From contig JAWLBL010000023.1 of the NCBI GenBank assembly GCA_041687695.1, positions 51,937 through 115,936 on the forward strand: a DNA stretch of 64,000 nt, in the 5' to 3' direction. This stretch comes from Myxococcota bacterium. Its GTDB lineage: Bacteria; Myxococcota_A; UBA9042; PHBI01; JAWLBL01. The stretch's first letter is position 1. Every line of letters starts with the position of its first letter. Position numbers and translations under genes: made by a program. This document shows, in pieces, positions 1 to 64,000 of the stretch. The notes under the pieces are model-generated. The model was not told the origin of the DNA. It searched no databases and was given only the letters and a program-made list of their open reading frames with translations.

Positions 1-61
1 GAGCCGGCGGGCGTCTGCGAGCGAGCTCGCCTTCGCCGCTCACGCGGGCCGGAGGCCCGCT

Positions 62-90
62 TTGGAGTGCGCTGGCCATGCCAGCGCTTT
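62..90. repeat. REP-like palindrome, TTGGAGT-tagged
   Basis: TTGGAGT followed by hairpin GCGCTGGC-CAT-GCCAGCGC and TTT; the same TTGGAGTGC head recurs at 29192 and, inverted, at 29310. Confidence 0.55.
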
Positions 91-129
91 CCGGCGGCGC
101 AGCCGACGGCGGTGGGGTCGTGACCACGG

Positions 130-2385
130 TCACGGCGCGCCTCCCAGCAGCAGACGCAGGACGGGCAGGACCGAGTCGGCGCGGACCGGGTCGAGCGGTT
201 CGGTGCGGCAGGCTGGAGCGTCTGGGACTCCTTCGGAGGCCGCGGCGCGGGCGGCGCGGACGCCGATGTGACGGCGCTCGGGCGGGGAAAAGGTGGCGAA
301 AGTGCGCCGGAGGAGGGGCAGGCTCGCCTCGAAGGCTTCGGGTGGCAGATTCGCGAGCCAATGGTCGATGAGATCGAAGAGGATGGGATCGTGCGCCAGG
401 ACCAGGCCGCCGCCCTCGAGGAAGCCCTCGACCCAGGCGGCGGCGTGGGTCGGCTCGGCGGCGCGCGACAGGGCCAGCGAGAGCTGGCGAGCGGCCTCGG
501 CCTGGGCCAGGGCCTCGGCGTCGCGCAGCAGGCGCACGACGCGGCCGGCCAGGTGGCCATTGAGGCCGGGGCGCTCGAGCAGGCGGGTCAGGGCGTCGCG
601 CCAGACGGTCAGGAGGTCGGCGTCGCCGTGCAAGCGCAGGGCGGCCTCGGTGGCCTGGACCCGGTCGCGCAGGGCGCGGGCGGCGTCGTCGTCGAGCGAG
701 GCGGCGGCCATGGGCAGCCCGACCGAGGCGCGGGTGACCAGGCCGGCCAGGATGGGGCGCAGGGGCTCGAGCGCGGTGCCGCGGACGTCGCCGTAGCGCA
801 GCAGCTCGCCCAGCGGCGGGACGGCCTCGAGCAGGTGGGGCACGTCGGTGGCGACGGCGGCCAGGGCGGACAGACGGGCCAGCGCCGGGGCCAGCGCGTG
901 AGGCAGGTCGGCGCGGACCAGCGCGTCGACCAGGCGGGTCAGCGTGGGCAGCGCGTCGGCGGCCTCGGCGCGCTGGGTGGCGCTGACGGCGGCGGCCTCG
1001 CCGACGGTGTTGCCCAGGCGGGCGGCGTCCAGCACGGCCAGCGGCAGGTCGGGGCGCCAGCGCAGGCGCCAGGGCTCCTTGAAGGTGCCGCGGGCGCGGT
1101 CCGAGGCGGCCTCGCGCGTGGCCCAGGGCAGGCCGAGCAGCTCGCAGCGGGCCAGCAGCTGCGACTTTTCGAGGTCGCGTGGGCGGCGTAGATCCAGCTC
1201 GAGGGCGTGCTCGTCCTCGCCGCGGTCGCTGAAGGGCAGCCGCAGACGGCGCACGGCGGCGTCGAGGTCCCGTTGCAGCGGCACGGCCGGCGCGTCGGCC
1301 GGCGCGCGGCCGATGGCGTCGCCCAGGACCAGGCGGCGGCGCAGCAGGGTCAGCGGGGCCTCGGCGCCGGCGCACAGGGTGGCGCCGGCGGCCTCGGTCA
1401 CCTCGTCCAGGCCGGGGAGCGGACGGCCGCGCAGGGCGGCCAGGGCCTCGGCCAGCCGCACGGCGTCGACCACGGTGGCGGGCGAGGCGTCGAGGCCCTC
1501 GTCGCGCAGCTGGCGGGCGGCGGCGGTGAGCCACGCGGTCGCGACGCCCTGGCCGGCCGCGAAGAGGTGGTCGTACCAGGCGGGCGCGGGGACCCCGGCG
1601 CCATAGCCGGTCGAGGTCGCCAGGCGCGCGTGCGACCAGGGGACCCAGGTGCAGGCGACCGGGACCTTGGGCAGGCCGGTCAGCAGGGCGGCGTCGGCGC
1701 GGGCCGGGGGCCAGGTGTCGGGGCGCAGGGCCGGGGTGTGCCAGGCGCCGACGACCACGGCGACGTCGCGGTGGCCGGCGGCCTGGGCGCGTCGGATGGC
1801 CTGCCGCATGGCGGCCTCGCGGCGGGCCTCGCGGCGCAGCTCGTCCTCGACGGCGCGGGGCAGGCCCAGGACCGGGCGGGCGCGCTCGACCTCGGCCCGC
1901 AGGGCGACCATGGCCTCGAGCATGGCCGGGAAGATGTCGGCGGGGCCCAGTCGCTGCTCGAAGGTCTGGTCCCAGAAGGTCTCGCCGTCGGGGAAGCCCG
2001 CGGCGTCGGCCAGCTGGTCGAGCGGGTCGGGGCCGAGGTCGCCCGCGGGGGCGCGGTCGGGGGCGTCGTCGGCCAGCTGGTGCGCCATCGGCAGGTCGAT
2101 GAAGCGCAGCGGGACGCGGTGGCGGGCGGCCCAGGTCATGGCCTGCCACTCGGGCGAGAAGACGGCGAAGGGGTGGAAGGCGGCGCGGCGCGGCTGGTCG
2201 GGGACGTAGCTGACCAGGGCGACCGGCGGGGCCATGTCGGCGGCGAGGACCAGCGGGGCCAGGGCGTCGGCCTCGGCGGGGCCTTCGACCAGGACGCAGT
2301 CGGGGGCCAGCGCGTCCAGGGCGCGGGCCAGGCTGCGGGCGGTGCCGGGGCCGTGGTGGCGCACGCCGAAGAGGTGGACGGTCAT
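130..2385 (-). CDS. DUF5682 family protein (YehM-like)
   Basis: 751 aa; N-terminal FGVRHHGPG and VLVEGP, PFAVFSPEWQA, VVVGAWH, W-S-x-x-RL...GYGAG motifs; ATGA overlap with the upstream gene. Confidence 0.85.
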   Translation of the reverse strand: MTVHLFGVRHHGPGTARSLARALDALAPDCVLVEGPAEADALAPLVLAADMAPPVALVSYVPDQPRRAAFHPFAVFSPEWQAMTWAARHRVPLRFIDLPMAHQLADDAPDRAPAGDLGPDPLDQLADAAGFPDGETFWDQTFEQRLGPADIFPAMLEAMVALRAEVERARPVLGLPRAVEDELRREARREAAMRQAIRRAQAAGHRDVAVVVGAWHTPALRPDTWPPARADAALLTGLPKVPVACTWVPWSHARLATSTGYGAGVPAPAWYDHLFAAGQGVATAWLTAAARQLRDEGLDASPATVVDAVRLAEALAALRGRPLPGLDEVTEAAGATLCAGAEAPLTLLRRRLVLGDAIGRAPADAPAVPLQRDLDAAVRRLRLPFSDRGEDEHALELDLRRPRDLEKSQLLARCELLGLPWATREAASDRARGTFKEPWRLRWRPDLPLAVLDAARLGNTVGEAAAVSATQRAEAADALPTLTRLVDALVRADLPHALAPALARLSALAAVATDVPHLLEAVPPLGELLRYGDVRGTALEPLRPILAGLVTRASVGLPMAAASLDDDAARALRDRVQATEAALRLHGDADLLTVWRDALTRLLERPGLNGHLAGRVVRLLRDAEALAQAEAARQLSLALSRAAEPTHAAAWVEGFLEGGGLVLAHDPILFDLIDHWLANLPPEAFEASLPLLRRTFATFSPPERRHIGVRAARAAASEGVPDAPACRTEPLDPVRADSVLPVLRLLLGGAP

Positions 2386-3806
2386 CGGGGGCCCCCGCGC
2401 AGGGCCTGAGCGACGGCGCGGCGGCGGGCGAGCAGGTCGCGGGCCTGGGCGAGGTCGGCGGCGGCGTCAGGGTCGGGTGAGGTCAGGTCGGCCGGGTCGA
2501 GGGCGTCGATGGGGACGTGACGGGCCAGATCGAGGGCGTGCTCGGCGGCGGCGAAGGCGCGCGGGCTATGGAGGTCGCGGCGCAGGCGGGCGCGGAACAG
2601 GTGGGTGAGGGCCGGACTCCAGGGGCCGGGCAGGTCGACCAGCGGCCAGGCGGCGGGGATGTCGTCGAGGGGGCCGAGGTTGCGCGTGAGCAGCTCGAGG
2701 ACGAGGGCGTCGCCCTTGGCGGGGCCGATGAGGCGCGTCAGGGCGGCGACCGTGGGGCGGGTGAGGGCGACCTTGTCCCAGTCCTGGGCGCCGTCGAGGG
2801 CTCCGCGGAGGAGGGCGGCGGCGAAGGGGCGGTCGCGGTGGCGCAGGGCGGCGCGGGCCAGGGGCTGCGCCAGGGCGGCGTGGTCGGTGGCGAGGAGATC
2901 GGAGACGAAGCGCTCGGGCGGGCAGCGCAGGGCGCGGGTCAGGGCCGAGGGCGGGGCCAGGGCCAGCATCTGGGCCAGCCAGCCGGCGCGCGGGCCGAAG
3001 ACGTCGGTCTCGGGGGAGCGCTCGGTCAGGCCGTCGCGGCGGGCGGCGTCGTCGAGGGCGTCGGGGAGGGTCACCTCGAGGTAGTGCAGCCCCTCGTGGT
3101 GGACGGCGAAGCAGACGGCGACGCGGGCGGCCATGCGGGCCGACAGGGCCGAGCCGGGCAGGGTGGCCAGGAGGTCGGCGGCGGCCTGGCGGACTTCTTT
3201 GCGGCGGTCGTCGAGGGCGGCTTCGAGCAGGGGCTCGTCGGCGCGGGTGGGGCCAGCGCGGCGCAGGGCGTCGAGGGTGGCCAGGCGCTCGGGGAGCGGA
3301 GCGGCGGTGAAGGTGGCGAGATCAGCGGGCGCGGGTGGAGGCGGCGGGGCGGCGAAGGCGAAGGCCGGGTGGCGGGCGGCGAGCCAGGGGCCGAGGGGGC
3401 CGACGGCGCGGAGGGCGGCGGGCTGCAGCGCCGGGTGGCGGCGGGCGAGGTCGAGCAGGGCGGGGGCCAGGGCGGCTGGCGGGCGGACGGCGGCGGCCTG
3501 GGCGGCGGCGAGCCACTCGGCGACCAGGGCGTGCTCGCGGGCGCGGGTCAGGGCGGCCAGCAGGGCGGCGGCGTCGGGGGCGCAGACGGGGCGCGGGTCG
3601 GGGGCGGCGGCCGGGGGCGGTGGGGGTGCGGGGGAGGGGACGCGACCGGCCTGGGCGTGGAGGGCGGCGGCGCCGGCGGCCAGGAGCAGGCGCCACTCGG
3701 GGGTGTGGGCGGCGAGGGGCGGCGCGAGCGGCGGGAAGGCGTCGGCGGGCGGGGCGCGGCGGTCGGTGCCCAGGACGGCGGCGGTGAGCAGGGCGTCGCC
3801 GGTCAT
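2382..3806 (-). CDS. DUF5691-domain protein
   Basis: 474 aa from ATG 3806 (MTGDALLTAAVLGTDRR); LEAALDDRRKEVRQAAADLL motif; ATGA overlaps on both sides. Confidence 0.75.
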   Translation of the reverse strand: MTGDALLTAAVLGTDRRAPPADAFPPLAPPLAAHTPEWRLLLAAGAAALHAQAGRVPSPAPPPPPAAAPDPRPVCAPDAAALLAALTRAREHALVAEWLAAAQAAAVRPPAALAPALLDLARRHPALQPAALRAVGPLGPWLAARHPAFAFAAPPPPPAPADLATFTAAPLPERLATLDALRRAGPTRADEPLLEAALDDRRKEVRQAAADLLATLPGSALSARMAARVAVCFAVHHEGLHYLEVTLPDALDDAARRDGLTERSPETDVFGPRAGWLAQMLALAPPSALTRALRCPPERFVSDLLATDHAALAQPLARAALRHRDRPFAAALLRGALDGAQDWDKVALTRPTVAALTRLIGPAKGDALVLELLTRNLGPLDDIPAAWPLVDLPGPWSPALTHLFRARLRRDLHSPRAFAAAEHALDLARHVPIDALDPADLTSPDPDAAADLAQARDLLARRRAVAQALRGGPR

Positions 3807-4771
3807 GGGGCGTCCTCGGTGAGGGCGACGTGGCCGTCGGCGGACCAGGCGGCGAGCGGGTGCAGCGCGTGGCCGTCCCACTCGGCGGCGAGGGCGAGGG
3901 GGCGGCCGGCGGAGGCGGCGGCGAGGGTGAGCGGGGAGGGGGCGCGGGGGGCGACGGGGAGGGTGAGGCCGTCGGGGTCGCGGACGAGGGGGCGGCCGGC
4001 GTCGAGGTCGACGGTGACGGGGGCGAGCAGGGCGAGGCCGGCTTCGGCGAAGGGGGCGCGGGAGAGGAGGGCGGCGTGGGCGGTCAGGGCGTCGGTGAGG
4101 GTGCCGCGGGCGGGGCAGGCGGCCCAGTCGGCGGGGACCTGGGTGCCAGTGGCGACGAGGGCGCGCTGGGCGGCGGCGCCGGGGTAGAAGGCGAGCTGGC
4201 CGTCGAAGGCGTCGCCGGGGAAGAGGGTGGTCGGCAGGGGTTGGTGGGCGGGGCCGAACTCGAGGACGAAGGCGGCGCGGGCGGTGTGGTGGCCGAGGAG
4301 CCAGGTGCGGCGGGCGCGGAGGCCGGGCTCGGGGAGGGCGCGGGCGCCCAGGACCCACCAGCGGTCGGCGACGAGGGGGCCGGCGAGGACGTCGGCGCGG
4401 GGGGTGGTCCAGCCGACGAAGGCGCGGAGGTCGGCGCGGAGCGGGGCGGGGAGGGCGGCCTCGTGGTGCATGGCCTGGGCGGCGAGGGCGAGGCGGCCGA
4501 GGTGGGCGAGGAGGGGGGCCTCGAAGGCGTCGGCCTCGGCGGTCAGGGCGGCGGCGAGGCGGAGCTGGCGGGCGAGGCCGGGGGCCTTGGCGTCGACCAG
4601 GCGGCGGGCGGCGGCCTCGAAGGTGGCCGGGTCGCGGACGGCGGGGGCGCCGAGGCCGTGGCGCATCAGATCCGAGAGCCAGGCCTGCAGGAAGGCCAGG
4701 CCGTCGTGGACCGCGGTGGCGCGGGCGTCGGGCGGCGCGAGCGCCGGGGTGGGGTCGAGGGTCGAGGTCAC
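3803..4771 (-). CDS. C-terminal portion of SWIM-zinc-finger family protein (YehQ-like); SWIM domain absent
   Basis: 322 aa; WLSDLMRHGL, AARRLVDAKAPGLA, FYPGAAAQRAL, AEWDG motifs; in-frame TAA 10 codons upstream of the GTG start. Confidence 0.65.
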   Translation of the reverse strand: MTSTLDPTPALAPPDARATAVHDGLAFLQAWLSDLMRHGLGAPAVRDPATFEAAARRLVDAKAPGLARQLRLAAALTAEADAFEAPLLAHLGRLALAAQAMHHEAALPAPLRADLRAFVGWTTPRADVLAGPLVADRWWVLGARALPEPGLRARRTWLLGHHTARAAFVLEFGPAHQPLPTTLFPGDAFDGQLAFYPGAAAQRALVATGTQVPADWAACPARGTLTDALTAHAALLSRAPFAEAGLALLAPVTVDLDAGRPLVRDPDGLTLPVAPRAPSPLTLAAASAGRPLALAAEWDGHALHPLAAWSADGHVALTEDAP

Positions 4772-4852
4772 GAGCGTCCAGCCGGTCGGCGGCGCACCTT
4801 AGCTCAGGGAGGCGCCGCCGGCCAGCCGGTCGGTAGCAGGCCGGGCGGCCGC

Positions 4853-7800
4853 CTACTCGCCGTCGCAGTCGGTCGGCTCGTTGACGCAGACCTTGTCGAT
4901 GGGGTCGTAGTCGTCGGTCGTGCACGGGTCGCCGTCGTCGCAGTCGACCTCGCACAGGGTCGGCCGCAGGACGGTGCAGGTCGCGTCGTTCCAGCCGCCG
5001 GTGGGGCACCACCCCATCGTCACGCAGTCCTCGCCGCTCGAGAACGCGTTCGGCTCGCCGGGGCACCACTGGGTGTAGGTCGAGATCCCGCTGTCCCAGA
5101 CGAAGGTCCCCTCGACGGCGAGGTCCGACAGGCCGATCCACCACTGCTTGGTCCACTGCGGCTCGATGCCCGCCCACAGCATGTCGTTCTCGGCCTCGTC
5201 CTGGATGGTGACCAGGTCGCCGCCGTAGGCCTGGCACGCGGCCTTGCCCTGCGCGCGCGTCAGCGGCGTCGGGCAGTACAGCCAGTGGTTGCCCGCCGCG
5301 CTGAGCAGCTTGGGCGGCGCGTTGACGCAGCCGACCGCCGGGTCGCAGGAGTCGGTCGTGCACGGGTCGGTGTCGGGGCAGGTCCCGGTGATGTCCAGGT
5401 GGACGCACCCGGTCGCCGGGTTGCACGAGTCCTGCGTGCAGGCGTTGCCGTCGTCGCAGTCCTTCACCGGGAACACGCACCCGACCGCCGGGTCGCACCC
5501 GTCGACCGTGCAGGCGCTGTCGTCGAAGCAGCTCGCGCTGACGTCGACGTTCACGCACGCGCCGGTCGCCACGTCGTACGAGTCCTTGGTGCACGCGTTG
5601 CCGTCGTCGCACGAGATCTCGCACACGAACGGCGCCGGCGCCCCGCAGCTGACGTCCGCCCAGCCGCCCCCCGCGCAGGCGTTCATGTTCACACAATCCT
5701 GCCCGCCGGCGTCGTCCGGCTGCCCGCCGCACCAATTCAAGTAGCTCGAGGTCCCCGCGTCCCACACCCAGGTCCCCTCGGCCGCCTCGTCGCTCAGCCC
5801 GATGCGCCACGCCCCGCCCCCGACCGCCATCACGTCGGCCGTCAGCGCGTCGTTCTCGGCCTTGTCGCCGACCGTCGCCAGCGCCCCGCCCTGGGCCGCG
5901 CACGCCGCCCGCGCCTCGGCCTGGGTGCTGAGCTCGCCGCAGAACACGTACCCGACGTCTCCGTGCGCCGTCTCGGGCGCCGGCCCGACCAGGCACCCCG
6001 CCACCGGGTCGCACTCGTCCACCGTGCACGGGTCCCCGTCGTCGCAGCCGCCGTTGTCGTCCACGAACTCGCACCCCTTGCTGGGCACGCACGTGTCCGC
6101 CGTGCACGGGTCCCCGTCGACGCACTCGCCCGAGATGTCCTCGTGCACGCACTCGCCCGTCTCCGGGTCGTACGTGTCCAGCGTGCACGCGTCCCCGTCG
6201 TCGCACGACAGCTCGCACAAGAACGGATGCGTCTGGTTGCACGCCCGCGTCGCCCACCCGCCCCCGTCGCAGCTGCCGGCCGTCACGCAGTCCAGGTTGG
6301 CGTTCGAGTCGCTCGGCTGACCCGAGCACCAGGCGTCGAACTCGCCCAGCGGCTTGCCGTTCGCCCACAGGAACGCGCCCTCGGTCTGCACGTCGCTCAG
6401 GCCGATCCACCAGCGCCCCGAGGTCGCCGCCGCCATGAGCGCCGTCACCCACGCCTGCTCGGCCGCGTCCTCGACCACCACCAGCCGCCCGCCCCGCGCC
6501 TGGCACGCGTTGCGCGCCTGGTTGGCGGTGGCGCTCTGCGCGCACACGAAGTAACCGCTGGGCCCCAACGCCGAGACGGACGGCTCGCTGGCCGTGCACC
6601 CGGCCGCCGGGTCGCAGGCGTCGACCGTGCACGGGTCGCCGTCGCTACACGTCTTGGGCGCGTTCTGGCAGGCCCCGGTCGCCGCCACGCAGGTGTCGGT
6701 CGTGCAAGCGTCCCCGTCGTCGCACTTGGCCGACTGGTCGTCGTGCAGGCACTCGCCCGTCGCCGCGTCGCAGCTGTCCTCGGTGCAGGCGTCCCCGTCG
6801 TCACAGGCCTTGAGCGTGGCCACGCAGGCGCCGTTTTCCGCATTGCACACGTCGTCCGTGCACGGATCCCCGTCGTCGCAGGCCACCGGCTCGGCCGTGC
6901 AGCCGCTCGCGGGCGAGCAGCCATCCGTGGTGCACGGGTCGCCGTCGTCGCAGTCCAGCGGCGCCGCCTGGCAGCCGCTCTGGGCGTCGCACGCGTCGAC
7001 CGTGCAGGCGTCGCCGTCGTCGCAGGTCACGGCCTCGTGGACGCACCCGCTGGCCGGGTCGCACGAGTCGGTCGTGCAGGCGTCGCCGTCGTCGCAGTCG
7101 GTCGGCGTCGTCCCGCAGCCCACGCCGGGCGTGCAGGCATCGACCGTGCAAGGGTCGCCGTCGTCGCAGGTCTCGGCCGCGTGCGTGCAGGCGCCCTGGG
7201 CGCCGCAGCCGTCGACCGTGCACGGGTCACCGTCGTCGCAGTCCTTGGGCACCGACTTGCAGCCCACGCCCGGCTCGCAGGCGTCGACCGTGCACGGGTC
7301 ACCGTCGTCGCAGTCGGCCTCTGTGTGGGCGCAGCCGGTCTCGGTGCAGGTGTCGGTCGTGCAGGGGTCGCCGTCGTCGCACACGTTGACGTTGCTGCAT
7401 CCCAGGGCCGGGTCGCAGCCGTCCGTGGTGCACGGGTCGCCGTCGTCGCAGTCCAGCGCGGCGAACTGGCAATCGCCGCCCGCGCCGCAGGTGTCGGTCG
7501 TGCAGGCGTCGCCGTCGTCGCAGGTGACCGGGGCCGACTCGCAGCCCGAGGCCGCGTTGCACGCGTCGGTCGTGCAGGCGTCGCCGTCGTCGCAGTCGGT
7601 GGCGAGGGTCACGCAGCCGGCGATCGGGTCGCAGCCGTCGTCGGTGCAGGCGTCGCCGTCGTCGCAGTGGACGGGCTGGAAGGCGCACAGGCCGGTCGCC
7701 GGGTTGCAGACGCCCTGGTGCAGGCAGGCGTCGGGCGGCGCGCACGTGACGGGGGTGCCGGGCGTGCAGACGCCGGCGAGGCACGTGTCCGCGAAGGTGC

Positions 7801-8506
7801 AGAGGTCGCCGTCCTCGCAGGGGGCCTCGTCGGCGAGCGGCTCGAGGTCGCAGCCTTGTGCGGCGCACACCCAGGCGTGGCAGGCGGGGGCCGGGCCGCC
7901 GGCGGCCTCGCACTCGGCGGCGGAGTCGCAGGGGAGGTCGATGATGTCCGGGCCGATCGCGGTGTCCGGGTCCGTGGCCGAGTCGGGGTCGGCGTCCGTG
8001 AGCGTGTCCGGGTCCGTGACCGAGTCCGGGTCCGTGGCCGAGTCCGGGTCCGTGGCCGAGTCCGGGTCCGTGGCCGAGTCCGGGTCCGTGGCCGTGTCGG
8101 GGTCGATGGCCGAGTCCGGGTCCGTGGCCGAGTCCGGGTCCGTAGCCGAGTCCGGGTCGGTGGCCGAGTCGGGGTCCGTGGCCGAGTCCGGGTCGGTGAC
8201 CGAGTCCGGGTCCGTGGTCGAGTCCGGATCGGTGATCGAATCCGGGTCGGTGACCGAGTCCGGGTCGGTGATCGAATCCGGATCGGTCACCGAGTCCGGC
8301 TCGGTCACCGTGTCCGCGTCGGGGTCGACGACTCCGTCCGGGTCGGTCCTGGCGTCCTCGCTCGAGGCGTCGGTCACGTCGAGCATCGTGTCCACCGTCG
8401 ACGTGTCGCCGTCGCGGTTGCTGCGTCCGCCGCCGCACGCGACCAGGGCCACCGCGAGCGCGGCCACGAAGATGGTCGTCCCCTTGCCGCCATGCACCCG
8501 TCGCAT
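4853..8506 (-). CDS. Large Cys-rich repeat lipoprotein with three C-type lectin domains
   Basis: 1217 aa from ATG 8506; signal/lipobox LVAC; Thr-Asp-Pro tether; about 24 CDDG(D/N)xCT-type repeats; three WIGLSD-type/EG-x-F/W-x-W C-type lectin modules. Confidence 0.85.
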   Translation of the reverse strand: MRRVHGGKGTTIFVAALAVALVACGGGRSNRDGDTSTVDTMLDVTDASSEDARTDPDGVVDPDADTVTEPDSVTDPDSITDPDSVTDPDSITDPDSTTDPDSVTDPDSATDPDSATDPDSATDPDSATDPDSAIDPDTATDPDSATDPDSATDPDSATDPDSVTDPDTLTDADPDSATDPDTAIGPDIIDLPCDSAAECEAAGGPAPACHAWVCAAQGCDLEPLADEAPCEDGDLCTFADTCLAGVCTPGTPVTCAPPDACLHQGVCNPATGLCAFQPVHCDDGDACTDDGCDPIAGCVTLATDCDDGDACTTDACNAASGCESAPVTCDDGDACTTDTCGAGGDCQFAALDCDDGDPCTTDGCDPALGCSNVNVCDDGDPCTTDTCTETGCAHTEADCDDGDPCTVDACEPGVGCKSVPKDCDDGDPCTVDGCGAQGACTHAAETCDDGDPCTVDACTPGVGCGTTPTDCDDGDACTTDSCDPASGCVHEAVTCDDGDACTVDACDAQSGCQAAPLDCDDGDPCTTDGCSPASGCTAEPVACDDGDPCTDDVCNAENGACVATLKACDDGDACTEDSCDAATGECLHDDQSAKCDDGDACTTDTCVAATGACQNAPKTCSDGDPCTVDACDPAAGCTASEPSVSALGPSGYFVCAQSATANQARNACQARGGRLVVVEDAAEQAWVTALMAAATSGRWWIGLSDVQTEGAFLWANGKPLGEFDAWCSGQPSDSNANLDCVTAGSCDGGGWATRACNQTHPFLCELSCDDGDACTLDTYDPETGECVHEDISGECVDGDPCTADTCVPSKGCEFVDDNGGCDDGDPCTVDECDPVAGCLVGPAPETAHGDVGYVFCGELSTQAEARAACAAQGGALATVGDKAENDALTADVMAVGGGAWRIGLSDEAAEGTWVWDAGTSSYLNWCGGQPDDAGGQDCVNMNACAGGGWADVSCGAPAPFVCEISCDDGNACTKDSYDVATGACVNVDVSASCFDDSACTVDGCDPAVGCVFPVKDCDDGNACTQDSCNPATGCVHLDITGTCPDTDPCTTDSCDPAVGCVNAPPKLLSAAGNHWLYCPTPLTRAQGKAACQAYGGDLVTIQDEAENDMLWAGIEPQWTKQWWIGLSDLAVEGTFVWDSGISTYTQWCPGEPNAFSSGEDCVTMGWCPTGGWNDATCTVLRPTLCEVDCDDGDPCTTDDYDPIDKVCVNEPTDCDGE
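7960..8310 (-). repeat. Coding 18-bp tandem repeat (TDPDSA)n
   Basis: About 18-19 units of GTCCGGGTCCGTGGCCGA-like sequence on the + strand. Confidence 0.9.
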
Positions 8507-8715
8507 GCGGGTCCCCCTACCGTCACGTCTGTGTCCCCGCGGCCACCGGCGCCTCGCCGGCGGCCGTATTCGGCCTGTGCACACAGCCTAGAGGACGCCC
8601 CGCGCCGCCACAAGCGCGTCGACGACGGCGGGTCCGACGCGGCTTTGAATGAATGCGCTGCGCCGCCGTGCGTCAGGGGGCCCGCTTCCGGAACCGCCGT
8701 CCGCTCGAGGCTCCC

Positions 8716-10197
8716 ATGACCGCTCTACCGCTCGCGCTCGCCTGCGGTGTCGTCTTCACCGTGTTCGCCACCCCGGCCGTGCGGGCCCAGGGCTCGCCCG
8801 AGCCCGTGGCCTCGCGCTCGGCGCGCCTCGACGGCGCCGCGCTGGTCGTGGGCGTCGAGCGGCTGCGCGCCCCGGCCCCGCCGGCCCGTCACGCGCGGAC
8901 CGACGCCCAGGTGATGGCCCGGGTGGCCACGCGAACGCTGGGGTTGCCGGAGCCGCGGGTGCGTCTGCTGACCGACGAGCGGGCCGGCGCCCGCGACCTC
9001 GAGGACGGCCTCGCCTGGCTCGCCACCAACGCCAGCCAGGACGGCAGCGTGTGGGTCTACTTCTCCGGCCACGGCGCCGTCCTGGATGACGGCTCGGCCG
9101 CGCTGGTGCCCTGGGACGCCGACCCGCTCGCTCCCGCGCAACGGGCCCTCCCGCTGTCCAAGGTCGTCGACGCGCTGGCCGCGATGCCCGGCCGCGAGAA
9201 GGTCCTGCTGGTCGACGCCTGCTTCACGGCCGGCGGCCCGCGCGCGCTCTTCCCCGAAGGGGCGCGGCCGCTGCTCCCCGTCGCGCCGCTCTCGGCCTAC
9301 GAGCGCGCCGGTGTGGTGGTCCTCGCCGCCTCGGGCCGAGACGGGCTCGCCGGAGCCTCCGCCCGCGGCCCGCACGGCCGCTTCACCTGGCACCTGATGG
9401 TGGGGCTGCGCGGCGCGGCGGACCAGGACGCCGACGGCGTCGTCACCTTCGCCGAGCTGGCCAGCTTCGTGACCCGCGCCGTCTCCGCCGAGGCGCGACT
9501 CGCCGGCCAAACCCAGCGCCCCTGGAGCACCTTGGCGGACCTGGGCGACCGCCCCGTCGTCATCGAACCGGGGCTCGGGGACCGGGTCGAGTCCGCTCAC
9601 GTCGTCGCGCCCGCGCCGCCCCCGACCGTCGCCCTTGGCCCCGAGCCAGCCTCGGTCCTGGCCAGCGAGTCCGCGCCGCCTCCGCAGGCCGTCGCCCTTG
9701 GCCCCGACCCAGACCTCGCCCCCGCACCCGCGTCAGCCGATTGGCAGTGGGGGCTGGAGACCGCCATGGCCTTCCGCGGCGCCGACCCGAACCACGTCGG
9801 TGACGACTCGCTGCTGGGCATCGCCCGCCTGGCCTTTCGCGAAGGCGCGGTCGGCCCGTTCACCTTCTGGCTCGAGGGCGCGCTCGGCGCCGGCAACCTC
9901 GACCGAGACCCGCTCCCCGACGGCGAGCCGCGAGAGGACACCTTCACGTTCTGGCTCCACGCCCTGCAATCGGTGCGCTACCCGCTCTGGACCCGCAGCG
10001 CCCCCTCCGGCTGGCTCCCCGACGACCTCGCCTCGATCGACCTCGGCCTCGGCGGCTTCGCCTCCGGCCCCGACGCCGGCCTCCTCCTCCGCGCCAACGT
10101 CAACCTGCTCTGGCTCACCTTCGGCGCCGCCTACGCCTACGGCGACATCATCGGCGGCAGCTGGACCGCCTCGGGAGGCGTGCGCTTTTCCCTCTGA
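8716..10197 (+). CDS. Secreted caspase-family (peptidase C14) protein with C-terminal beta-barrel-like region
   Basis: Signal peptide; YFSGHG (His) and LVDAC (Cys) dyad; DQDADGVVTFAEL EF-hand-like loop; Pro-rich linker; amphipathic strands ending GVRFSL. Confidence 0.8.
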   Translation: MTALPLALACGVVFTVFATPAVRAQGSPEPVASRSARLDGAALVVGVERLRAPAPPARHARTDAQVMARVATRTLGLPEPRVRLLTDERAGARDLEDGLAWLATNASQDGSVWVYFSGHGAVLDDGSAALVPWDADPLAPAQRALPLSKVVDALAAMPGREKVLLVDACFTAGGPRALFPEGARPLLPVAPLSAYERAGVVVLAASGRDGLAGASARGPHGRFTWHLMVGLRGAADQDADGVVTFAELASFVTRAVSAEARLAGQTQRPWSTLADLGDRPVVIEPGLGDRVESAHVVAPAPPPTVALGPEPASVLASESAPPPQAVALGPDPDLAPAPASADWQWGLETAMAFRGADPNHVGDDSLLGIARLAFREGAVGPFTFWLEGALGAGNLDRDPLPDGEPREDTFTFWLHALQSVRYPLWTRSAPSGWLPDDLASIDLGLGGFASGPDAGLLLRANVNLLWLTFGAAYAYGDIIGGSWTASGGVRFSL

Positions 10198-10260
10198 ACG
10201 ACTCACGCGTTGGGAGCGTGTCAGTCTCGCCGGACAGCGACTCTCGCGCGGACCTGCAGA

Positions 10261-10707
10261 TCAGAGGCTACGGTCGAGGGGGACCTTCCAGCGTTTGGGA
10301 TTCGGGAGGCCTTCCTCGGCCTCCTCGAGGCGCTTCCGCAACTCCTCGGCGCGCCTTCGCGCCTCCTCGACCTGCTCGTGCATCTCCAGGTTCCTGTCCG
10401 CGGTGGCCTCGAGCTGCAGCCGAAGCTGCTCGACGCTTTCGTCATGGTCCAGAGCAGCCTGCACCGACGGCTTCGGCGCCTGGTCGGCCTCAGGACCTGC
10501 GATTTCGGACCCAGCCACGACGTCGTCCACCTGCGCCGGCGCGACGACGGAGTCCAGCTCGGGCTGCGCCGCCGGCCGGGCCGAGGCGGGCGCTTCGGGC
10601 CCGGCCTGCGGACCTCGACTGCACTGCGGTCCGACCAACAGAGCGAGGCAGACGCCTCCCAAGCTGCGACCCACGGCCAACCACCTACGCGCTCTTGTCC
10701 TGGTCAT
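10261..10707 (-). CDS. Hypothetical exported coiled-coil protein
   Basis: 148 aa from ATG 10707; hydrophobic N-terminus; Glu/Arg-rich heptad C-terminus. Confidence 0.5.
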   Translation of the reverse strand: MTRTRARRWLAVGRSLGGVCLALLVGPQCSRGPQAGPEAPASARPAAQPELDSVVAPAQVDDVVAGSEIAGPEADQAPKPSVQAALDHDESVEQLRLQLEATADRNLEMHEQVEEARRRAEELRKRLEEAEEGLPNPKRWKVPLDRSL

Positions 10708-11001
10708 GGCGCCCACCGCCGTCCACGAATCTCGACGACCCGCCAGGGCGGCCCCCCACAGGCGACCAGCCCCACCCGCAGCATCCCGATCCAGAACGTC
10801 CCCAGCTTCATCGCGACTCCTCATCCACCGAACCGGCCCTTTGGACGGCCCGAGCATCAGACCAGGCGGCGAGCATAGGTCCCCATGACGGACGCTGCAA
10901 AGCCGTAGTTGGCTGAGCCGACCCGAGACGGCCACCCGATCCCCGCTCGGGGCCTTCGTCACTGCCCCGCCATTTCACGGCGATGGCGGTCGCTGGCACT
11001 C

Positions 11002-11430
11002 TCACCCCCACGATGACCTGCGATGACGGGCCTTCCTGGCCATCTTCCTGTTCCACCGGCTCCAATAGACGGTGAAGGCGAAGTCCACACCGGCCTCGGC
11101 AATACAGTGTTCGCATCCAGACAAAACTCGCGCCAGATCTGGGATTGCTGATAATCCTGTGTGAAGATCGCCAGGTCGAACGTCACGTGCGCGTCGTTCC
11201 GCTGACCTTCGGCAATTACGGCGCCAGCGCGGTCCAGGACGTCGAGCATGGCCGCGCAATGTTCCGAGAACTCCGAGCTGCTCGAGACCGAAGCCCCGAA
11301 TCCGATATCGACGCGATGCCGCCGAGGATGGGAGTCCTGTACCGCTTCGGCATACCTGGTAGACAACTCAGCGAGAGTCTGCTCGGAGGCCGAGTCGAAG
11401 GTGAAGCGGATGACGGACCGAGCGCGAGTC
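11002..11430 (-). pseudogene. Frameshifted small-protein remnant
   Basis: Protein-like frame VIRFTFDS...VTFDLAIFTQDYQQ...FCLDANT continues in another frame as IAEAGVDFAFTVYW near 11104; lower GC than flanks. Confidence 0.35.
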
Positions 11431-11909
11431 GTTGGTCGTCACGCCTCAGTTCTATGAGGCCACGCCCGGCCATGTCGGCGATTGGCTCGGCCCACTCCGC
11501 CCGCTCGAGCCGCGGCGCTCCATGGTTCACCGACACTACGACCCCGTCGTGGTCGTACGCGAACTCCCGAATGGAGTGCCGAAGCTCGTGCACCCACTCG
11601 AGCAGCCACCACTCGTTGTCCGTCTTGCGCGCCTCCATCCCCATCGTACTCGGGTTGGCCCGGCCGCGCCAGGCGGCGCGTGTACGGTTCGACTTCCCGC
11701 CTCTCCCTGATCGTTCTGATCGTTCCCGCCGCATCTCGCGATGACACCGTGCCGTCGAGCCGTACGCGCGGTGTCGGCGCGAATTCGCGACGCGCTCGTC
11801 CGCCCGCGGGAGGCGGAGGGGCGGCGCAGGGCGACTATGGGGCCGGGGCTTTGACCGGCGGGTGCGAGGGGCTGAAGCTTCGCGGCACACGGGTAGCGCG
11901 AGGTGCGAG

Positions 11910-13058
11910 ATGAGGCTGAACGCCATCGCCGGCATGGGGCTGGGCGGCCTGTGCTCAGGCTTGCTCGTCGTGGCCGGTCCATGGTCCAGCGCCCAGGCGC
12001 GCGACCCGCGCGCGGCGCCCTCGGCAGCGGGGCGAACTGCCCGCGAGCTCTACCTCGCGGCCTGCGCCGCGTGTCACGGGGCCGACGGGACCGGCGCGCC
12101 TCGGGCGCAGGTGGGCTTCTCGACGCCGCTGCCCGACTTCACCGACTGCAGCTTCGCGACGCGCGAGCCCGACTCCGACTGGTTCGCGGTCACACACGAC
12201 GGCGGGCCCGCGCGGGCGTTCTCTCCCTTGATGCCGGCGTTCGGCGAAGCGCTGACGGACGCCGAGATCCAGCAGACCCTCGACTACCTGCGCACGTTCT
12301 GTGACGACGACGGGTGGCCGCGCGGCGAGTTGAACCTGCCCCGGGCGATGTTCACCGAGAAGGCCTATCCGGAAGACGAGGTGGTCGTCACCACGGGCCT
12401 GCGGGTCGACGAGCCGCGGGCGGTCGGCAACGAGCTGCTCTACGAGACCCGGTTCGGGGATCGCTACGCGGTCGAGCTGGTCGTGCCGTTCTCCTTCACG
12501 GACACCGGGCCCGGCGGCGACGGCTGGATCGGCGGCCTCGAGGACGTCGCGATCGGCGTCAAGGCGGCGCTCTTCCATAGCCTCGAGACGGGCGCCATCT
12601 TCGGCCTCAACGGCGAGGTCGTCCTGCCGACCGGCGACGAAGACGAGGGGTTCGGCAGCGGCGTGACCGTCTTCGAGCCGTTCTTGACCTATGGGCAGCT
12701 CCTCCCGCGCGTGGGCTTCCTGCAGCTGCAGGCGGGGCTCGAGCTGCCGGCCGAGCCGGCCCAGAAGGATCGCGAGGCCTTCTGGCGCGGCGCCTATGGG
12801 TACACGTTCACCAGCGGCCGGTTCGGTCGGAGCTGGACCCCGATGCTCGAGGTGCTCGGCGCGAGGGCGCTCGTGGACGCCGCCGAGACCGAGTGGGACC
12901 TCGTGCCGCAGCTCCACGTCAGCTTGAGCACCCGACAACACATCCAGGCCAACCTGGCGGTCCGCGTGCCGATGACCCAGACCGACCAGCGCTCGGTGGA
13001 GGTGCTGCTCTTCGTGCTCTGGGATTGGTTCGACGGCGGACTGACCCAGGGCTGGTGA
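11910..13058 (+). CDS. Monoheme cytochrome c fused to putative outer-membrane beta-barrel
   Basis: Signal peptide; CAACH heme motif with distal MPAF; C-terminal alternating strands ending WDWFDGGLTQGW. Confidence 0.75.
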   Translation: MRLNAIAGMGLGGLCSGLLVVAGPWSSAQARDPRAAPSAAGRTARELYLAACAACHGADGTGAPRAQVGFSTPLPDFTDCSFATREPDSDWFAVTHDGGPARAFSPLMPAFGEALTDAEIQQTLDYLRTFCDDDGWPRGELNLPRAMFTEKAYPEDEVVVTTGLRVDEPRAVGNELLYETRFGDRYAVELVVPFSFTDTGPGGDGWIGGLEDVAIGVKAALFHSLETGAIFGLNGEVVLPTGDEDEGFGSGVTVFEPFLTYGQLLPRVGFLQLQAGLELPAEPAQKDREAFWRGAYGYTFTSGRFGRSWTPMLEVLGARALVDAAETEWDLVPQLHVSLSTRQHIQANLAVRVPMTQTDQRSVEVLLFVLWDWFDGGLTQGW

Positions 13059-13076
13059 ACCGGCGAGGAGGCTCCC

Positions 13077-14702
13077 ATGCGCACCGCGCTCTCGTTGACC
13101 CTCTTGCTCGTCTTCGCGGTCGAGCTCGCCGGCGGGGGCTTGCGGTTCTCGGCTCCCGAGCCGCCCGATCCGCACGTCTTCGTGACCTCGGACCAGTGCA
13201 TGGCCTGCCACAACGGGCTCACGACCCCGGCCGGCGAGGACGTGTCGATCGGCTTCGACTGGCGCGGGTCCATCATGGCCCACTCGTCGCGCGACCCCTA
13301 CTGGCACGCGGCCGTGCGGCGCGAGGTCATCGACCACCCGGCCGCCGCCGAGGAGATCGAGGACGAGTGCTCGGCCTGTCACATGCCGATGGCCAACAAG
13401 ACGGCCCGCCTCGCCGGCGCGCGGGGCGAGGTCTTCGCGCACCTGCCCATCCGCGCGGCCGAGACCCGCGACGCGCTCCTGGCCGCCGACGGGGTCTCCT
13501 GCTCGGTGTGCCATCAGATCCAGCCCTACAACTTCGGGCAGAGAGCCAGCTTCAACGGCCGCTTCATCGTCTCCGACCCCGACGTGGGCGAGGCGCGTCC
13601 GATCTTCGGACCCTACGACGTGCAGCCCGGGCTGGTGACCGTGATGCACTCGGCGACCGGCTTTCAGCCGAGGCCGGCGACGCACATACAACAATCGGAG
13701 CTGTGCGCGACCTGCCACACCCTCTACACCCACACGCTGGGCCCGCGGGGCGAGGTCGTGGCCGAGCTGCCCGAGCAGGTCCCCTACCTCGAGTGGCTGC
13801 ACAGCGATTATCGCGAGACGCGGAGCTGCCAGAGCTGTCACATGCCGGTGGTCCGGGACCCGACGCCCATCAGCAGCGTGCTGGGCGAGCCGCGGCGGGA
13901 GGTGTCGCGGCACACCTTCGTCGGGGCCAACTTCTTCATGTTGGGCATGCTGAACCGCTACCGAGAGGACCTGGGCGTCGAGGCGCTGCCCCAGGAGCTG
14001 GACACGGCGCGCCAGCGGACCATCGAGCACTTGCAGACGCACAGCGCGAGGCTGGCCGTCGAGGCCGGCGTCGTGCGCGACGGGTGGCTCGAAGCCGACG
14101 TCGTGGTGACCAACCTGGCCGGCCACAAGCTGCCGACCGCCTACCCGTCGCGCCGCGCCTGGCTGCACGTCGTGGTGCGCGACGCGTCGGGCGCCGTGCG
14201 CTTCGAATCCGGTCGCTTCGCCCCGAGCGGGGCCATCGTCGGCAACGACAACGACCTCGACCCACGCGCCTTCGAGCCGCATCACCTGGTCATCGACGAC
14301 CCCGCGCAGGTCCAGATCTATGAAGGCATCATGGCCTCGCCGTCCGGCCACGTCACCACGGGGCTGCTGACGGCCAGCCACTTCATCAAGGACAACCGCC
14401 TGTTGCCACACGGCTTCGACAAGGCGACGGCCCCCGCCGACGTCGCGGTGAAGGGGCGGGCCGCCCAGGACCCGGACTTCCTGGCCGGCGGGGACCGGAC
14501 CCGCTATCGGGTCGACGTCCGCGGGGCGTCCGGGCCTTTCCACGTCACCGCCGCGCTCTGGTACCAGCCCATCGCCTACCGCTGGGCCGAGAACCTGCGT
14601 CCCTACGAGGCCCCCGAGACCGACCGCTTCACGCGCTACTTCGACGCCATGGCCGCCGACTCCGCCGTCATCGTCGTCACGACCGAGGCCGCCATCGAGT
14701 AG
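13077..14702 (+). CDS. Pentaheme c-type cytochrome
   Basis: Five CxxCH motifs (CMACH, CSACH, CSVCH, CATCH, CQSCH); GHKLPT motif; signal peptide; GAGGAGG RBS. Confidence 0.9.
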   Translation: MRTALSLTLLLVFAVELAGGGLRFSAPEPPDPHVFVTSDQCMACHNGLTTPAGEDVSIGFDWRGSIMAHSSRDPYWHAAVRREVIDHPAAAEEIEDECSACHMPMANKTARLAGARGEVFAHLPIRAAETRDALLAADGVSCSVCHQIQPYNFGQRASFNGRFIVSDPDVGEARPIFGPYDVQPGLVTVMHSATGFQPRPATHIQQSELCATCHTLYTHTLGPRGEVVAELPEQVPYLEWLHSDYRETRSCQSCHMPVVRDPTPISSVLGEPRREVSRHTFVGANFFMLGMLNRYREDLGVEALPQELDTARQRTIEHLQTHSARLAVEAGVVRDGWLEADVVVTNLAGHKLPTAYPSRRAWLHVVVRDASGAVRFESGRFAPSGAIVGNDNDLDPRAFEPHHLVIDDPAQVQIYEGIMASPSGHVTTGLLTASHFIKDNRLLPHGFDKATAPADVAVKGRAAQDPDFLAGGDRTRYRVDVRGASGPFHVTAALWYQPIAYRWAENLRPYEAPETDRFTRYFDAMAADSAVIVVTTEAAIE

Positions 14703-14745
14703 CGACAAACGGGTCAGGTCGGGGCGGGTCTACGCTCGGGATCAT

Positions 14746-14789
14746 CGTCTTGATGTGGCCGAGCGGGCTACCTACGGTCGTGCAAGACG
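14746..14789 (+). promoter_or_regulatory. Sigma70-like promoter inside an inverted-repeat operator for the AbrB-type gene
   Basis: TTGATG(14750)-17 bp-TACGGT(14773), bracketed by CGTCTTG...CAAGACG. Confidence 0.5.
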
Positions 14790-14798
14790 GAGGCGCGG

Positions 14799-15026
14799 AT
14801 GAGCGAGACGAGCATGTCGACCAAAGGCCAGGTGGTCATCCCGGTGGACATCCGGAGGGCGCTGGGGCTGGATCGGAACACGCGGCTGCGGGTTGAGCGG
14901 GAAGGCGAGCGAATCGTTCTGACGCCCATCCGGTCGACCGATTGGCGCGCACTACGCGGATGCTTGGCGGGAGAGACCGACTTACTGGCCGAGTTGGAGG
15001 CCGACCGCCGCGCGGACCGGGGGTAG
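14799..15026 (+). CDS. AbrB/MazE/SpoVT-family DNA-binding protein (antitoxin-like)
   Basis: 75 aa; STKGQVVIPVDIRRALGL...IVLTP swapped-hairpin signature; GGAGG RBS. Confidence 0.9.
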   Translation: MSETSMSTKGQVVIPVDIRRALGLDRNTRLRVEREGERIVLTPIRSTDWRALRGCLAGETDLLAELEADRRADRG

Positions 15027-15069
15027 GTCTCGAAGGCCCTTCGGGCTGACCTTGGGCGCACATGGTCGT

Positions 15070-15510
15070 TCAGGCCGCCGAGAGTGCGACGTGGAGCGGC
15101 TCGCGACTCTCCTGCGAGAGGTGCTTCAGGTCGCGCTCGATGAGGTCGGGCAGGCGTGCGGACAAACCGGCCTGGGAGGCCATCCAGAGTCGGAGGAGGA
15201 CCTCGGTGTTGTAGTCCATCCCGGTGGGTTCGTCTTCACGTGCCTCCCACTGGGACACGATGGAGTGGCCGGCCTTGTTGAGCACCTCGGCCAACTCGGA
15301 CTGGCGAAGGCGCTTGTACTTGCGGATGAAGCGGACCTCGGCTCCGGTCAAGCGCGCCGGCTTCGTGATGAGCTGCTGGAACACCACGCGCTGGAGGTCC
15401 CGCAGGTTCACGTCCGGGATGCGCTCCCCCCTCACCTCGACCATGGGTGGGTCGATGAGGACAATCGGAAAGCCGAGCTCGAGGTACTCGTAGCAGTTCG
15501 GCGTCGTCAT
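15070..15510 (-). CDS. XRE/HTH antitoxin-like regulator (MqsA/HigA-like)
   Basis: 146 aa from ATG 15510 with AAGGAG RBS; LTGAEVRFIRK...QSELAEVL...VSQWE HTH. Confidence 0.8.
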   Translation of the reverse strand: MTTPNCYEYLELGFPIVLIDPPMVEVRGERIPDVNLRDLQRVVFQQLITKPARLTGAEVRFIRKYKRLRQSELAEVLNKAGHSIVSQWEAREDEPTGMDYNTEVLLRLWMASQAGLSARLPDLIERDLKHLSQESREPLHVALSAA

Positions 15511-15545
15511 CTCGGGCTCCTTGCCGCGTGATGAGCGGATAAACG

Positions 15546-19850
<4,305 letters not shown>

Positions 19851-19906
19851 GATGGGAGCCTAACACGCGCGCGAGGCGACGGGTTCCCGCGCGCGCTCAC
19901 GCGCGC

Positions 19907-20752
19907 TCAGCGGAGCAGAGGGAAGGAGGCGTAGCCGTCGTAGAGCCGGACCCACAGGCGACCGTCCTGGATGCGCATGTCTTCCGGCGACTTCGGCAGC
20001 TTCACCTTCTGGACGACGGCGCCGGTGCGGCGGTCGAGGACGAACAGCGCGCGCGACTCGCGCGTGAAGCCATAGCCGGTGACCAGGTAGTCGCCGTGGA
20101 CCAGGAAGGCCGCGTTGCTGGTGAGGTCCTTGGAGCGCCAGGCGACGCGGTGCGTGCACAGATCGCCCGCAACGACGCGGTTGCCGCGCCCGCCGATCTC
20201 CTTGGCGTAGCCGTTGAACTGGAAGGTGGCGTACACCGCGTCGCCCAGCCGCCAAAGCCCGGTCAGCGCGTTGAACGCCGGGACGTCCTCGGCGGCGAAG
20301 TCGACGTAGCGCGCCGGGTCGGCGGCGTCGGAGACCCGGTAGGCGCAGCGCACGCCCGGCCAGTCGCGTCCCGAGCGCCCCGCGTCCGCGACCTGGGTGA
20401 TCTCGACCACCAGCCCGGTGTTCGAGTCGGCGAACCGCGCTCCTACCTGCGCGCGCTCGCCCGAGGGCGAGTCGCTGCAGCCCGAGAGCGCCGCCGCGAG
20501 CACGTGGTCGGTGGAGGTGATGCCGCCGCGGCCGGTCAGCGTCGGCGCGGGGGCGACCTGGTCGAGGTTGAAGTCGACGATCTTGTCGGCGCCGCGGACG
20601 ATCCGCGGCTTGCCGAGCAGCTTGGGCAAGCGGCCCTCGGGCGCGCGCCAGGTCTCGGCGGGGCAGGGCGCGGCGGGCTCCTGAGCCCAGGCCGGGATCG
20701 TCAGCGCGCAGGCCAGGGCGACGAGGATGGGTCGGATGATGGCTGCGGCCAT
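19907..20752 (-). CDS. Hypothetical secreted protein (beta-rich C-terminus)
   Basis: 281 aa from ATG 20752; signal peptide ending AWA; GGAG RBS. Confidence 0.65.
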   Translation of the reverse strand: MAAAIIRPILVALACALTIPAWAQEPAAPCPAETWRAPEGRLPKLLGKPRIVRGADKIVDFNLDQVAPAPTLTGRGGITSTDHVLAAALSGCSDSPSGERAQVGARFADSNTGLVVEITQVADAGRSGRDWPGVRCAYRVSDAADPARYVDFAAEDVPAFNALTGLWRLGDAVYATFQFNGYAKEIGGRGNRVVAGDLCTHRVAWRSKDLTSNAAFLVHGDYLVTGYGFTRESRALFVLDRRTGAVVQKVKLPKSPEDMRIQDGRLWVRLYDGYASFPLLR

Positions 20753-20941
20753 GTGGGGTCTCCGGGGCAGGCGGGGGCCGCGGCGGTCGGCGTCGCAGCC
20801 CGGCGAGGATGGCGCGACGCGGTCGAGCTGGCAATCGGAACATGCCGCTTGACTCCACGCCCGGGCCGGTGGCACATAGGCCACCGCTCCGGACACAGGT
20901 GCCGGTGGCGCTCGAACCGAACCCGAAGGAGGACCCCAGCC

Positions 20942-21085
20942 ATGAAGCAGAGCAGCACCAGCCAGCCGCGCTCGACCGGGGTCTTCTGCGTCCGCGCGAT
21001 CGTCCGGGCCTTCTGTGTCCGCACGATGGTCCGTCGACCTCGCCCGGACGCCGTACCTCCTCGCCGGAACGTAGCCGCCGCCTGA
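20942..21085 (+). CDS. 47-aa small ORF, putative leader peptide upstream of MATE
   Basis: AAGGAGG RBS ending 9 nt before ATG; MKQSSTSQPRSTGVFCVRAIVRAFCVRTMVRRPRPDAVPPRRNVAAA. Confidence 0.55.
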   Translation: MKQSSTSQPRSTGVFCVRAIVRAFCVRTMVRRPRPDAVPPRRNVAAA

Positions 21086-21307
21086 CCGACGGGCCGCAGC
21101 CGCGCTCGTGAACCGCGCCCCGGCGACGCCGGGCAGCGCCGCGTGGCGCCCTGGGCCGACGCTCCCCTGCCGGGGGACGGCGTCGCCTGTGGGGCCCGTC
21201 GCGGGCTGACCCGACGCCGGTGCGCGTGACGCGCGCGGTCTGACGTCCTCCCGTCTCTCCGTCACCAATGTGCCACTCGCCCGGTTCGCGGGCGTCATGG
21301 GATCGTC

Positions 21308-22684
21308 ATGTCTGCTGCAATGCAACATGCGCCGGAAGCCCCGGCGCACATCGGCCGGCGCCAGGTCTTCACCCTGGCCTGGCCCATCGTCGTCTCGATG
21401 CTGTTCTACACGGCGATGACCATCGTCGATGTCATCGTCGTGGGCCAGCTGGGTACTTCGTCCTTGGCCGCCATCGGCCTCGCCACCACCATCTGCTTCG
21501 GCCTGCACGCGCTGGGCAACGGCCTGCTCGAGGGGCTCAAGGTCGCCGTCGCCCAGGCGACCGGCGCCCGGCGCACCCAGGACGCCGACCGGCTGGCCAT
21601 CCAGGGGCTGTGGCTGGCCCTCGGCATGGGCCTGGCGGTCGCCGCCGTCGCGCCCCTGTCGCGGTCCATCTTCGGCTGGACGGGCGCCTCGGACGCGGTG
21701 GCCGACGAGGCCGCGGCGTACCTGGTCATCCGGGCGCTGGGGGCGCCGCTGACCTTCGCCACGCTGGCGCTGAGCAGCTGGTTCCAGGGCCGCGGCGACA
21801 CGCGTACGCCGATGATCGCCAACATCGGCGCGAACCTGGCCAACATCGGCCTGGATCTCGTGCTGGTCTTCGGCTGGGGCCCCATCCCGGCGATGGGCAT
21901 CGCGGGCGCGGCCATCGCGACGCAGGTCGGCTTCGCGGGCGCGGTGGTGTTTCTGGTCTGGCGCGCCCGGCGGCTGCTGGTCGGGGTCCCGCGCGGCTTC
22001 GACCGGCGGCTGGTCGGCGAGATCCGGCGGGTCGGCGGCCCCATCGGCCTGCGCTACCTGTTCGATGTCCTCAGCTTCACCATCTTCGCCTCGATCCTGG
22101 CCGGCGTGGGCGACGCCGATCTTGCAGCGCACACGGTCATCATCCGCATCGTGTGTGTCAGCTTCCTGCCCGGCTTCGGCATCGCGCAGGCGGCGTCCAT
22201 CCTGGTCGGGCAGTCGGTGGGCGCCGGGCGTCCCGAGGGCGCCTACGCGGCCCACCGGGCGGGGACCGAGCTGGCCGTCGCCTTCATGGTGGCCTGCGGG
22301 CTGGTGTTCGTGGCCGTCCCCGAGCAGCTCATCGCCATCTTCGGCGCCGAGCCGGCGGTGGTCGAGGTGGCGCGGCACCTGCTGCTCATCGCGGCCGGGT
22401 TCCAGCTGTTCGACGCCCTGGCCACGGTCGCGCAGTCGGCGCTGAACGGGGCGGGCGACACGCGCTTCGTCATGCGCTGGAGCGTGATGATGGCCTGGGC
22501 GGTGAAGCTGCCGGTCGGCTGGGCGCTGGCGGTGCCGGCCGGGCTGGGGGCGCCCGGCGCGTGGCTGGGGCTGACGGCCGAGATCGTGCTGGTCGGGGGC
22601 GTGTACCTGTGGCGCATCCGCAGCGGGCGTTGGCTGGGCGTCGCGCCCGCCCCGGCGCCCGAGGTGCGGCAGGCGCTGGCCTGA
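21308..22684 (+). CDS. MATE family efflux transporter
   Basis: 458 aa; LAWPIVV...D...VGQLG, GRGDTRTPM, NIGLD, MGIAGAAIAT, VGQSVGAG, GAGDTRF; about 12 hydrophobic segments. Confidence 0.95.
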   Translation: MSAAMQHAPEAPAHIGRRQVFTLAWPIVVSMLFYTAMTIVDVIVVGQLGTSSLAAIGLATTICFGLHALGNGLLEGLKVAVAQATGARRTQDADRLAIQGLWLALGMGLAVAAVAPLSRSIFGWTGASDAVADEAAAYLVIRALGAPLTFATLALSSWFQGRGDTRTPMIANIGANLANIGLDLVLVFGWGPIPAMGIAGAAIATQVGFAGAVVFLVWRARRLLVGVPRGFDRRLVGEIRRVGGPIGLRYLFDVLSFTIFASILAGVGDADLAAHTVIIRIVCVSFLPGFGIAQAASILVGQSVGAGRPEGAYAAHRAGTELAVAFMVACGLVFVAVPEQLIAIFGAEPAVVEVARHLLLIAAGFQLFDALATVAQSALNGAGDTRFVMRWSVMMAWAVKLPVGWALAVPAGLGAPGAWLGLTAEIVLVGGVYLWRIRSGRWLGVAPAPAPEVRQALA

Positions 22685-22857
22685 CCGGAACGAGGTCCCG
22701 AGGGTGTCCAGAAACGGGACGCTCGCCGCCGGCTGTGACGCGCTGCGTGTACCAAAATGGTGCGCCCGGGCGACTCGGCCTCGATCTCACGCTGGTCCCC
22801 GCGCTGGCACGAGCGCTGCAAGGAGGCAGGGCGCGCGTCGGCGCGGGGAGGTGGGAG

Positions 22858-24012
22858 ATGGTCGGCAGAGCGATGGTCCTGGGACTTGCGGCCGGTTGGG
22901 TGGTCCTGGGGGGCTGCGACGGCTTGTTCGGCGAGCTGAACATCGACCTGCGGTCGGACTCGCGCGGCGGGTACGACTGGCCGGACGGGACGTCGGCCTC
23001 GGGCGAGTACTTCGAGCGCGACGTGGAGGGGGGCGAGGGCGAGGGCGACGCGGAGGTGTCGCAGGGCGCGGAGGTCGATCCCGGGCCGTCGTTCGGAGTG
23101 TGCGCGAGCGATGACGACTGCGTGCTGGCGCTGGCGGTCGAGGGGCCGTGCGCGACGGCGTGGTGCGACGCCGGGGCCTGCCGGCTGCGCTTCGCGTCGG
23201 CGGGGACGGCGTGCGAGCTGGCCAAGCCGCTGGCCGAGTGCCGGGCGGCGATGTGCGACGGCATGGGCCAGTGCGTCGTGGGGCTGGCGGCCGATGGCGC
23301 GGCGTGCCGGGGAGGGGAGCGGACGGACTGCACGCGGTGGGAGTGCACGGCGGGCGCGTGCGGGCAGGTCGCCGAGGACTGCGACGACGGGATCGCCTGC
23401 ACCGAGGACCACTGCTGGGAGGGCGTCGGGTGCCAGCACCGGCCGCGGCACGCGCTGTGTGACGACGGCGACGCCTGCACGACGGACGTGTGCAGCAAAG
23501 ACGAGGGTTGCGTGCACCCGTCGGTGGCCGCGGCCTGCGACGACGGCAACCCCTGCACCGAGGACGGCTGCGACCCGGAGCGCGGGTGCGTGCACACGGC
23601 GGTGACCGGCGCCTGCGACGACGGCAACCCCTGCACGGTGGTGGACGCCTGCGTCGAGGGCCACTGCGTCGCGTTGAGCGAGTACGACTGCGACGACGGC
23701 AACCCGTGCACCGACGACGCGTGCGACCGGGCGACCGGGGCCTGCGTGTCGACGCCCAACACGGCGCCGTGCGCGGACGACGGGCTGCCCTGCACCGCGG
23801 ACGTGTGTTCGGAGGGCGTCTGCACGCATCCGCCGGCGCCGACGGGCTCGCCCTGCACGGACGGCAACGCCTGCACCGCAGGCGACCGGTGCGTGTCGGG
23901 AGCCTGCCAGTGGAAGCAGCTGGTCGACTGCAACGACGGCGACCCGTGCACCGTCGACGCCTGCCACCCCGTGCTGGGCTGCGTGCACACGCCGTCGTCC
24001 CTTTGCCAGTGA
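22858..24012 (+). CDS. Cys-rich repeat lipoprotein (CDDGNPCT repeats)
   Basis: 384 aa from ATG 22858; LGGC lipobox-like; repeated CDDG(N/D)xCT. Confidence 0.8.
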   Translation: MVGRAMVLGLAAGWVVLGGCDGLFGELNIDLRSDSRGGYDWPDGTSASGEYFERDVEGGEGEGDAEVSQGAEVDPGPSFGVCASDDDCVLALAVEGPCATAWCDAGACRLRFASAGTACELAKPLAECRAAMCDGMGQCVVGLAADGAACRGGERTDCTRWECTAGACGQVAEDCDDGIACTEDHCWEGVGCQHRPRHALCDDGDACTTDVCSKDEGCVHPSVAAACDDGNPCTEDGCDPERGCVHTAVTGACDDGNPCTVVDACVEGHCVALSEYDCDDGNPCTDDACDRATGACVSTPNTAPCADDGLPCTADVCSEGVCTHPPAPTGSPCTDGNACTAGDRCVSGACQWKQLVDCNDGDPCTVDACHPVLGCVHTPSSLCQ

Positions 24013-24083
24013 GCCGCCCGCGCGCGGGGCGAGGCGGCGGGCGCGTTTGCGCCGGCGGTCGCTTCGTACTATAGATCGCGCGC

Positions 24084-24347
24084 ATGAGAACGCGACGGAC
24101 ACGGGCACGCGCGGCTGGCGCTGCGCCGAGGGCCGCCGTGCTGGCTGGCGCCTTGGCGAGGGCCGCCGTGCTGGCTGGCGCCTTGGCGAGGGCCGCCGTG
24201 CTGGCTGGCGCGGCGTCGGCTTCGGCCGGCTGCGCGCTGCTGCCCCAGACGTCCACCGAGCTGAACATCGCGTTGGCCATCACCGGCGTGCTGATCGTCG
24301 GGGCCGTCGTCGCGGCGCTGGTCGTGACGTTCAGAGGCAAGAAATGA
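24084..24347 (+). CDS. Small membrane protein/lipoprotein
   Basis: 87 aa; SAGC lipobox-like; C-terminal TM segment followed by RGKK. Confidence 0.5.
   Translation: MRTRRTRARAAGAAPRAAVLAGALARAAVLAGALARAAVLAGAASASAGCALLPQTSTELNIALAITGVLIVGAVVAALVVTFRGKK
24127..24211 (+). repeat. 30-bp perfect tandem repeat, about 2.8 copies
   Basis: CGAGGGCCGCCGTGCTGGCTGGCGCCTTGG at 24127, 24157 and partial at 24187. Confidence 0.9.
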
Positions 24348-24457
24348 CGAGGGGTTCCGACGTCTCGAGGATTGGGGGCTTCCCCTGGGGCGCGCCCCGG
24401 GGTTAGAGTGCTCGCGGTCATCGGGGGTCGGTCCCTACGGAAAAGTAGGGAAGCGGC

Positions 24458-27400
24458 ATGGGTCTGCCCGAAGAGAAGCAGCAGAAGGTCAACGCCAACG
24501 ACCTGGATCCGCAGCAGCGTCCGACCGACGGTCCGGGCGCGGCGGACACCAAGCAGGCCAAGGAGCCTGGTCTGGCGGACCTGGCGGCGCAGGTGCTCAG
24601 CGGCGAGATCACGCTGGGCGAGGCGGTGGGACAGATCCCCGCGCTCGTCAGCTTCCTGCAGGCCACGCTGGGCAACGAGATGGTCGCCAAGCTGCTCGAG
24701 GGCGGCGAGGAGGGCGAAAAGAAGAAGCGCCCCGGCGACGAGGAGGCCAAGGAGCAGTCCGAGACGGAGTCCGAGGAGGACGCGTCGGAGGGCGGCGGCG
24801 ACAAGGCGGCCGAGACGGACGGTCAGGCGAAGTCGCCCAACGTCGGGGGGCGTCAGGCGTTGACCGTGCTCGCGGGCGGCGCGGCGGCGGGCGCGGCGGC
24901 GGCCACGGCCAACGCGGCGGGGGCGAACCCGGACGCGCAGGCCGAGCTCGGCGACAAGCTGAAGGCCAAGGAGGACAAGGCCAAGGCGAAGACCGAGGCC
25001 AAGAAGAAGCCGGTGCGTAAGGCGCGCAAGGCCAAGGCGCAGGACCCGATCGCGTCGCCGCCGACCACCGCCGGGGGCGGCGAGGTGACGACGGCGAAGC
25101 CGCAGGCGCCGGGGAACGAGGAGAACGAGGCGCGCGAGCTCGAGGACGAGACCAAGGACACGACCGACAAGGCGAAGTCGAACGGCGGCGAGGAGAAGAA
25201 GGTCGGCGAGGAGGTCCAGCGGACGGCCAAGGAGCAGGGCAAGGGTGAGCTGAAGGCCGGCCCGGCGACGCCCGCGCAGCAGACGCCGCAGACCGACGAC
25301 AAGGCCGACCCGAACAAGCCGGCCGACCCGGCGACCGACGGGCCGATGCCGTCGGACGAGCAGGTCCTGCAGGAGGTGAACGGCAAGCAGGACGACAAGG
25401 GCAGCGGCGTCCAGGAGGAGGCGAAGAAGACCGAGGACAAGGCCGGCGGCGCGGGCGGCGGCGAGGTGGTGCCGGACGGGCCGGGCGGGCAGGTGCCCGG
25501 GGCGCCGGGGCCGGACGCGGCGACCGAGGGCAAGGAAGACAAGGAGGGCGAGGGCGGGGGAGGCGGCGAGACCGTGCCGGCGGCGCCCGTGGGCGAGGGC
25601 GGCGAGGGCGAGGTGGCGGCGGTGCCCGAGGGGCCCGGCGGGACGCTCGACGAGTACATGGCGGCCAACCCGGACACGGCGGCGGCCGAGTCGGTGGCCA
25701 GCCAGAAGATGGTGACCGACAAGATCGGGCGGAACACGAACGAGCTCCACGGCAAGATCGACCTGCCGCCCGACAAGAGCTGGCTGGACGCGGTGACCCC
25801 GCGGCAGGAGTGGTTCAAGCTCACGCAGGCGGTCAAGGGCAACAAGTGGTCGGGTCAGGACGGCGCCCTGGCCTTCATGACCAACCTGAACTCGATCGTC
25901 GACTTCATCTCGGGCGCGGCCGGCAAGATCGGCCTGGCGGCGACCATCGGCGGGGCCATCCTGACGCTGCTGGTGCCGCCGGTCGGGGCGTTCCTGCTGG
26001 CGGTCGGGCGCGTGATGAACGCGGTGAGCCTGGCCTGCGCGGCGGTGAGGGCGATCTCGAGCATCGTCACGACGGTGATGCTGGCGGTGAAGGCGGCCAA
26101 GGAGAAGGATCCCGCCAAGCGGCTCGAGATGATGCAGGAGATGAAGGCCAACGTGCAGGCCGGCGTGATGGCGGGCATCGAGATCGTGATGTCCAAGATC
26201 GGCGGCGGCGCCAAGGGCGGCGCGGCCAAGGCCGGCGGCAAGGGGATGAACGCGGCCAAGGCGACGTGGAAGGAGGCCGGGGGCCTGAAGGGGGCCATGA
26301 AGCAGGGCTTCAAGGAGGGCGGCGTCAAGGGCGCGCTGAAGGCCGGCGGCGGGCTGGTCAAGGACACGGTGAAGGCCGGGGCCGGCGCGGCCAAGGACGG
26401 GCTGAAGCAGTCGTGGAAGGAGGGCGTGCAGGGGCTGAAGAACACGGCGGCCAGCATGAAGCAGCTGGGCGTCGGGGGGACGCTCAAGCACGGCCTGAAC
26501 ACGGCCGGCGGCGCGCTGAAGGACAAGTTCATCAAGCCGCTGGCGGACCTGCCGACCGCGTTCAAGGAGTTCAAGGGCAGCTGGAAGACGCTCAAGACCG
26601 ACTGGTCGTCGTTCAAGGGGGCCGTCAAGAGCGACGGGTACTTCTCGACCATCAAGTCGATGAACTTCCCGAACTACGGCAAGGAGGGGCTGAAGGGGCT
26701 GAAGAAGGACCTCCTGGACACGACCGGCGGCGGGTACGCGTCGCGGGTGCACATGGGGATGAACGGGGCGCCCAAGAAGGAGGAGAGCAAGCTCCCGGGC
26801 GGGCCGAAGGACGACCGGACGGATCTGCAGCGGTCCATCGACAAGCAGAAGGCGGATCTGGCCAAGCTGGAGAAGGCCAAGAGCGGGTCGCGGGCCGACA
26901 AGATCAAGGCGCTCAACGGCGACGACATGGGCGGGGCGCAGAAGGCGCTGTACGACAAGGGCAAGGCCGACGGGGACCTGTCGACGCGGCTCGGGGCGTA
27001 CAAGAACCGCAAGGGGAGCGAGCTGGACGACGGGTCGCTCGACGTGCTGCTCGACACGAAGATCGCGCAGACCAAGGCGTCGCAGAACCTGCTCATGCCC
27101 AAGAGCAACGGCTCGGCGGCCATGGACTTGGCCAAGTCCGGGTATGACCTGGCGACCGGCAAGGGGGACTTCGGGGATCTGGCGAAGACCGGGCTGAGCC
27201 ACATGGGGGTGGGCGGGTCGACCGCGTCGAAGTTCATGGTGAACGACGAGACCTCGGCGCAGAAGTCGGCGAAGAAGAAGTCGCTCCTGAAGAAGCTGCA
27301 GGAGGACAACGACGCGCGGACGAAGAAGGCGGCCGCGTCGGTCGTGAGCGACGTGCAGGGGGCGCCGCAGTACGGGGTGACGCAGGGCAAGGTGCAGGCG

Positions 27401-29107
27401 ACGATGTCGCCGGTGCTGGGGCTGTTCCAAGAGCGGACGACGCAGCTGCAGGAGGCGATGAGCGCCACGCCGGGTGGCAAGGCGACCGACACCAGCACGG
27501 ACCAGGGTGGGGACGCGCAGGCGAGCGCGCTGCCGCCGCCGCCGCCAGCGCCGCCCGAGGGGATGACGGTGCCGGACGCCGGGCTGCTGGCGGACATATC
27601 GGGGCAGCGCAAGGCGCTGTCGGGCTACAAGACCAGGGTGCAGGCGGACATCGCGCAGGCCCAGGTCTACAAGGAGCAGGCCATCGGCGGGGACGCCAAG
27701 CTGGCCGAGTACGCGGCGGGGCTGGACACGCAGTCGGCGGAGATCGCCAAGGAGAACGAGGCCGCCAAGAAGGACACGGCGGACATCGCCAAGAGCAAGG
27801 AGGATCTGGCCACGGGCGGCAAGGAGATCGCCGCGGGGGCGCAGAAGGCCGAGGGCGAGAAGGGCAAGACGGAGGCCGAGTCGAACAAGGGCTCGGGGCT
27901 GAGCGTGCAGCCCGACGAGGCGAAGAAGCGGGCCGAGGAGGAGAAGGACGCGCGCAAGCGCGAGGCGGACTTCCAGCGCGAGTACAAGAACGCCGGGTAC
28001 CTGCGCAAGAAGTACCTGAAGGCCAAGAAGTGGCTGTTCTCGTTCGCCAATCTGCTCAAGAAGGCGGCCGAGTGGGTCTGGAAGAAGATGATCGCGCCCG
28101 CCATCAAGGCGGTGAAGGCGGCGCTCGGCAAGGTGATGAACTTCATCACCAACATGATGATGTCGGGGATCCTCAAGCTGGTGAAGCTGTTCCTGAGCAA
28201 GGAGGAGGCGAACCGGCTCGACGAGACCTTCGCGCAGATGAAGGAGCTCGAGGCCAAGCAGGCCGAGGCGGCGACCCAGGAGACGGCGGACAAGAACGCC
28301 GAGGCGAAGAAGCAGCTGGGGGACGCGCGGCAGGCGGCGGCGACGAAGATCGAGACGTGCCAGAAGAACGTGGACGAAGGCAACGCGCTCATCGCGGCCA
28401 TCGACGCGCACGACAAGACGCTGGCGGGCGAGTACGCGAAGGTCGACGGGGCGCGCAAGGCGTTCATCGCGCAGTACACGCCGTACTTCGACTGGGTGAA
28501 GCTGCGGGACTCGCAGCCGCCGGCCGAGGACAAGGCCGGTGGTGGCGGTGGCGGCAAGGAGAGCGAGGGCGGCGAGAAGCAGCCGCACCCGGCGGACCGG
28601 CCGCTGAGCCCGGCCGTGGGGGAGGCGCTGAGCGCGGCCTGCGGCATCGTCAAGGAGGACAGCCTGGCGGCCGAGAAGGAGATCGCCGGCAAGTCGGCCG
28701 AGCAGCGCGACAAGGTGCACAAGTCGGCGTGGGGCGTGTACGACGAGAACCGGCGCGACATCGCGGTGGCGGCGGTCGGCGTGCTGGCGCCGTCGGTGGA
28801 CGCGGTGACGCCGCTGTACGACCACGAGCAGGGGCGGGTGAAGGCGGTGCAGAACGCGGCGGACGCGGTGCACGCCAACGTGACGGGGGCCATCGCGTCG
28901 TCCGAGTCGGCGCGGCGCGGGCGGCTCGAGGGGCTGGCCGGAGAGGCGGCGACGCTGTCGACGATGGCGGCGACGAACGGGGCGGCGAAGGCGCGCGACC
29001 TGTACCAGAAGCTGGCGGCCGAGGCGAAGGGCATCGACGAGGCGCGCAGCAAGGCCTACGAGGCCATGAGCGAGGGCTACGCGCGGGCGGCGAAGAGCGG
29101 GGCGTAA
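24458..29107 (+). CDS. Large Lys/Ala/Gly-rich effector- or tape-measure-like protein
   Basis: 1549 aa, strongly gene-like codon use; N-terminal LQATLGNEMVAKLL; acidic disordered region; long hydrophobic hairpin; amphipathic and coiled-coil C-terminal half. Confidence 0.8.
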   Translation: MGLPEEKQQKVNANDLDPQQRPTDGPGAADTKQAKEPGLADLAAQVLSGEITLGEAVGQIPALVSFLQATLGNEMVAKLLEGGEEGEKKKRPGDEEAKEQSETESEEDASEGGGDKAAETDGQAKSPNVGGRQALTVLAGGAAAGAAAATANAAGANPDAQAELGDKLKAKEDKAKAKTEAKKKPVRKARKAKAQDPIASPPTTAGGGEVTTAKPQAPGNEENEARELEDETKDTTDKAKSNGGEEKKVGEEVQRTAKEQGKGELKAGPATPAQQTPQTDDKADPNKPADPATDGPMPSDEQVLQEVNGKQDDKGSGVQEEAKKTEDKAGGAGGGEVVPDGPGGQVPGAPGPDAATEGKEDKEGEGGGGGETVPAAPVGEGGEGEVAAVPEGPGGTLDEYMAANPDTAAAESVASQKMVTDKIGRNTNELHGKIDLPPDKSWLDAVTPRQEWFKLTQAVKGNKWSGQDGALAFMTNLNSIVDFISGAAGKIGLAATIGGAILTLLVPPVGAFLLAVGRVMNAVSLACAAVRAISSIVTTVMLAVKAAKEKDPAKRLEMMQEMKANVQAGVMAGIEIVMSKIGGGAKGGAAKAGGKGMNAAKATWKEAGGLKGAMKQGFKEGGVKGALKAGGGLVKDTVKAGAGAAKDGLKQSWKEGVQGLKNTAASMKQLGVGGTLKHGLNTAGGALKDKFIKPLADLPTAFKEFKGSWKTLKTDWSSFKGAVKSDGYFSTIKSMNFPNYGKEGLKGLKKDLLDTTGGGYASRVHMGMNGAPKKEESKLPGGPKDDRTDLQRSIDKQKADLAKLEKAKSGSRADKIKALNGDDMGGAQKALYDKGKADGDLSTRLGAYKNRKGSELDDGSLDVLLDTKIAQTKASQNLLMPKSNGSAAMDLAKSGYDLATGKGDFGDLAKTGLSHMGVGGSTASKFMVNDETSAQKSAKKKSLLKKLQEDNDARTKKAAASVVSDVQGAPQYGVTQGKVQATMSPVLGLFQERTTQLQEAMSATPGGKATDTSTDQGGDAQASALPPPPPAPPEGMTVPDAGLLADISGQRKALSGYKTRVQADIAQAQVYKEQAIGGDAKLAEYAAGLDTQSAEIAKENEAAKKDTADIAKSKEDLATGGKEIAAGAQKAEGEKGKTEAESNKGSGLSVQPDEAKKRAEEEKDARKREADFQREYKNAGYLRKKYLKAKKWLFSFANLLKKAAEWVWKKMIAPAIKAVKAALGKVMNFITNMMMSGILKLVKLFLSKEEANRLDETFAQMKELEAKQAEAATQETADKNAEAKKQLGDARQAAATKIETCQKNVDEGNALIAAIDAHDKTLAGEYAKVDGARKAFIAQYTPYFDWVKLRDSQPPAEDKAGGGGGGKESEGGEKQPHPADRPLSPAVGEALSAACGIVKEDSLAAEKEIAGKSAEQRDKVHKSAWGVYDENRRDIAVAAVGVLAPSVDAVTPLYDHEQGRVKAVQNAADAVHANVTGAIASSESARRGRLEGLAGEAATLSTMAATNGAAKARDLYQKLAAEAKGIDEARSKAYEAMSEGYARAAKSGA

Positions 29108-29191
29108 ACGACGGCGGCCCGGGGTGCGGAGGATGGTCGTGGGGCCGGCCGGCTGGAAGAGGCTGTCGCAATGACGCCGCCGATGGCGGCC

Positions 29192-29310
29192 TTGGAGTGC
29201 TCCGGCTTGCCGGAGCCCCGGCCCCGGCGGCGTGCCGCCGGGAGCTGGCCGCCAGACCCGGCGCAGCAAGCTGCGCCGGATGGGGGCTCCACCAAGGTGG
29301 AGCACTCCAA
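29192..29310. repeat. Inverted REP pair with internal hairpins (REPIN/BIME-like) between convergent genes
   Basis: TTGGAGTGCTCCGGCTTGCCGGAGCC at 29192; reverse copy TTGGAGTGCTCCACCTTGGTGGAGCC ending 29310; two further hairpins between them. Confidence 0.7.
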
Positions 29311-29399
29311 TTGGCCTTCTGCGACACCCTCTGGAAGGCGGCGGTCCCAGGGCGGCCGATGCGGGCTCTGGTCGTAAGGCCTACCGGGATGGACGCGCG

Positions 29400-31430
29400 T
29401 CAGTCGCCTCGTAGAGGGGCGGTCGCCAGGACGTAGAGCATCGTCAGCAGGGCCTCTTGCTGCGGGCCGTCGAAGGTGGCGCGGGTCGTGATGGTGGGGA
29501 GCCACGGATCGAGGGCGGCGGTCTGGTCGGCGGTGTCGAACAGGACCGTCAGGCCCTGGGCGGCGGCGGCGCAGCGGTCGGGGGCGCCTTCGCCGCACTC
29601 GGTGGCGAGCGGCTCGACCACCAGGTCGACCGTGCCGATGGCGCCCAGGGCGACGGTGAAGGCGTCGCGGTGGGTCGGGTCGCTCATGCGCTCGCGCACG
29701 GCGCGCAGGGTCAGGGCGAGCCCCCGGTCACCGCGGGCCAGCCAGCCGGCGGCGCCGGCCGCGTAGGCGGCCATCGCGGGGCGGGAGACGTCGCCGATGA
29801 AGGGCAGCAGGGCCTTCATGAGGCCGGCCGAGACCTCGGGGGTCAGCGGCGGGGCCAGGTAGAAGGGGCCCAGCTCGTGGGACTGGTGGGCCGACTCGGC
29901 CACCTCGAGCAGGGCCTGCAGGGTGGCGACCTTGATGGGCTCTTCGTCGCCGACCTGCTGCCAGACATGCTCGAGGCCCGCCATCAAGCCGGGCGAGCGG
30001 CGCAGACCGTAGGCCAGACCGGGGCCGATGGCCTCGGCAGGGGCGCCGTCGGCGATGAGGCCCAGCGCGAGGGCGGCGGCGTTGGGGTCCTCGGTGCCGA
30101 GGTGCAGCGCCGCGCCGACGGCGGCGACGCGCACGCCGGCGTCCTGGCTGTCGAACTGGCGCTCGAGCGCGTTCATGACCGTCTCGCGGCTGGCGGCGGC
30201 GACGCGCGGGTGGACGGCCAGGGCCGCGGCGGCGCCCAGGCGCAGGGCCGGGTCGACCGGGGCGACGACCAGGCGCGCCAGCAGGTGTGCGGTCAGCTCG
30301 GGGCAGGAGCGCCAGTGGGCGATGGCGGCGCAGGCCGAGCGCGCCGCGGCGACGACCTGCGGCTCGGCCTTGGCCTCGAGCACCTGTTGGAAGGCGGTGT
30401 GGATGGGGCCGATGGCGCTGGCCATGGGCTCGACCAGGCCCTCGAGGGCGCTGAGGGCGGCCGGGTCGTCCTGGGCGGCGGCCTGGCGGGCGGCGAACAG
30501 GAGCAGATCGTTCTTGCGCTCGCCCGGTGGCAGCAGCTGGCCGATGGCGCGGCCGACCCGGTCGGCGTAGGCGGCGCCCAGCTGGTCGAAGAGCGGCTCG
30601 AGCAGCTCGGGGTCGCCCTCGGCCGCCGCGATGATGACCGTCAGATCGGTCTCGAGCGTCGCGAGGAGCAGCGGGTGGCCGGCCAGCTCCTCGTCGTTGA
30701 GCGCGTCGCGCGTGGCCCGGTAGCGCTCCATCGCGCCCTCGAGCGTGTCGTCGGCGAAGGGGCCGTCCCAGGCCTCGGCGGCCATCAGGGCCGTGCCGGC
30801 GCGGCGCAGCCAGCGCTTGGCGGTGGGCTGGGTCCAGGCGATGCTGCGCTGCAGCAAATCGGCGCGCACGTCGGCGTCCGCGGGGGCGCCCCAGGCCATC
30901 GCGGTGGCGGCAAGGGCGGCGCCCAGCTCGAGCTGCTCCTCGTAGGGGCCGGGGCGCTCGAGGTACAGCCGGACGAGGCCGGCGCCCTGCTCGTCGTGGG
31001 TGATGGCGGCCGCCATGGCGAACACGTCGAAGAGCGACCCGTTCATGCGGTGGTCCATCAGCCCGTCGGCGTCCCCGGTGTCGGCCACCCGCCGAGCGGC
31101 CAGCCACTGGAACACGTCCACGTCCAGCGGCCGCACCAGCTCCCCGCCGGCCGGCGCCGGCACCAGGAGGCCGACCTGCACCGCGAGCTCGGTGAAGGCG
31201 GTCGCCTCGGGCCAGGTCCACTTGTCGGCGACGAGCCGCGCGAGGTCCTGCGTGCTGCCGACCCAGCGCGCCAGCGGCCGCCGCGCCAGCGCCAGCGCGA
31301 GGTCGCCCAGCCCGTCCATCAGCGTCGCCTGGATGCTCTCCTTGACCTTGAGCACGCGCGTCGCGGCCGCCTCGGCCAGCCAGTCGCGGTAGCGCGCCGA
31401 CGGCAGGATGGACATGGATCCGGTCTTCAT
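29400..31430 (-). CDS. Helical-repeat (HEAT-like) protein with NACHT-associated winged-helix-like N-terminus, no NTPase
   Basis: 676 aa; LGDLALAL...GLLV...VFQWLAARRV; HEAT-like DPALRLGAAAAL and DAGVRVAAVGAAL; ATGA overlap with the ATPase. Confidence 0.65.
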   Translation of the reverse strand: MKTGSMSILPSARYRDWLAEAAATRVLKVKESIQATLMDGLGDLALALARRPLARWVGSTQDLARLVADKWTWPEATAFTELAVQVGLLVPAPAGGELVRPLDVDVFQWLAARRVADTGDADGLMDHRMNGSLFDVFAMAAAITHDEQGAGLVRLYLERPGPYEEQLELGAALAATAMAWGAPADADVRADLLQRSIAWTQPTAKRWLRRAGTALMAAEAWDGPFADDTLEGAMERYRATRDALNDEELAGHPLLLATLETDLTVIIAAAEGDPELLEPLFDQLGAAYADRVGRAIGQLLPPGERKNDLLLFAARQAAAQDDPAALSALEGLVEPMASAIGPIHTAFQQVLEAKAEPQVVAAARSACAAIAHWRSCPELTAHLLARLVVAPVDPALRLGAAAALAVHPRVAAASRETVMNALERQFDSQDAGVRVAAVGAALHLGTEDPNAAALALGLIADGAPAEAIGPGLAYGLRRSPGLMAGLEHVWQQVGDEEPIKVATLQALLEVAESAHQSHELGPFYLAPPLTPEVSAGLMKALLPFIGDVSRPAMAAYAAGAAGWLARGDRGLALTLRAVRERMSDPTHRDAFTVALGAIGTVDLVVEPLATECGEGAPDRCAAAAQGLTVLFDTADQTAALDPWLPTITTRATFDGPQQEALLTMLYVLATAPLRGD

Positions 31431-33568
31431 TTCACGGCCTCCAGCTCGTCGATGTCGTCGGTGACGCGCACGATCTTACCCAGCTTCTCGCACTCGAGGC
31501 GCGCCGCGCGCCGCAGATCGCGCATCGTGATGCCGCCCTCGCGTTCGGCCGCGAAGAAGGCCGCGCGCACGGCCGCGTTCTTGATGTGGCCGCCGGACAG
31601 GTCGTAGTCGAACGCCATGATCTCGAAGTTCAGCGGCTCGTCCGTGCGCGCCTTGTCGGGGACCATCCGCTGCCACAGCTCGGTGCGCGTGTCGAGGTCC
31701 GGCGCCGGGAAGCTGACGCGGAACTTGATGCGCCGCCGGAAGGCGTCGTCCAGGCTGCCCTCGAGGTTGGTCGTCAGGATGGTGACGCCGTCGTAGTCCT
31801 CCATGCGCTGCAGGAGGTAGTTGACCTCGAGGTTCGCGTAGCGATCGATGCTGCTCTGCACACTCGTGCGCTTGGCGAACAGGCTGTCGGCCTCGTCGAA
31901 CAGCAGCACCGACTGGCTCTTGCTGGCCTCGTCGAAGATGCGCCCCAGGTTCTTCTCCGTCTCGCCGATGTACTTGGACACCGTGCGGGACAGGTCGACC
32001 CGGAAGACCTCCATCCCCAGCTCGCCGGCCACGATGCCGGCGGCCATCGTCTTGCCCGTGCCCGGCGGCCCCGCGAACAGCGCCGACAGCCCGCGCCCAT
32101 AGGGCAGCAGACGCCCGTAGCCCCAGTCGTCGAACACGACGCGCCGGTTCTTCCAGAAGGCGACGATCTCCTGCAGCGCCTCGCGCGACTCGCGCGGCAG
32201 GATGAGGTCCTCCCACGTGAAGGTCGTCACGATGCGCGTCGCGATGCCAGACAGCCGCGGCGTCAGCTGCGCGCGGCACGCCTCGGTCACGTCGCCCAGC
32301 TGCACCGGGCGCGGCTCGTCGGCGCTGCGCGTCCGCGCCACCGCCGCCTGCACCGCCCGCGCGATGGCCCCGCCCGACAGCGGGTAGCGCACCGCCCCCT
32401 CGAGCACCACCGGGTTGACGTTGCGGATGTTGAACCCGGCGAACCCGCCTCGCCACAGCTTGACCCGCTCGCGCTTGCTGGGCAGCGGCAGGTGGTGCAC
32501 GACCGCCTGGTCCAACAGGCTCACGAACCACGACGCCTGGTCCCGCGCCGTCACGACCACCCCGTGCGGGTGCTCGTCCAGCAGCTGCGCCAGCCGCCGG
32601 TACGGCCCGCCGACCAGTTGGTCGCTGGCCTCGGCGTCGGCCAGGTCGACCACCAGCGGCACCCGCAGCAGCCGCGCGTCCCGCCGCAGCACCTCCATGC
32701 GCCGCTCGGCCCCGGCCAGCGGCTGCACCAGCGCCGCCGCGTCCACCTCGAGCACCCGCCCCAGGTGCTGCCGCGCCAGCGTCGTCTTTCCGGTCCCCGC
32801 CGGCCCGATCAGCACCACCGCCGTCGCGACCTCGTCCCGCCCCAGCCGCTCCAAGCTCGCCGCGATGGGCGCCGCCACCTCGGCGGCCATCACCAGCGGC
32901 TTGTTCCCCTCCCTGGGCGCCGCCAGACGCGCGCACATCGCCAGCGCCGGGTCCAGGTCCTCGCCCCCGATGCACCACGCCGCCACGCTGGGCGCCAGCC
33001 GCACCTCGCGCGCCAGGAACGGCTCGGTCGGCGTCTCGCCGTCACCCAGCTCGATCAGCCGCCGCGCGATGAGCGCCGAGTCCCGAAAGAACGCCGGCGC
33101 GTTCACCAGCCGCCCCATCGCGCTCGGCTGCAGGAGCCCCAGCAGGAACTCCATGGTCGGCCAACGCCGGCTCAGGTCGTTCCACGCGTACATGTACAGG
33201 CGCCGGATCGACTCGTCGACCTCGCCCGCCAGCGCCAGCACCAGCAGCTGCCGCGACAGATCGTCCAGTTCGAACGCCTCGATGAGCCGAAACAGCGGCA
33301 TTGGCCGACCCGCGCGCTCGCTCGCCACCAGCCGGTCGTCGATGCGCTGCCGCACCAGATCCGCCTCGCCAGGGCCGCGCGGCCGCTGCGCCTCGTCCAC
33401 CAGCAGCCGGGATGCCTCCTCGCCGCTCATCGCGAACGCGCGCACCAGCCCCTTCGCGTCCGGGTCGGGCAGCCGGTCCGTCGCCGCCAGAAAGCCCCGC
33501 ACGACCGCGCGCGCCCACGCGATCTCGTCCAGGATGTGCTCGGCCGGGTGCTCGTACGCCGTCGTCAT
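31427..33568 (-). CDS. AAA+ ATPase, Afp15/Pvc15 (eCIS-type) family
   Basis: 713 aa from ATG 33568; N-terminal LLVLALAGEVD...YAWND...PT region; degenerate first AAA (GPAGTGKT); second AAA with GPPGTGKT, VSKYIGETEKNL, LLFDEAD, DRYANLEVNYLLQRME, DDAFRRR. Confidence 0.85.
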   Translation of the reverse strand: MTTAYEHPAEHILDEIAWARAVVRGFLAATDRLPDPDAKGLVRAFAMSGEEASRLLVDEAQRPRGPGEADLVRQRIDDRLVASERAGRPMPLFRLIEAFELDDLSRQLLVLALAGEVDESIRRLYMYAWNDLSRRWPTMEFLLGLLQPSAMGRLVNAPAFFRDSALIARRLIELGDGETPTEPFLAREVRLAPSVAAWCIGGEDLDPALAMCARLAAPREGNKPLVMAAEVAAPIAASLERLGRDEVATAVVLIGPAGTGKTTLARQHLGRVLEVDAAALVQPLAGAERRMEVLRRDARLLRVPLVVDLADAEASDQLVGGPYRRLAQLLDEHPHGVVVTARDQASWFVSLLDQAVVHHLPLPSKRERVKLWRGGFAGFNIRNVNPVVLEGAVRYPLSGGAIARAVQAAVARTRSADEPRPVQLGDVTEACRAQLTPRLSGIATRIVTTFTWEDLILPRESREALQEIVAFWKNRRVVFDDWGYGRLLPYGRGLSALFAGPPGTGKTMAAGIVAGELGMEVFRVDLSRTVSKYIGETEKNLGRIFDEASKSQSVLLFDEADSLFAKRTSVQSSIDRYANLEVNYLLQRMEDYDGVTILTTNLEGSLDDAFRRRIKFRVSFPAPDLDTRTELWQRMVPDKARTDEPLNFEIMAFDYDLSGGHIKNAAVRAAFFAAEREGGITMRDLRRAARLECEKLGKIVRVTDDIDELEAVK

Positions 33569-34668
33569 ACGCCCTGCTCGGCCTGAGCCGCCGCATACTT
33601 CGCCAGCGCCACGTCGTCCTCGACCAGCCGCCGGAACGCCAGCCGCAGCAGCCCGATCCGGCTCGCCCGCTCGCCCGCGTCCAGCGCGTCCGCCACGACC
33701 AGCAGCCCGCGCGCCGTCTCCTCGTCCCCCCGCGCCCACGCGCAGTCGGCCGTCAGCGCGTTCAGCCGCGCCACCCGCTCGCGCACCCCGGCCTGCCCCA
33801 GCCATCGGTCCGCGTGCCGGTCCGCCAGCGCATACAGCGCCTCGCGCCCCGGCGCCTCGCCGCCGACCTGCATCATCCCGACGGCCTCGCTCACCACCGC
33901 CTCGATGACCCGCCCCGGCGGCACGTGCGGCCCCGCCCCCGGCGCGTTGATGAGCCCCTCGGTCGCCTCCAGCGCCGCCGCCTCGGGCCGCCCGCCGCGC
34001 CACTGCAGCCCACGCCGCGCCGACGCCCGCTCGGGGTCCCCCCCGGCCGCCGCCGCCGCCTCACGCCACAGCACCACGTCCGTCCACTCCTGCGGGAAGC
34101 GCCCGCCGCCGCGCCGCACCTCGTCCGCCAGCCCGTCCAGCAGCCGCGCCGCGAGGTCCAGCCCGCACAAAAACGGCAGCCCCGGCGTGTCGCTCGCCGC
34201 CAGCCCCGCCACCAGCTTGCTCAGCCGCGCCGTCGACGTCGGCGGCAGCCGCTCGATGACCTGCAGCTCCGCCTGCTCCTCGGTCCGCACCTCGACCGCG
34301 TGCGCCGTGGGCAGCGACCCCAGGATGAACCACATCCGCCCATAGGTCCCCGGCGGCAGCGTCAACGCCGCCCGCTCGAGATCGGTGGCCGCCTCGGGCA
34401 TCGGCACCACCGCCCGCCGCCCGGAGCCCGTCCGCGGCACGCCCGCCGACTCCAGCTTGTAGGCCGCCTTGCGCGCCGCCTTGCGCACCGCGCGCGCGAG
34501 ATCGCTGTCACCCAGCGCCTCCAGGTGGTCTCGCCGCCGCTCGCTCAGCAGCCGGTCCACCAGCGCCAGCAGCTCGGCCTCCGCGACCCCCCGCAGCGCC
34601 CGTGCCGCCTCGACGCTGGCCTCACCCGCCACGAACCGCCCGACCGCCGACTCCACCACCTCGCTCAT
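33565..34668 (-). CDS. Hypothetical protein
   Basis: 367 aa; VRKAARKAAYKLESAGV helix; ATGA overlaps on both sides. Confidence 0.7.
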   Translation of the reverse strand: MSEVVESAVGRFVAGEASVEAARALRGVAEAELLALVDRLLSERRRDHLEALGDSDLARAVRKAARKAAYKLESAGVPRTGSGRRAVVPMPEAATDLERAALTLPPGTYGRMWFILGSLPTAHAVEVRTEEQAELQVIERLPPTSTARLSKLVAGLAASDTPGLPFLCGLDLAARLLDGLADEVRRGGGRFPQEWTDVVLWREAAAAAGGDPERASARRGLQWRGGRPEAAALEATEGLINAPGAGPHVPPGRVIEAVVSEAVGMMQVGGEAPGREALYALADRHADRWLGQAGVRERVARLNALTADCAWARGDEETARGLLVVADALDAGERASRIGLLRLAFRRLVEDDVALAKYAAAQAEQGV

Positions 34669-35078
34669 CCCTCCGCTCCCGGCTCCGGCGGCGCGAACAG
34701 GTCCCCCAGCAGCTCCGACAGGTCCACCTTCACCGGCGCCCCCGGCGGCCGCGCCACCTCGGCCCCGCCCGCCGGCTCGTCCCGCACGATCGCTGCCGCG
34801 ATGCCCTGCAGCATATGCATCAGCAGCGGCCCGCCGTGCCGCTGCAGGAACGCCCCGTCCACCTTCAGGTCGCCCCCCTCCGCCGGCATCAGCGCGTTGG
34901 CCTCGAGGTACCCGGTGAACAGCCGCATCACCTCGGCCTCGACCTCGGCGTCCGCCTCGCCCGGCGCGGGCAGCACCCCCGCCAGCCCGTACTGCGCGTC
35001 GATCTCGCGCAGCGCCTTGGCCAGCCCCTCGTCGATGGCCTGCCCCAGCTCGGCCAGCCCGGCCTCGTCCGCTTCCAT
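34665..35078 (-). CDS. Hypothetical acidic protein
   Basis: 137 aa from ATG 35078 with GGAGGGG RBS; ATGA overlap with the downstream gene. Confidence 0.65.
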   Translation of the reverse strand: MEADEAGLAELGQAIDEGLAKALREIDAQYGLAGVLPAPGEADAEVEAEVMRLFTGYLEANALMPAEGGDLKVDGAFLQRHGGPLLMHMLQGIAAAIVRDEPAGGAEVARPPGAPVKVDLSELLGDLFAPPEPGAEG

Positions 35079-35189
35079 CTCGCCCCCTCCGCTCGCGCGG
35101 AGCTTACGACCTCGCGCACCCACGGTCCAGCCGCCCGCCGGCTCGCCTTCCGCCTTGCGCCCCGAAGCAAACCCCGCTCCACTCCTGCC

Positions 35190-39638
<4,449 letters not shown>

Positions 39639-39713
39639 TCGATGGCGACCGGCTCACTGCGTGGGTTGACAGCCAACCAAGCGCGGGCTACCCCGGAATC
39701 AGGGAGCGCTGAC

Positions 39714-40235
39714 ATGCTAGAGGACGGCCTCGAACTCAGCCTGGTTCTGCCCACCGATCCAGGCATCGACACCTTTCATTGCGGCGCCGAAGAGGTCGAC
39801 GACTACTTCAAGAAGCGCGAATGGTTCCGAATCGACCGGTACTCGCCTCCGACCTACTGCCTCCGTGATTCCGAAGGACAGATGGTCGGCCTCGTGTCGC
39901 TCGGCTTTCGAAAGTGCGGTCTCGAACGCGACACCCAGAGCGCTCAGGAGCGGTTTCTGGTGGTGTATGCGGTGGGAATCGATACGCGATTCCAGGGGTC
40001 GCCCAATCCCTCGGGGCGCGGCTCGACCTACGCGGTCACGCTGTTCCGACTGATCGAGCGCGTGGCCCTGGATGCGAAGACCTGCGTCGGTCTGTACCTG
40101 TGGGTGCGTTCCGACAATGACCGCGCCGTGCGCTTCTACACGAAGCTCGGCTTCACAGCGGACCCCGGTGGGCCTGTGTCACGTGACGAGGGGGCGCAGC
40201 ACCTCACGATGCGCAAGCTGCTGCGAACGCGCTGA
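39714..40235 (+). CDS. GNAT acetyltransferase, TacT/AtaT-like toxin type
   Basis: 173 aa; FHCG...VDDY N-terminus; VGIDTRFQG; NDRAVRFYTKLGF; TTGACA at 39666; lower GC. Confidence 0.75.
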   Translation: MLEDGLELSLVLPTDPGIDTFHCGAEEVDDYFKKREWFRIDRYSPPTYCLRDSEGQMVGLVSLGFRKCGLERDTQSAQERFLVVYAVGIDTRFQGSPNPSGRGSTYAVTLFRLIERVALDAKTCVGLYLWVRSDNDRAVRFYTKLGFTADPGGPVSRDEGAQHLTMRKLLRTR

Positions 40236-40286
40236 TGGCCTCGAACCTAGCCTGCATTTCTCGAAATGCAGGCTAGCCGCTTCACG

Positions 40287-40643
40287 TCAGAGCAACGGCA
40301 GCGAGCTTGCGTCGTCCTCATCGTCCTCGCCCGGCGCGATTCCTCCAGAACGATTCGCAGTCTCCAGCAGCTCCATACGCTGCTTGACGGCCAGGACGGC
40401 TTCGAGCGGGAACCGCCAATGGCCACCGCGGGTTTGATAGGCTCCCGGGAAGTGTCCCCCCTGAAGCCAGTTCTTGACCGTATTGGGCGACGCCACACCG
40501 AGGAGCTTGGCAGCCTGCGAACTCGTAAGGACCTGCCCCCTCTGTTTCAGGTGTCGCGTCAATGACTCCGCGAGATCACGGCGCCCCGCGTTGACGAGGG
40601 TCGCGTTGACCTCTTCCAGGAGTTGCTGGGGGAGTGCCGTCAT
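40287..40643 (-). CDS. HTH_17/BldC-like (excisionase-type) DNA-binding protein
   Basis: 118 aa; LTSSQAAKLLGV...TVKNW...TRGGHWRF; acidic tail. Confidence 0.85.
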   Translation of the reverse strand: MTALPQQLLEEVNATLVNAGRRDLAESLTRHLKQRGQVLTSSQAAKLLGVASPNTVKNWLQGGHFPGAYQTRGGHWRFPLEAVLAVKQRMELLETANRSGGIAPGEDDEDDASSLPLL

Positions 40644-40688
40644 CTGAGTCTCCTGAGATCATGGCGCAGCCTCGCCAGGTCGTCTCGA

Positions 40689-40717
40689 ATGCTAAGCGCA
40701 ATCGTCAAAACCGTCAA
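40689..40717 (-). promoter_or_regulatory. Sigma70-like promoter with 9-bp direct repeat
   Basis: Minus strand TTGACG-17 bp-TAGCAT; TTGACGGTT/TTGACGATT tandem overlaps the -35 element. Confidence 0.65.
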
Positions 40718-40796
40718 CGGCGTGGTGGATGGCGATGGTCCTGCGCCGTTGCAGGTCGATTGGACTGGGGGCGGATTGGGGCGAAGTCGAACGACC

Positions 40797-41702
40797 CTAC
40801 AGCGGCCCCAGCTCGGCGCCGAGGTAGCCCAGGTAGCGCTCGACGACGGCGCCCGGGTCGCGCCCCAGGGCGGGGATGTCCAGGTGCGACGGGAACTCGC
40901 CCAGCGTCTGCACGAGCTGCAGCGCCGTGGTCAGCCGGATGGCCTCGTCGTCGATGGGCTCGCCGTAGCCCGCCGCCATCGCGGCCCACAGCGCGTCGAA
41001 GCCGCCCACGGCGCGCTGGTGCACGCGGGGCGTCGCCAGGTCGAGCAGAGGCGGGCCGAAGACGCTGTCGTCGAAGTCCAGGCAGCGCCACCCGCTGGCG
41101 GTGACCAGCACGTTGCCGACGTGGAGGTCGGCGTGCACGAAGGCTGGCGCGCCCAGCGGGCAACCCGCGAGGCGGCGCACCAGGCGGTCGACGCCGCGCC
41201 CCAGGCGGGCGTGCTGCTCGGCGCCGACGAAGCTCGCGTCGGACAGGGCGCCGAGCGTGGCCGTGACGATCGACTCGGGGGTGGTCCGCGGACGATCGTG
41301 TCCGGGCCAGTCGGCCATCACGGCGGCCTCCACGCGACGCACGGCCCGCCGGAGCCCGCCGATGAGCCGCCCCAGCTCGAAGGCGTGCGCCGGGTCCCGC
41401 GGGTCGGGGTGCGCGCCCTCCACCCACTCCATCGCCACGGCCCAGCGCGGCCCCGCGGGCGACTCCACCGTCGCGACCAGCGCGCCGCCGACCGTCCGCA
41501 GCGGTCGCGCGGTCGGCACCTCGTCGGCCAGCGCCTCGACCCACGCCCACTCGGCCTCGATCTCGCCTAGCGTCCGCCGCCCCGGCCGATACAGCCGCAC
41601 CGCCCGCGGCCCCTCGGGCGCCTCGACCCGCCACGTGACGTTCTCGCCCTCGTGGACCACGCGCGCCACGCTCTCGGCCGGCCAGCCCCAGACCTCGTTC
41701 AC
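40797..41702 (-). CDS. APH/SrkA-like phosphotransferase
   Basis: 301 aa from GTG overlapping the upstream TGA; GENVTW, HADLHVGNVL, LDFDDS. Confidence 0.85.
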   Translation of the reverse strand: MNEVWGWPAESVARVVHEGENVTWRVEAPEGPRAVRLYRPGRRTLGEIEAEWAWVEALADEVPTARPLRTVGGALVATVESPAGPRWAVAMEWVEGAHPDPRDPAHAFELGRLIGGLRRAVRRVEAAVMADWPGHDRPRTTPESIVTATLGALSDASFVGAEQHARLGRGVDRLVRRLAGCPLGAPAFVHADLHVGNVLVTASGWRCLDFDDSVFGPPLLDLATPRVHQRAVGGFDALWAAMAAGYGEPIDDEAIRLTTALQLVQTLGEFPSHLDIPALGRDPGAVVERYLGYLGAELGPL

Positions 41703-44700
41703 GCCGCCTCCGCGCGGCCGGCCACCTTCGCCAACACCCCCTCGACGAACGCCGCCGCCGCCGGCGCCCCGAACGGCGCCTCGGCCGCCCCCCGATGCAC
41801 CGCCAGCGCCCGCTCCACGATGTCGGCCGCCGCCAAGGCCGGCCGCGGGTCCACGAAGCCGGCCTCCTCGAGGTGGGCCTGCAGCTGCTGCGCCGACGCC
41901 GACCGGAAGCGGGGTAGGGCGGCGACCTGCGCGCAGAAGGCCGCCGCGTCCTGGCCGTGCTCGTCCAGCAGCGCCCGCACGCGCTCTTCGAACGCCCCGC
42001 TCACCGCGCCGCTCGCCTGCACGTCCTCCCAGGTCACCGCTCGCCCGCGCCCGACCCGCAGCCCGTCCAGGCACGCTTCCAGCAGCCGCGCCCTCGCCTC
42101 GACCCGCGCCACCGCCTCGGCCGCCATCCCCAACGCGTCCGGCGCCGCGCGCATCGCCTCGCGCCACGGCCCCAGCCGCTCGACCCCACGCTGCACGCAC
42201 CGATGCAGCGCCGGCAGGTCGTCGTACAGCACGTGGATGAGGTGCCAGTCCGCCGCCGGCGCCCGCCAGTCCGGCGCCTCGATCCCCAGCCGCCGCGCGT
42301 AGGCGTCCACGTCGTCGCCGTCCTCGGGTGCGGGCACCTCGCGCGCCGGCGCCGGCGCCACCTTCAGCCCCTGGCCCCACGCCGCCCCGCGCCCCGTCCG
42401 CAGCGCCAGATCCACCACGTGCGGCCGCGCGTGCCCCAGCGCCTCGCACGCGGCCACCCACTGCGCCACCTCGCCCGCGTCCGCCGTGAAGTACAGGATC
42501 TGCCGCCCCGCGCCCGCCAGCTGCAGCAGCGCCCCGGCCACCGCCAGAAACCGCGCCTCGTCGGTCGTCGACAGCAGCTCGTCCAGGCAAAGCGGCAGCG
42601 GCCCGCTGGCCGCCTCCTGCGCCTCGACCGCCGCCAGCCGCGCCGCCAGCAGCAGCTGCACCCGCGTCGCGTCCGACAGCTGCGCCAGCTCGCGCGCCTG
42701 CCCGCTGCGCGTCTCCACCGCCAGGAACCGCCCCCCGTCGCTGGCCGTGTCCACCTCGAGCCGCCACCCGTGCTGCGTGAACGCCCCGAACCACGCCCGC
42801 GCCCGCGCCAGCACCCGCGGCGCGCCCTCCGCCCCCTGCGCGTCCCGCGCCTCCTCCAGCACCAGCCGCGCCAGCGCGCCCGACAGCCGCTCGTCCCGCG
42901 CCTGCCGCAGCCCGGCCTCGGCCTCCGCCAGCTCCGCCCGCGCGTCCTCCAGCGCCCGCCCGCGCGTCGCCGCCTCGACCTGCGCCTCGATCTCGGCCAC
43001 CCGCCCCACCAGCGCCTCGTACTCGCCCGCCTCGCGCTCCAGCGCCGCCGCCCACGCCTCGGCCTCGGCCTCGCTCATCCCCAGCGGGTCCGCCGGCGCC
43101 CCGCGCCCCTCGGCCAGCCGCCCGACCTCGGTCTCCAGCCGCCCGACCTGCCCCCGGCACGCCTCCACCTCGGCCAGCAGCCGCCGCCGCCGCTCGCCCG
43201 CCGCCACCAGCGCCTCGAGCCCCGCCCGGTCCCCCGCCTCGAGCCCCGCCCGCTCCCACACCGCCGCCAGCGCCTTCGCCCCGTCGATGGACCGCCGCCG
43301 ACTCGCCAGCCGCCGCTGCTCCAGCTCGTCCCGCTGCGCCCGCAGCCCCTTGAACGCCCCGGCCCGCTCGCGCACGGCCGCCACGTCGCCCGCCAGGTCC
43401 TCGTCCCGCTCCGACGCGGCCACCCCCAGCTCGCCCAGCCACGCCCGCAGCGCCCCCGCCGCCTCGCCGACCTGCGCCGACAGCGCCTCGACCCGCGCCC
43501 GCGCCGCCGCCCGCTCACCCCGCGCCTCGAGCCACCGCGCCACCGCCCGCGCCTGCGCCGCCACCGTCGCCCCGGCCAGCCGCTCGCTCAACCCCACGGC
43601 CCGCACCCGCGCCGCCAGCTGCGCCTCGAAGTGCTGCACCTCGCGCTCGGCCGCCGCCGCCGCCCGCTCAGCCTCGGCCCCGCGCGTCCGCACCACGTCC
43701 TGCTCGCGCAGCCGGTCCAGCCGCCGCTCCAGCTCGCGCAGCCGCCCGGTCGCCGGCTCCACCTCCCACGCCTCGGGCGCGCACCCGACCCGCCGCGCCT
43801 CGTCGGCGAAGGTCGTCCGCCCGTCCTCTGGCGGCCGCCACAGCGCGACGGCCACCAGCAGCGCCACGCCCGCCCCGGCCGCCAACCCGCCGAGCAGCGC
43901 CAGCACCACCGAGGCCGCCACGATCCCCAGCAGCGACAGCGCCGCGCCGCCCCCGACCAGCGCCCCCGGCAGCCACTCGGGCCCCGGCACGGGCCGCCGC
44001 GTCTCGGGCGCTGGCGTCCGCAGCCACCCGCGCAGCGCCTCGACCCCCGCGCGCAGCGCCGCCTCGTCGACCTGCTCGCCCTGCTCGGCCACGCTCGCCC
44101 AGGCCTCGGCGACCCGCCGGCAGGCCTCGCGCTGGCCCTGCCGCGCCCGCATCGCCTGCAGCTCGGCCTCCAGCGCGTCCAGCGCGCCCTCCGTCAGCCC
44201 GCTCCCGACCTCCGGGCCCAGCGCTGAGGCGGCCGCCTCGGGTGCCCACACGTCGCCTCGCGCGCTCCGCTCGCGCGCCTCGGCCTCGACCAGCCGCTCG
44301 CGCGCCACCCGCAGGTCGCGCAGGTCCTCGCCCAGCTCGCCGGCCAGCGCCCCCCAGCGGCGCAGATCGTCGTCCGCGGGCGGCGCCCGCAGAAACCGCA
44401 GCCGCCCCAGCGCCATCGCGTTGCGCTCCAGCGTCCGCCCGACCTCGGCCAGCTCCTCCTGGGCCTTGCCGGCCTCGACCTCGAGCTCCTCGAGCCGCTC
44501 CAGCTCGCCGCCCGTCAGCCGCTCGGCCGCCTCGGGCAGGCCGCTCAGCGCCGCCTCCAGCCCGGCCAGCGCCGTCCGCGCCCGCGCCAGATCCAGCGCC
44601 TGCTCGGCCAGCCGCCGCGCGCGCCTCGCCTCGTCGGCCGCGTCCCGCTGGCGCCGCAGCGCCGTCAGCGTCTCCTCCAGCCCGGCCAGCTCCTCCTGCG

Positions 44701-45187
44701 CGGCCTCGGCCTCGCCGAGCTTCCGCCGCGCCTCGGCGCGCTGCCGCGTCCACCCGCCCGGCGGCTGCGTCGACCCGTTGAACCGCCCCAGCGCCGCCTC
44801 GAGATCGAAGCCGCCCGCCAGCTCGACGGCGAGCTGCCGCGCGATGGCCTCGTCGGCCCGCCCCGGCCTCAGCAGATCGACCAGCCCCAGCGCGTACTGC
44901 GACGCCGCCTCGGCCGGCGGCAGCGTCGGCCGCCCCGGCTCCCATTGCACGCGCCCGTGGGCCAGCGCCGCCCGCACCTGGCGCCCGCCGGCCTCGAAGG
45001 TCGCCGCCGCCATCGTCCGCCCGTCGCCCGCCGCCTCCCACAGCAGCGCCCGCACCGCCCGGCTCAGCGTCGACTTGCCGGACGCGTTGGGACCCACCAG
45101 CACGTTCAGCCCCGGCGCCAGGGTCAGCCTGGGCAGCCCGCCCGGCAGCCCGGGCGCCTCACGCAGCGTCAGCTCGCGCAGCCGCAT
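41699..45187 (-). CDS. YhaN/SbcC-like coiled-coil ABC ATPase
   Basis: 1162 aa from ATG 45187; GPNASGKST; long coiled coil with central hydrophobic hairpin; QLSDATRVQ, LCLDELLSTTD, YFT. Confidence 0.85.
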   Translation of the reverse strand: MRLRELTLREAPGLPGGLPRLTLAPGLNVLVGPNASGKSTLSRAVRALLWEAAGDGRTMAAATFEAGGRQVRAALAHGRVQWEPGRPTLPPAEAASQYALGLVDLLRPGRADEAIARQLAVELAGGFDLEAALGRFNGSTQPPGGWTRQRAEARRKLGEAEAAQEELAGLEETLTALRRQRDAADEARRARRLAEQALDLARARTALAGLEAALSGLPEAAERLTGGELERLEELEVEAGKAQEELAEVGRTLERNAMALGRLRFLRAPPADDDLRRWGALAGELGEDLRDLRVARERLVEAEARERSARGDVWAPEAAASALGPEVGSGLTEGALDALEAELQAMRARQGQREACRRVAEAWASVAEQGEQVDEAALRAGVEALRGWLRTPAPETRRPVPGPEWLPGALVGGGAALSLLGIVAASVVLALLGGLAAGAGVALLVAVALWRPPEDGRTTFADEARRVGCAPEAWEVEPATGRLRELERRLDRLREQDVVRTRGAEAERAAAAAEREVQHFEAQLAARVRAVGLSERLAGATVAAQARAVARWLEARGERAAARARVEALSAQVGEAAGALRAWLGELGVAASERDEDLAGDVAAVRERAGAFKGLRAQRDELEQRRLASRRRSIDGAKALAAVWERAGLEAGDRAGLEALVAAGERRRRLLAEVEACRGQVGRLETEVGRLAEGRGAPADPLGMSEAEAEAWAAALEREAGEYEALVGRVAEIEAQVEAATRGRALEDARAELAEAEAGLRQARDERLSGALARLVLEEARDAQGAEGAPRVLARARAWFGAFTQHGWRLEVDTASDGGRFLAVETRSGQARELAQLSDATRVQLLLAARLAAVEAQEAASGPLPLCLDELLSTTDEARFLAVAGALLQLAGAGRQILYFTADAGEVAQWVAACEALGHARPHVVDLALRTGRGAAWGQGLKVAPAPAREVPAPEDGDDVDAYARRLGIEAPDWRAPAADWHLIHVLYDDLPALHRCVQRGVERLGPWREAMRAAPDALGMAAEAVARVEARARLLEACLDGLRVGRGRAVTWEDVQASGAVSGAFEERVRALLDEHGQDAAAFCAQVAALPRFRSASAQQLQAHLEEAGFVDPRPALAAADIVERALAVHRGAAEAPFGAPAAAAFVEGVLAKVAGRAEAA

Positions 45188-46458
45188 CAGGCCACCTCCT
45201 CGCCGGCCCGCTGCTCGATCAAGGCCTCGAGCGCCCGCCACGCCGCCCCCGTCAGCGCCGCCCGCAGGTCCGGCCCGGGCCCCAGCTCGCCCCACTTGCC
45301 CCCGCCCAGGCGCTCGGCGGCCTCGGAGGCCCGCCCCAGCAGGTCGCCGCCCTCACCGCGTTGCAGCGCCACCAGCCGCGCCGCGATGCGCCCGGCCGGC
45401 GTCGGCTGCGCCGCCAGCGCCTCCAGGTCGACCACCGGCCGCGTCTCGTCCACGACCCGCTCGATGATCCAGGGCCGCCCCACGTCCAGCACGCGCTCGC
45501 CGCCCTCGCAGTCCTGCGCGAAGCGCCGCACCGCCGCCCGCGCTCGCAGCCGCCCGGTCAGCCGCACCCGGGCCACCACGCAGCGCAGCCGCGGGTCGTC
45601 GAAGGTCGCCTCGGCGCCCACCCGCCGGAAGGCCTCATGCACGCGCACCTGAACGTCCTCGGCCTCGACGAAGTCGTCGTCCAGCGCCACCTCGACCGCC
45701 TCCCAGCGCACCGGCGCCAGCGGCACCTGCCGCGCCTGCACCCGCCCGCCCGCGACCCGCACCTCCCACGGCCCGCGCGCGCCGGTCTCGCCCGCGTCCA
45801 GCCCGACCAGCGACCCCAGATAACCCATTGGCCGCGCCGCCAAATCGTCGGGTCGGTGGATGTGTCCAAGAAAGAACGCCCCGGCGCCGCAGGCCTCCAT
45901 CCGCTCGCGGCGAATCGGCGCGTATTTCGACTTGCTGGCGCCCAGCTCTCCGTGCACCACGCCCACGAGCGTCGCCTCGGCCCGCCGGCCCGCCAGCGCC
46001 GCGGCCAGGGACGCATGCTCGAACGGGTCCTGCCGGTACTCGGCCCGCGGGAAAGACCACCCCATGAGATCGATCGGCGCCCCGTCCCCCGGCACCGCGA
46101 CCCGCTCCCACGTCCCGCCGTCCCCCAGCAGCGTGAACCCTTCGATGCGCTGCGACAGGCGTGGAAGCACGACCCCGTCGTGGTTGCCCGCCACCCCGAA
46201 CACGGCCACGCCGGCCTCGACCAGCCGCCGCACCCCCCGCTCGAGGTGGCCATAAGCCTCGAACCGGTCCTTGTCGGCGTCGACCACGTCGCCCGCCAAC
46301 ACCACCGCCCGCGCCCCAGCCTCGACCGCGTGCTCGACCGTCGCCCGCCACCCGGCCGCCGGCGACAGCGCGTGCGCCGTCAACCCCACCTGCTCCAGCG
46401 CCGCCCCCAGCCGCGCCGGCCTCCGCCCCAGGTGCATGTCCCCTACGAACAGCAGCAT
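45187..46458 (-). CDS. Mre11/SbcD (YhaO-like) metallophosphoesterase nuclease
   Basis: 423 aa; GDMHLG, AGDVVD, GNHD, VHG, LGHIH; TGATG overlap with the ATPase. Confidence 0.9.
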   Translation of the reverse strand: MLLFVGDMHLGRRPARLGAALEQVGLTAHALSPAAGWRATVEHAVEAGARAVVLAGDVVDADKDRFEAYGHLERGVRRLVEAGVAVFGVAGNHDGVVLPRLSQRIEGFTLLGDGGTWERVAVPGDGAPIDLMGWSFPRAEYRQDPFEHASLAAALAGRRAEATLVGVVHGELGASKSKYAPIRRERMEACGAGAFFLGHIHRPDDLAARPMGYLGSLVGLDAGETGARGPWEVRVAGGRVQARQVPLAPVRWEAVEVALDDDFVEAEDVQVRVHEAFRRVGAEATFDDPRLRCVVARVRLTGRLRARAAVRRFAQDCEGGERVLDVGRPWIIERVVDETRPVVDLEALAAQPTPAGRIAARLVALQRGEGGDLLGRASEAAERLGGGKWGELGPGPDLRAALTGAAWRALEALIEQRAGEEVA

Positions 46459-46714
46459 CTCGCGCCCCCAAGCCACGGGCGCACCCTGCCACGCCCGCCG
46501 GCCGTTGAAAAGGCCATCGCGGCGGGCGACGTCGCGGTGAGCCGCCGAGCTGGGGTCGCTCGGCTGACCGACGAAGGGGCGCATCGGCGGGCTTGCGGAT
46601 CACCGACGAGAGGCGCAACATGGCCTCGAACGGTGCGATCGCACCCTCCGTTGGCCCTGGGCGCGAAACGTCGAACATCAAATCCGTCGCAAGTGCACAT
46701 CGAGAGGTGATTGC

Positions 46715-46963
46715 GTGGCTGTCAAATTCGAGTATTACGACGACTGGCAGGGGCAGCCGCTGTCCTGCTCGTGCGGCTGGACGGGCGTCCTGGACGACGA
46801 CGGGACCGAGCTGTACGACGCGCTGATGGATTACAAGTGCCCGCGCTGCGAGCGCGTGCTGGCCATCATCATGTACCCGACCGATCAGGACATCCACGAG
46901 ACGGCGGCCAAGGGGCACCCGCAGGCCCTGGCGCAGCTGGCGCGGATGCGCGGCGGGGGCTGA
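46715..46963 (+). CDS. Small putative zinc-ribbon protein
   Basis: 82 aa; CSCGW...CPRC; GAGG RBS before GTG. Confidence 0.7.
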   Translation: MAVKFEYYDDWQGQPLSCSCGWTGVLDDDGTELYDALMDYKCPRCERVLAIIMYPTDQDIHETAAKGHPQALAQLARMRGGG

Positions 46964-47073
46964 GGCGCGGCGGGCCACGCACGAGCCTCCTCTGCACGGC
47001 AGTCCGCCCTTTGCCGTTGACAGTTTCCCCGGGTTTGGCGGTCCATGAACCGGGACTCGGCCGGGAGGGGGAC

Positions 47074-48654
47074 ATGAGGACGGTTCACATCGAGGCCAAG
47101 CGCCGTGGCGCGCCTCAGACGCTCGATGCGTTGCGGGCGGCCGTCGCAGGGGCCGCGGGGCTCGAGCTGACCGCGGCGGACGCGGCCACCCGCTCGGGCG
47201 TGCCGCTGGACGAGGCCGAGCCCGGGCTGCTGCAGCTCGCGCGCGAGTGGCCGTGCCGTCTGCGGGTGACCGACTCGGGCGCGCTGCTCTTTCGCTTCGA
47301 CCCCGTGCCGCCGCGGCCGGGTTGGCCCGCGCGCGTCCTGACGGCCACTGCGACGGCCTTGCGACGCCTGAGGGATCCGGGCATGGCCTTCCTGACGCTC
47401 CTTGTCACTCCGCCGCTCCTGTTCGGCACGGCGGGCAACGTCTTCGCGAACTTCGGCGGCGACTATCCCGGGTCCGGCGTGGCGACCGTCGCGTTCGGCC
47501 TCCCCTGGTTGGCCATCGCCCTGGTCGCCGGGCTGGCCGGCGTCCTGACCCTGGTGACGTTTCACGTCCTGCTGCTCGGGGGCGCCGGGATGCTGGCCGC
47601 GGCGGCCGCCCTGCTGGGCTCCCTCGTCCTCGAACCGAGCCGGCTCCTCGCGCCGTCCGCGTTGGGATATCTGGCGCTGGTGGCCGGGCTCGGCAGCCTC
47701 GGATGGTTCTTCACCCGGCTCACCTGGAGGCAGTACCGCGAGGCCTGCCTCCCCGGCCAGGAGTCCGCCGTGCGCGATCTCTGGCGCCTGGTCGGGCGGC
47801 TGCTCCTCGGGCCGCCCCGCGCGAACCCGGACCCGTTCGAGGACGAGCGGCGCCTGATGGCCCTCATCCGTGCCCGCGGCGGCGTCGTCACCCAGGTCGA
47901 TCTGATGGCGCTGTTCGGCTGGACCCCCGACGAGGCCGACCGCGAGGTCACGCGGGTGCTCGTCGACCACGGCGGCGACCTGACGGTCAGCGACGACGGC
48001 GCCGTCCTCTACGTGTTCGACGACCTGCTGCGTTCGGCCCAGCAGGCTCCCGCTCCAGCGCCACCTTGGATCTACGAGGCGCCGCCAAGGCCTCCCGCGC
48101 TCGTCGGCGTGCACGGCCGCGTGCTCGCGTTCCTCGGCGTCATCGCGGGGTCCAGCGTCACCGGTCTTGCGGCGATGCCCCAGCTGGCCGTGCTTCCCTT
48201 CCCGGTCGACTTCGCGCGCCTCGATGGAGGCCGGGCCCTGGGGCTGCCGCTGACTCTGCTGCAAGGGTTCGGCGCCTGGCCGCTGCTCGCGGTCGCGTCG
48301 GCCATCGCCCTGCGCCTGCCCGCCTGGGCCGTCCGCCGCCGGCGCTTCGCGCTTTGGGCGCGTAGGCTGCCGGTCATCCGCGCCGCGCACGGCGCCACCG
48401 AGGACGGCGAGTCGTTGGATGGCATCGACGCGGAGCTGTTGGTCCGCTTCGGAGGAGAGCGGGTCAGCGTCGATCTCGTGGGCTCCGCCGCGCCTCGCGT
48501 GGTCTTCCCCGAGCACGCGCGGGCGCAGGCGGCCGCCGAAGCGCTGCGCGCCGCACGCGCCATGGTGCGGCCGGACCACGAGGCCGTGACCTTCGACACC
48601 GAGGACGAGGCGACCTGGGGCCGCGGCGAGCCTGCGAGCCAGTCGGCCTCGTAA
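47074..48654 (+). CDS. Membrane protein with duplicated winged-helix-like motif
   Basis: 526 aa from ATG 47074 (GGAGGGG RBS); repeats LRVTDSGALLFRF and LTVSDDGAVLYVF; several TM helices. Confidence 0.7.
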   Translation: MRTVHIEAKRRGAPQTLDALRAAVAGAAGLELTAADAATRSGVPLDEAEPGLLQLAREWPCRLRVTDSGALLFRFDPVPPRPGWPARVLTATATALRRLRDPGMAFLTLLVTPPLLFGTAGNVFANFGGDYPGSGVATVAFGLPWLAIALVAGLAGVLTLVTFHVLLLGGAGMLAAAAALLGSLVLEPSRLLAPSALGYLALVAGLGSLGWFFTRLTWRQYREACLPGQESAVRDLWRLVGRLLLGPPRANPDPFEDERRLMALIRARGGVVTQVDLMALFGWTPDEADREVTRVLVDHGGDLTVSDDGAVLYVFDDLLRSAQQAPAPAPPWIYEAPPRPPALVGVHGRVLAFLGVIAGSSVTGLAAMPQLAVLPFPVDFARLDGGRALGLPLTLLQGFGAWPLLAVASAIALRLPAWAVRRRRFALWARRLPVIRAAHGATEDGESLDGIDAELLVRFGGERVSVDLVGSAAPRVVFPEHARAQAAAEALRAARAMVRPDHEAVTFDTEDEATWGRGEPASQSAS

Positions 48655-48800
48655 GGCCCACCAACGACGCGGCGCTCCGGGTCGTCCCCGCTTCGGCGGT
48701 GCGTGGTCGGCTGGCCGTGACATCAGCGCCTCGTGCGCGGTTGGCAGCCGCCGCGGAACGTGGACAATGGGCGGACCGCTCAACCCGTGGGGACGCTCCG

Positions 48801-50702
48801 ATGACCACGCTCGCGCTCGCTGCCCTGGTCGCCCTGACCGCCGCGCCGGAACCGGCGCCGACCCGCTGGATCGCCGTGATGGACCACACCGTGATGCGCG
48901 CGTCCGAGCAGGCGGTCGAGGCGGCCGGCGGGCGGACGCGGCGGTGCTTCGCGGCGGGGCGCGTGTGTGTGTTCGAACTGCCGGCGGGCGCCGACGGGCG
49001 CTGGGTGCTGGGGGCGATCGCGGGGGTGCACAGCGTTCAGCCCGACTACGCGATGCAGGTGGGGCCGTTCGGGCCGCAGCGGCAGAGCTTCGCCGACGCG
49101 GCGGGGACCGCCGACTGTGACGCACCGTGGGAGCTGGGCCCGCTGGGGCTCGAGGCGATGTGGGAGGAGGCGACCGGCCAGGACGCGCCGACGGTGATGG
49201 TGTGCGACGGCGGGTTCCGGCAGTCGCACGAGGACCTGCAGGGCGCCTTCGTGGGCCAGTGGGACTACGGCAACGACGACGCCGAGGCCGAGGTCGAGTG
49301 GGGCGTGGGCATCCCCTCGCACGGCACCTTCATCGCGGGGCTGCTGCGCGCGACGCCCGACAACGGGGTAGGGCGGGTCGGCCTGATGCCGCACGGGCGC
49401 GTCTTCGCGGCCAAGACCGCCAACAGCAGCGGCGACTTCTACCTGTCGGCCGCCATCGAGGCGATGGCCGACGCCGCCGAGGATCCCACCATCCGCGTCG
49501 TGTCCTACTCGCTCAGCGGCAACGGCTGGGACGACGCCTTCGCCGCGGCGGTCGAGGGCCTGGGCGCGCACGACACGCTGCTGGTGGCGGCCGCGGGCAA
49601 CTGCTTCTATCCGTACTGCCTCAACGGCAACAACGACAAGTACCCCGAGTACCCGGCCAGCTACCCCGGCGCCCACGTCATCGGGGTCGCCGGCGTCAAG
49701 CCGGGCGACGCCTGGAACAGCTACAGCCACTGGGGCGTGAAGAACGTCGACGTCGCCGCGCCCGGCACGCAGCTGTGCAGCCTGGGCGCCGAGGCCGACG
49801 ACGACACCTACGTCGCCGCGGGCACCAGCTACGCGACCCCGCTGGTCGGCGCGGTGGCGGCGCTGCTGATGGAGGCGCGCCCGGCCCTGAGCGCGGCCGA
49901 GGTCGCCGACATCCTGCGCCTGACGGCCAAGCGCACCGAGACCCTGTCGACCAAGGTGGCCTCGGGACGGGTCGACGGCGCGGCGGCGATGGCGATGCCC
50001 TGGCCCGACCTGCCGGCGCCCGCGCCAGCGACGGTCACCGCCTCGGCGACCCTGGCCGTCGACAACCGCGGCGCGCCCGGCGCGGCGACCCTGGTCGTGG
50101 GCCACGGGCCCCAGGTCGAGATCGGCGCGCCGGCCGGCTGGCAGGTCCAGGCGACTAGCGATGGCGTGACGCGGCTGACCGGGACCTTGCCCGGCCCGGG
50201 GCTGGTCGAGCTGATCTTGCCGGTGACCGCCGGCCTTGGCCCGCTCGAGCTGACGCTGCGCCTCGAGGCGGCCTCGCTGCTGCACGCCGAGCACACGCGG
50301 GCGACGCCGCTGCTGGGTGACGAGACCGACGCGACCGGGGCGCCGGCCTGGCTTTGGACGCTGACCGTCGTGGAGCACGAGCCCGAGCCGGATCCCGAGC
50401 CCGAGCCCGAGCCCGAGCCGGACCTGGGCCCGACCCCCGTCGACGAAGGGCCGGCCGCCGAGGTCGCCGAGGAGCTGGGCGGTCTGCAGCCGGGTCAGGA
50501 CGTGGCCGTCGGGGCGGAGGTGTCGCCCGAGGCCGATGCCGTGAGCGTGGCCCTGCCGGACGTGCGCGACGGATCGCCCGGCGACGGCCGGGCGTCCGGC
50601 TGCGCGGGCGGCGCCGCGGGCGGCGCGGTCTGGCTGGGGCTGGCGGTCGCCCTGTGGCGCGCGCGTCGCCGGGGTGTGACCCCCGAGAGGCGCCCCTTGT
50701 GA
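48801..50702 (+). CDS. S8 subtilisin-like serine peptidase with MYXO-CTERM-like tail
   Basis: VCDGG (Asp), SHGT (His), AAGN, GTSYATP (Ser); (EP)n linker; SGC-hydrophobic-RARRR C-terminus. Confidence 0.9.
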   Translation: MTTLALAALVALTAAPEPAPTRWIAVMDHTVMRASEQAVEAAGGRTRRCFAAGRVCVFELPAGADGRWVLGAIAGVHSVQPDYAMQVGPFGPQRQSFADAAGTADCDAPWELGPLGLEAMWEEATGQDAPTVMVCDGGFRQSHEDLQGAFVGQWDYGNDDAEAEVEWGVGIPSHGTFIAGLLRATPDNGVGRVGLMPHGRVFAAKTANSSGDFYLSAAIEAMADAAEDPTIRVVSYSLSGNGWDDAFAAAVEGLGAHDTLLVAAAGNCFYPYCLNGNNDKYPEYPASYPGAHVIGVAGVKPGDAWNSYSHWGVKNVDVAAPGTQLCSLGAEADDDTYVAAGTSYATPLVGAVAALLMEARPALSAAEVADILRLTAKRTETLSTKVASGRVDGAAAMAMPWPDLPAPAPATVTASATLAVDNRGAPGAATLVVGHGPQVEIGAPAGWQVQATSDGVTRLTGTLPGPGLVELILPVTAGLGPLELTLRLEAASLLHAEHTRATPLLGDETDATGAPAWLWTLTVVEHEPEPDPEPEPEPEPDLGPTPVDEGPAAEVAEELGGLQPGQDVAVGAEVSPEADAVSVALPDVRDGSPGDGRASGCAGGAAGGAVWLGLAVALWRARRRGVTPERRPL

Positions 50703-50803
50703 CCGGGTAGGCCCGATCCGCCTCTCGAGGGCCACCGACGTCGGCCGCGTCGCCGGCCCGCGTCCCCCCGGGCGCCGGCCTACGCCGCGGCGAAACGCAT
50801 GGG

Positions 50804-51394
50804 TCAGGGGGCCGCGTCGCGGTCCCACCCCAGGACGGGCTCGTAGCGGCGCACGCCGAAGAGCTTGAACAGACCGATGACGGTCAGCAGGCCCGCGGTC
50901 ACCAGCCGGTTGGTGGGGCGCGACGGGTACTGCGCGAGGCCGACCAGCAAGCGGCTGAGGTCGGAGAGCCGCGGCGTCCGCCCGTCGCAGACGACGGCCA
51001 GCGGGACCAGCGCGTCCTCCATCTTCGGCCCGTCCAGGGTGACGTTGACCACCGCCGGCTCCTGGCCGGGGTTGAGGAACTTGTGCGGCACGCCGGGCGG
51101 GACGGCGCACACGTCGCCCGGGCCGAGGTCGCGCGGGGTGCCCGAAACCCACAGGCGGAGCGTCCCGGAGACGACCTCGAAGGTCTCGGTCTCGTCGTCG
51201 TGCGTGTGCTCGCCGGGGCCGCGCTTGCCAGGCGCGAGGGTCCAGACGAAGCGGAAGCGCCCGTCGGGGGTGGAGCGCGACGAGGTCACGAACTCGAAGG
51301 TCTCACCAGAGGACGGGGACTCGGCGCGATAGCGCGTGGGTGCGAAGCGCGCTACGGCGCCCGGACGCGGCGCGACGGGATCGGCGACGTTCAT
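50804..51394 (-). CDS. Cupin domain protein
   Basis: EHTH...ETFEVVSG and VPPGVPHKF cupin motifs. Confidence 0.85.
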   Translation of the reverse strand: MNVADPVAPRPGAVARFAPTRYRAESPSSGETFEFVTSSRSTPDGRFRFVWTLAPGKRGPGEHTHDDETETFEVVSGTLRLWVSGTPRDLGPGDVCAVPPGVPHKFLNPGQEPAVVNVTLDGPKMEDALVPLAVVCDGRTPRLSDLSRLLVGLAQYPSRPTNRLVTAGLLTVIGLFKLFGVRRYEPVLGWDRDAAP

Positions 51395-51412
51395 GGTTTC
51401 TCTCGCGTGCGG

Positions 51413-51434
51413 GTGATGTTATCACTCCTAACAT
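51413..51434. promoter_or_regulatory. Putative TetR operator
   Basis: ATGTTA-N7-TAACAT (51416-51434), overlapped by GTGAT-GTT-ATCAC, in the 38-bp divergent gap. Confidence 0.65.
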
Positions 51435-52101
51435 GAGCGCCCGGGATCGTGTCAAGCCACGCTCGCCGCGCCGCAAGCCGGCCGGTCGGTTCCATCACGG
51501 CGACCTTGCCGAGCAGGCGGCCGTGGCGGCGGCCGCGCTGGTCGAGCGCAAGGGCCACCAGGGCTTCTCCATGCGCGAGCTGGCCCGCGAGCTCGGGGTC
51601 ACGGAGCCGGCGCTCTACCGCCACTACGAGGGGCGCGACGCCTTGCTCGCCGAGGTCGCCCTGCGAGGCTTCGAGGCCTTCGTCGCGGCCATGTTGGAGG
51701 TGCTCGACGAGCCGCTCGACCCGTTCGAGGCCGCGCTCCAATTCGGCAAGACCTACGTCCGGTTCGCCTTCACCCACCCGGGGTGGTTCCGCCTGCAGTT
51801 CTCACGCGCCTGGAACGAGGAGCTGGGACGGCGGCCCGGCGTCGGCGAGCGTCAGGCCAGCGCCGGGGTGATGCGCCTGCGCATCCTCGAGCGCCTCTGC
51901 GGCGCGCTGCCGGCCGGCGACGATCGGGTCGCCGATCTGTACCGGCTGGTCTGGGGCGCCGCGCACGGCCTCGCCACCTTCGTCGTCGAGCGCGTCTTCC
52001 AGCTCGTGCAGACCGATGAGGAGCGCATCGCCGCCGCCGACGAGGCGCTCACGCTGCTGGTCGACTCGCTCCGCGCGCGCGCCGAGGCCGCTCCGCGCTG
52101 A
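51433..52101 (+). CDS. TetR/AcrR regulator with WHG-type C-terminal domain
   Basis: FHHGDL, FSMRELARELGVTEPALYRHY, WGAAHGLA. Confidence 0.9.
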   Translation: MSARDRVKPRSPRRKPAGRFHHGDLAEQAAVAAAALVERKGHQGFSMRELARELGVTEPALYRHYEGRDALLAEVALRGFEAFVAAMLEVLDEPLDPFEAALQFGKTYVRFAFTHPGWFRLQFSRAWNEELGRRPGVGERQASAGVMRLRILERLCGALPAGDDRVADLYRLVWGAAHGLATFVVERVFQLVQTDEERIAAADEALTLLVDSLRARAEAAPR

Positions 52102-52159
52102 CGCCGCTCCGCAAAGCGCTTCGGTCGAGCCGGTGACTTCCTTATAGTCCGGGCGCCTC

Positions 52160-54253
52160 GTGCTCCGGAGTTCGCCGTTGTCCCTGCGCCCTGCCTCGCT
52201 CGCCCTCGTCGTAGCCACCCTCGTCCTCGCTTGCGGCGACGCCCCCGCGCCCAGCCCCGACAGCCAAACGGCCGACGCCGAGGACATCCTCGACGCCTCG
52301 CCCGACACCGACGACACGTCTGAGCCGGACGCCGTCGATCCGGACGCCACCACCGCGCCGGACGGAGATCCCGACGTCACCGCCGACGACGGCCCCGACG
52401 TCCCTCCGCCCGAGCCCCGCGCCATCGGCGAGCGCGCCCCCCGCACGGCCGCCTGCGACGCCGTCGATCCGACCCTCTGCCTGCTCCCCTGGCCCTCCAA
52501 CGTCTTCACCGCCCTCGACCCGGCCACCGACACCGGCGTCCGCCTCGCCGTCGACGGCGCCTCGCTCCCCGAAGACGACCCCCTGACCCGCCTGTCCCGC
52601 GCCGACGGCTTCTCGCGCGTGAGCCCCATCGTCACCGGCTTCGCCGATCGCCTCGACGCCGCCTCGCTCGACGGCCCCGACGGCCCGCCGGTCCGCCTGC
52701 TGGTCGCCGAGGGCGACCGCCTCGGCCAGGTCGAGCCGGTCCACTGCCAGACCTTCGAGGACGACGACCCGCCCCACGCGACCGCCCTCGTCTGCTTCCC
52801 CCACCGCCCGCTGGCCCCGGCCACCGAGCACCTCGTCGTCGTGCTGCGCGACCTCCAGACCGCCGACCAGACCCCCATCGCCGCCGAGCCGCTCGCCCAG
52901 GTCGCCCTCGGCCTCGTCCCACCCGCCGACCCCGCCGAGGCCGCCCTCCACGCCTACCACGCCCCGGCCCGCGCCGCCCTCACCGCCGCCGGCGTCGCCT
53001 TTGGCGACGTCGCCCGCCTGTGGGACTTCACCACCCGCTCGGCCGAGGATCCGCGCCGCGATCTGCGCGCCGTTCGCGACGCCCACGTCGCCGCCGTCGA
53101 CGCTGGCGCCTACGAGGTCGCCATCGACAGCGTCCAGACCTCGTGGAACCCCGACATCGCCCTGGTCGTCCGCGGCCGCCTGACCGGCCTGCCCAGCTTC
53201 GTCGAGCCCGACGGCGCGCTCGCCCGCGACGACGCCGGCCACCCGACCCCCATCGGCGTCCACGACGCCCCGTTCCGCGCGATGATCCCGGCGGGCGAGG
53301 GCGACTACCGGCTGGTCATGTACGCCCACGGCACGGGCGGCGACGTCGGCGACGGCTCCTTCGACGGGCTGATGGCCGAGTTCGGCGCCATGAAGCTGGG
53401 CCTCGAGATCGACGGCTGGACCGGCGCGACCCTGCCGGACACCCTGACCCGGCTGGCGACCCCCATCTGGGGCAGCGACGCCGTGGCGGCGCGCGTCGTC
53501 GAGTCCCTGGCGGGCGGCGCCGCGGTCCAGCGCGCCCTCGACGGCGCCCTGGGCGACGCGCTGGCCGCCGAGACCCTGGGCGACCAGCCCAACCCCGCCG
53601 CCGGCCGGCGCCCCGACACGACCACGCCGGTCTGGGCCGGCGGGTCGCTGGGGGGCACCATGGGCCTCGTGTACGGCCACCTCGAGCCGTCCATCCTGGG
53701 CGGCGTCCTGAACGTGCCGGGCGCCGCCGTGACCCACTGGCTGCCCGCCTCGAACTTCTATTGGCTGCTCGAGGGCCTGCTGAGCGATCGCCTGCAGGGC
53801 CCCGTCGAGACCCAGCTGGTCGTCGCCATGGCCCAGACCCTGTTCGACGCCATGGACGGCGCCAACTGGGCCGGCGGCTCGCCCACCGACCCGGTCTTCC
53901 TGGTCCAGATCAGCGTCGGCGACCCGGTCCTGCCCAACGTCGGCAGCGACATGGTCGCGACCGCCCTGGACGCCCTGCACGTCGGCGCGCCGCTGTACCC
54001 GCTGGTCGGCCTCGAGCCCGCCGACCAGGCCCTGGGCCGCAGCGCCGTCACCCAGTTCCAGGTCGCCGGCACCAGCGAGCTGGACGTCCACGGCTTCGCC
54101 GCCAAGGACACCGTCGCCGGCCAGGCCGCCCAGCAGCAGTTCATCGACTTCGTCACCAGCCTGTGGGACGGCGTCCCGCGCATCGACATCCCCCAGGCCT
54201 GCCAGGCCAACACGCCGGCCGGCAGCTGCGACTTCAGCGCCGCCGGTCCGTGA
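52160..54253 (+). CDS. Lipoprotein alpha/beta-hydrolase (lipase/esterase-like)
   Basis: VLAC lipobox; Asp-rich tether; PWPSN...DGFS N-domain; YAHG, GGSLGG nucleophile elbow, GDPVLPN, VHGF. Confidence 0.75.
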   Translation: MLRSSPLSLRPASLALVVATLVLACGDAPAPSPDSQTADAEDILDASPDTDDTSEPDAVDPDATTAPDGDPDVTADDGPDVPPPEPRAIGERAPRTAACDAVDPTLCLLPWPSNVFTALDPATDTGVRLAVDGASLPEDDPLTRLSRADGFSRVSPIVTGFADRLDAASLDGPDGPPVRLLVAEGDRLGQVEPVHCQTFEDDDPPHATALVCFPHRPLAPATEHLVVVLRDLQTADQTPIAAEPLAQVALGLVPPADPAEAALHAYHAPARAALTAAGVAFGDVARLWDFTTRSAEDPRRDLRAVRDAHVAAVDAGAYEVAIDSVQTSWNPDIALVVRGRLTGLPSFVEPDGALARDDAGHPTPIGVHDAPFRAMIPAGEGDYRLVMYAHGTGGDVGDGSFDGLMAEFGAMKLGLEIDGWTGATLPDTLTRLATPIWGSDAVAARVVESLAGGAAVQRALDGALGDALAAETLGDQPNPAAGRRPDTTTPVWAGGSLGGTMGLVYGHLEPSILGGVLNVPGAAVTHWLPASNFYWLLEGLLSDRLQGPVETQLVVAMAQTLFDAMDGANWAGGSPTDPVFLVQISVGDPVLPNVGSDMVATALDALHVGAPLYPLVGLEPADQALGRSAVTQFQVAGTSELDVHGFAAKDTVAGQAAQQQFIDFVTSLWDGVPRIDIPQACQANTPAGSCDFSAAGP

Positions 54254-54262
54254 CGGCCACGC

Positions 54263-55429
54263 TCACGGCCCGACCCCGCCGCAGAGCGTGAACCAGCCCC
54301 AGAACTTCAGGTCGACCGGGCCCATCTCGACGCCGTCGCGCGTCCAGGTGGGGTCGTCGCAGCCCGCGCCGGCGTCGAAGGTGACGACGACGTCGGCGGC
54401 GCCCTGCATCCGGACCTGCCCCGCGGTGGGCACGAAGCAGCTGGGCGTGTCCAGCCAGACCAGCGGCACCGGGGTCGTGAACAGGACGCTGCCCTCGCCC
54501 GCGACCTCCTGCCAGCCGGTCAGCCAGGTACCGCCGAGGTCGTCGCCCTCGCGGGTGATCTCGACCGCGGTCAGCTCGGCGCCCGTGACGAGGCTCGCGA
54601 TGGAGGGCATCCAGCTCGAGGGGACCGCCTTCAGCGACGCGGTTCCGGTCCAGGCGTAGCCGGACTCGCCGGTGTCCTGGTCGACGCGCATCTGGAGGTC
54701 GAAGGCCAGGTCGACCGGGGCCCCGCCGTCGTCGCCGACCAGCGTGACGGCGGAGGCGTCCAACAGGAACCCGCGCGGCTGGGTCGCGTCCTTGCAGACG
54801 TCGGTCCAGCTCGCGTCCCAGGCGCCGCTCAACGTCGCCGAGTAGGTGCCCGCGTCGAGCTGGCACGGCCCGACGAGGGCGCCGGAGACGGTCGAGCCGC
54901 TCCAGGTCTGCGGTCCCGGGCAGGCCTCGTCGCCCACGTCGTGTTGGCGCAGGACGATCTGGCGCACGGCCGAGCTGCCCAGCTGGTGCAAGTGGAACAT
55001 GCGCGCCACGTCCTCGGTCGTCGCCAATGGGTGCGACGTGGGCAGGGTGGGGCCCGGGCCGACCGCGTCGTCGGCGTCGAGCGTCGCCGCGTCTTGCATG
55101 GCGGCGGCGTCGCCGGGCGGGGCGCCGTCGACGTTCGTGTCGGCGGCGTCGGGCAGAGCAGCGTCGATGCTCGTGTCGGCGGCGTCGGGCAGAGCTTCCG
55201 CGTCGCCGTCGCCCTCGTCGCCGGTGTCCGCGCCGCCCTCCGGGTCGGATTCGGCGTCGGCGTGGTCCACGGCGGCGTCCTGCAGGGGCTTGGCATCGTC
55301 CTGCGGCTGGCCGTCGGCCGCGGCGTCTGGGGTCGGCGCCGCGGGCTGGGAGGGATCGCCGCAGGCGGCCAACAGGCACGCCGACATCACGCATCGGACG
55401 AGGGAGGGCTGCAACATGCTCGAGACCAT
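54263..55429 (-). CDS. Hypothetical lipoprotein
   Basis: LAAC lipobox; Asp/Ala-rich tether with duplicated ALPDAADT; beta-rich Cys-containing C-domain. Confidence 0.7.
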   Translation of the reverse strand: MVSSMLQPSLVRCVMSACLLAACGDPSQPAAPTPDAAADGQPQDDAKPLQDAAVDHADAESDPEGGADTGDEGDGDAEALPDAADTSIDAALPDAADTNVDGAPPGDAAAMQDAATLDADDAVGPGPTLPTSHPLATTEDVARMFHLHQLGSSAVRQIVLRQHDVGDEACPGPQTWSGSTVSGALVGPCQLDAGTYSATLSGAWDASWTDVCKDATQPRGFLLDASAVTLVGDDGGAPVDLAFDLQMRVDQDTGESGYAWTGTASLKAVPSSWMPSIASLVTGAELTAVEITREGDDLGGTWLTGWQEVAGEGSVLFTTPVPLVWLDTPSCFVPTAGQVRMQGAADVVVTFDAGAGCDDPTWTRDGVEMGPVDLKFWGWFTLCGGVGP

Positions 55430-55563
55430 AGCCGCTAGACCGCCTGCTTGTCCCCATCGCCACGCGGCGAGGCTTGCGGCGGCCGCGCGGGACGGCATAG
55501 GTTCCGCCTGGCCCGGCCTCGCTGGATGCCGTGGCCCCAGCCACCCCCGACCCGAGGAGACCC

Positions 55564-56493
55564 ATGCGCCGCATCCACGTCCTGCACGAACACGACGAGT
55601 GGGTGGTCCCGCTGCGCGCGGCGCTCGAGGCGCGCGACCTGCCGTACACGGAGTGGTTCCTGCACGAGGGCCAGCTGGACCTTTCGTCCGAGCCGCCCGA
55701 GGGCGTGTTCTACAACCGCATGAGCGCCTCGTCGCACACCCGCGGGCACGTCTACGCGCCCGAGTACACGGCCGCCGTCCTGGCCTGGCTCGAGCGGCAC
55801 GGCCGGCGCGTCCTGAACGGCCGCCGCGCGCTGCAGCTCGAGGTCAGCAAGGTCGAGCAGTACATGCAGCTCGAGCGCTTCGGCATCCCCTATCCGCGCA
55901 CCCTGGCGGCGGTCGGGCGCGAGGCCATCGTGCAGGCCGCCGAGCGCATGGAGGGGCCGTTCATCACCAAGCACAACCGCGCCGGCAAGGGGCTGGGTGT
56001 GCAGCTCTTCCGCGGCGTGGACGCGCTGCGCGAGTACGTCTTCGGACCCGACTTCGACGAGTCGCGCGACGGCGTCACCCTGGTGCAGCAGTACATCGAG
56101 GCGCCCGAGCCCTTCATCACGCGGGTCGAGTTCATCGGCGGCGAGCTGACCTACGCCGTGCGCGTCGACACCTCGCAGGGCTTCCAGCTGTGCCCCGCCG
56201 ACGCCTGCCAGGTGGGCGACGCCTTCTGCCCGGTCGGCGAGCAGGCCCCGCGCGCCATGTTCGAAATCCTGCCCGGCTGGGACAGCCCGCTGGTCCCGCG
56301 CTTCCTCGAGCTATTGCGCGCCAACGACGTCCACGTCGCGGCCTTCGAACTCATCGTCGACCGCGAGGGCCGCGCCTTCACCTACGATCTGAACACCAAC
56401 ACCAACTACAACGCCGAGGCCGAGGCCCGCGCCGGCGTGTCCAACATGGGCCGCCTCGCCGACTACATGGGCGCGCTGCTGCGCCAGCGCTGA
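55564..56493 (+). CDS. RimK-like ATP-grasp ligase
   Basis: GAGGAG RBS; YNRMSASSHTRGH, KHNRAGKGLGV, VQQYI, DLNTNTNYN. Confidence 0.85.
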   Translation: MRRIHVLHEHDEWVVPLRAALEARDLPYTEWFLHEGQLDLSSEPPEGVFYNRMSASSHTRGHVYAPEYTAAVLAWLERHGRRVLNGRRALQLEVSKVEQYMQLERFGIPYPRTLAAVGREAIVQAAERMEGPFITKHNRAGKGLGVQLFRGVDALREYVFGPDFDESRDGVTLVQQYIEAPEPFITRVEFIGGELTYAVRVDTSQGFQLCPADACQVGDAFCPVGEQAPRAMFEILPGWDSPLVPRFLELLRANDVHVAAFELIVDREGRAFTYDLNTNTNYNAEAEARAGVSNMGRLADYMGALLRQR

Positions 56494-56657
56494 GGCGCTC
56501 GCATCTTTTTCGAACTTCGCTTTGACAGCTGTCGGGGGGCGCGCGGTCTGCGCAGATGAAGGGGATGGCCGGCGGCGAAACGCGCCGAGGGGCCACCCCA
56601 TGTCGGGGCAATCCACACGCGCCCTCTCCGACTGTCCTACCTGCGAAGGAACACACC

Positions 56658-57038
56658 ATGAAGAAGATGCTGCTGGGTCTGGCGGCCGTCGGCCTCATCA
56701 CCCTCTCGGCCGGCAACGCGCTGGCCGGCGACAAGTGCAAGGACTTCACCGTCAAGTTCAAGAACAACGCGACCACGACCGTGAAGGTCACCAAGGTCGA
56801 GTACTACGACTACGACGACAACAAGTGGCGCAGCGAGTCGCTCACCTCGTCGAAGATCAACGCGGGCCAGACCTGGAACTGGAAGCGCAACTTCGAGCAC
56901 ATCGGCGGCGACAAGACCAAGTTCCGCGTGACGTACAAGAAGCAGATCGGCGGGACCAAGTGGACCGACGACCAGACCAAGGTCTCGGTCGAGCTGACCT
57001 GCAAGGACAACGGGTCCAAGGTCGTCACGCTCCCCTGA
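56658..57038 (+). CDS. Small secreted Lys/Thr-rich beta protein
   Basis: 126 aa; AAGGA RBS; signal peptide ending ALA; two Cys near the termini. Confidence 0.8.
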   Translation: MKKMLLGLAAVGLITLSAGNALAGDKCKDFTVKFKNNATTTVKVTKVEYYDYDDNKWRSESLTSSKINAGQTWNWKRNFEHIGGDKTKFRVTYKKQIGGTKWTDDQTKVSVELTCKDNGSKVVTLP

Positions 57039-57207
57039 CGCGCGGTGCGCCGGCGGGGCCGCATGTCGCGCCCCGTCGGCCGCGTTGGCCCCGCGTGCGC
57101 TCCATCGCTGGGCGCGAGGCGGTCTCGCGACGGGCCCTGTCGCGTTGCGAGCGCCGAACGCATCTGCTACCTCCTCACTCAGACGGAGTTGGGGAGGCCG
57201 GGTCACC

Positions 57208-59010
57208 TTGCACTTGAGAGCCGCCATCGTGGCGCTGGTCGCCTCGACGCTGGCGACGGGCGCGCCCGGGTGCGGCGAGCTCGCCGAGCCGTCTCAGGCC
57301 CCCGCCCTGGCCACGTGGTCCGTCGACCTGTCCGGCGCTCAGGGGCTGCCCCTCGAAGGCCCGCTGCGACTGAGCCTGGTCTGGTTCGCCCTCGACCCCG
57401 ACGGCTCGGGCCGCGGCCAGGCCCGCTCCGCCGACGAGCTGGGCCTCACCCCCCAGGATCTGGTCGGCTCGCAAGCCGTCGCGACTCGGCTGCCTCCCCG
57501 GGCGGCCCTGCTCGACGCCTCCGACCCGCGCCACGGAGTCGCCGCGCTGTGGCCCGACGGCACGCGCGGGGCCCTCGGGCGCATCCTCGCCTACGAAGAT
57601 CGCGACGGCGACGGCCGCTTCGGCTTGCCGGCGGCCGACTCCGGGACCGATCGCCCCGTCGGGGTGGTCGCGTCCCATGTCGTGATGTACGTCGAGGGCG
57701 CGGCCGCGGCGGGTGTCGCCTCGGAGACGGCGTTGGGCCCCGGCTTCCATCTCGTCGCGGACTGCCCCGAGGGCGGTTGCCCCGACGGACACGCCGAGAC
57801 CGTGCGCGTCACCTTCGACCAGGCCGACGCGCAGGGGGCGCTGCAGTGCGGGGACGAGCCGCCGTCGTCGCGGGACGTGGTCGAGACGGGAGCCTGGCCG
57901 TCGATGGCGCCTCCCGAGGGGAGCTGCGGGGCCGACGGCGTGTTCGTGGCCAACGAGGCCTGCGCGGTGGAGACGTCCGCCTGTCACGGGCGCGTCACGC
58001 GCTGCACACGCCGCGTGCTCGCGGTGCCGACCGACATGGGTCTGCGACGCGATTGGCCCTGTCCCATCCCGGACTGGTGCCACCCCGACTCGGAGGCCAA
58101 CCCCTGCCCGTGGCAGCTGATCGCCACCAAGGAGGTCGAGCCCTCCGGGGTCGTCGCCGACGACGCATTCTGGTACTGGGCGACCGCGGACGGAAGCATC
58201 CGCAGGGCCCCGCGAGCTGGGGGCGCCCCGCAGGACCTGTTCGTGCCTTCGACCCGAAGCGAACCCGCACCAGGGCATCGCGTGTTGCGGCGCGATGGCG
58301 AATGGCTCGTCTGGTTGGTGCTCAAGTCCGACACCATGCACCGGGTCCGACTCGACGGGACCGGCTCGATGGTCGTCAAGGTCGGCGATCCACAGGCCGG
58401 TGATCTCGAGCTCGAAGATGGCTGGATCTATTGGACGGTGCACGCCGCGGATGGCAGCCGGCCGTCCGCCGTCCGGGGCAAGCCCATCGTCGGTGGAGAC
58501 GGCCTGGCCTGGTCCATCGAAGGGCTCGGAAAGGTGCGCGCCCTGGCCTCGGACGCGACGCACCTGTACTGGCGCGACGAGGCGAACGGGTGGATTCAAC
58601 GCGTTCCCTATGGAGGCGAGACGCCCGAGACGCTCGCACAGACGGACCCGCTCGTGTCTGGCGTCGTGTCCGACGTCGGAGCCGGGTACGTCTACTGGTA
58701 CGAGACCATCGAAGCAGAGGTCGAGTTCACCGAACCCTCCTTGGCCATCCACCGGGTCTCGCTCGCCGACGGGGTCGACGAGCGTTGGCTGACGGGGCTG
58801 GCCCTGCCTCGCACCGTGCAGTTCGTCGGCGACGGTGTGGCGTGGCTGGACGAGCACGAGGGGTCGGTGCACTGGGCCTCGCTCGCAGGGGACGGCCCCG
58901 TGACGCTCGGGTTCGATGCGGCAGGCAACGGAACGCTCATGGCCGACGGTACGGGGATCGTCTGGACCCGGGTCGACGCTGGCACCGTTCGGCGCGCCGA
59001 GCTGCCCTGA
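57208..59010 (+). CDS. Lipoprotein with C-terminal YWTD-like beta-propeller
   Basis: TTG start after GGGGAGG; APGC lipobox-like; repeats WYWA, IYWT, LYWR, VYWY, IVWT. Confidence 0.65.
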   Translation: MHLRAAIVALVASTLATGAPGCGELAEPSQAPALATWSVDLSGAQGLPLEGPLRLSLVWFALDPDGSGRGQARSADELGLTPQDLVGSQAVATRLPPRAALLDASDPRHGVAALWPDGTRGALGRILAYEDRDGDGRFGLPAADSGTDRPVGVVASHVVMYVEGAAAAGVASETALGPGFHLVADCPEGGCPDGHAETVRVTFDQADAQGALQCGDEPPSSRDVVETGAWPSMAPPEGSCGADGVFVANEACAVETSACHGRVTRCTRRVLAVPTDMGLRRDWPCPIPDWCHPDSEANPCPWQLIATKEVEPSGVVADDAFWYWATADGSIRRAPRAGGAPQDLFVPSTRSEPAPGHRVLRRDGEWLVWLVLKSDTMHRVRLDGTGSMVVKVGDPQAGDLELEDGWIYWTVHAADGSRPSAVRGKPIVGGDGLAWSIEGLGKVRALASDATHLYWRDEANGWIQRVPYGGETPETLAQTDPLVSGVVSDVGAGYVYWYETIEAEVEFTEPSLAIHRVSLADGVDERWLTGLALPRTVQFVGDGVAWLDEHEGSVHWASLAGDGPVTLGFDAAGNGTLMADGTGIVWTRVDAGTVRRAELP

Positions 59011-59027
59011 GGCGCGCCGGCGCGTCG

Positions 59028-60596
59028 TCAGAGCTCGAACGACAGGCCCAGCTCGAGTCCAGCGTCCCACAGCGGCGCGAGCTCACCGCCGCGCCGCGCG
59101 AAGATGGCCTCCCCCCCCACCGTCGCCTCGAGCGACAGGGTGGCCGCGACGGGGATCCGCAGCGTCACCTCGCCGGACGGGCCGGCGCCCCACGCCACGT
59201 GCTCGCCGTCGAGATCGTAGCCGGCGTCGCCGAGGCGGTCGGCGTCGACGTGGCGCAGCCGCTGCACGATGCGGCGGACCGACGCCGCGACGCCCAGCTC
59301 GAGCTCGAAGGGGCCCAGCGCCAAGAGCCGCGCGAGCCGCGCCTCGCCGCCGAGCCAGCGCTCCTCGACGTCGTGGATGGCAGTCGCGTGATTCGCGCCG
59401 CCCAGCTGCAGGCCCGCGCCCAGGCGCCAGGCGCCCTGCAGGTAGCCATAGCGGAGCCGCGCGCGCGCGCCCAGGGCCTGTGACGTCCCGACGGCCCCGG
59501 CGCGGGCCCCGAGGAGGTGTCGCCGCAGCCGCAGCCCGCCGCCCTTGGCCACCAGAAGCGCCAGCGGCACCGGCGTGAAGGCGTTGGCGCCGAGCGCCTC
59601 GTGGCCTCCGTAGGGCACCGAGACCTCGACCGCGCCCGCGTCGCGCTCGGCGCGGCGGTGGACCAGCAGGCGCCCGGAGGGGACGGCGAGGCGCGTCGTC
59701 GCGTCGGGCAGGGCAGCGACCTCGGCGACGACGTTGCCCGAGGGCAGGTGGAACACCAGGTAGCGGACGTCGCGGCCGGCGGGCAGCGTCAGGCTGGCGC
59801 GCGCGCGGGACAGCCGCGTCAGGACGAGGGGGCCGGCGCCTTCGACGTGGGCTCGGAGCGCTGGGTGCTGCGTGGCGCCCGGCGCACCCAGCGAGCGTCG
59901 CAGCGTGCGTCCGTAGGCGTAGGCGTAGGCCTCGTCGAAGGTCACGCGGCCGTCGCGGTCGTGGTCGCCCGCGCCGCGCATCGCCGCGGCCATGTAGTGC
60001 GAGAAGATGGCCCCGCCGAGCTCGTCGGACTCCTGGGCGGCCTCTCCGGCCGACGACGAGCGCAGGACCAGGGCCCCGGCCGGGCCGGGCGGCGCGTCGA
60101 GGCGCACGTCGAAGGGCTCGACCTCGGCGAAGCCTTTGGGCCGCCCGGCGCCCGTGCGGCAGGCGTCCAGGATGACCAGGCGCAGGCCGGCCGAGACCCG
60201 GGCGGCGGCCCGCTCGAGCTCGGCGACCGGCAGGCGCTGCCCCGACAGGTGCAGGTGCGCCTCGTCGCCGTGGCCGCTGAAGTAGACGATGAGGGTGACG
60301 TCCTCGGGCGCGCGGCCGCGGGCGAGGCGGGCGGCCCGGTCGAAGGCCTTCAGCAGGGCGTCGGCCGAGCGGTTCTCGAGGACGATGGCGTGCTCGGGGG
60401 CGACGTCGCCGAGATCGGTGAAGACCGAGGCGATGCGGCGGGCGTCGGCGGCCGCGTGACGCAGGGGCAGCTCGTCGGCCAGGCCGACGTCGTTGCCGGC
60501 GGCGACCAGCACGCGGAGCGGCGCGGCGAGGGCGGCGGCGGGCAAGAGGACGAGCGCGGAGAGCGCCGCCGCCAGGGCGAGGCGCCAGGGCCTCAT
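59028..60596 (-). CDS. Secreted caspase-family (peptidase C14) protein with C-terminal beta-barrel-like region
   Basis: 522 aa from ATG 60596; signal peptide; YFSGHG, ILDAC, AQESDELGG, DHDRDGRVTFDEA; ends LGLSFEL. Confidence 0.85.
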   Translation of the reverse strand: MRPWRLALAAALSALVLLPAAALAAPLRVLVAAGNDVGLADELPLRHAAADARRIASVFTDLGDVAPEHAIVLENRSADALLKAFDRAARLARGRAPEDVTLIVYFSGHGDEAHLHLSGQRLPVAELERAAARVSAGLRLVILDACRTGAGRPKGFAEVEPFDVRLDAPPGPAGALVLRSSSAGEAAQESDELGGAIFSHYMAAAMRGAGDHDRDGRVTFDEAYAYAYGRTLRRSLGAPGATQHPALRAHVEGAGPLVLTRLSRARASLTLPAGRDVRYLVFHLPSGNVVAEVAALPDATTRLAVPSGRLLVHRRAERDAGAVEVSVPYGGHEALGANAFTPVPLALLVAKGGGLRLRRHLLGARAGAVGTSQALGARARLRYGYLQGAWRLGAGLQLGGANHATAIHDVEERWLGGEARLARLLALGPFELELGVAASVRRIVQRLRHVDADRLGDAGYDLDGEHVAWGAGPSGEVTLRIPVAATLSLEATVGGEAIFARRGGELAPLWDAGLELGLSFEL

Positions 60597-61324
60597 GGGC
60601 GGCCTCGCGACAGGAGGGGGAGGGTGACGACCTGCGAGAAGTCGCCGCTGTCGATCGCGTGGGTGACCGCCGCGGGCGAGCCAACCACGATGCGGGCGGT
60701 CATCGGGCGCGCGTCCACCTCGAAGGTGCTCGACAGGACGTGCGCGCCCGGCTCGTAGGCGGTGTCCTCGGCCAGGGCGATCCAGGTGCGGCCGGTCTCG
60801 TCGTACAGGCCGATGGTCAGCGGCTCGGCGATGGGGACGGTGAGCTCGACCCGCAGGCGGTCGCCCGGCAGGAGGTCGACCGGCGTCACGTGGCGGCGCT
60901 GCAGGCCGTCGCGCAGCACGATGGCGGCGACCGTCGGCCCATCGGCCGTGGTGCTGGGCGGGGCCCCCTTCAGGCGCACCTGCGGGGTCGTGGGCGTCGC
61001 ACCGCCCCCGGCGCCCGGCTGGAGGGACGCGGGCGGCTGGCCCACGAACAGCAGCAGGGCCGTGGCGGCCAGCCCGAGCGCGACGGCCGGCGCCCACAGC
61101 CAACGTCGCCCTTGCGGGGGCGCCTCGGCGCGCTGGCGGATCGCGCGGGCGAAGTCTTCGGGCGGCGTGCGGGCCAGCAGCGTGGCCTGCTCGGCGCGCA
61201 GCGCCGCGAGGTAGCCGCGGCAGCGTTCGCAGTCTGCGGCGTGGGCCAGCGCCTCGGGGTCGTCCGCGCCGGCGGAGACGGCCTCGAGCCGGAAGGCCGA
61301 GGGGTGCGCGTGGGGCTCAGACAC
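60593..61324 (-). CDS. Zinc-finger (ZAS) transmembrane anti-sigma factor
   Basis: HAADCERC (Hx3Cx2C); one TM; overlaps the ECF sigma and caspase genes. Confidence 0.8.
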   Translation of the reverse strand: MSEPHAHPSAFRLEAVSAGADDPEALAHAADCERCRGYLAALRAEQATLLARTPPEDFARAIRQRAEAPPQGRRWLWAPAVALGLAATALLLFVGQPPASLQPGAGGGATPTTPQVRLKGAPPSTTADGPTVAAIVLRDGLQRRHVTPVDLLPGDRLRVELTVPIAEPLTIGLYDETGRTWIALAEDTAYEPGAHVLSSTFEVDARPMTARIVVGSPAAVTHAIDSGDFSQVVTLPLLSRGRP

Positions 61325-61811
61325 GGTCGCGTCCTCCCAGCTTCTGCAGGCGCTCGCGGATGAGGCCCAGGCGTTTGTTGACCGTCTGCCGCGAGCAGCC
61401 GATCTCGTCGGCGATCTCGCCCTGGCTCAGCTCGTCGACGAAGGCGAGCACGGCCAGCTGCCGATCGGCGTCGTTCAGCTTGGCCAGGAGCCCGCGCCAG
61501 ACCTGCCGCGAGACCAGCCCGGCCTCGGGGTGGGCGCCGGCGAGGTCGACGTCCAGCTCGCTCTCGCGGCGGCGCTTGGCCTTCGCCAGAAGATCGAAGC
61601 AGCAGCGATCCGCGACCCGGTACAGCCACCGCAGGGGCGCGTCGACCGTCCTCAGCTCGGCGCCGTAGCGCATCACCTTCACGAAGACCTCCTGCAAGGC
61701 GTCGTCGGCCAGCGCGGCGTCGCGCAGCACCAGCCGGCAGCGTCTGAGGACCAGCGCGCCATAGACGCGGTAGACCTCGGCGACCTCGGCGTTAGAGAGC
61801 CCGGCCGCCAC
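61317..61811 (-). CDS. ECF RNA polymerase sigma factor
   Basis: ADDALQEVFVKV, WLYRVA, LSQGEIADEIGCSRQTV. Confidence 0.9.
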   Translation of the reverse strand: MAAGLSNAEVAEVYRVYGALVLRRCRLVLRDAALADDALQEVFVKVMRYGAELRTVDAPLRWLYRVADRCCFDLLAKAKRRRESELDVDLAGAHPEAGLVSRQVWRGLLAKLNDADRQLAVLAFVDELSQGEIADEIGCSRQTVNKRLGLIRERLQKLGGRDRV

Positions 61812-62000
61812 TACCCTAGACCTCGGCCGGGGCCTGAGCTGTCAACCCGAACCGTCATGCAGGTGGCGTTCATGGTGGCGTTTATAGGCCGAGCGGCCCC
61901 CGGTGCGCCACCCGGGACGCTAGGCGCGAGGCGCGCCTGAGCACACCGGCTCGAGCTCGCGTCGCGCGGCTGCGTCCGCTGGCGCTCAGCCCCTCGGCGA

Positions 62001-62027
62001 CCCGGGACGCGCCGTCCGCGTCCCGGG
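62001..62027 (-). terminator. GC-rich hairpin downstream of the beta-propeller gene
   Basis: 11-bp stem CCCGGGACGCG/CGCGTCCCGGG with 5-nt loop; no U-tract. Confidence 0.4.
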
Positions 62028-62065
62028 GTCACCGGCCGAGTGTGGCATTCCTCCCCACAAGGGTG

Positions 62066-63472
62066 TCAGCGCGCGACGTCGGGGCCGACCCGCAGCACGA
62101 AGGCGTCTCGTCGCCCGCCACTGGCCTGCCCAGGCACCAGGGAGCCAGTGGTCGCGCCGCCCACCACGACGCCGCAGGCGTCCCAGGCGACCGCCGTCGG
62201 CTGGTCCAGCCCGTCCGACCCCCACTGGCCGGCCCACAGCACCGCGCCGTCCGCGTCGACCGCGAACGCGAACACGTCGCTCGGCCCGCGCAGGGTCGCG
62301 CCGGGGACCGCCACGCCCAGCGTCTCCGCGACGACCACGACCTCGCCGGCCGGCCCGACCGCCAGGTCGGTCACCCAGTCGGACTCCGGCCCGCCGACCT
62401 GGCGCACCCAGCGCGGCGCCAGGGTCTCGGGATCGAGGCGCGCCACGAAGGCGTCCTGGCCGCCGTGCTGCGCCTCGCCCAGCCGCCCCGCGGTCGTGCC
62501 GGCGACGAGCAGGTCGCCGTCGGCCGCCACCGCCACGGCCGCGAGGTGGTCGAAGGGGCTGCGCGCCACCGTGTGCTCGCGCACGACGACCCCGTCGCCG
62601 TCGAGCTGGGCCAAAAAGCCACCCGCGCTCGGCCCCGCCGTGTTGGTGCCGGCCAGCCACGCGCTGCCGTCCGCGGTGACGGCGAGGCCGTTGCCGAAGT
62701 CGCTCTGCGGCGAGTCGAGCAGGGTGCGATAGACCTGCACCGGGGGGCCGTCCGGGTCCGGCGGCGTGAAGGCGGCGACCCAGGGGTTCTCCCAGGCCTC
62801 GACGAAGTTGGTGGGTATGTACACCTCGTCGAAGCCGGCGACGACGACCCGGCCGAGCGGGTCGAACACTACGCGGCGGGGCACCTCGGGCCGGGCGGTC
62901 CCAAACGGCCAGGCCTGCATCGGATCACCCGGCCTCGCGCGCCCCAGGACCAGGTCGAAGCTGCCCTGCGGCGCGGCGCCCGCCAGCGCCCCGCGCGTCC
63001 GGCCGGCGAACCACACGGTGCCATCCGGCGCCTGCGTCACCGCCTCGACGATGTCGGTCGCGGGCGTCTGCAGCGTCACCTCGGCGACCTCGCCATCGAC
63101 GCTCACCCACCGCACGAACCCGGTGGCGTCGCCCACCGGGCCGTCGTTCGCGACGCCCACCCGTCCGCCCCGATACCCGGCCACGAGCACTCGCCCCGCG
63201 TGGTCGACCGCCAGCCCGCGCACCTCGTCGTCCAGCGCGCCGCCCCACTGCAGCGCCCCCCAGGCGCCCGCGCAGTCCGGCGGCTCCGGGGCGGCGTCGG
63301 GCCCGGCGTCGGGCTCCGCGTCCGGCTCCGCGTCGTGCCCGTCGTCCTGCCAGACGTCCTCGGCCGTGTCCGGCCGCTGCGGCTCGCTCCCGTCGCCTCC
63401 GCACGCCTGCAGCAGCCCTCCGACCACCAGCCCCACCACGCCGCGCGCCATCCTCGACCCGAATCGCTTCAT
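62066..63472 (-). CDS. Beta-propeller (SBBP-like) lipoprotein
   Basis: LQAC lipobox; repeats GxTxGxLxG...GxxDxFVxR and QWG...D...AVA. Confidence 0.8.
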   Translation of the reverse strand: MKRFGSRMARGVVGLVVGGLLQACGGDGSEPQRPDTAEDVWQDDGHDAEPDAEPDAGPDAAPEPPDCAGAWGALQWGGALDDEVRGLAVDHAGRVLVAGYRGGRVGVANDGPVGDATGFVRWVSVDGEVAEVTLQTPATDIVEAVTQAPDGTVWFAGRTRGALAGAAPQGSFDLVLGRARPGDPMQAWPFGTARPEVPRRVVFDPLGRVVVAGFDEVYIPTNFVEAWENPWVAAFTPPDPDGPPVQVYRTLLDSPQSDFGNGLAVTADGSAWLAGTNTAGPSAGGFLAQLDGDGVVVREHTVARSPFDHLAAVAVAADGDLLVAGTTAGRLGEAQHGGQDAFVARLDPETLAPRWVRQVGGPESDWVTDLAVGPAGEVVVVAETLGVAVPGATLRGPSDVFAFAVDADGAVLWAGQWGSDGLDQPTAVAWDACGVVVGGATTGSLVPGQASGGRRDAFVLRVGPDVAR

Positions 63473-63833
63473 CGTTTCCGCCTCCATGGCCCCGGGCACA
63501 AGCAAAACCCGTGCCGTGCGGCCCAGGGCCCGACCGCGTGTCCCCACCCCGCGCAGCGAGCTGCGCGGAGCCGGAGCACGAGCGAGCTCCTGAAGTCCGG
63601 TCGCGAACCACCCATCCAAGGGCGCGTATTTTTTGGGCCCACCGCCTTCCAGCCCGCCAGCTCCGCCCAACTCCGTATCCGCCTTCTGGGGTCGCCGGCT
63701 GCCGAGGGCGAAACGCCATCGCAGCCTCGCACCCGGACCGACTGGGAGCCGGCGGTCCCGGCAAGGCTGCGGCTTGGAGCCCGCGCACCGGGGCGTACGT
63801 TTGTCGAGTCGCGCCCCGGGGAGACCGCAACCG

Positions 63834-64000
63834 GTGGCACATTCCAGCCGACATGCCTTCGAGGCGCACACGGGCGAGGTGCGCCTGGTCGCCGAGGCGC
63901 CGAGCCGCGCCGCGCTGTTCGAGGAGGTCGGGCGCGCGGTCGCGGAGCTGATGGGCCCCGAGGACCGGCCGGATCGGCAGGCCGGCGAGTCACGAGCCGT
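63834..64000 (+). CDS. Archease-family protein, 5' part (runs off the window)
   Basis: GGGGAG RBS; GTG start; MAHSSRHAFEAHTGEVRLVAEAPSRAALFEEVGRAVAELM resembles the archease H-T-(A/G)-(D/E) N-terminus; absent from the ORF track. Confidence 0.7.
   Translation, partial: MAHSSRHAFEAHTGEVRLVAEAPSRAALFEEVGRAVAELMGPEDRPDRQAGESRA

Follow-up and report, generated by a model that had tools for sequence, protein, structure and literature searches.

A probable satellite loader-cargo cassette for a distant contractile injection system in a Myxococcota genome

What does an ATPase of the type that loads extracellular contractile injection systems (eCISs) do at a locus with no syringe of its own? The window analyzed here is a stretch of 64,000 nucleotides (genome G000, contig C23, positions 51937 to 115936), in which four minus-strand open reading frames (ORFs), joined by three ATGA overlaps, converge on a giant plus-strand gene across a gap of 292 bp (Table 1). 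This layout, as described in the original prediction, agrees with the coordinates and with the calls of a dicodon model trained on G000 itself, a high-GC sequence with many shadow ORFs; all five genes were called, the start of g4 being placed five codons later. No Pfam or NCBIfam family was found for g1, g2, g4, or the giant protein, and a promoter and terminator scan gave nothing beyond chance. Tail, baseplate, and spike families were absent from the 36 window genes scanned with Pfam (37 were called, and the 37th runs off the window), and genome-wide searches returned no sheath, tube, Pvc16, or DUF4157 match on C23. To that extent the proposed orphan status of the module stands, for the window and its contig; it does not hold for the genome, which carries an eCIS locus on contig C17.

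Table 1. Genes of the cassette and conserved regions of the giant protein, in window coordinates
Feature	Position	Strand	Description
g1	34665..35078	-	137 aa, acidic; first gene of operon
g2	33565..34668	-	367 aa, predicted alpha/beta protein, Myxococcota family
g3	31427..33568	-	713 aa, putative Afp15/Pvc15-family AAA+ ATPase
g4	29400..31430	-	676 aa; predicted winged-helix and helical domains, then HEAT-like repeats
Giant gene	24458..29107	+	1549 aa, putative eCIS cargo
Conserved N-terminal block, aa 34-84	24557..24709	+	Ends in LQxxxGNxxV; aligned in 11/14 family members
Family-defining domain, aa 396-590	25643..26227	+	Hydrophobic helical hairpin, aa 488-537
Second conserved region, aa 1035-1348	27560..28501	+	Coiled-coil-like, with amphipathic W-rich segment

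Pfam analysis of g3 revealed a PF22977 WHD at residues 2 to 210 (E = 1.8e-27) and an AAA domain at residues 497 to 621, and both of the motifs originally quoted were located, VSKYIGETEKNL at residue 530 and DRYANLEVNYLLQRME at residue 575. In its D1 domain the Walker A motif is present and the Walker B is degenerate, its glutamate missing; D2 is complete, with a Walker A, a DEAD Walker B, a KY pore loop, a sensor-1 Asn, and Arg fingers. An N-domain, a degenerate D1, and an active D2 make up the domain plan given for Pvc15 in the available text of PMC11495950, and g3 shares this plan, the DEAD Walker B, and the KY pore loop with Afp15, Pvc15, and Alg15 as those proteins are described in the sources available. 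A tree of the D2 domain (35 rows, with a small outgroup of four other AAA proteins) recovered a 31-row clade that includes the cassette ATPase and the eCIS ATPases of pADAP and of Serratia, Nostoc, and Streptomyces plasmids, set against the four other proteins on long branches (87/96). The pADAP Afp-locus ATPase is presumably Afp15, a name that we give it by its position in the gene order. Domain content and tree both place g3, as judged from its sequence, in the Afp15/Pvc15 family, the identity first proposed for it. Within the tree, the six orthologues of the cassette ATPase form one clade (98/99), whose sister group (92/86) is made up of three ATPases encoded directly upstream of giant-gene homologues, and three G000 ATPases adjoining DUF4157 giants form a separate clade (95/87). 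Proteobacterial ATPases beside cargo homologues branch in a more distant clade, which argues that loader and cargo family are not tied to each other over long times. The cassette does not correspond to an anti-phage system already known (IetAS or another in PADLOC); the AAA domain alone matches IetA, with an NCBIfam score of 107 bits against a cut-off of 510.

A genome-wide search for sheath and tube loci found the structural genes on C17. This eCIS locus comprises an ECF-type sigma gene, Pvc16, a sheath, a tube, a tail-chaperone-like gene, a second sheath and tube, a 1656-aa low-complexity gene, CIS-tube/LysM, gp25, baseplate J, a P2-I-like gene, and two FHA genes; it is a single shell locus with a cap, two sheaths, two tubes, and a baseplate. 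No Afp15-type ATPase was found on C17 (best E = 0.36). Elsewhere, G000 encodes nine Afp15-like ATPase copies, the cassette's included, each scoring at least 192 bits, along with ATPase N-domain remnants on C36, C38, and C6. In the available accounts of Afp15, Pvc15, and Alg15, the ATPase is described inside the structural locus; here, by contrast, no ATPase is encoded with the structural genes, and of the roughly nine paralogues found at other sites several each adjoin one giant cargo-like gene. Two other potential routes were rejected: a sheath on C9 is part of a prophage that also carries terminase and capsid genes, and no TssC match that would indicate a type VI secretion system was found in G000, which is 99% complete.

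The distribution of DUF4157 in G000 is similarly dispersed. Eighteen matches were found, none of them on C17 or C23, and four of the 18 domains lie 0.3 to 1.2 kb from an ATPase or remnant, where a rough estimate of the chance expectation is about 0.07. ATPases and cargo genes are thus scattered in G000, several as adjacent pairs that include the cassette, and G000 has about nine ATPase loci of this kind in all. The ATPase on C6 comes after an uncharacterized 2290-aa gene. Shared loaders must also exist, since 14 of the 18 DUF4157 genes have no ATPase neighbor and the ATPases on C3 and C30 have no cargo-like neighbor.

The separation of shell and ATPase recurs in G006, which is assembled as a single contig. 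There, the cap and tubes map to 0.73 Mb and seven ATPase sites to 1.65 to 8.54 Mb, the nearest being 0.9 Mb from the cap/tube cluster; this genome has 28 DUF4157 matches. The split is therefore not an assembly artifact, and contig breakage was ruled out as its cause. PF22977 was found in 55 of 61 relatives, with up to 15 matches per genome, and Pvc16 is single-copy, with one match each in 17 of 21 genomes. All near-complete genomes with the cassette keep a cap and tube locus, and G014, which is 67% complete, gave no tube or cap match; because tube genes occur in 51 of the 61 relatives, co-occurrence of cassette and tubes says little.

The ATPase-g4 pair converges on the giant gene in five other genomes (G006, G016, G013, G022, and G004) and at metagenome locus L108, so that operon and giant gene do co-occur beyond G000. 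In G014 and at L110, g4 faces the giant gene and the contig end is then reached, and in G007 the ATPase-g4 pair lies at a contig end and no giant gene was found at E <= 1e-5. Cassette-bearing genomes belong to families f1, f3, f5, f6, and f11, in two orders. Conservation as a unit was borne out for three of the five genes (the ATPase, g4, and the giant gene): g1 and g2 were seen at the head of the operon in four genomes only (G000, G006, G013, and G016). Homologues of g1 occur only at the head of the cassette operon, in three other genomes, the third having been recovered by a profile not trained on that sequence (E = 1.9e-18). On sequence searches, then, g1 and g2 are lineage-limited. The predicted structure of g2 is confident and had no fold match (best Z = 5.6; none by Foldseek at E <= 0.001); its Atlas matches are unnamed Myxococcota clusters and, in a minority, the Y4lR_C family, which we treat as a lead only. 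A gene of 165 to 207 aa, whose product has two hydrophobic helices and weakly matches a bacterial PH family, is interposed between the ATPase and g4 in six of the eight loci that span the junction; it was not found anywhere in G000.

These data bear on whether the cassette might be a fragment of the tail of an eCIS operon, broken up or horizontally acquired, with the ATPase acting as a generic redundant loader that travels with the cargo gene and with g1, g2, and g4 as unrelated genes caught up in the operon. At their 3' end, eCIS operons usually have an ATPase followed by cargo, the genes flanking the cassette differ in every genome, C36 and G006 contain decayed copies of the ATPase, and both g2 and g4 have stand-alone paralogues, those of g2 being spread across family f3. 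Against this, the layout is kept over four families and two orders at identities of 58 to 62% for the ATPase and 36 to 46% for the cargo, the cassette copies of g2 form a group apart from the stand-alone ones (SH-aLRT = 94), and g1 is seen at the cassette operon only. We consider an operon-tail remnant quite improbable.

The giant protein runs from a hydrophilic N terminus and a short helical motif through an acidic low-complexity linker to a hydrophobic hairpin domain, and continues with a Gly/Lys/Ala-rich middle, a poly-Pro stretch, and a coiled coil with an amphipathic segment. Pfam searches found neither DUF4157 nor a catalytic toxin domain in it. Thirteen close homologues share the N-terminal helical block, a variable acidic linker, the hairpin domain, the poly-Pro stretch, and the coiled-coil region. 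The hairpin has Kyte-Doolittle 19-residue means of 1.7 to 2.1 and no meaningful PDB sequence match; it may resemble the hairpins of type III translocons. Neither the hairpin nor the coiled-coil domain matches a Pfam or PHROG family, and none of the 14 family members or two distant ones matched the tape-measure PHROGs.

A profile of the hairpin domain gave 110 matches among representatives of clusters at 50% identity; one of these, P0113, fails the local profile and looks false. By local profile, DUF4157 precedes the hairpin domain in 15 of the 34 closest representatives and is present in 28 of the 110 overall. A Pfam check of 36 hand-picked hairpin-domain proteins confirmed DUF4157 in 15 and found a toxin domain in none. 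The second conserved region is likewise common to the giant protein and its DUF4157-bearing relatives. At 21 further hairpin-domain loci, several of which are close kin (L105, L113, and L114 were left out of the examination of neighbors), an Afp15-like ATPase is the next gene on the same strand in 18, and the other 3 are cut by contig ends; DUF4157 lies in the same ORF as the hairpin domain at 12. In all five distant genomes that were checked, several of them related and so not independent, a cargo homologue follows the ATPase 23 to 27 kb downstream of the tube genes on the same strand. Since its relatives carry DUF4157, adjoin ATPases, and sit in eCIS loci, the giant protein would belong, as a member without DUF4157, to a putative and previously undescribed family of eCIS cargo defined by a hydrophobic hairpin and a coiled coil. 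TPR genes come after the giant-gene homologue at L097 and L085, and at L112 a gene judged by eye to encode similar helical repeats holds that place.

Compared with DUF4157 (eCIS core or PVC-metallopeptidase) cargo as described in the available text of PMC8213781, PMC11297309, and PMC3482391, the family is alike in that DUF4157 comes ahead of the hairpin in relatives of the giant protein, which are encoded toward the 3' end of eCIS loci; the local protein differs in having no DUF4157, no DUF4157 neighbor on its contig, and no recognized toxin domain. Sle1 and Tme are tape-measure-related effectors of Streptomyces CISs with a predicted transmembrane hairpin, and they reach membranes, according to the available portions of 10.1101/2025.11.06.686954 and PMC11126660. 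The giant protein resembles them by description, as a large coiled-coil protein with a predicted hairpin, and, like Sle1 (10.1101/2025.11.06.686954), it is without DUF4157. As far as the same portions go, Sle1 and Tme are, unlike the giant gene, encoded in or beside the structural cluster, and Sle1 is partnered by a DUF4157 protein, with a nuclease domain present in Tme (10.1101/2025.11.06.686954; PMC11126660).

The N terminus is the part of an eCIS cargo that its loader handles. In the available text of the relevant reports, Pvc15 and Alg15 recognize cargo by a disordered sequence at its N terminus, and the cargo is then unfolded and loaded into the tube (PMC9054023; bioRxiv 10.64898/2026.05.27.728243), Pvc15 behaving like Alg15 in loading (PMC9054023). 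Alg15 is described there as requiring the disordered N terminus of the cargo and not DUF4157, and as needed for loading and not for assembly (bioRxiv 10.64898/2026.05.27.728243); of the two roles originally ascribed to these ATPases, loading is thereby upheld and assembly, for which Alg15 is dispensable, is not. A hydrophilic N terminus is a reported feature of eCIS cargo (PMC11297309, as available), and the cassette ATPase, like its counterparts, adjoins a cargo with a hydrophilic, low-complexity N terminus. In hydrophilicity the giant protein ranks 20th of 5339 over its first 35 residues and 79th of 5339 over its first 50, and its N terminus would qualify as a hydrophilic loading-type region, with disorder judged by composition. 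The conserved N-terminal block with LQxxxGNxxV is a candidate loading address. A relaxed form of the pattern, picked after the family was seen, occurs within the first 120 residues of 8 of 103 more distant matches; 1000 shuffles gave 0.24 on average and at most 3. In other phyla LQxxxGNxxV may commonly precede DUF4157. A profile of the giant protein's N terminus had no match in the rest of the G000 proteins, the 18 with DUF4157 included. The N termini of those 18 sort into three groups, with 8, 4, and 2 members, and four singletons, classes that would be consistent with an address code. In the available text of bioRxiv 10.64898/2026.05.27.728243, PMC11297309, and PMC9054023, eCIS loading sequences are unconserved and no recognition rule is known.

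g4 is present in 12 of 61 relatives and in 12 of 107 class genomes, and occurs apart from the cassette in G005, G008, G012, and G015 and as a copy on C6. At eight of eight loci that span the junction it shares the operon of the ATPase, directly or across one gene. Its AlphaFold2 model (mean pLDDT of 93) is HEAT-like over the C-terminal two-thirds, and Foldseek against the PDB returned generic HEAT/ARM proteins only. Residues ~6 to 216 superpose on NLRP9 (Z = 10.8, rmsd of 3.5, 162 aligned), and the N-terminal part also matched NOD2 (Z = 10.9), a chain of an NLRP2 complex (Z = 10.5), and a cytoplasmic-lattice chain (Z = 11.1); 4 of 50 rows were confined to the N-terminal 216 to 271 residues, three of them titled NLRs, and a Z of ~11 is borderline for helical folds. 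As in NLR/STAND proteins such as NOD2, NLRP9, and NLRP2, the matched region would correspond to that after the P-loop domain, with helical repeats following it; unlike them, g4 has neither an NTPase nor an effector domain. With no Walker A in the sequence and no P-loop domain in the model, it reads as a STAND protein minus its NTPase, whose N terminus may be winged-helix and helical domains like the C-terminal half of an NLR/STAND NTPase module. This likeness is a lead only, because sequence tests were negative and the Z values are borderline for helical proteins. g4 had no PDB sequence match, and no viral fold match at E <= 0.001, and none of 8000 scored candidates proved to be a longer fused version, the last being weak evidence.

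The features of g4 raise the prospect that the cassette derives from eCIS cargo and is now syringe-free, with g4 as an NTPase-less NLR-type sensor and the ATPase as the motor that g4 lacks, by which the giant protein would be remodeled or released into the cell's own membrane in defense or programmed death. The NLR-like subdomains without a P-loop would fit this, as would the constant sharing of an operon by g4 and the ATPase, a cargo that has no DUF4157 and whose gene faces the operon, and the two-helix membrane PH gene between ATPase and g4 at most junctions. Profile comparison of g4 with two NACHT-like G000 proteins, however, gave a probability below 1%, matches of Z ~11 fall within the range of helical folds, and PADLOC profiles left g1, g2, g4, and the giant protein unmatched and matched the ATPase only as a generic AAA protein. 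The giant protein, moreover, retains the cargo-type hydrophilic N terminus and motif, and the retention of a cap and tube locus by near-complete cassette genomes also tells against a syringe-free function, which we judge unlikely.

We therefore return to the interpretation that the cassette is probably a satellite loader-cargo unit serving the distant eCIS encoded on C17. An eCIS-clade ATPase, its recurring pairing with cargo, the ATPase-less C17 locus, and the DUF4157-bearing, cargo-like relatives all favor the stand-alone satellite first suggested for it, and an unrelated system reusing eCIS parts, the other option then offered, is less likely. If cargo is loaded in the manner of Pvc15 and Alg15, the C17 shell, having no loader of its own, must use distant ATPases. 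The transcription of the giant gene opposite to the ATPase is a point against the satellite interpretation. Under it, the ATPase would engage the hydrophilic N terminus and conserved motif of the 1549-aa protein and thread it into tubes made from C17. Once the protein has been fired, its hydrophobic hairpin and coiled coil may enter a membrane and serve there as a pore or anchor, much as Sle1 is said to reach membranes in the available text of 10.1101/2025.11.06.686954. g4, a candidate chaperone or self-protection factor, might bind the cargo or protect the producer; TPR genes occupy the equivalent place in several distant relatives. Accessory roles would fall to g1, to g2, and to the membrane PH gene found in relatives.

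The least supported step is that each ATPase is specific for the cargo next to it, a proposition that could well be true, though we lean slightly against it. More speculative, and held only tentatively, is an extended version in which one ATPase-free shell is supplied by several paralogous unfoldases that each read a different class of N-terminal address, and an NLR-derived, NTPase-less g4 gates or chaperones membrane-inserting payloads. The address classes counted in that version are at least three among the G000 DUF4157 proteins plus the cassette motif.

Several PVC-type toxins per genome have already been recorded (PMC3482391, in its available text). The literature available, which includes parts of PMC11126660, PMC8213781, PMC12210884, PMC3482391, and PMC12998442, gave no account of ATPase-free eCIS loci with dispersed ATPase-cargo cassettes or of the cargo family of the giant protein; supplementary tables of PMC3482391 and PMC8213781 could show such pairs. 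Surveys confined to the operon, or demanding an ATPase within the cluster, would miss most of the system. To what is described, the locus adds a putative cargo family and possibly an NTPase-less NLR-type protein. For the question of how eCISs select their cargo, G000, in which a single shell coexists with about nine paralogous loaders and with cargo N termini in sequence classes, amounts to a natural swap experiment on loader specificity and could yield orthogonal loader-tag pairs. Our analysis suggests that these Myxococcota may run one syringe with many interchangeable cassettes.

Within the window, the cassette, in which the operon of the Afp15-like ATPase converges on the giant putative cargo gene, is flanked on each side by an Lhr-type helicase gene. 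Three direct repeats, each of them short, were noted by eye upstream of the giant gene; these apparently lie within a small membrane-protein ORF. The remaining window genes of note are listed with the other features in the table.

Coordinates of features in the window, in other contigs of the source genome (G000) and in relatives
Feature	Locus	Position
DUF5682/DUF5691 gene pair	window	130-3806
Caspase-domain gene	window	8653-10197
Caspase-domain gene	window	59028-60596
Multiheme cytochrome gene	window	13077-14702
Lhr-type helicase gene	window	15546-19850
Lhr-type helicase gene	window	35190-39638
Direct repeats	window	~24120-24210
Two ATPases bracketing cargo homologue	L166 (G010)	5970-14817
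Two ATPases bracketing cargo homologue	L167 (G001)	6389-14529
Upstream membrane PH gene	L085	1810-2253
Upstream membrane PH gene	L087	6432-6929
Two-frame cargo homologue	L092	near 13510
Two-frame cargo homologue	L095	near 9350
Low-complexity gene	L115 (G000:C17)	13201-18171
Lone tube (gp19) gene	L130	6708-7142
Lone tube (gp19) gene	L131	8052-8711
Isolated tube gene	G006	2.0 Mb
Prophage	L117 (whole locus; numbering of G000:C9)	155001-175000
ATPase remnant and DUF4157 gene	L127 (G000:C36)	7473-10759

Two relatives each carry a pair of Afp15-like ATPases, encoded on the same strand, that bracket a distant cargo homologue. The membrane PH gene is likewise found in G023 and G049; there it sits upstream of the paired ATPase and cargo genes, at a distance of about 8 kb. 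The cargo homologues P0080 (4594 aa) and P0090 (4082 aa) both contain repeated DUF4157, hairpin and coiled-coil units and resemble cargo polyproteins. In two genomes the homologue of the giant cargo gene is broken into two frames, in one case at the poly-Pro tract; this reflects either an assembly error or a real split.

The eCIS shell locus on C17 includes a low-complexity gene (1656 aa, no PHROG match) between the second tube gene and a CIS-tube/LysM gene, and terminates in two FHA genes. Tube genes also occur singly, amid unrelated genes, on C27 and C8, and G006 likewise has an isolated one. The C9 locus is a prophage: its genes encode terminase and capsid proteins as well as a contractile tail. 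On C36, a broken ATPase N-domain remnant with a DUF4157 gene directly downstream is a decayed cassette.

Clustering of the N-terminal regions of the G000 DUF4157 proteins resolved sequence classes: eight proteins share a short Y-x-x-Q-type motif, four share a longer helical domain, and two form a third class. These N-terminal classes may possibly represent loader address classes.
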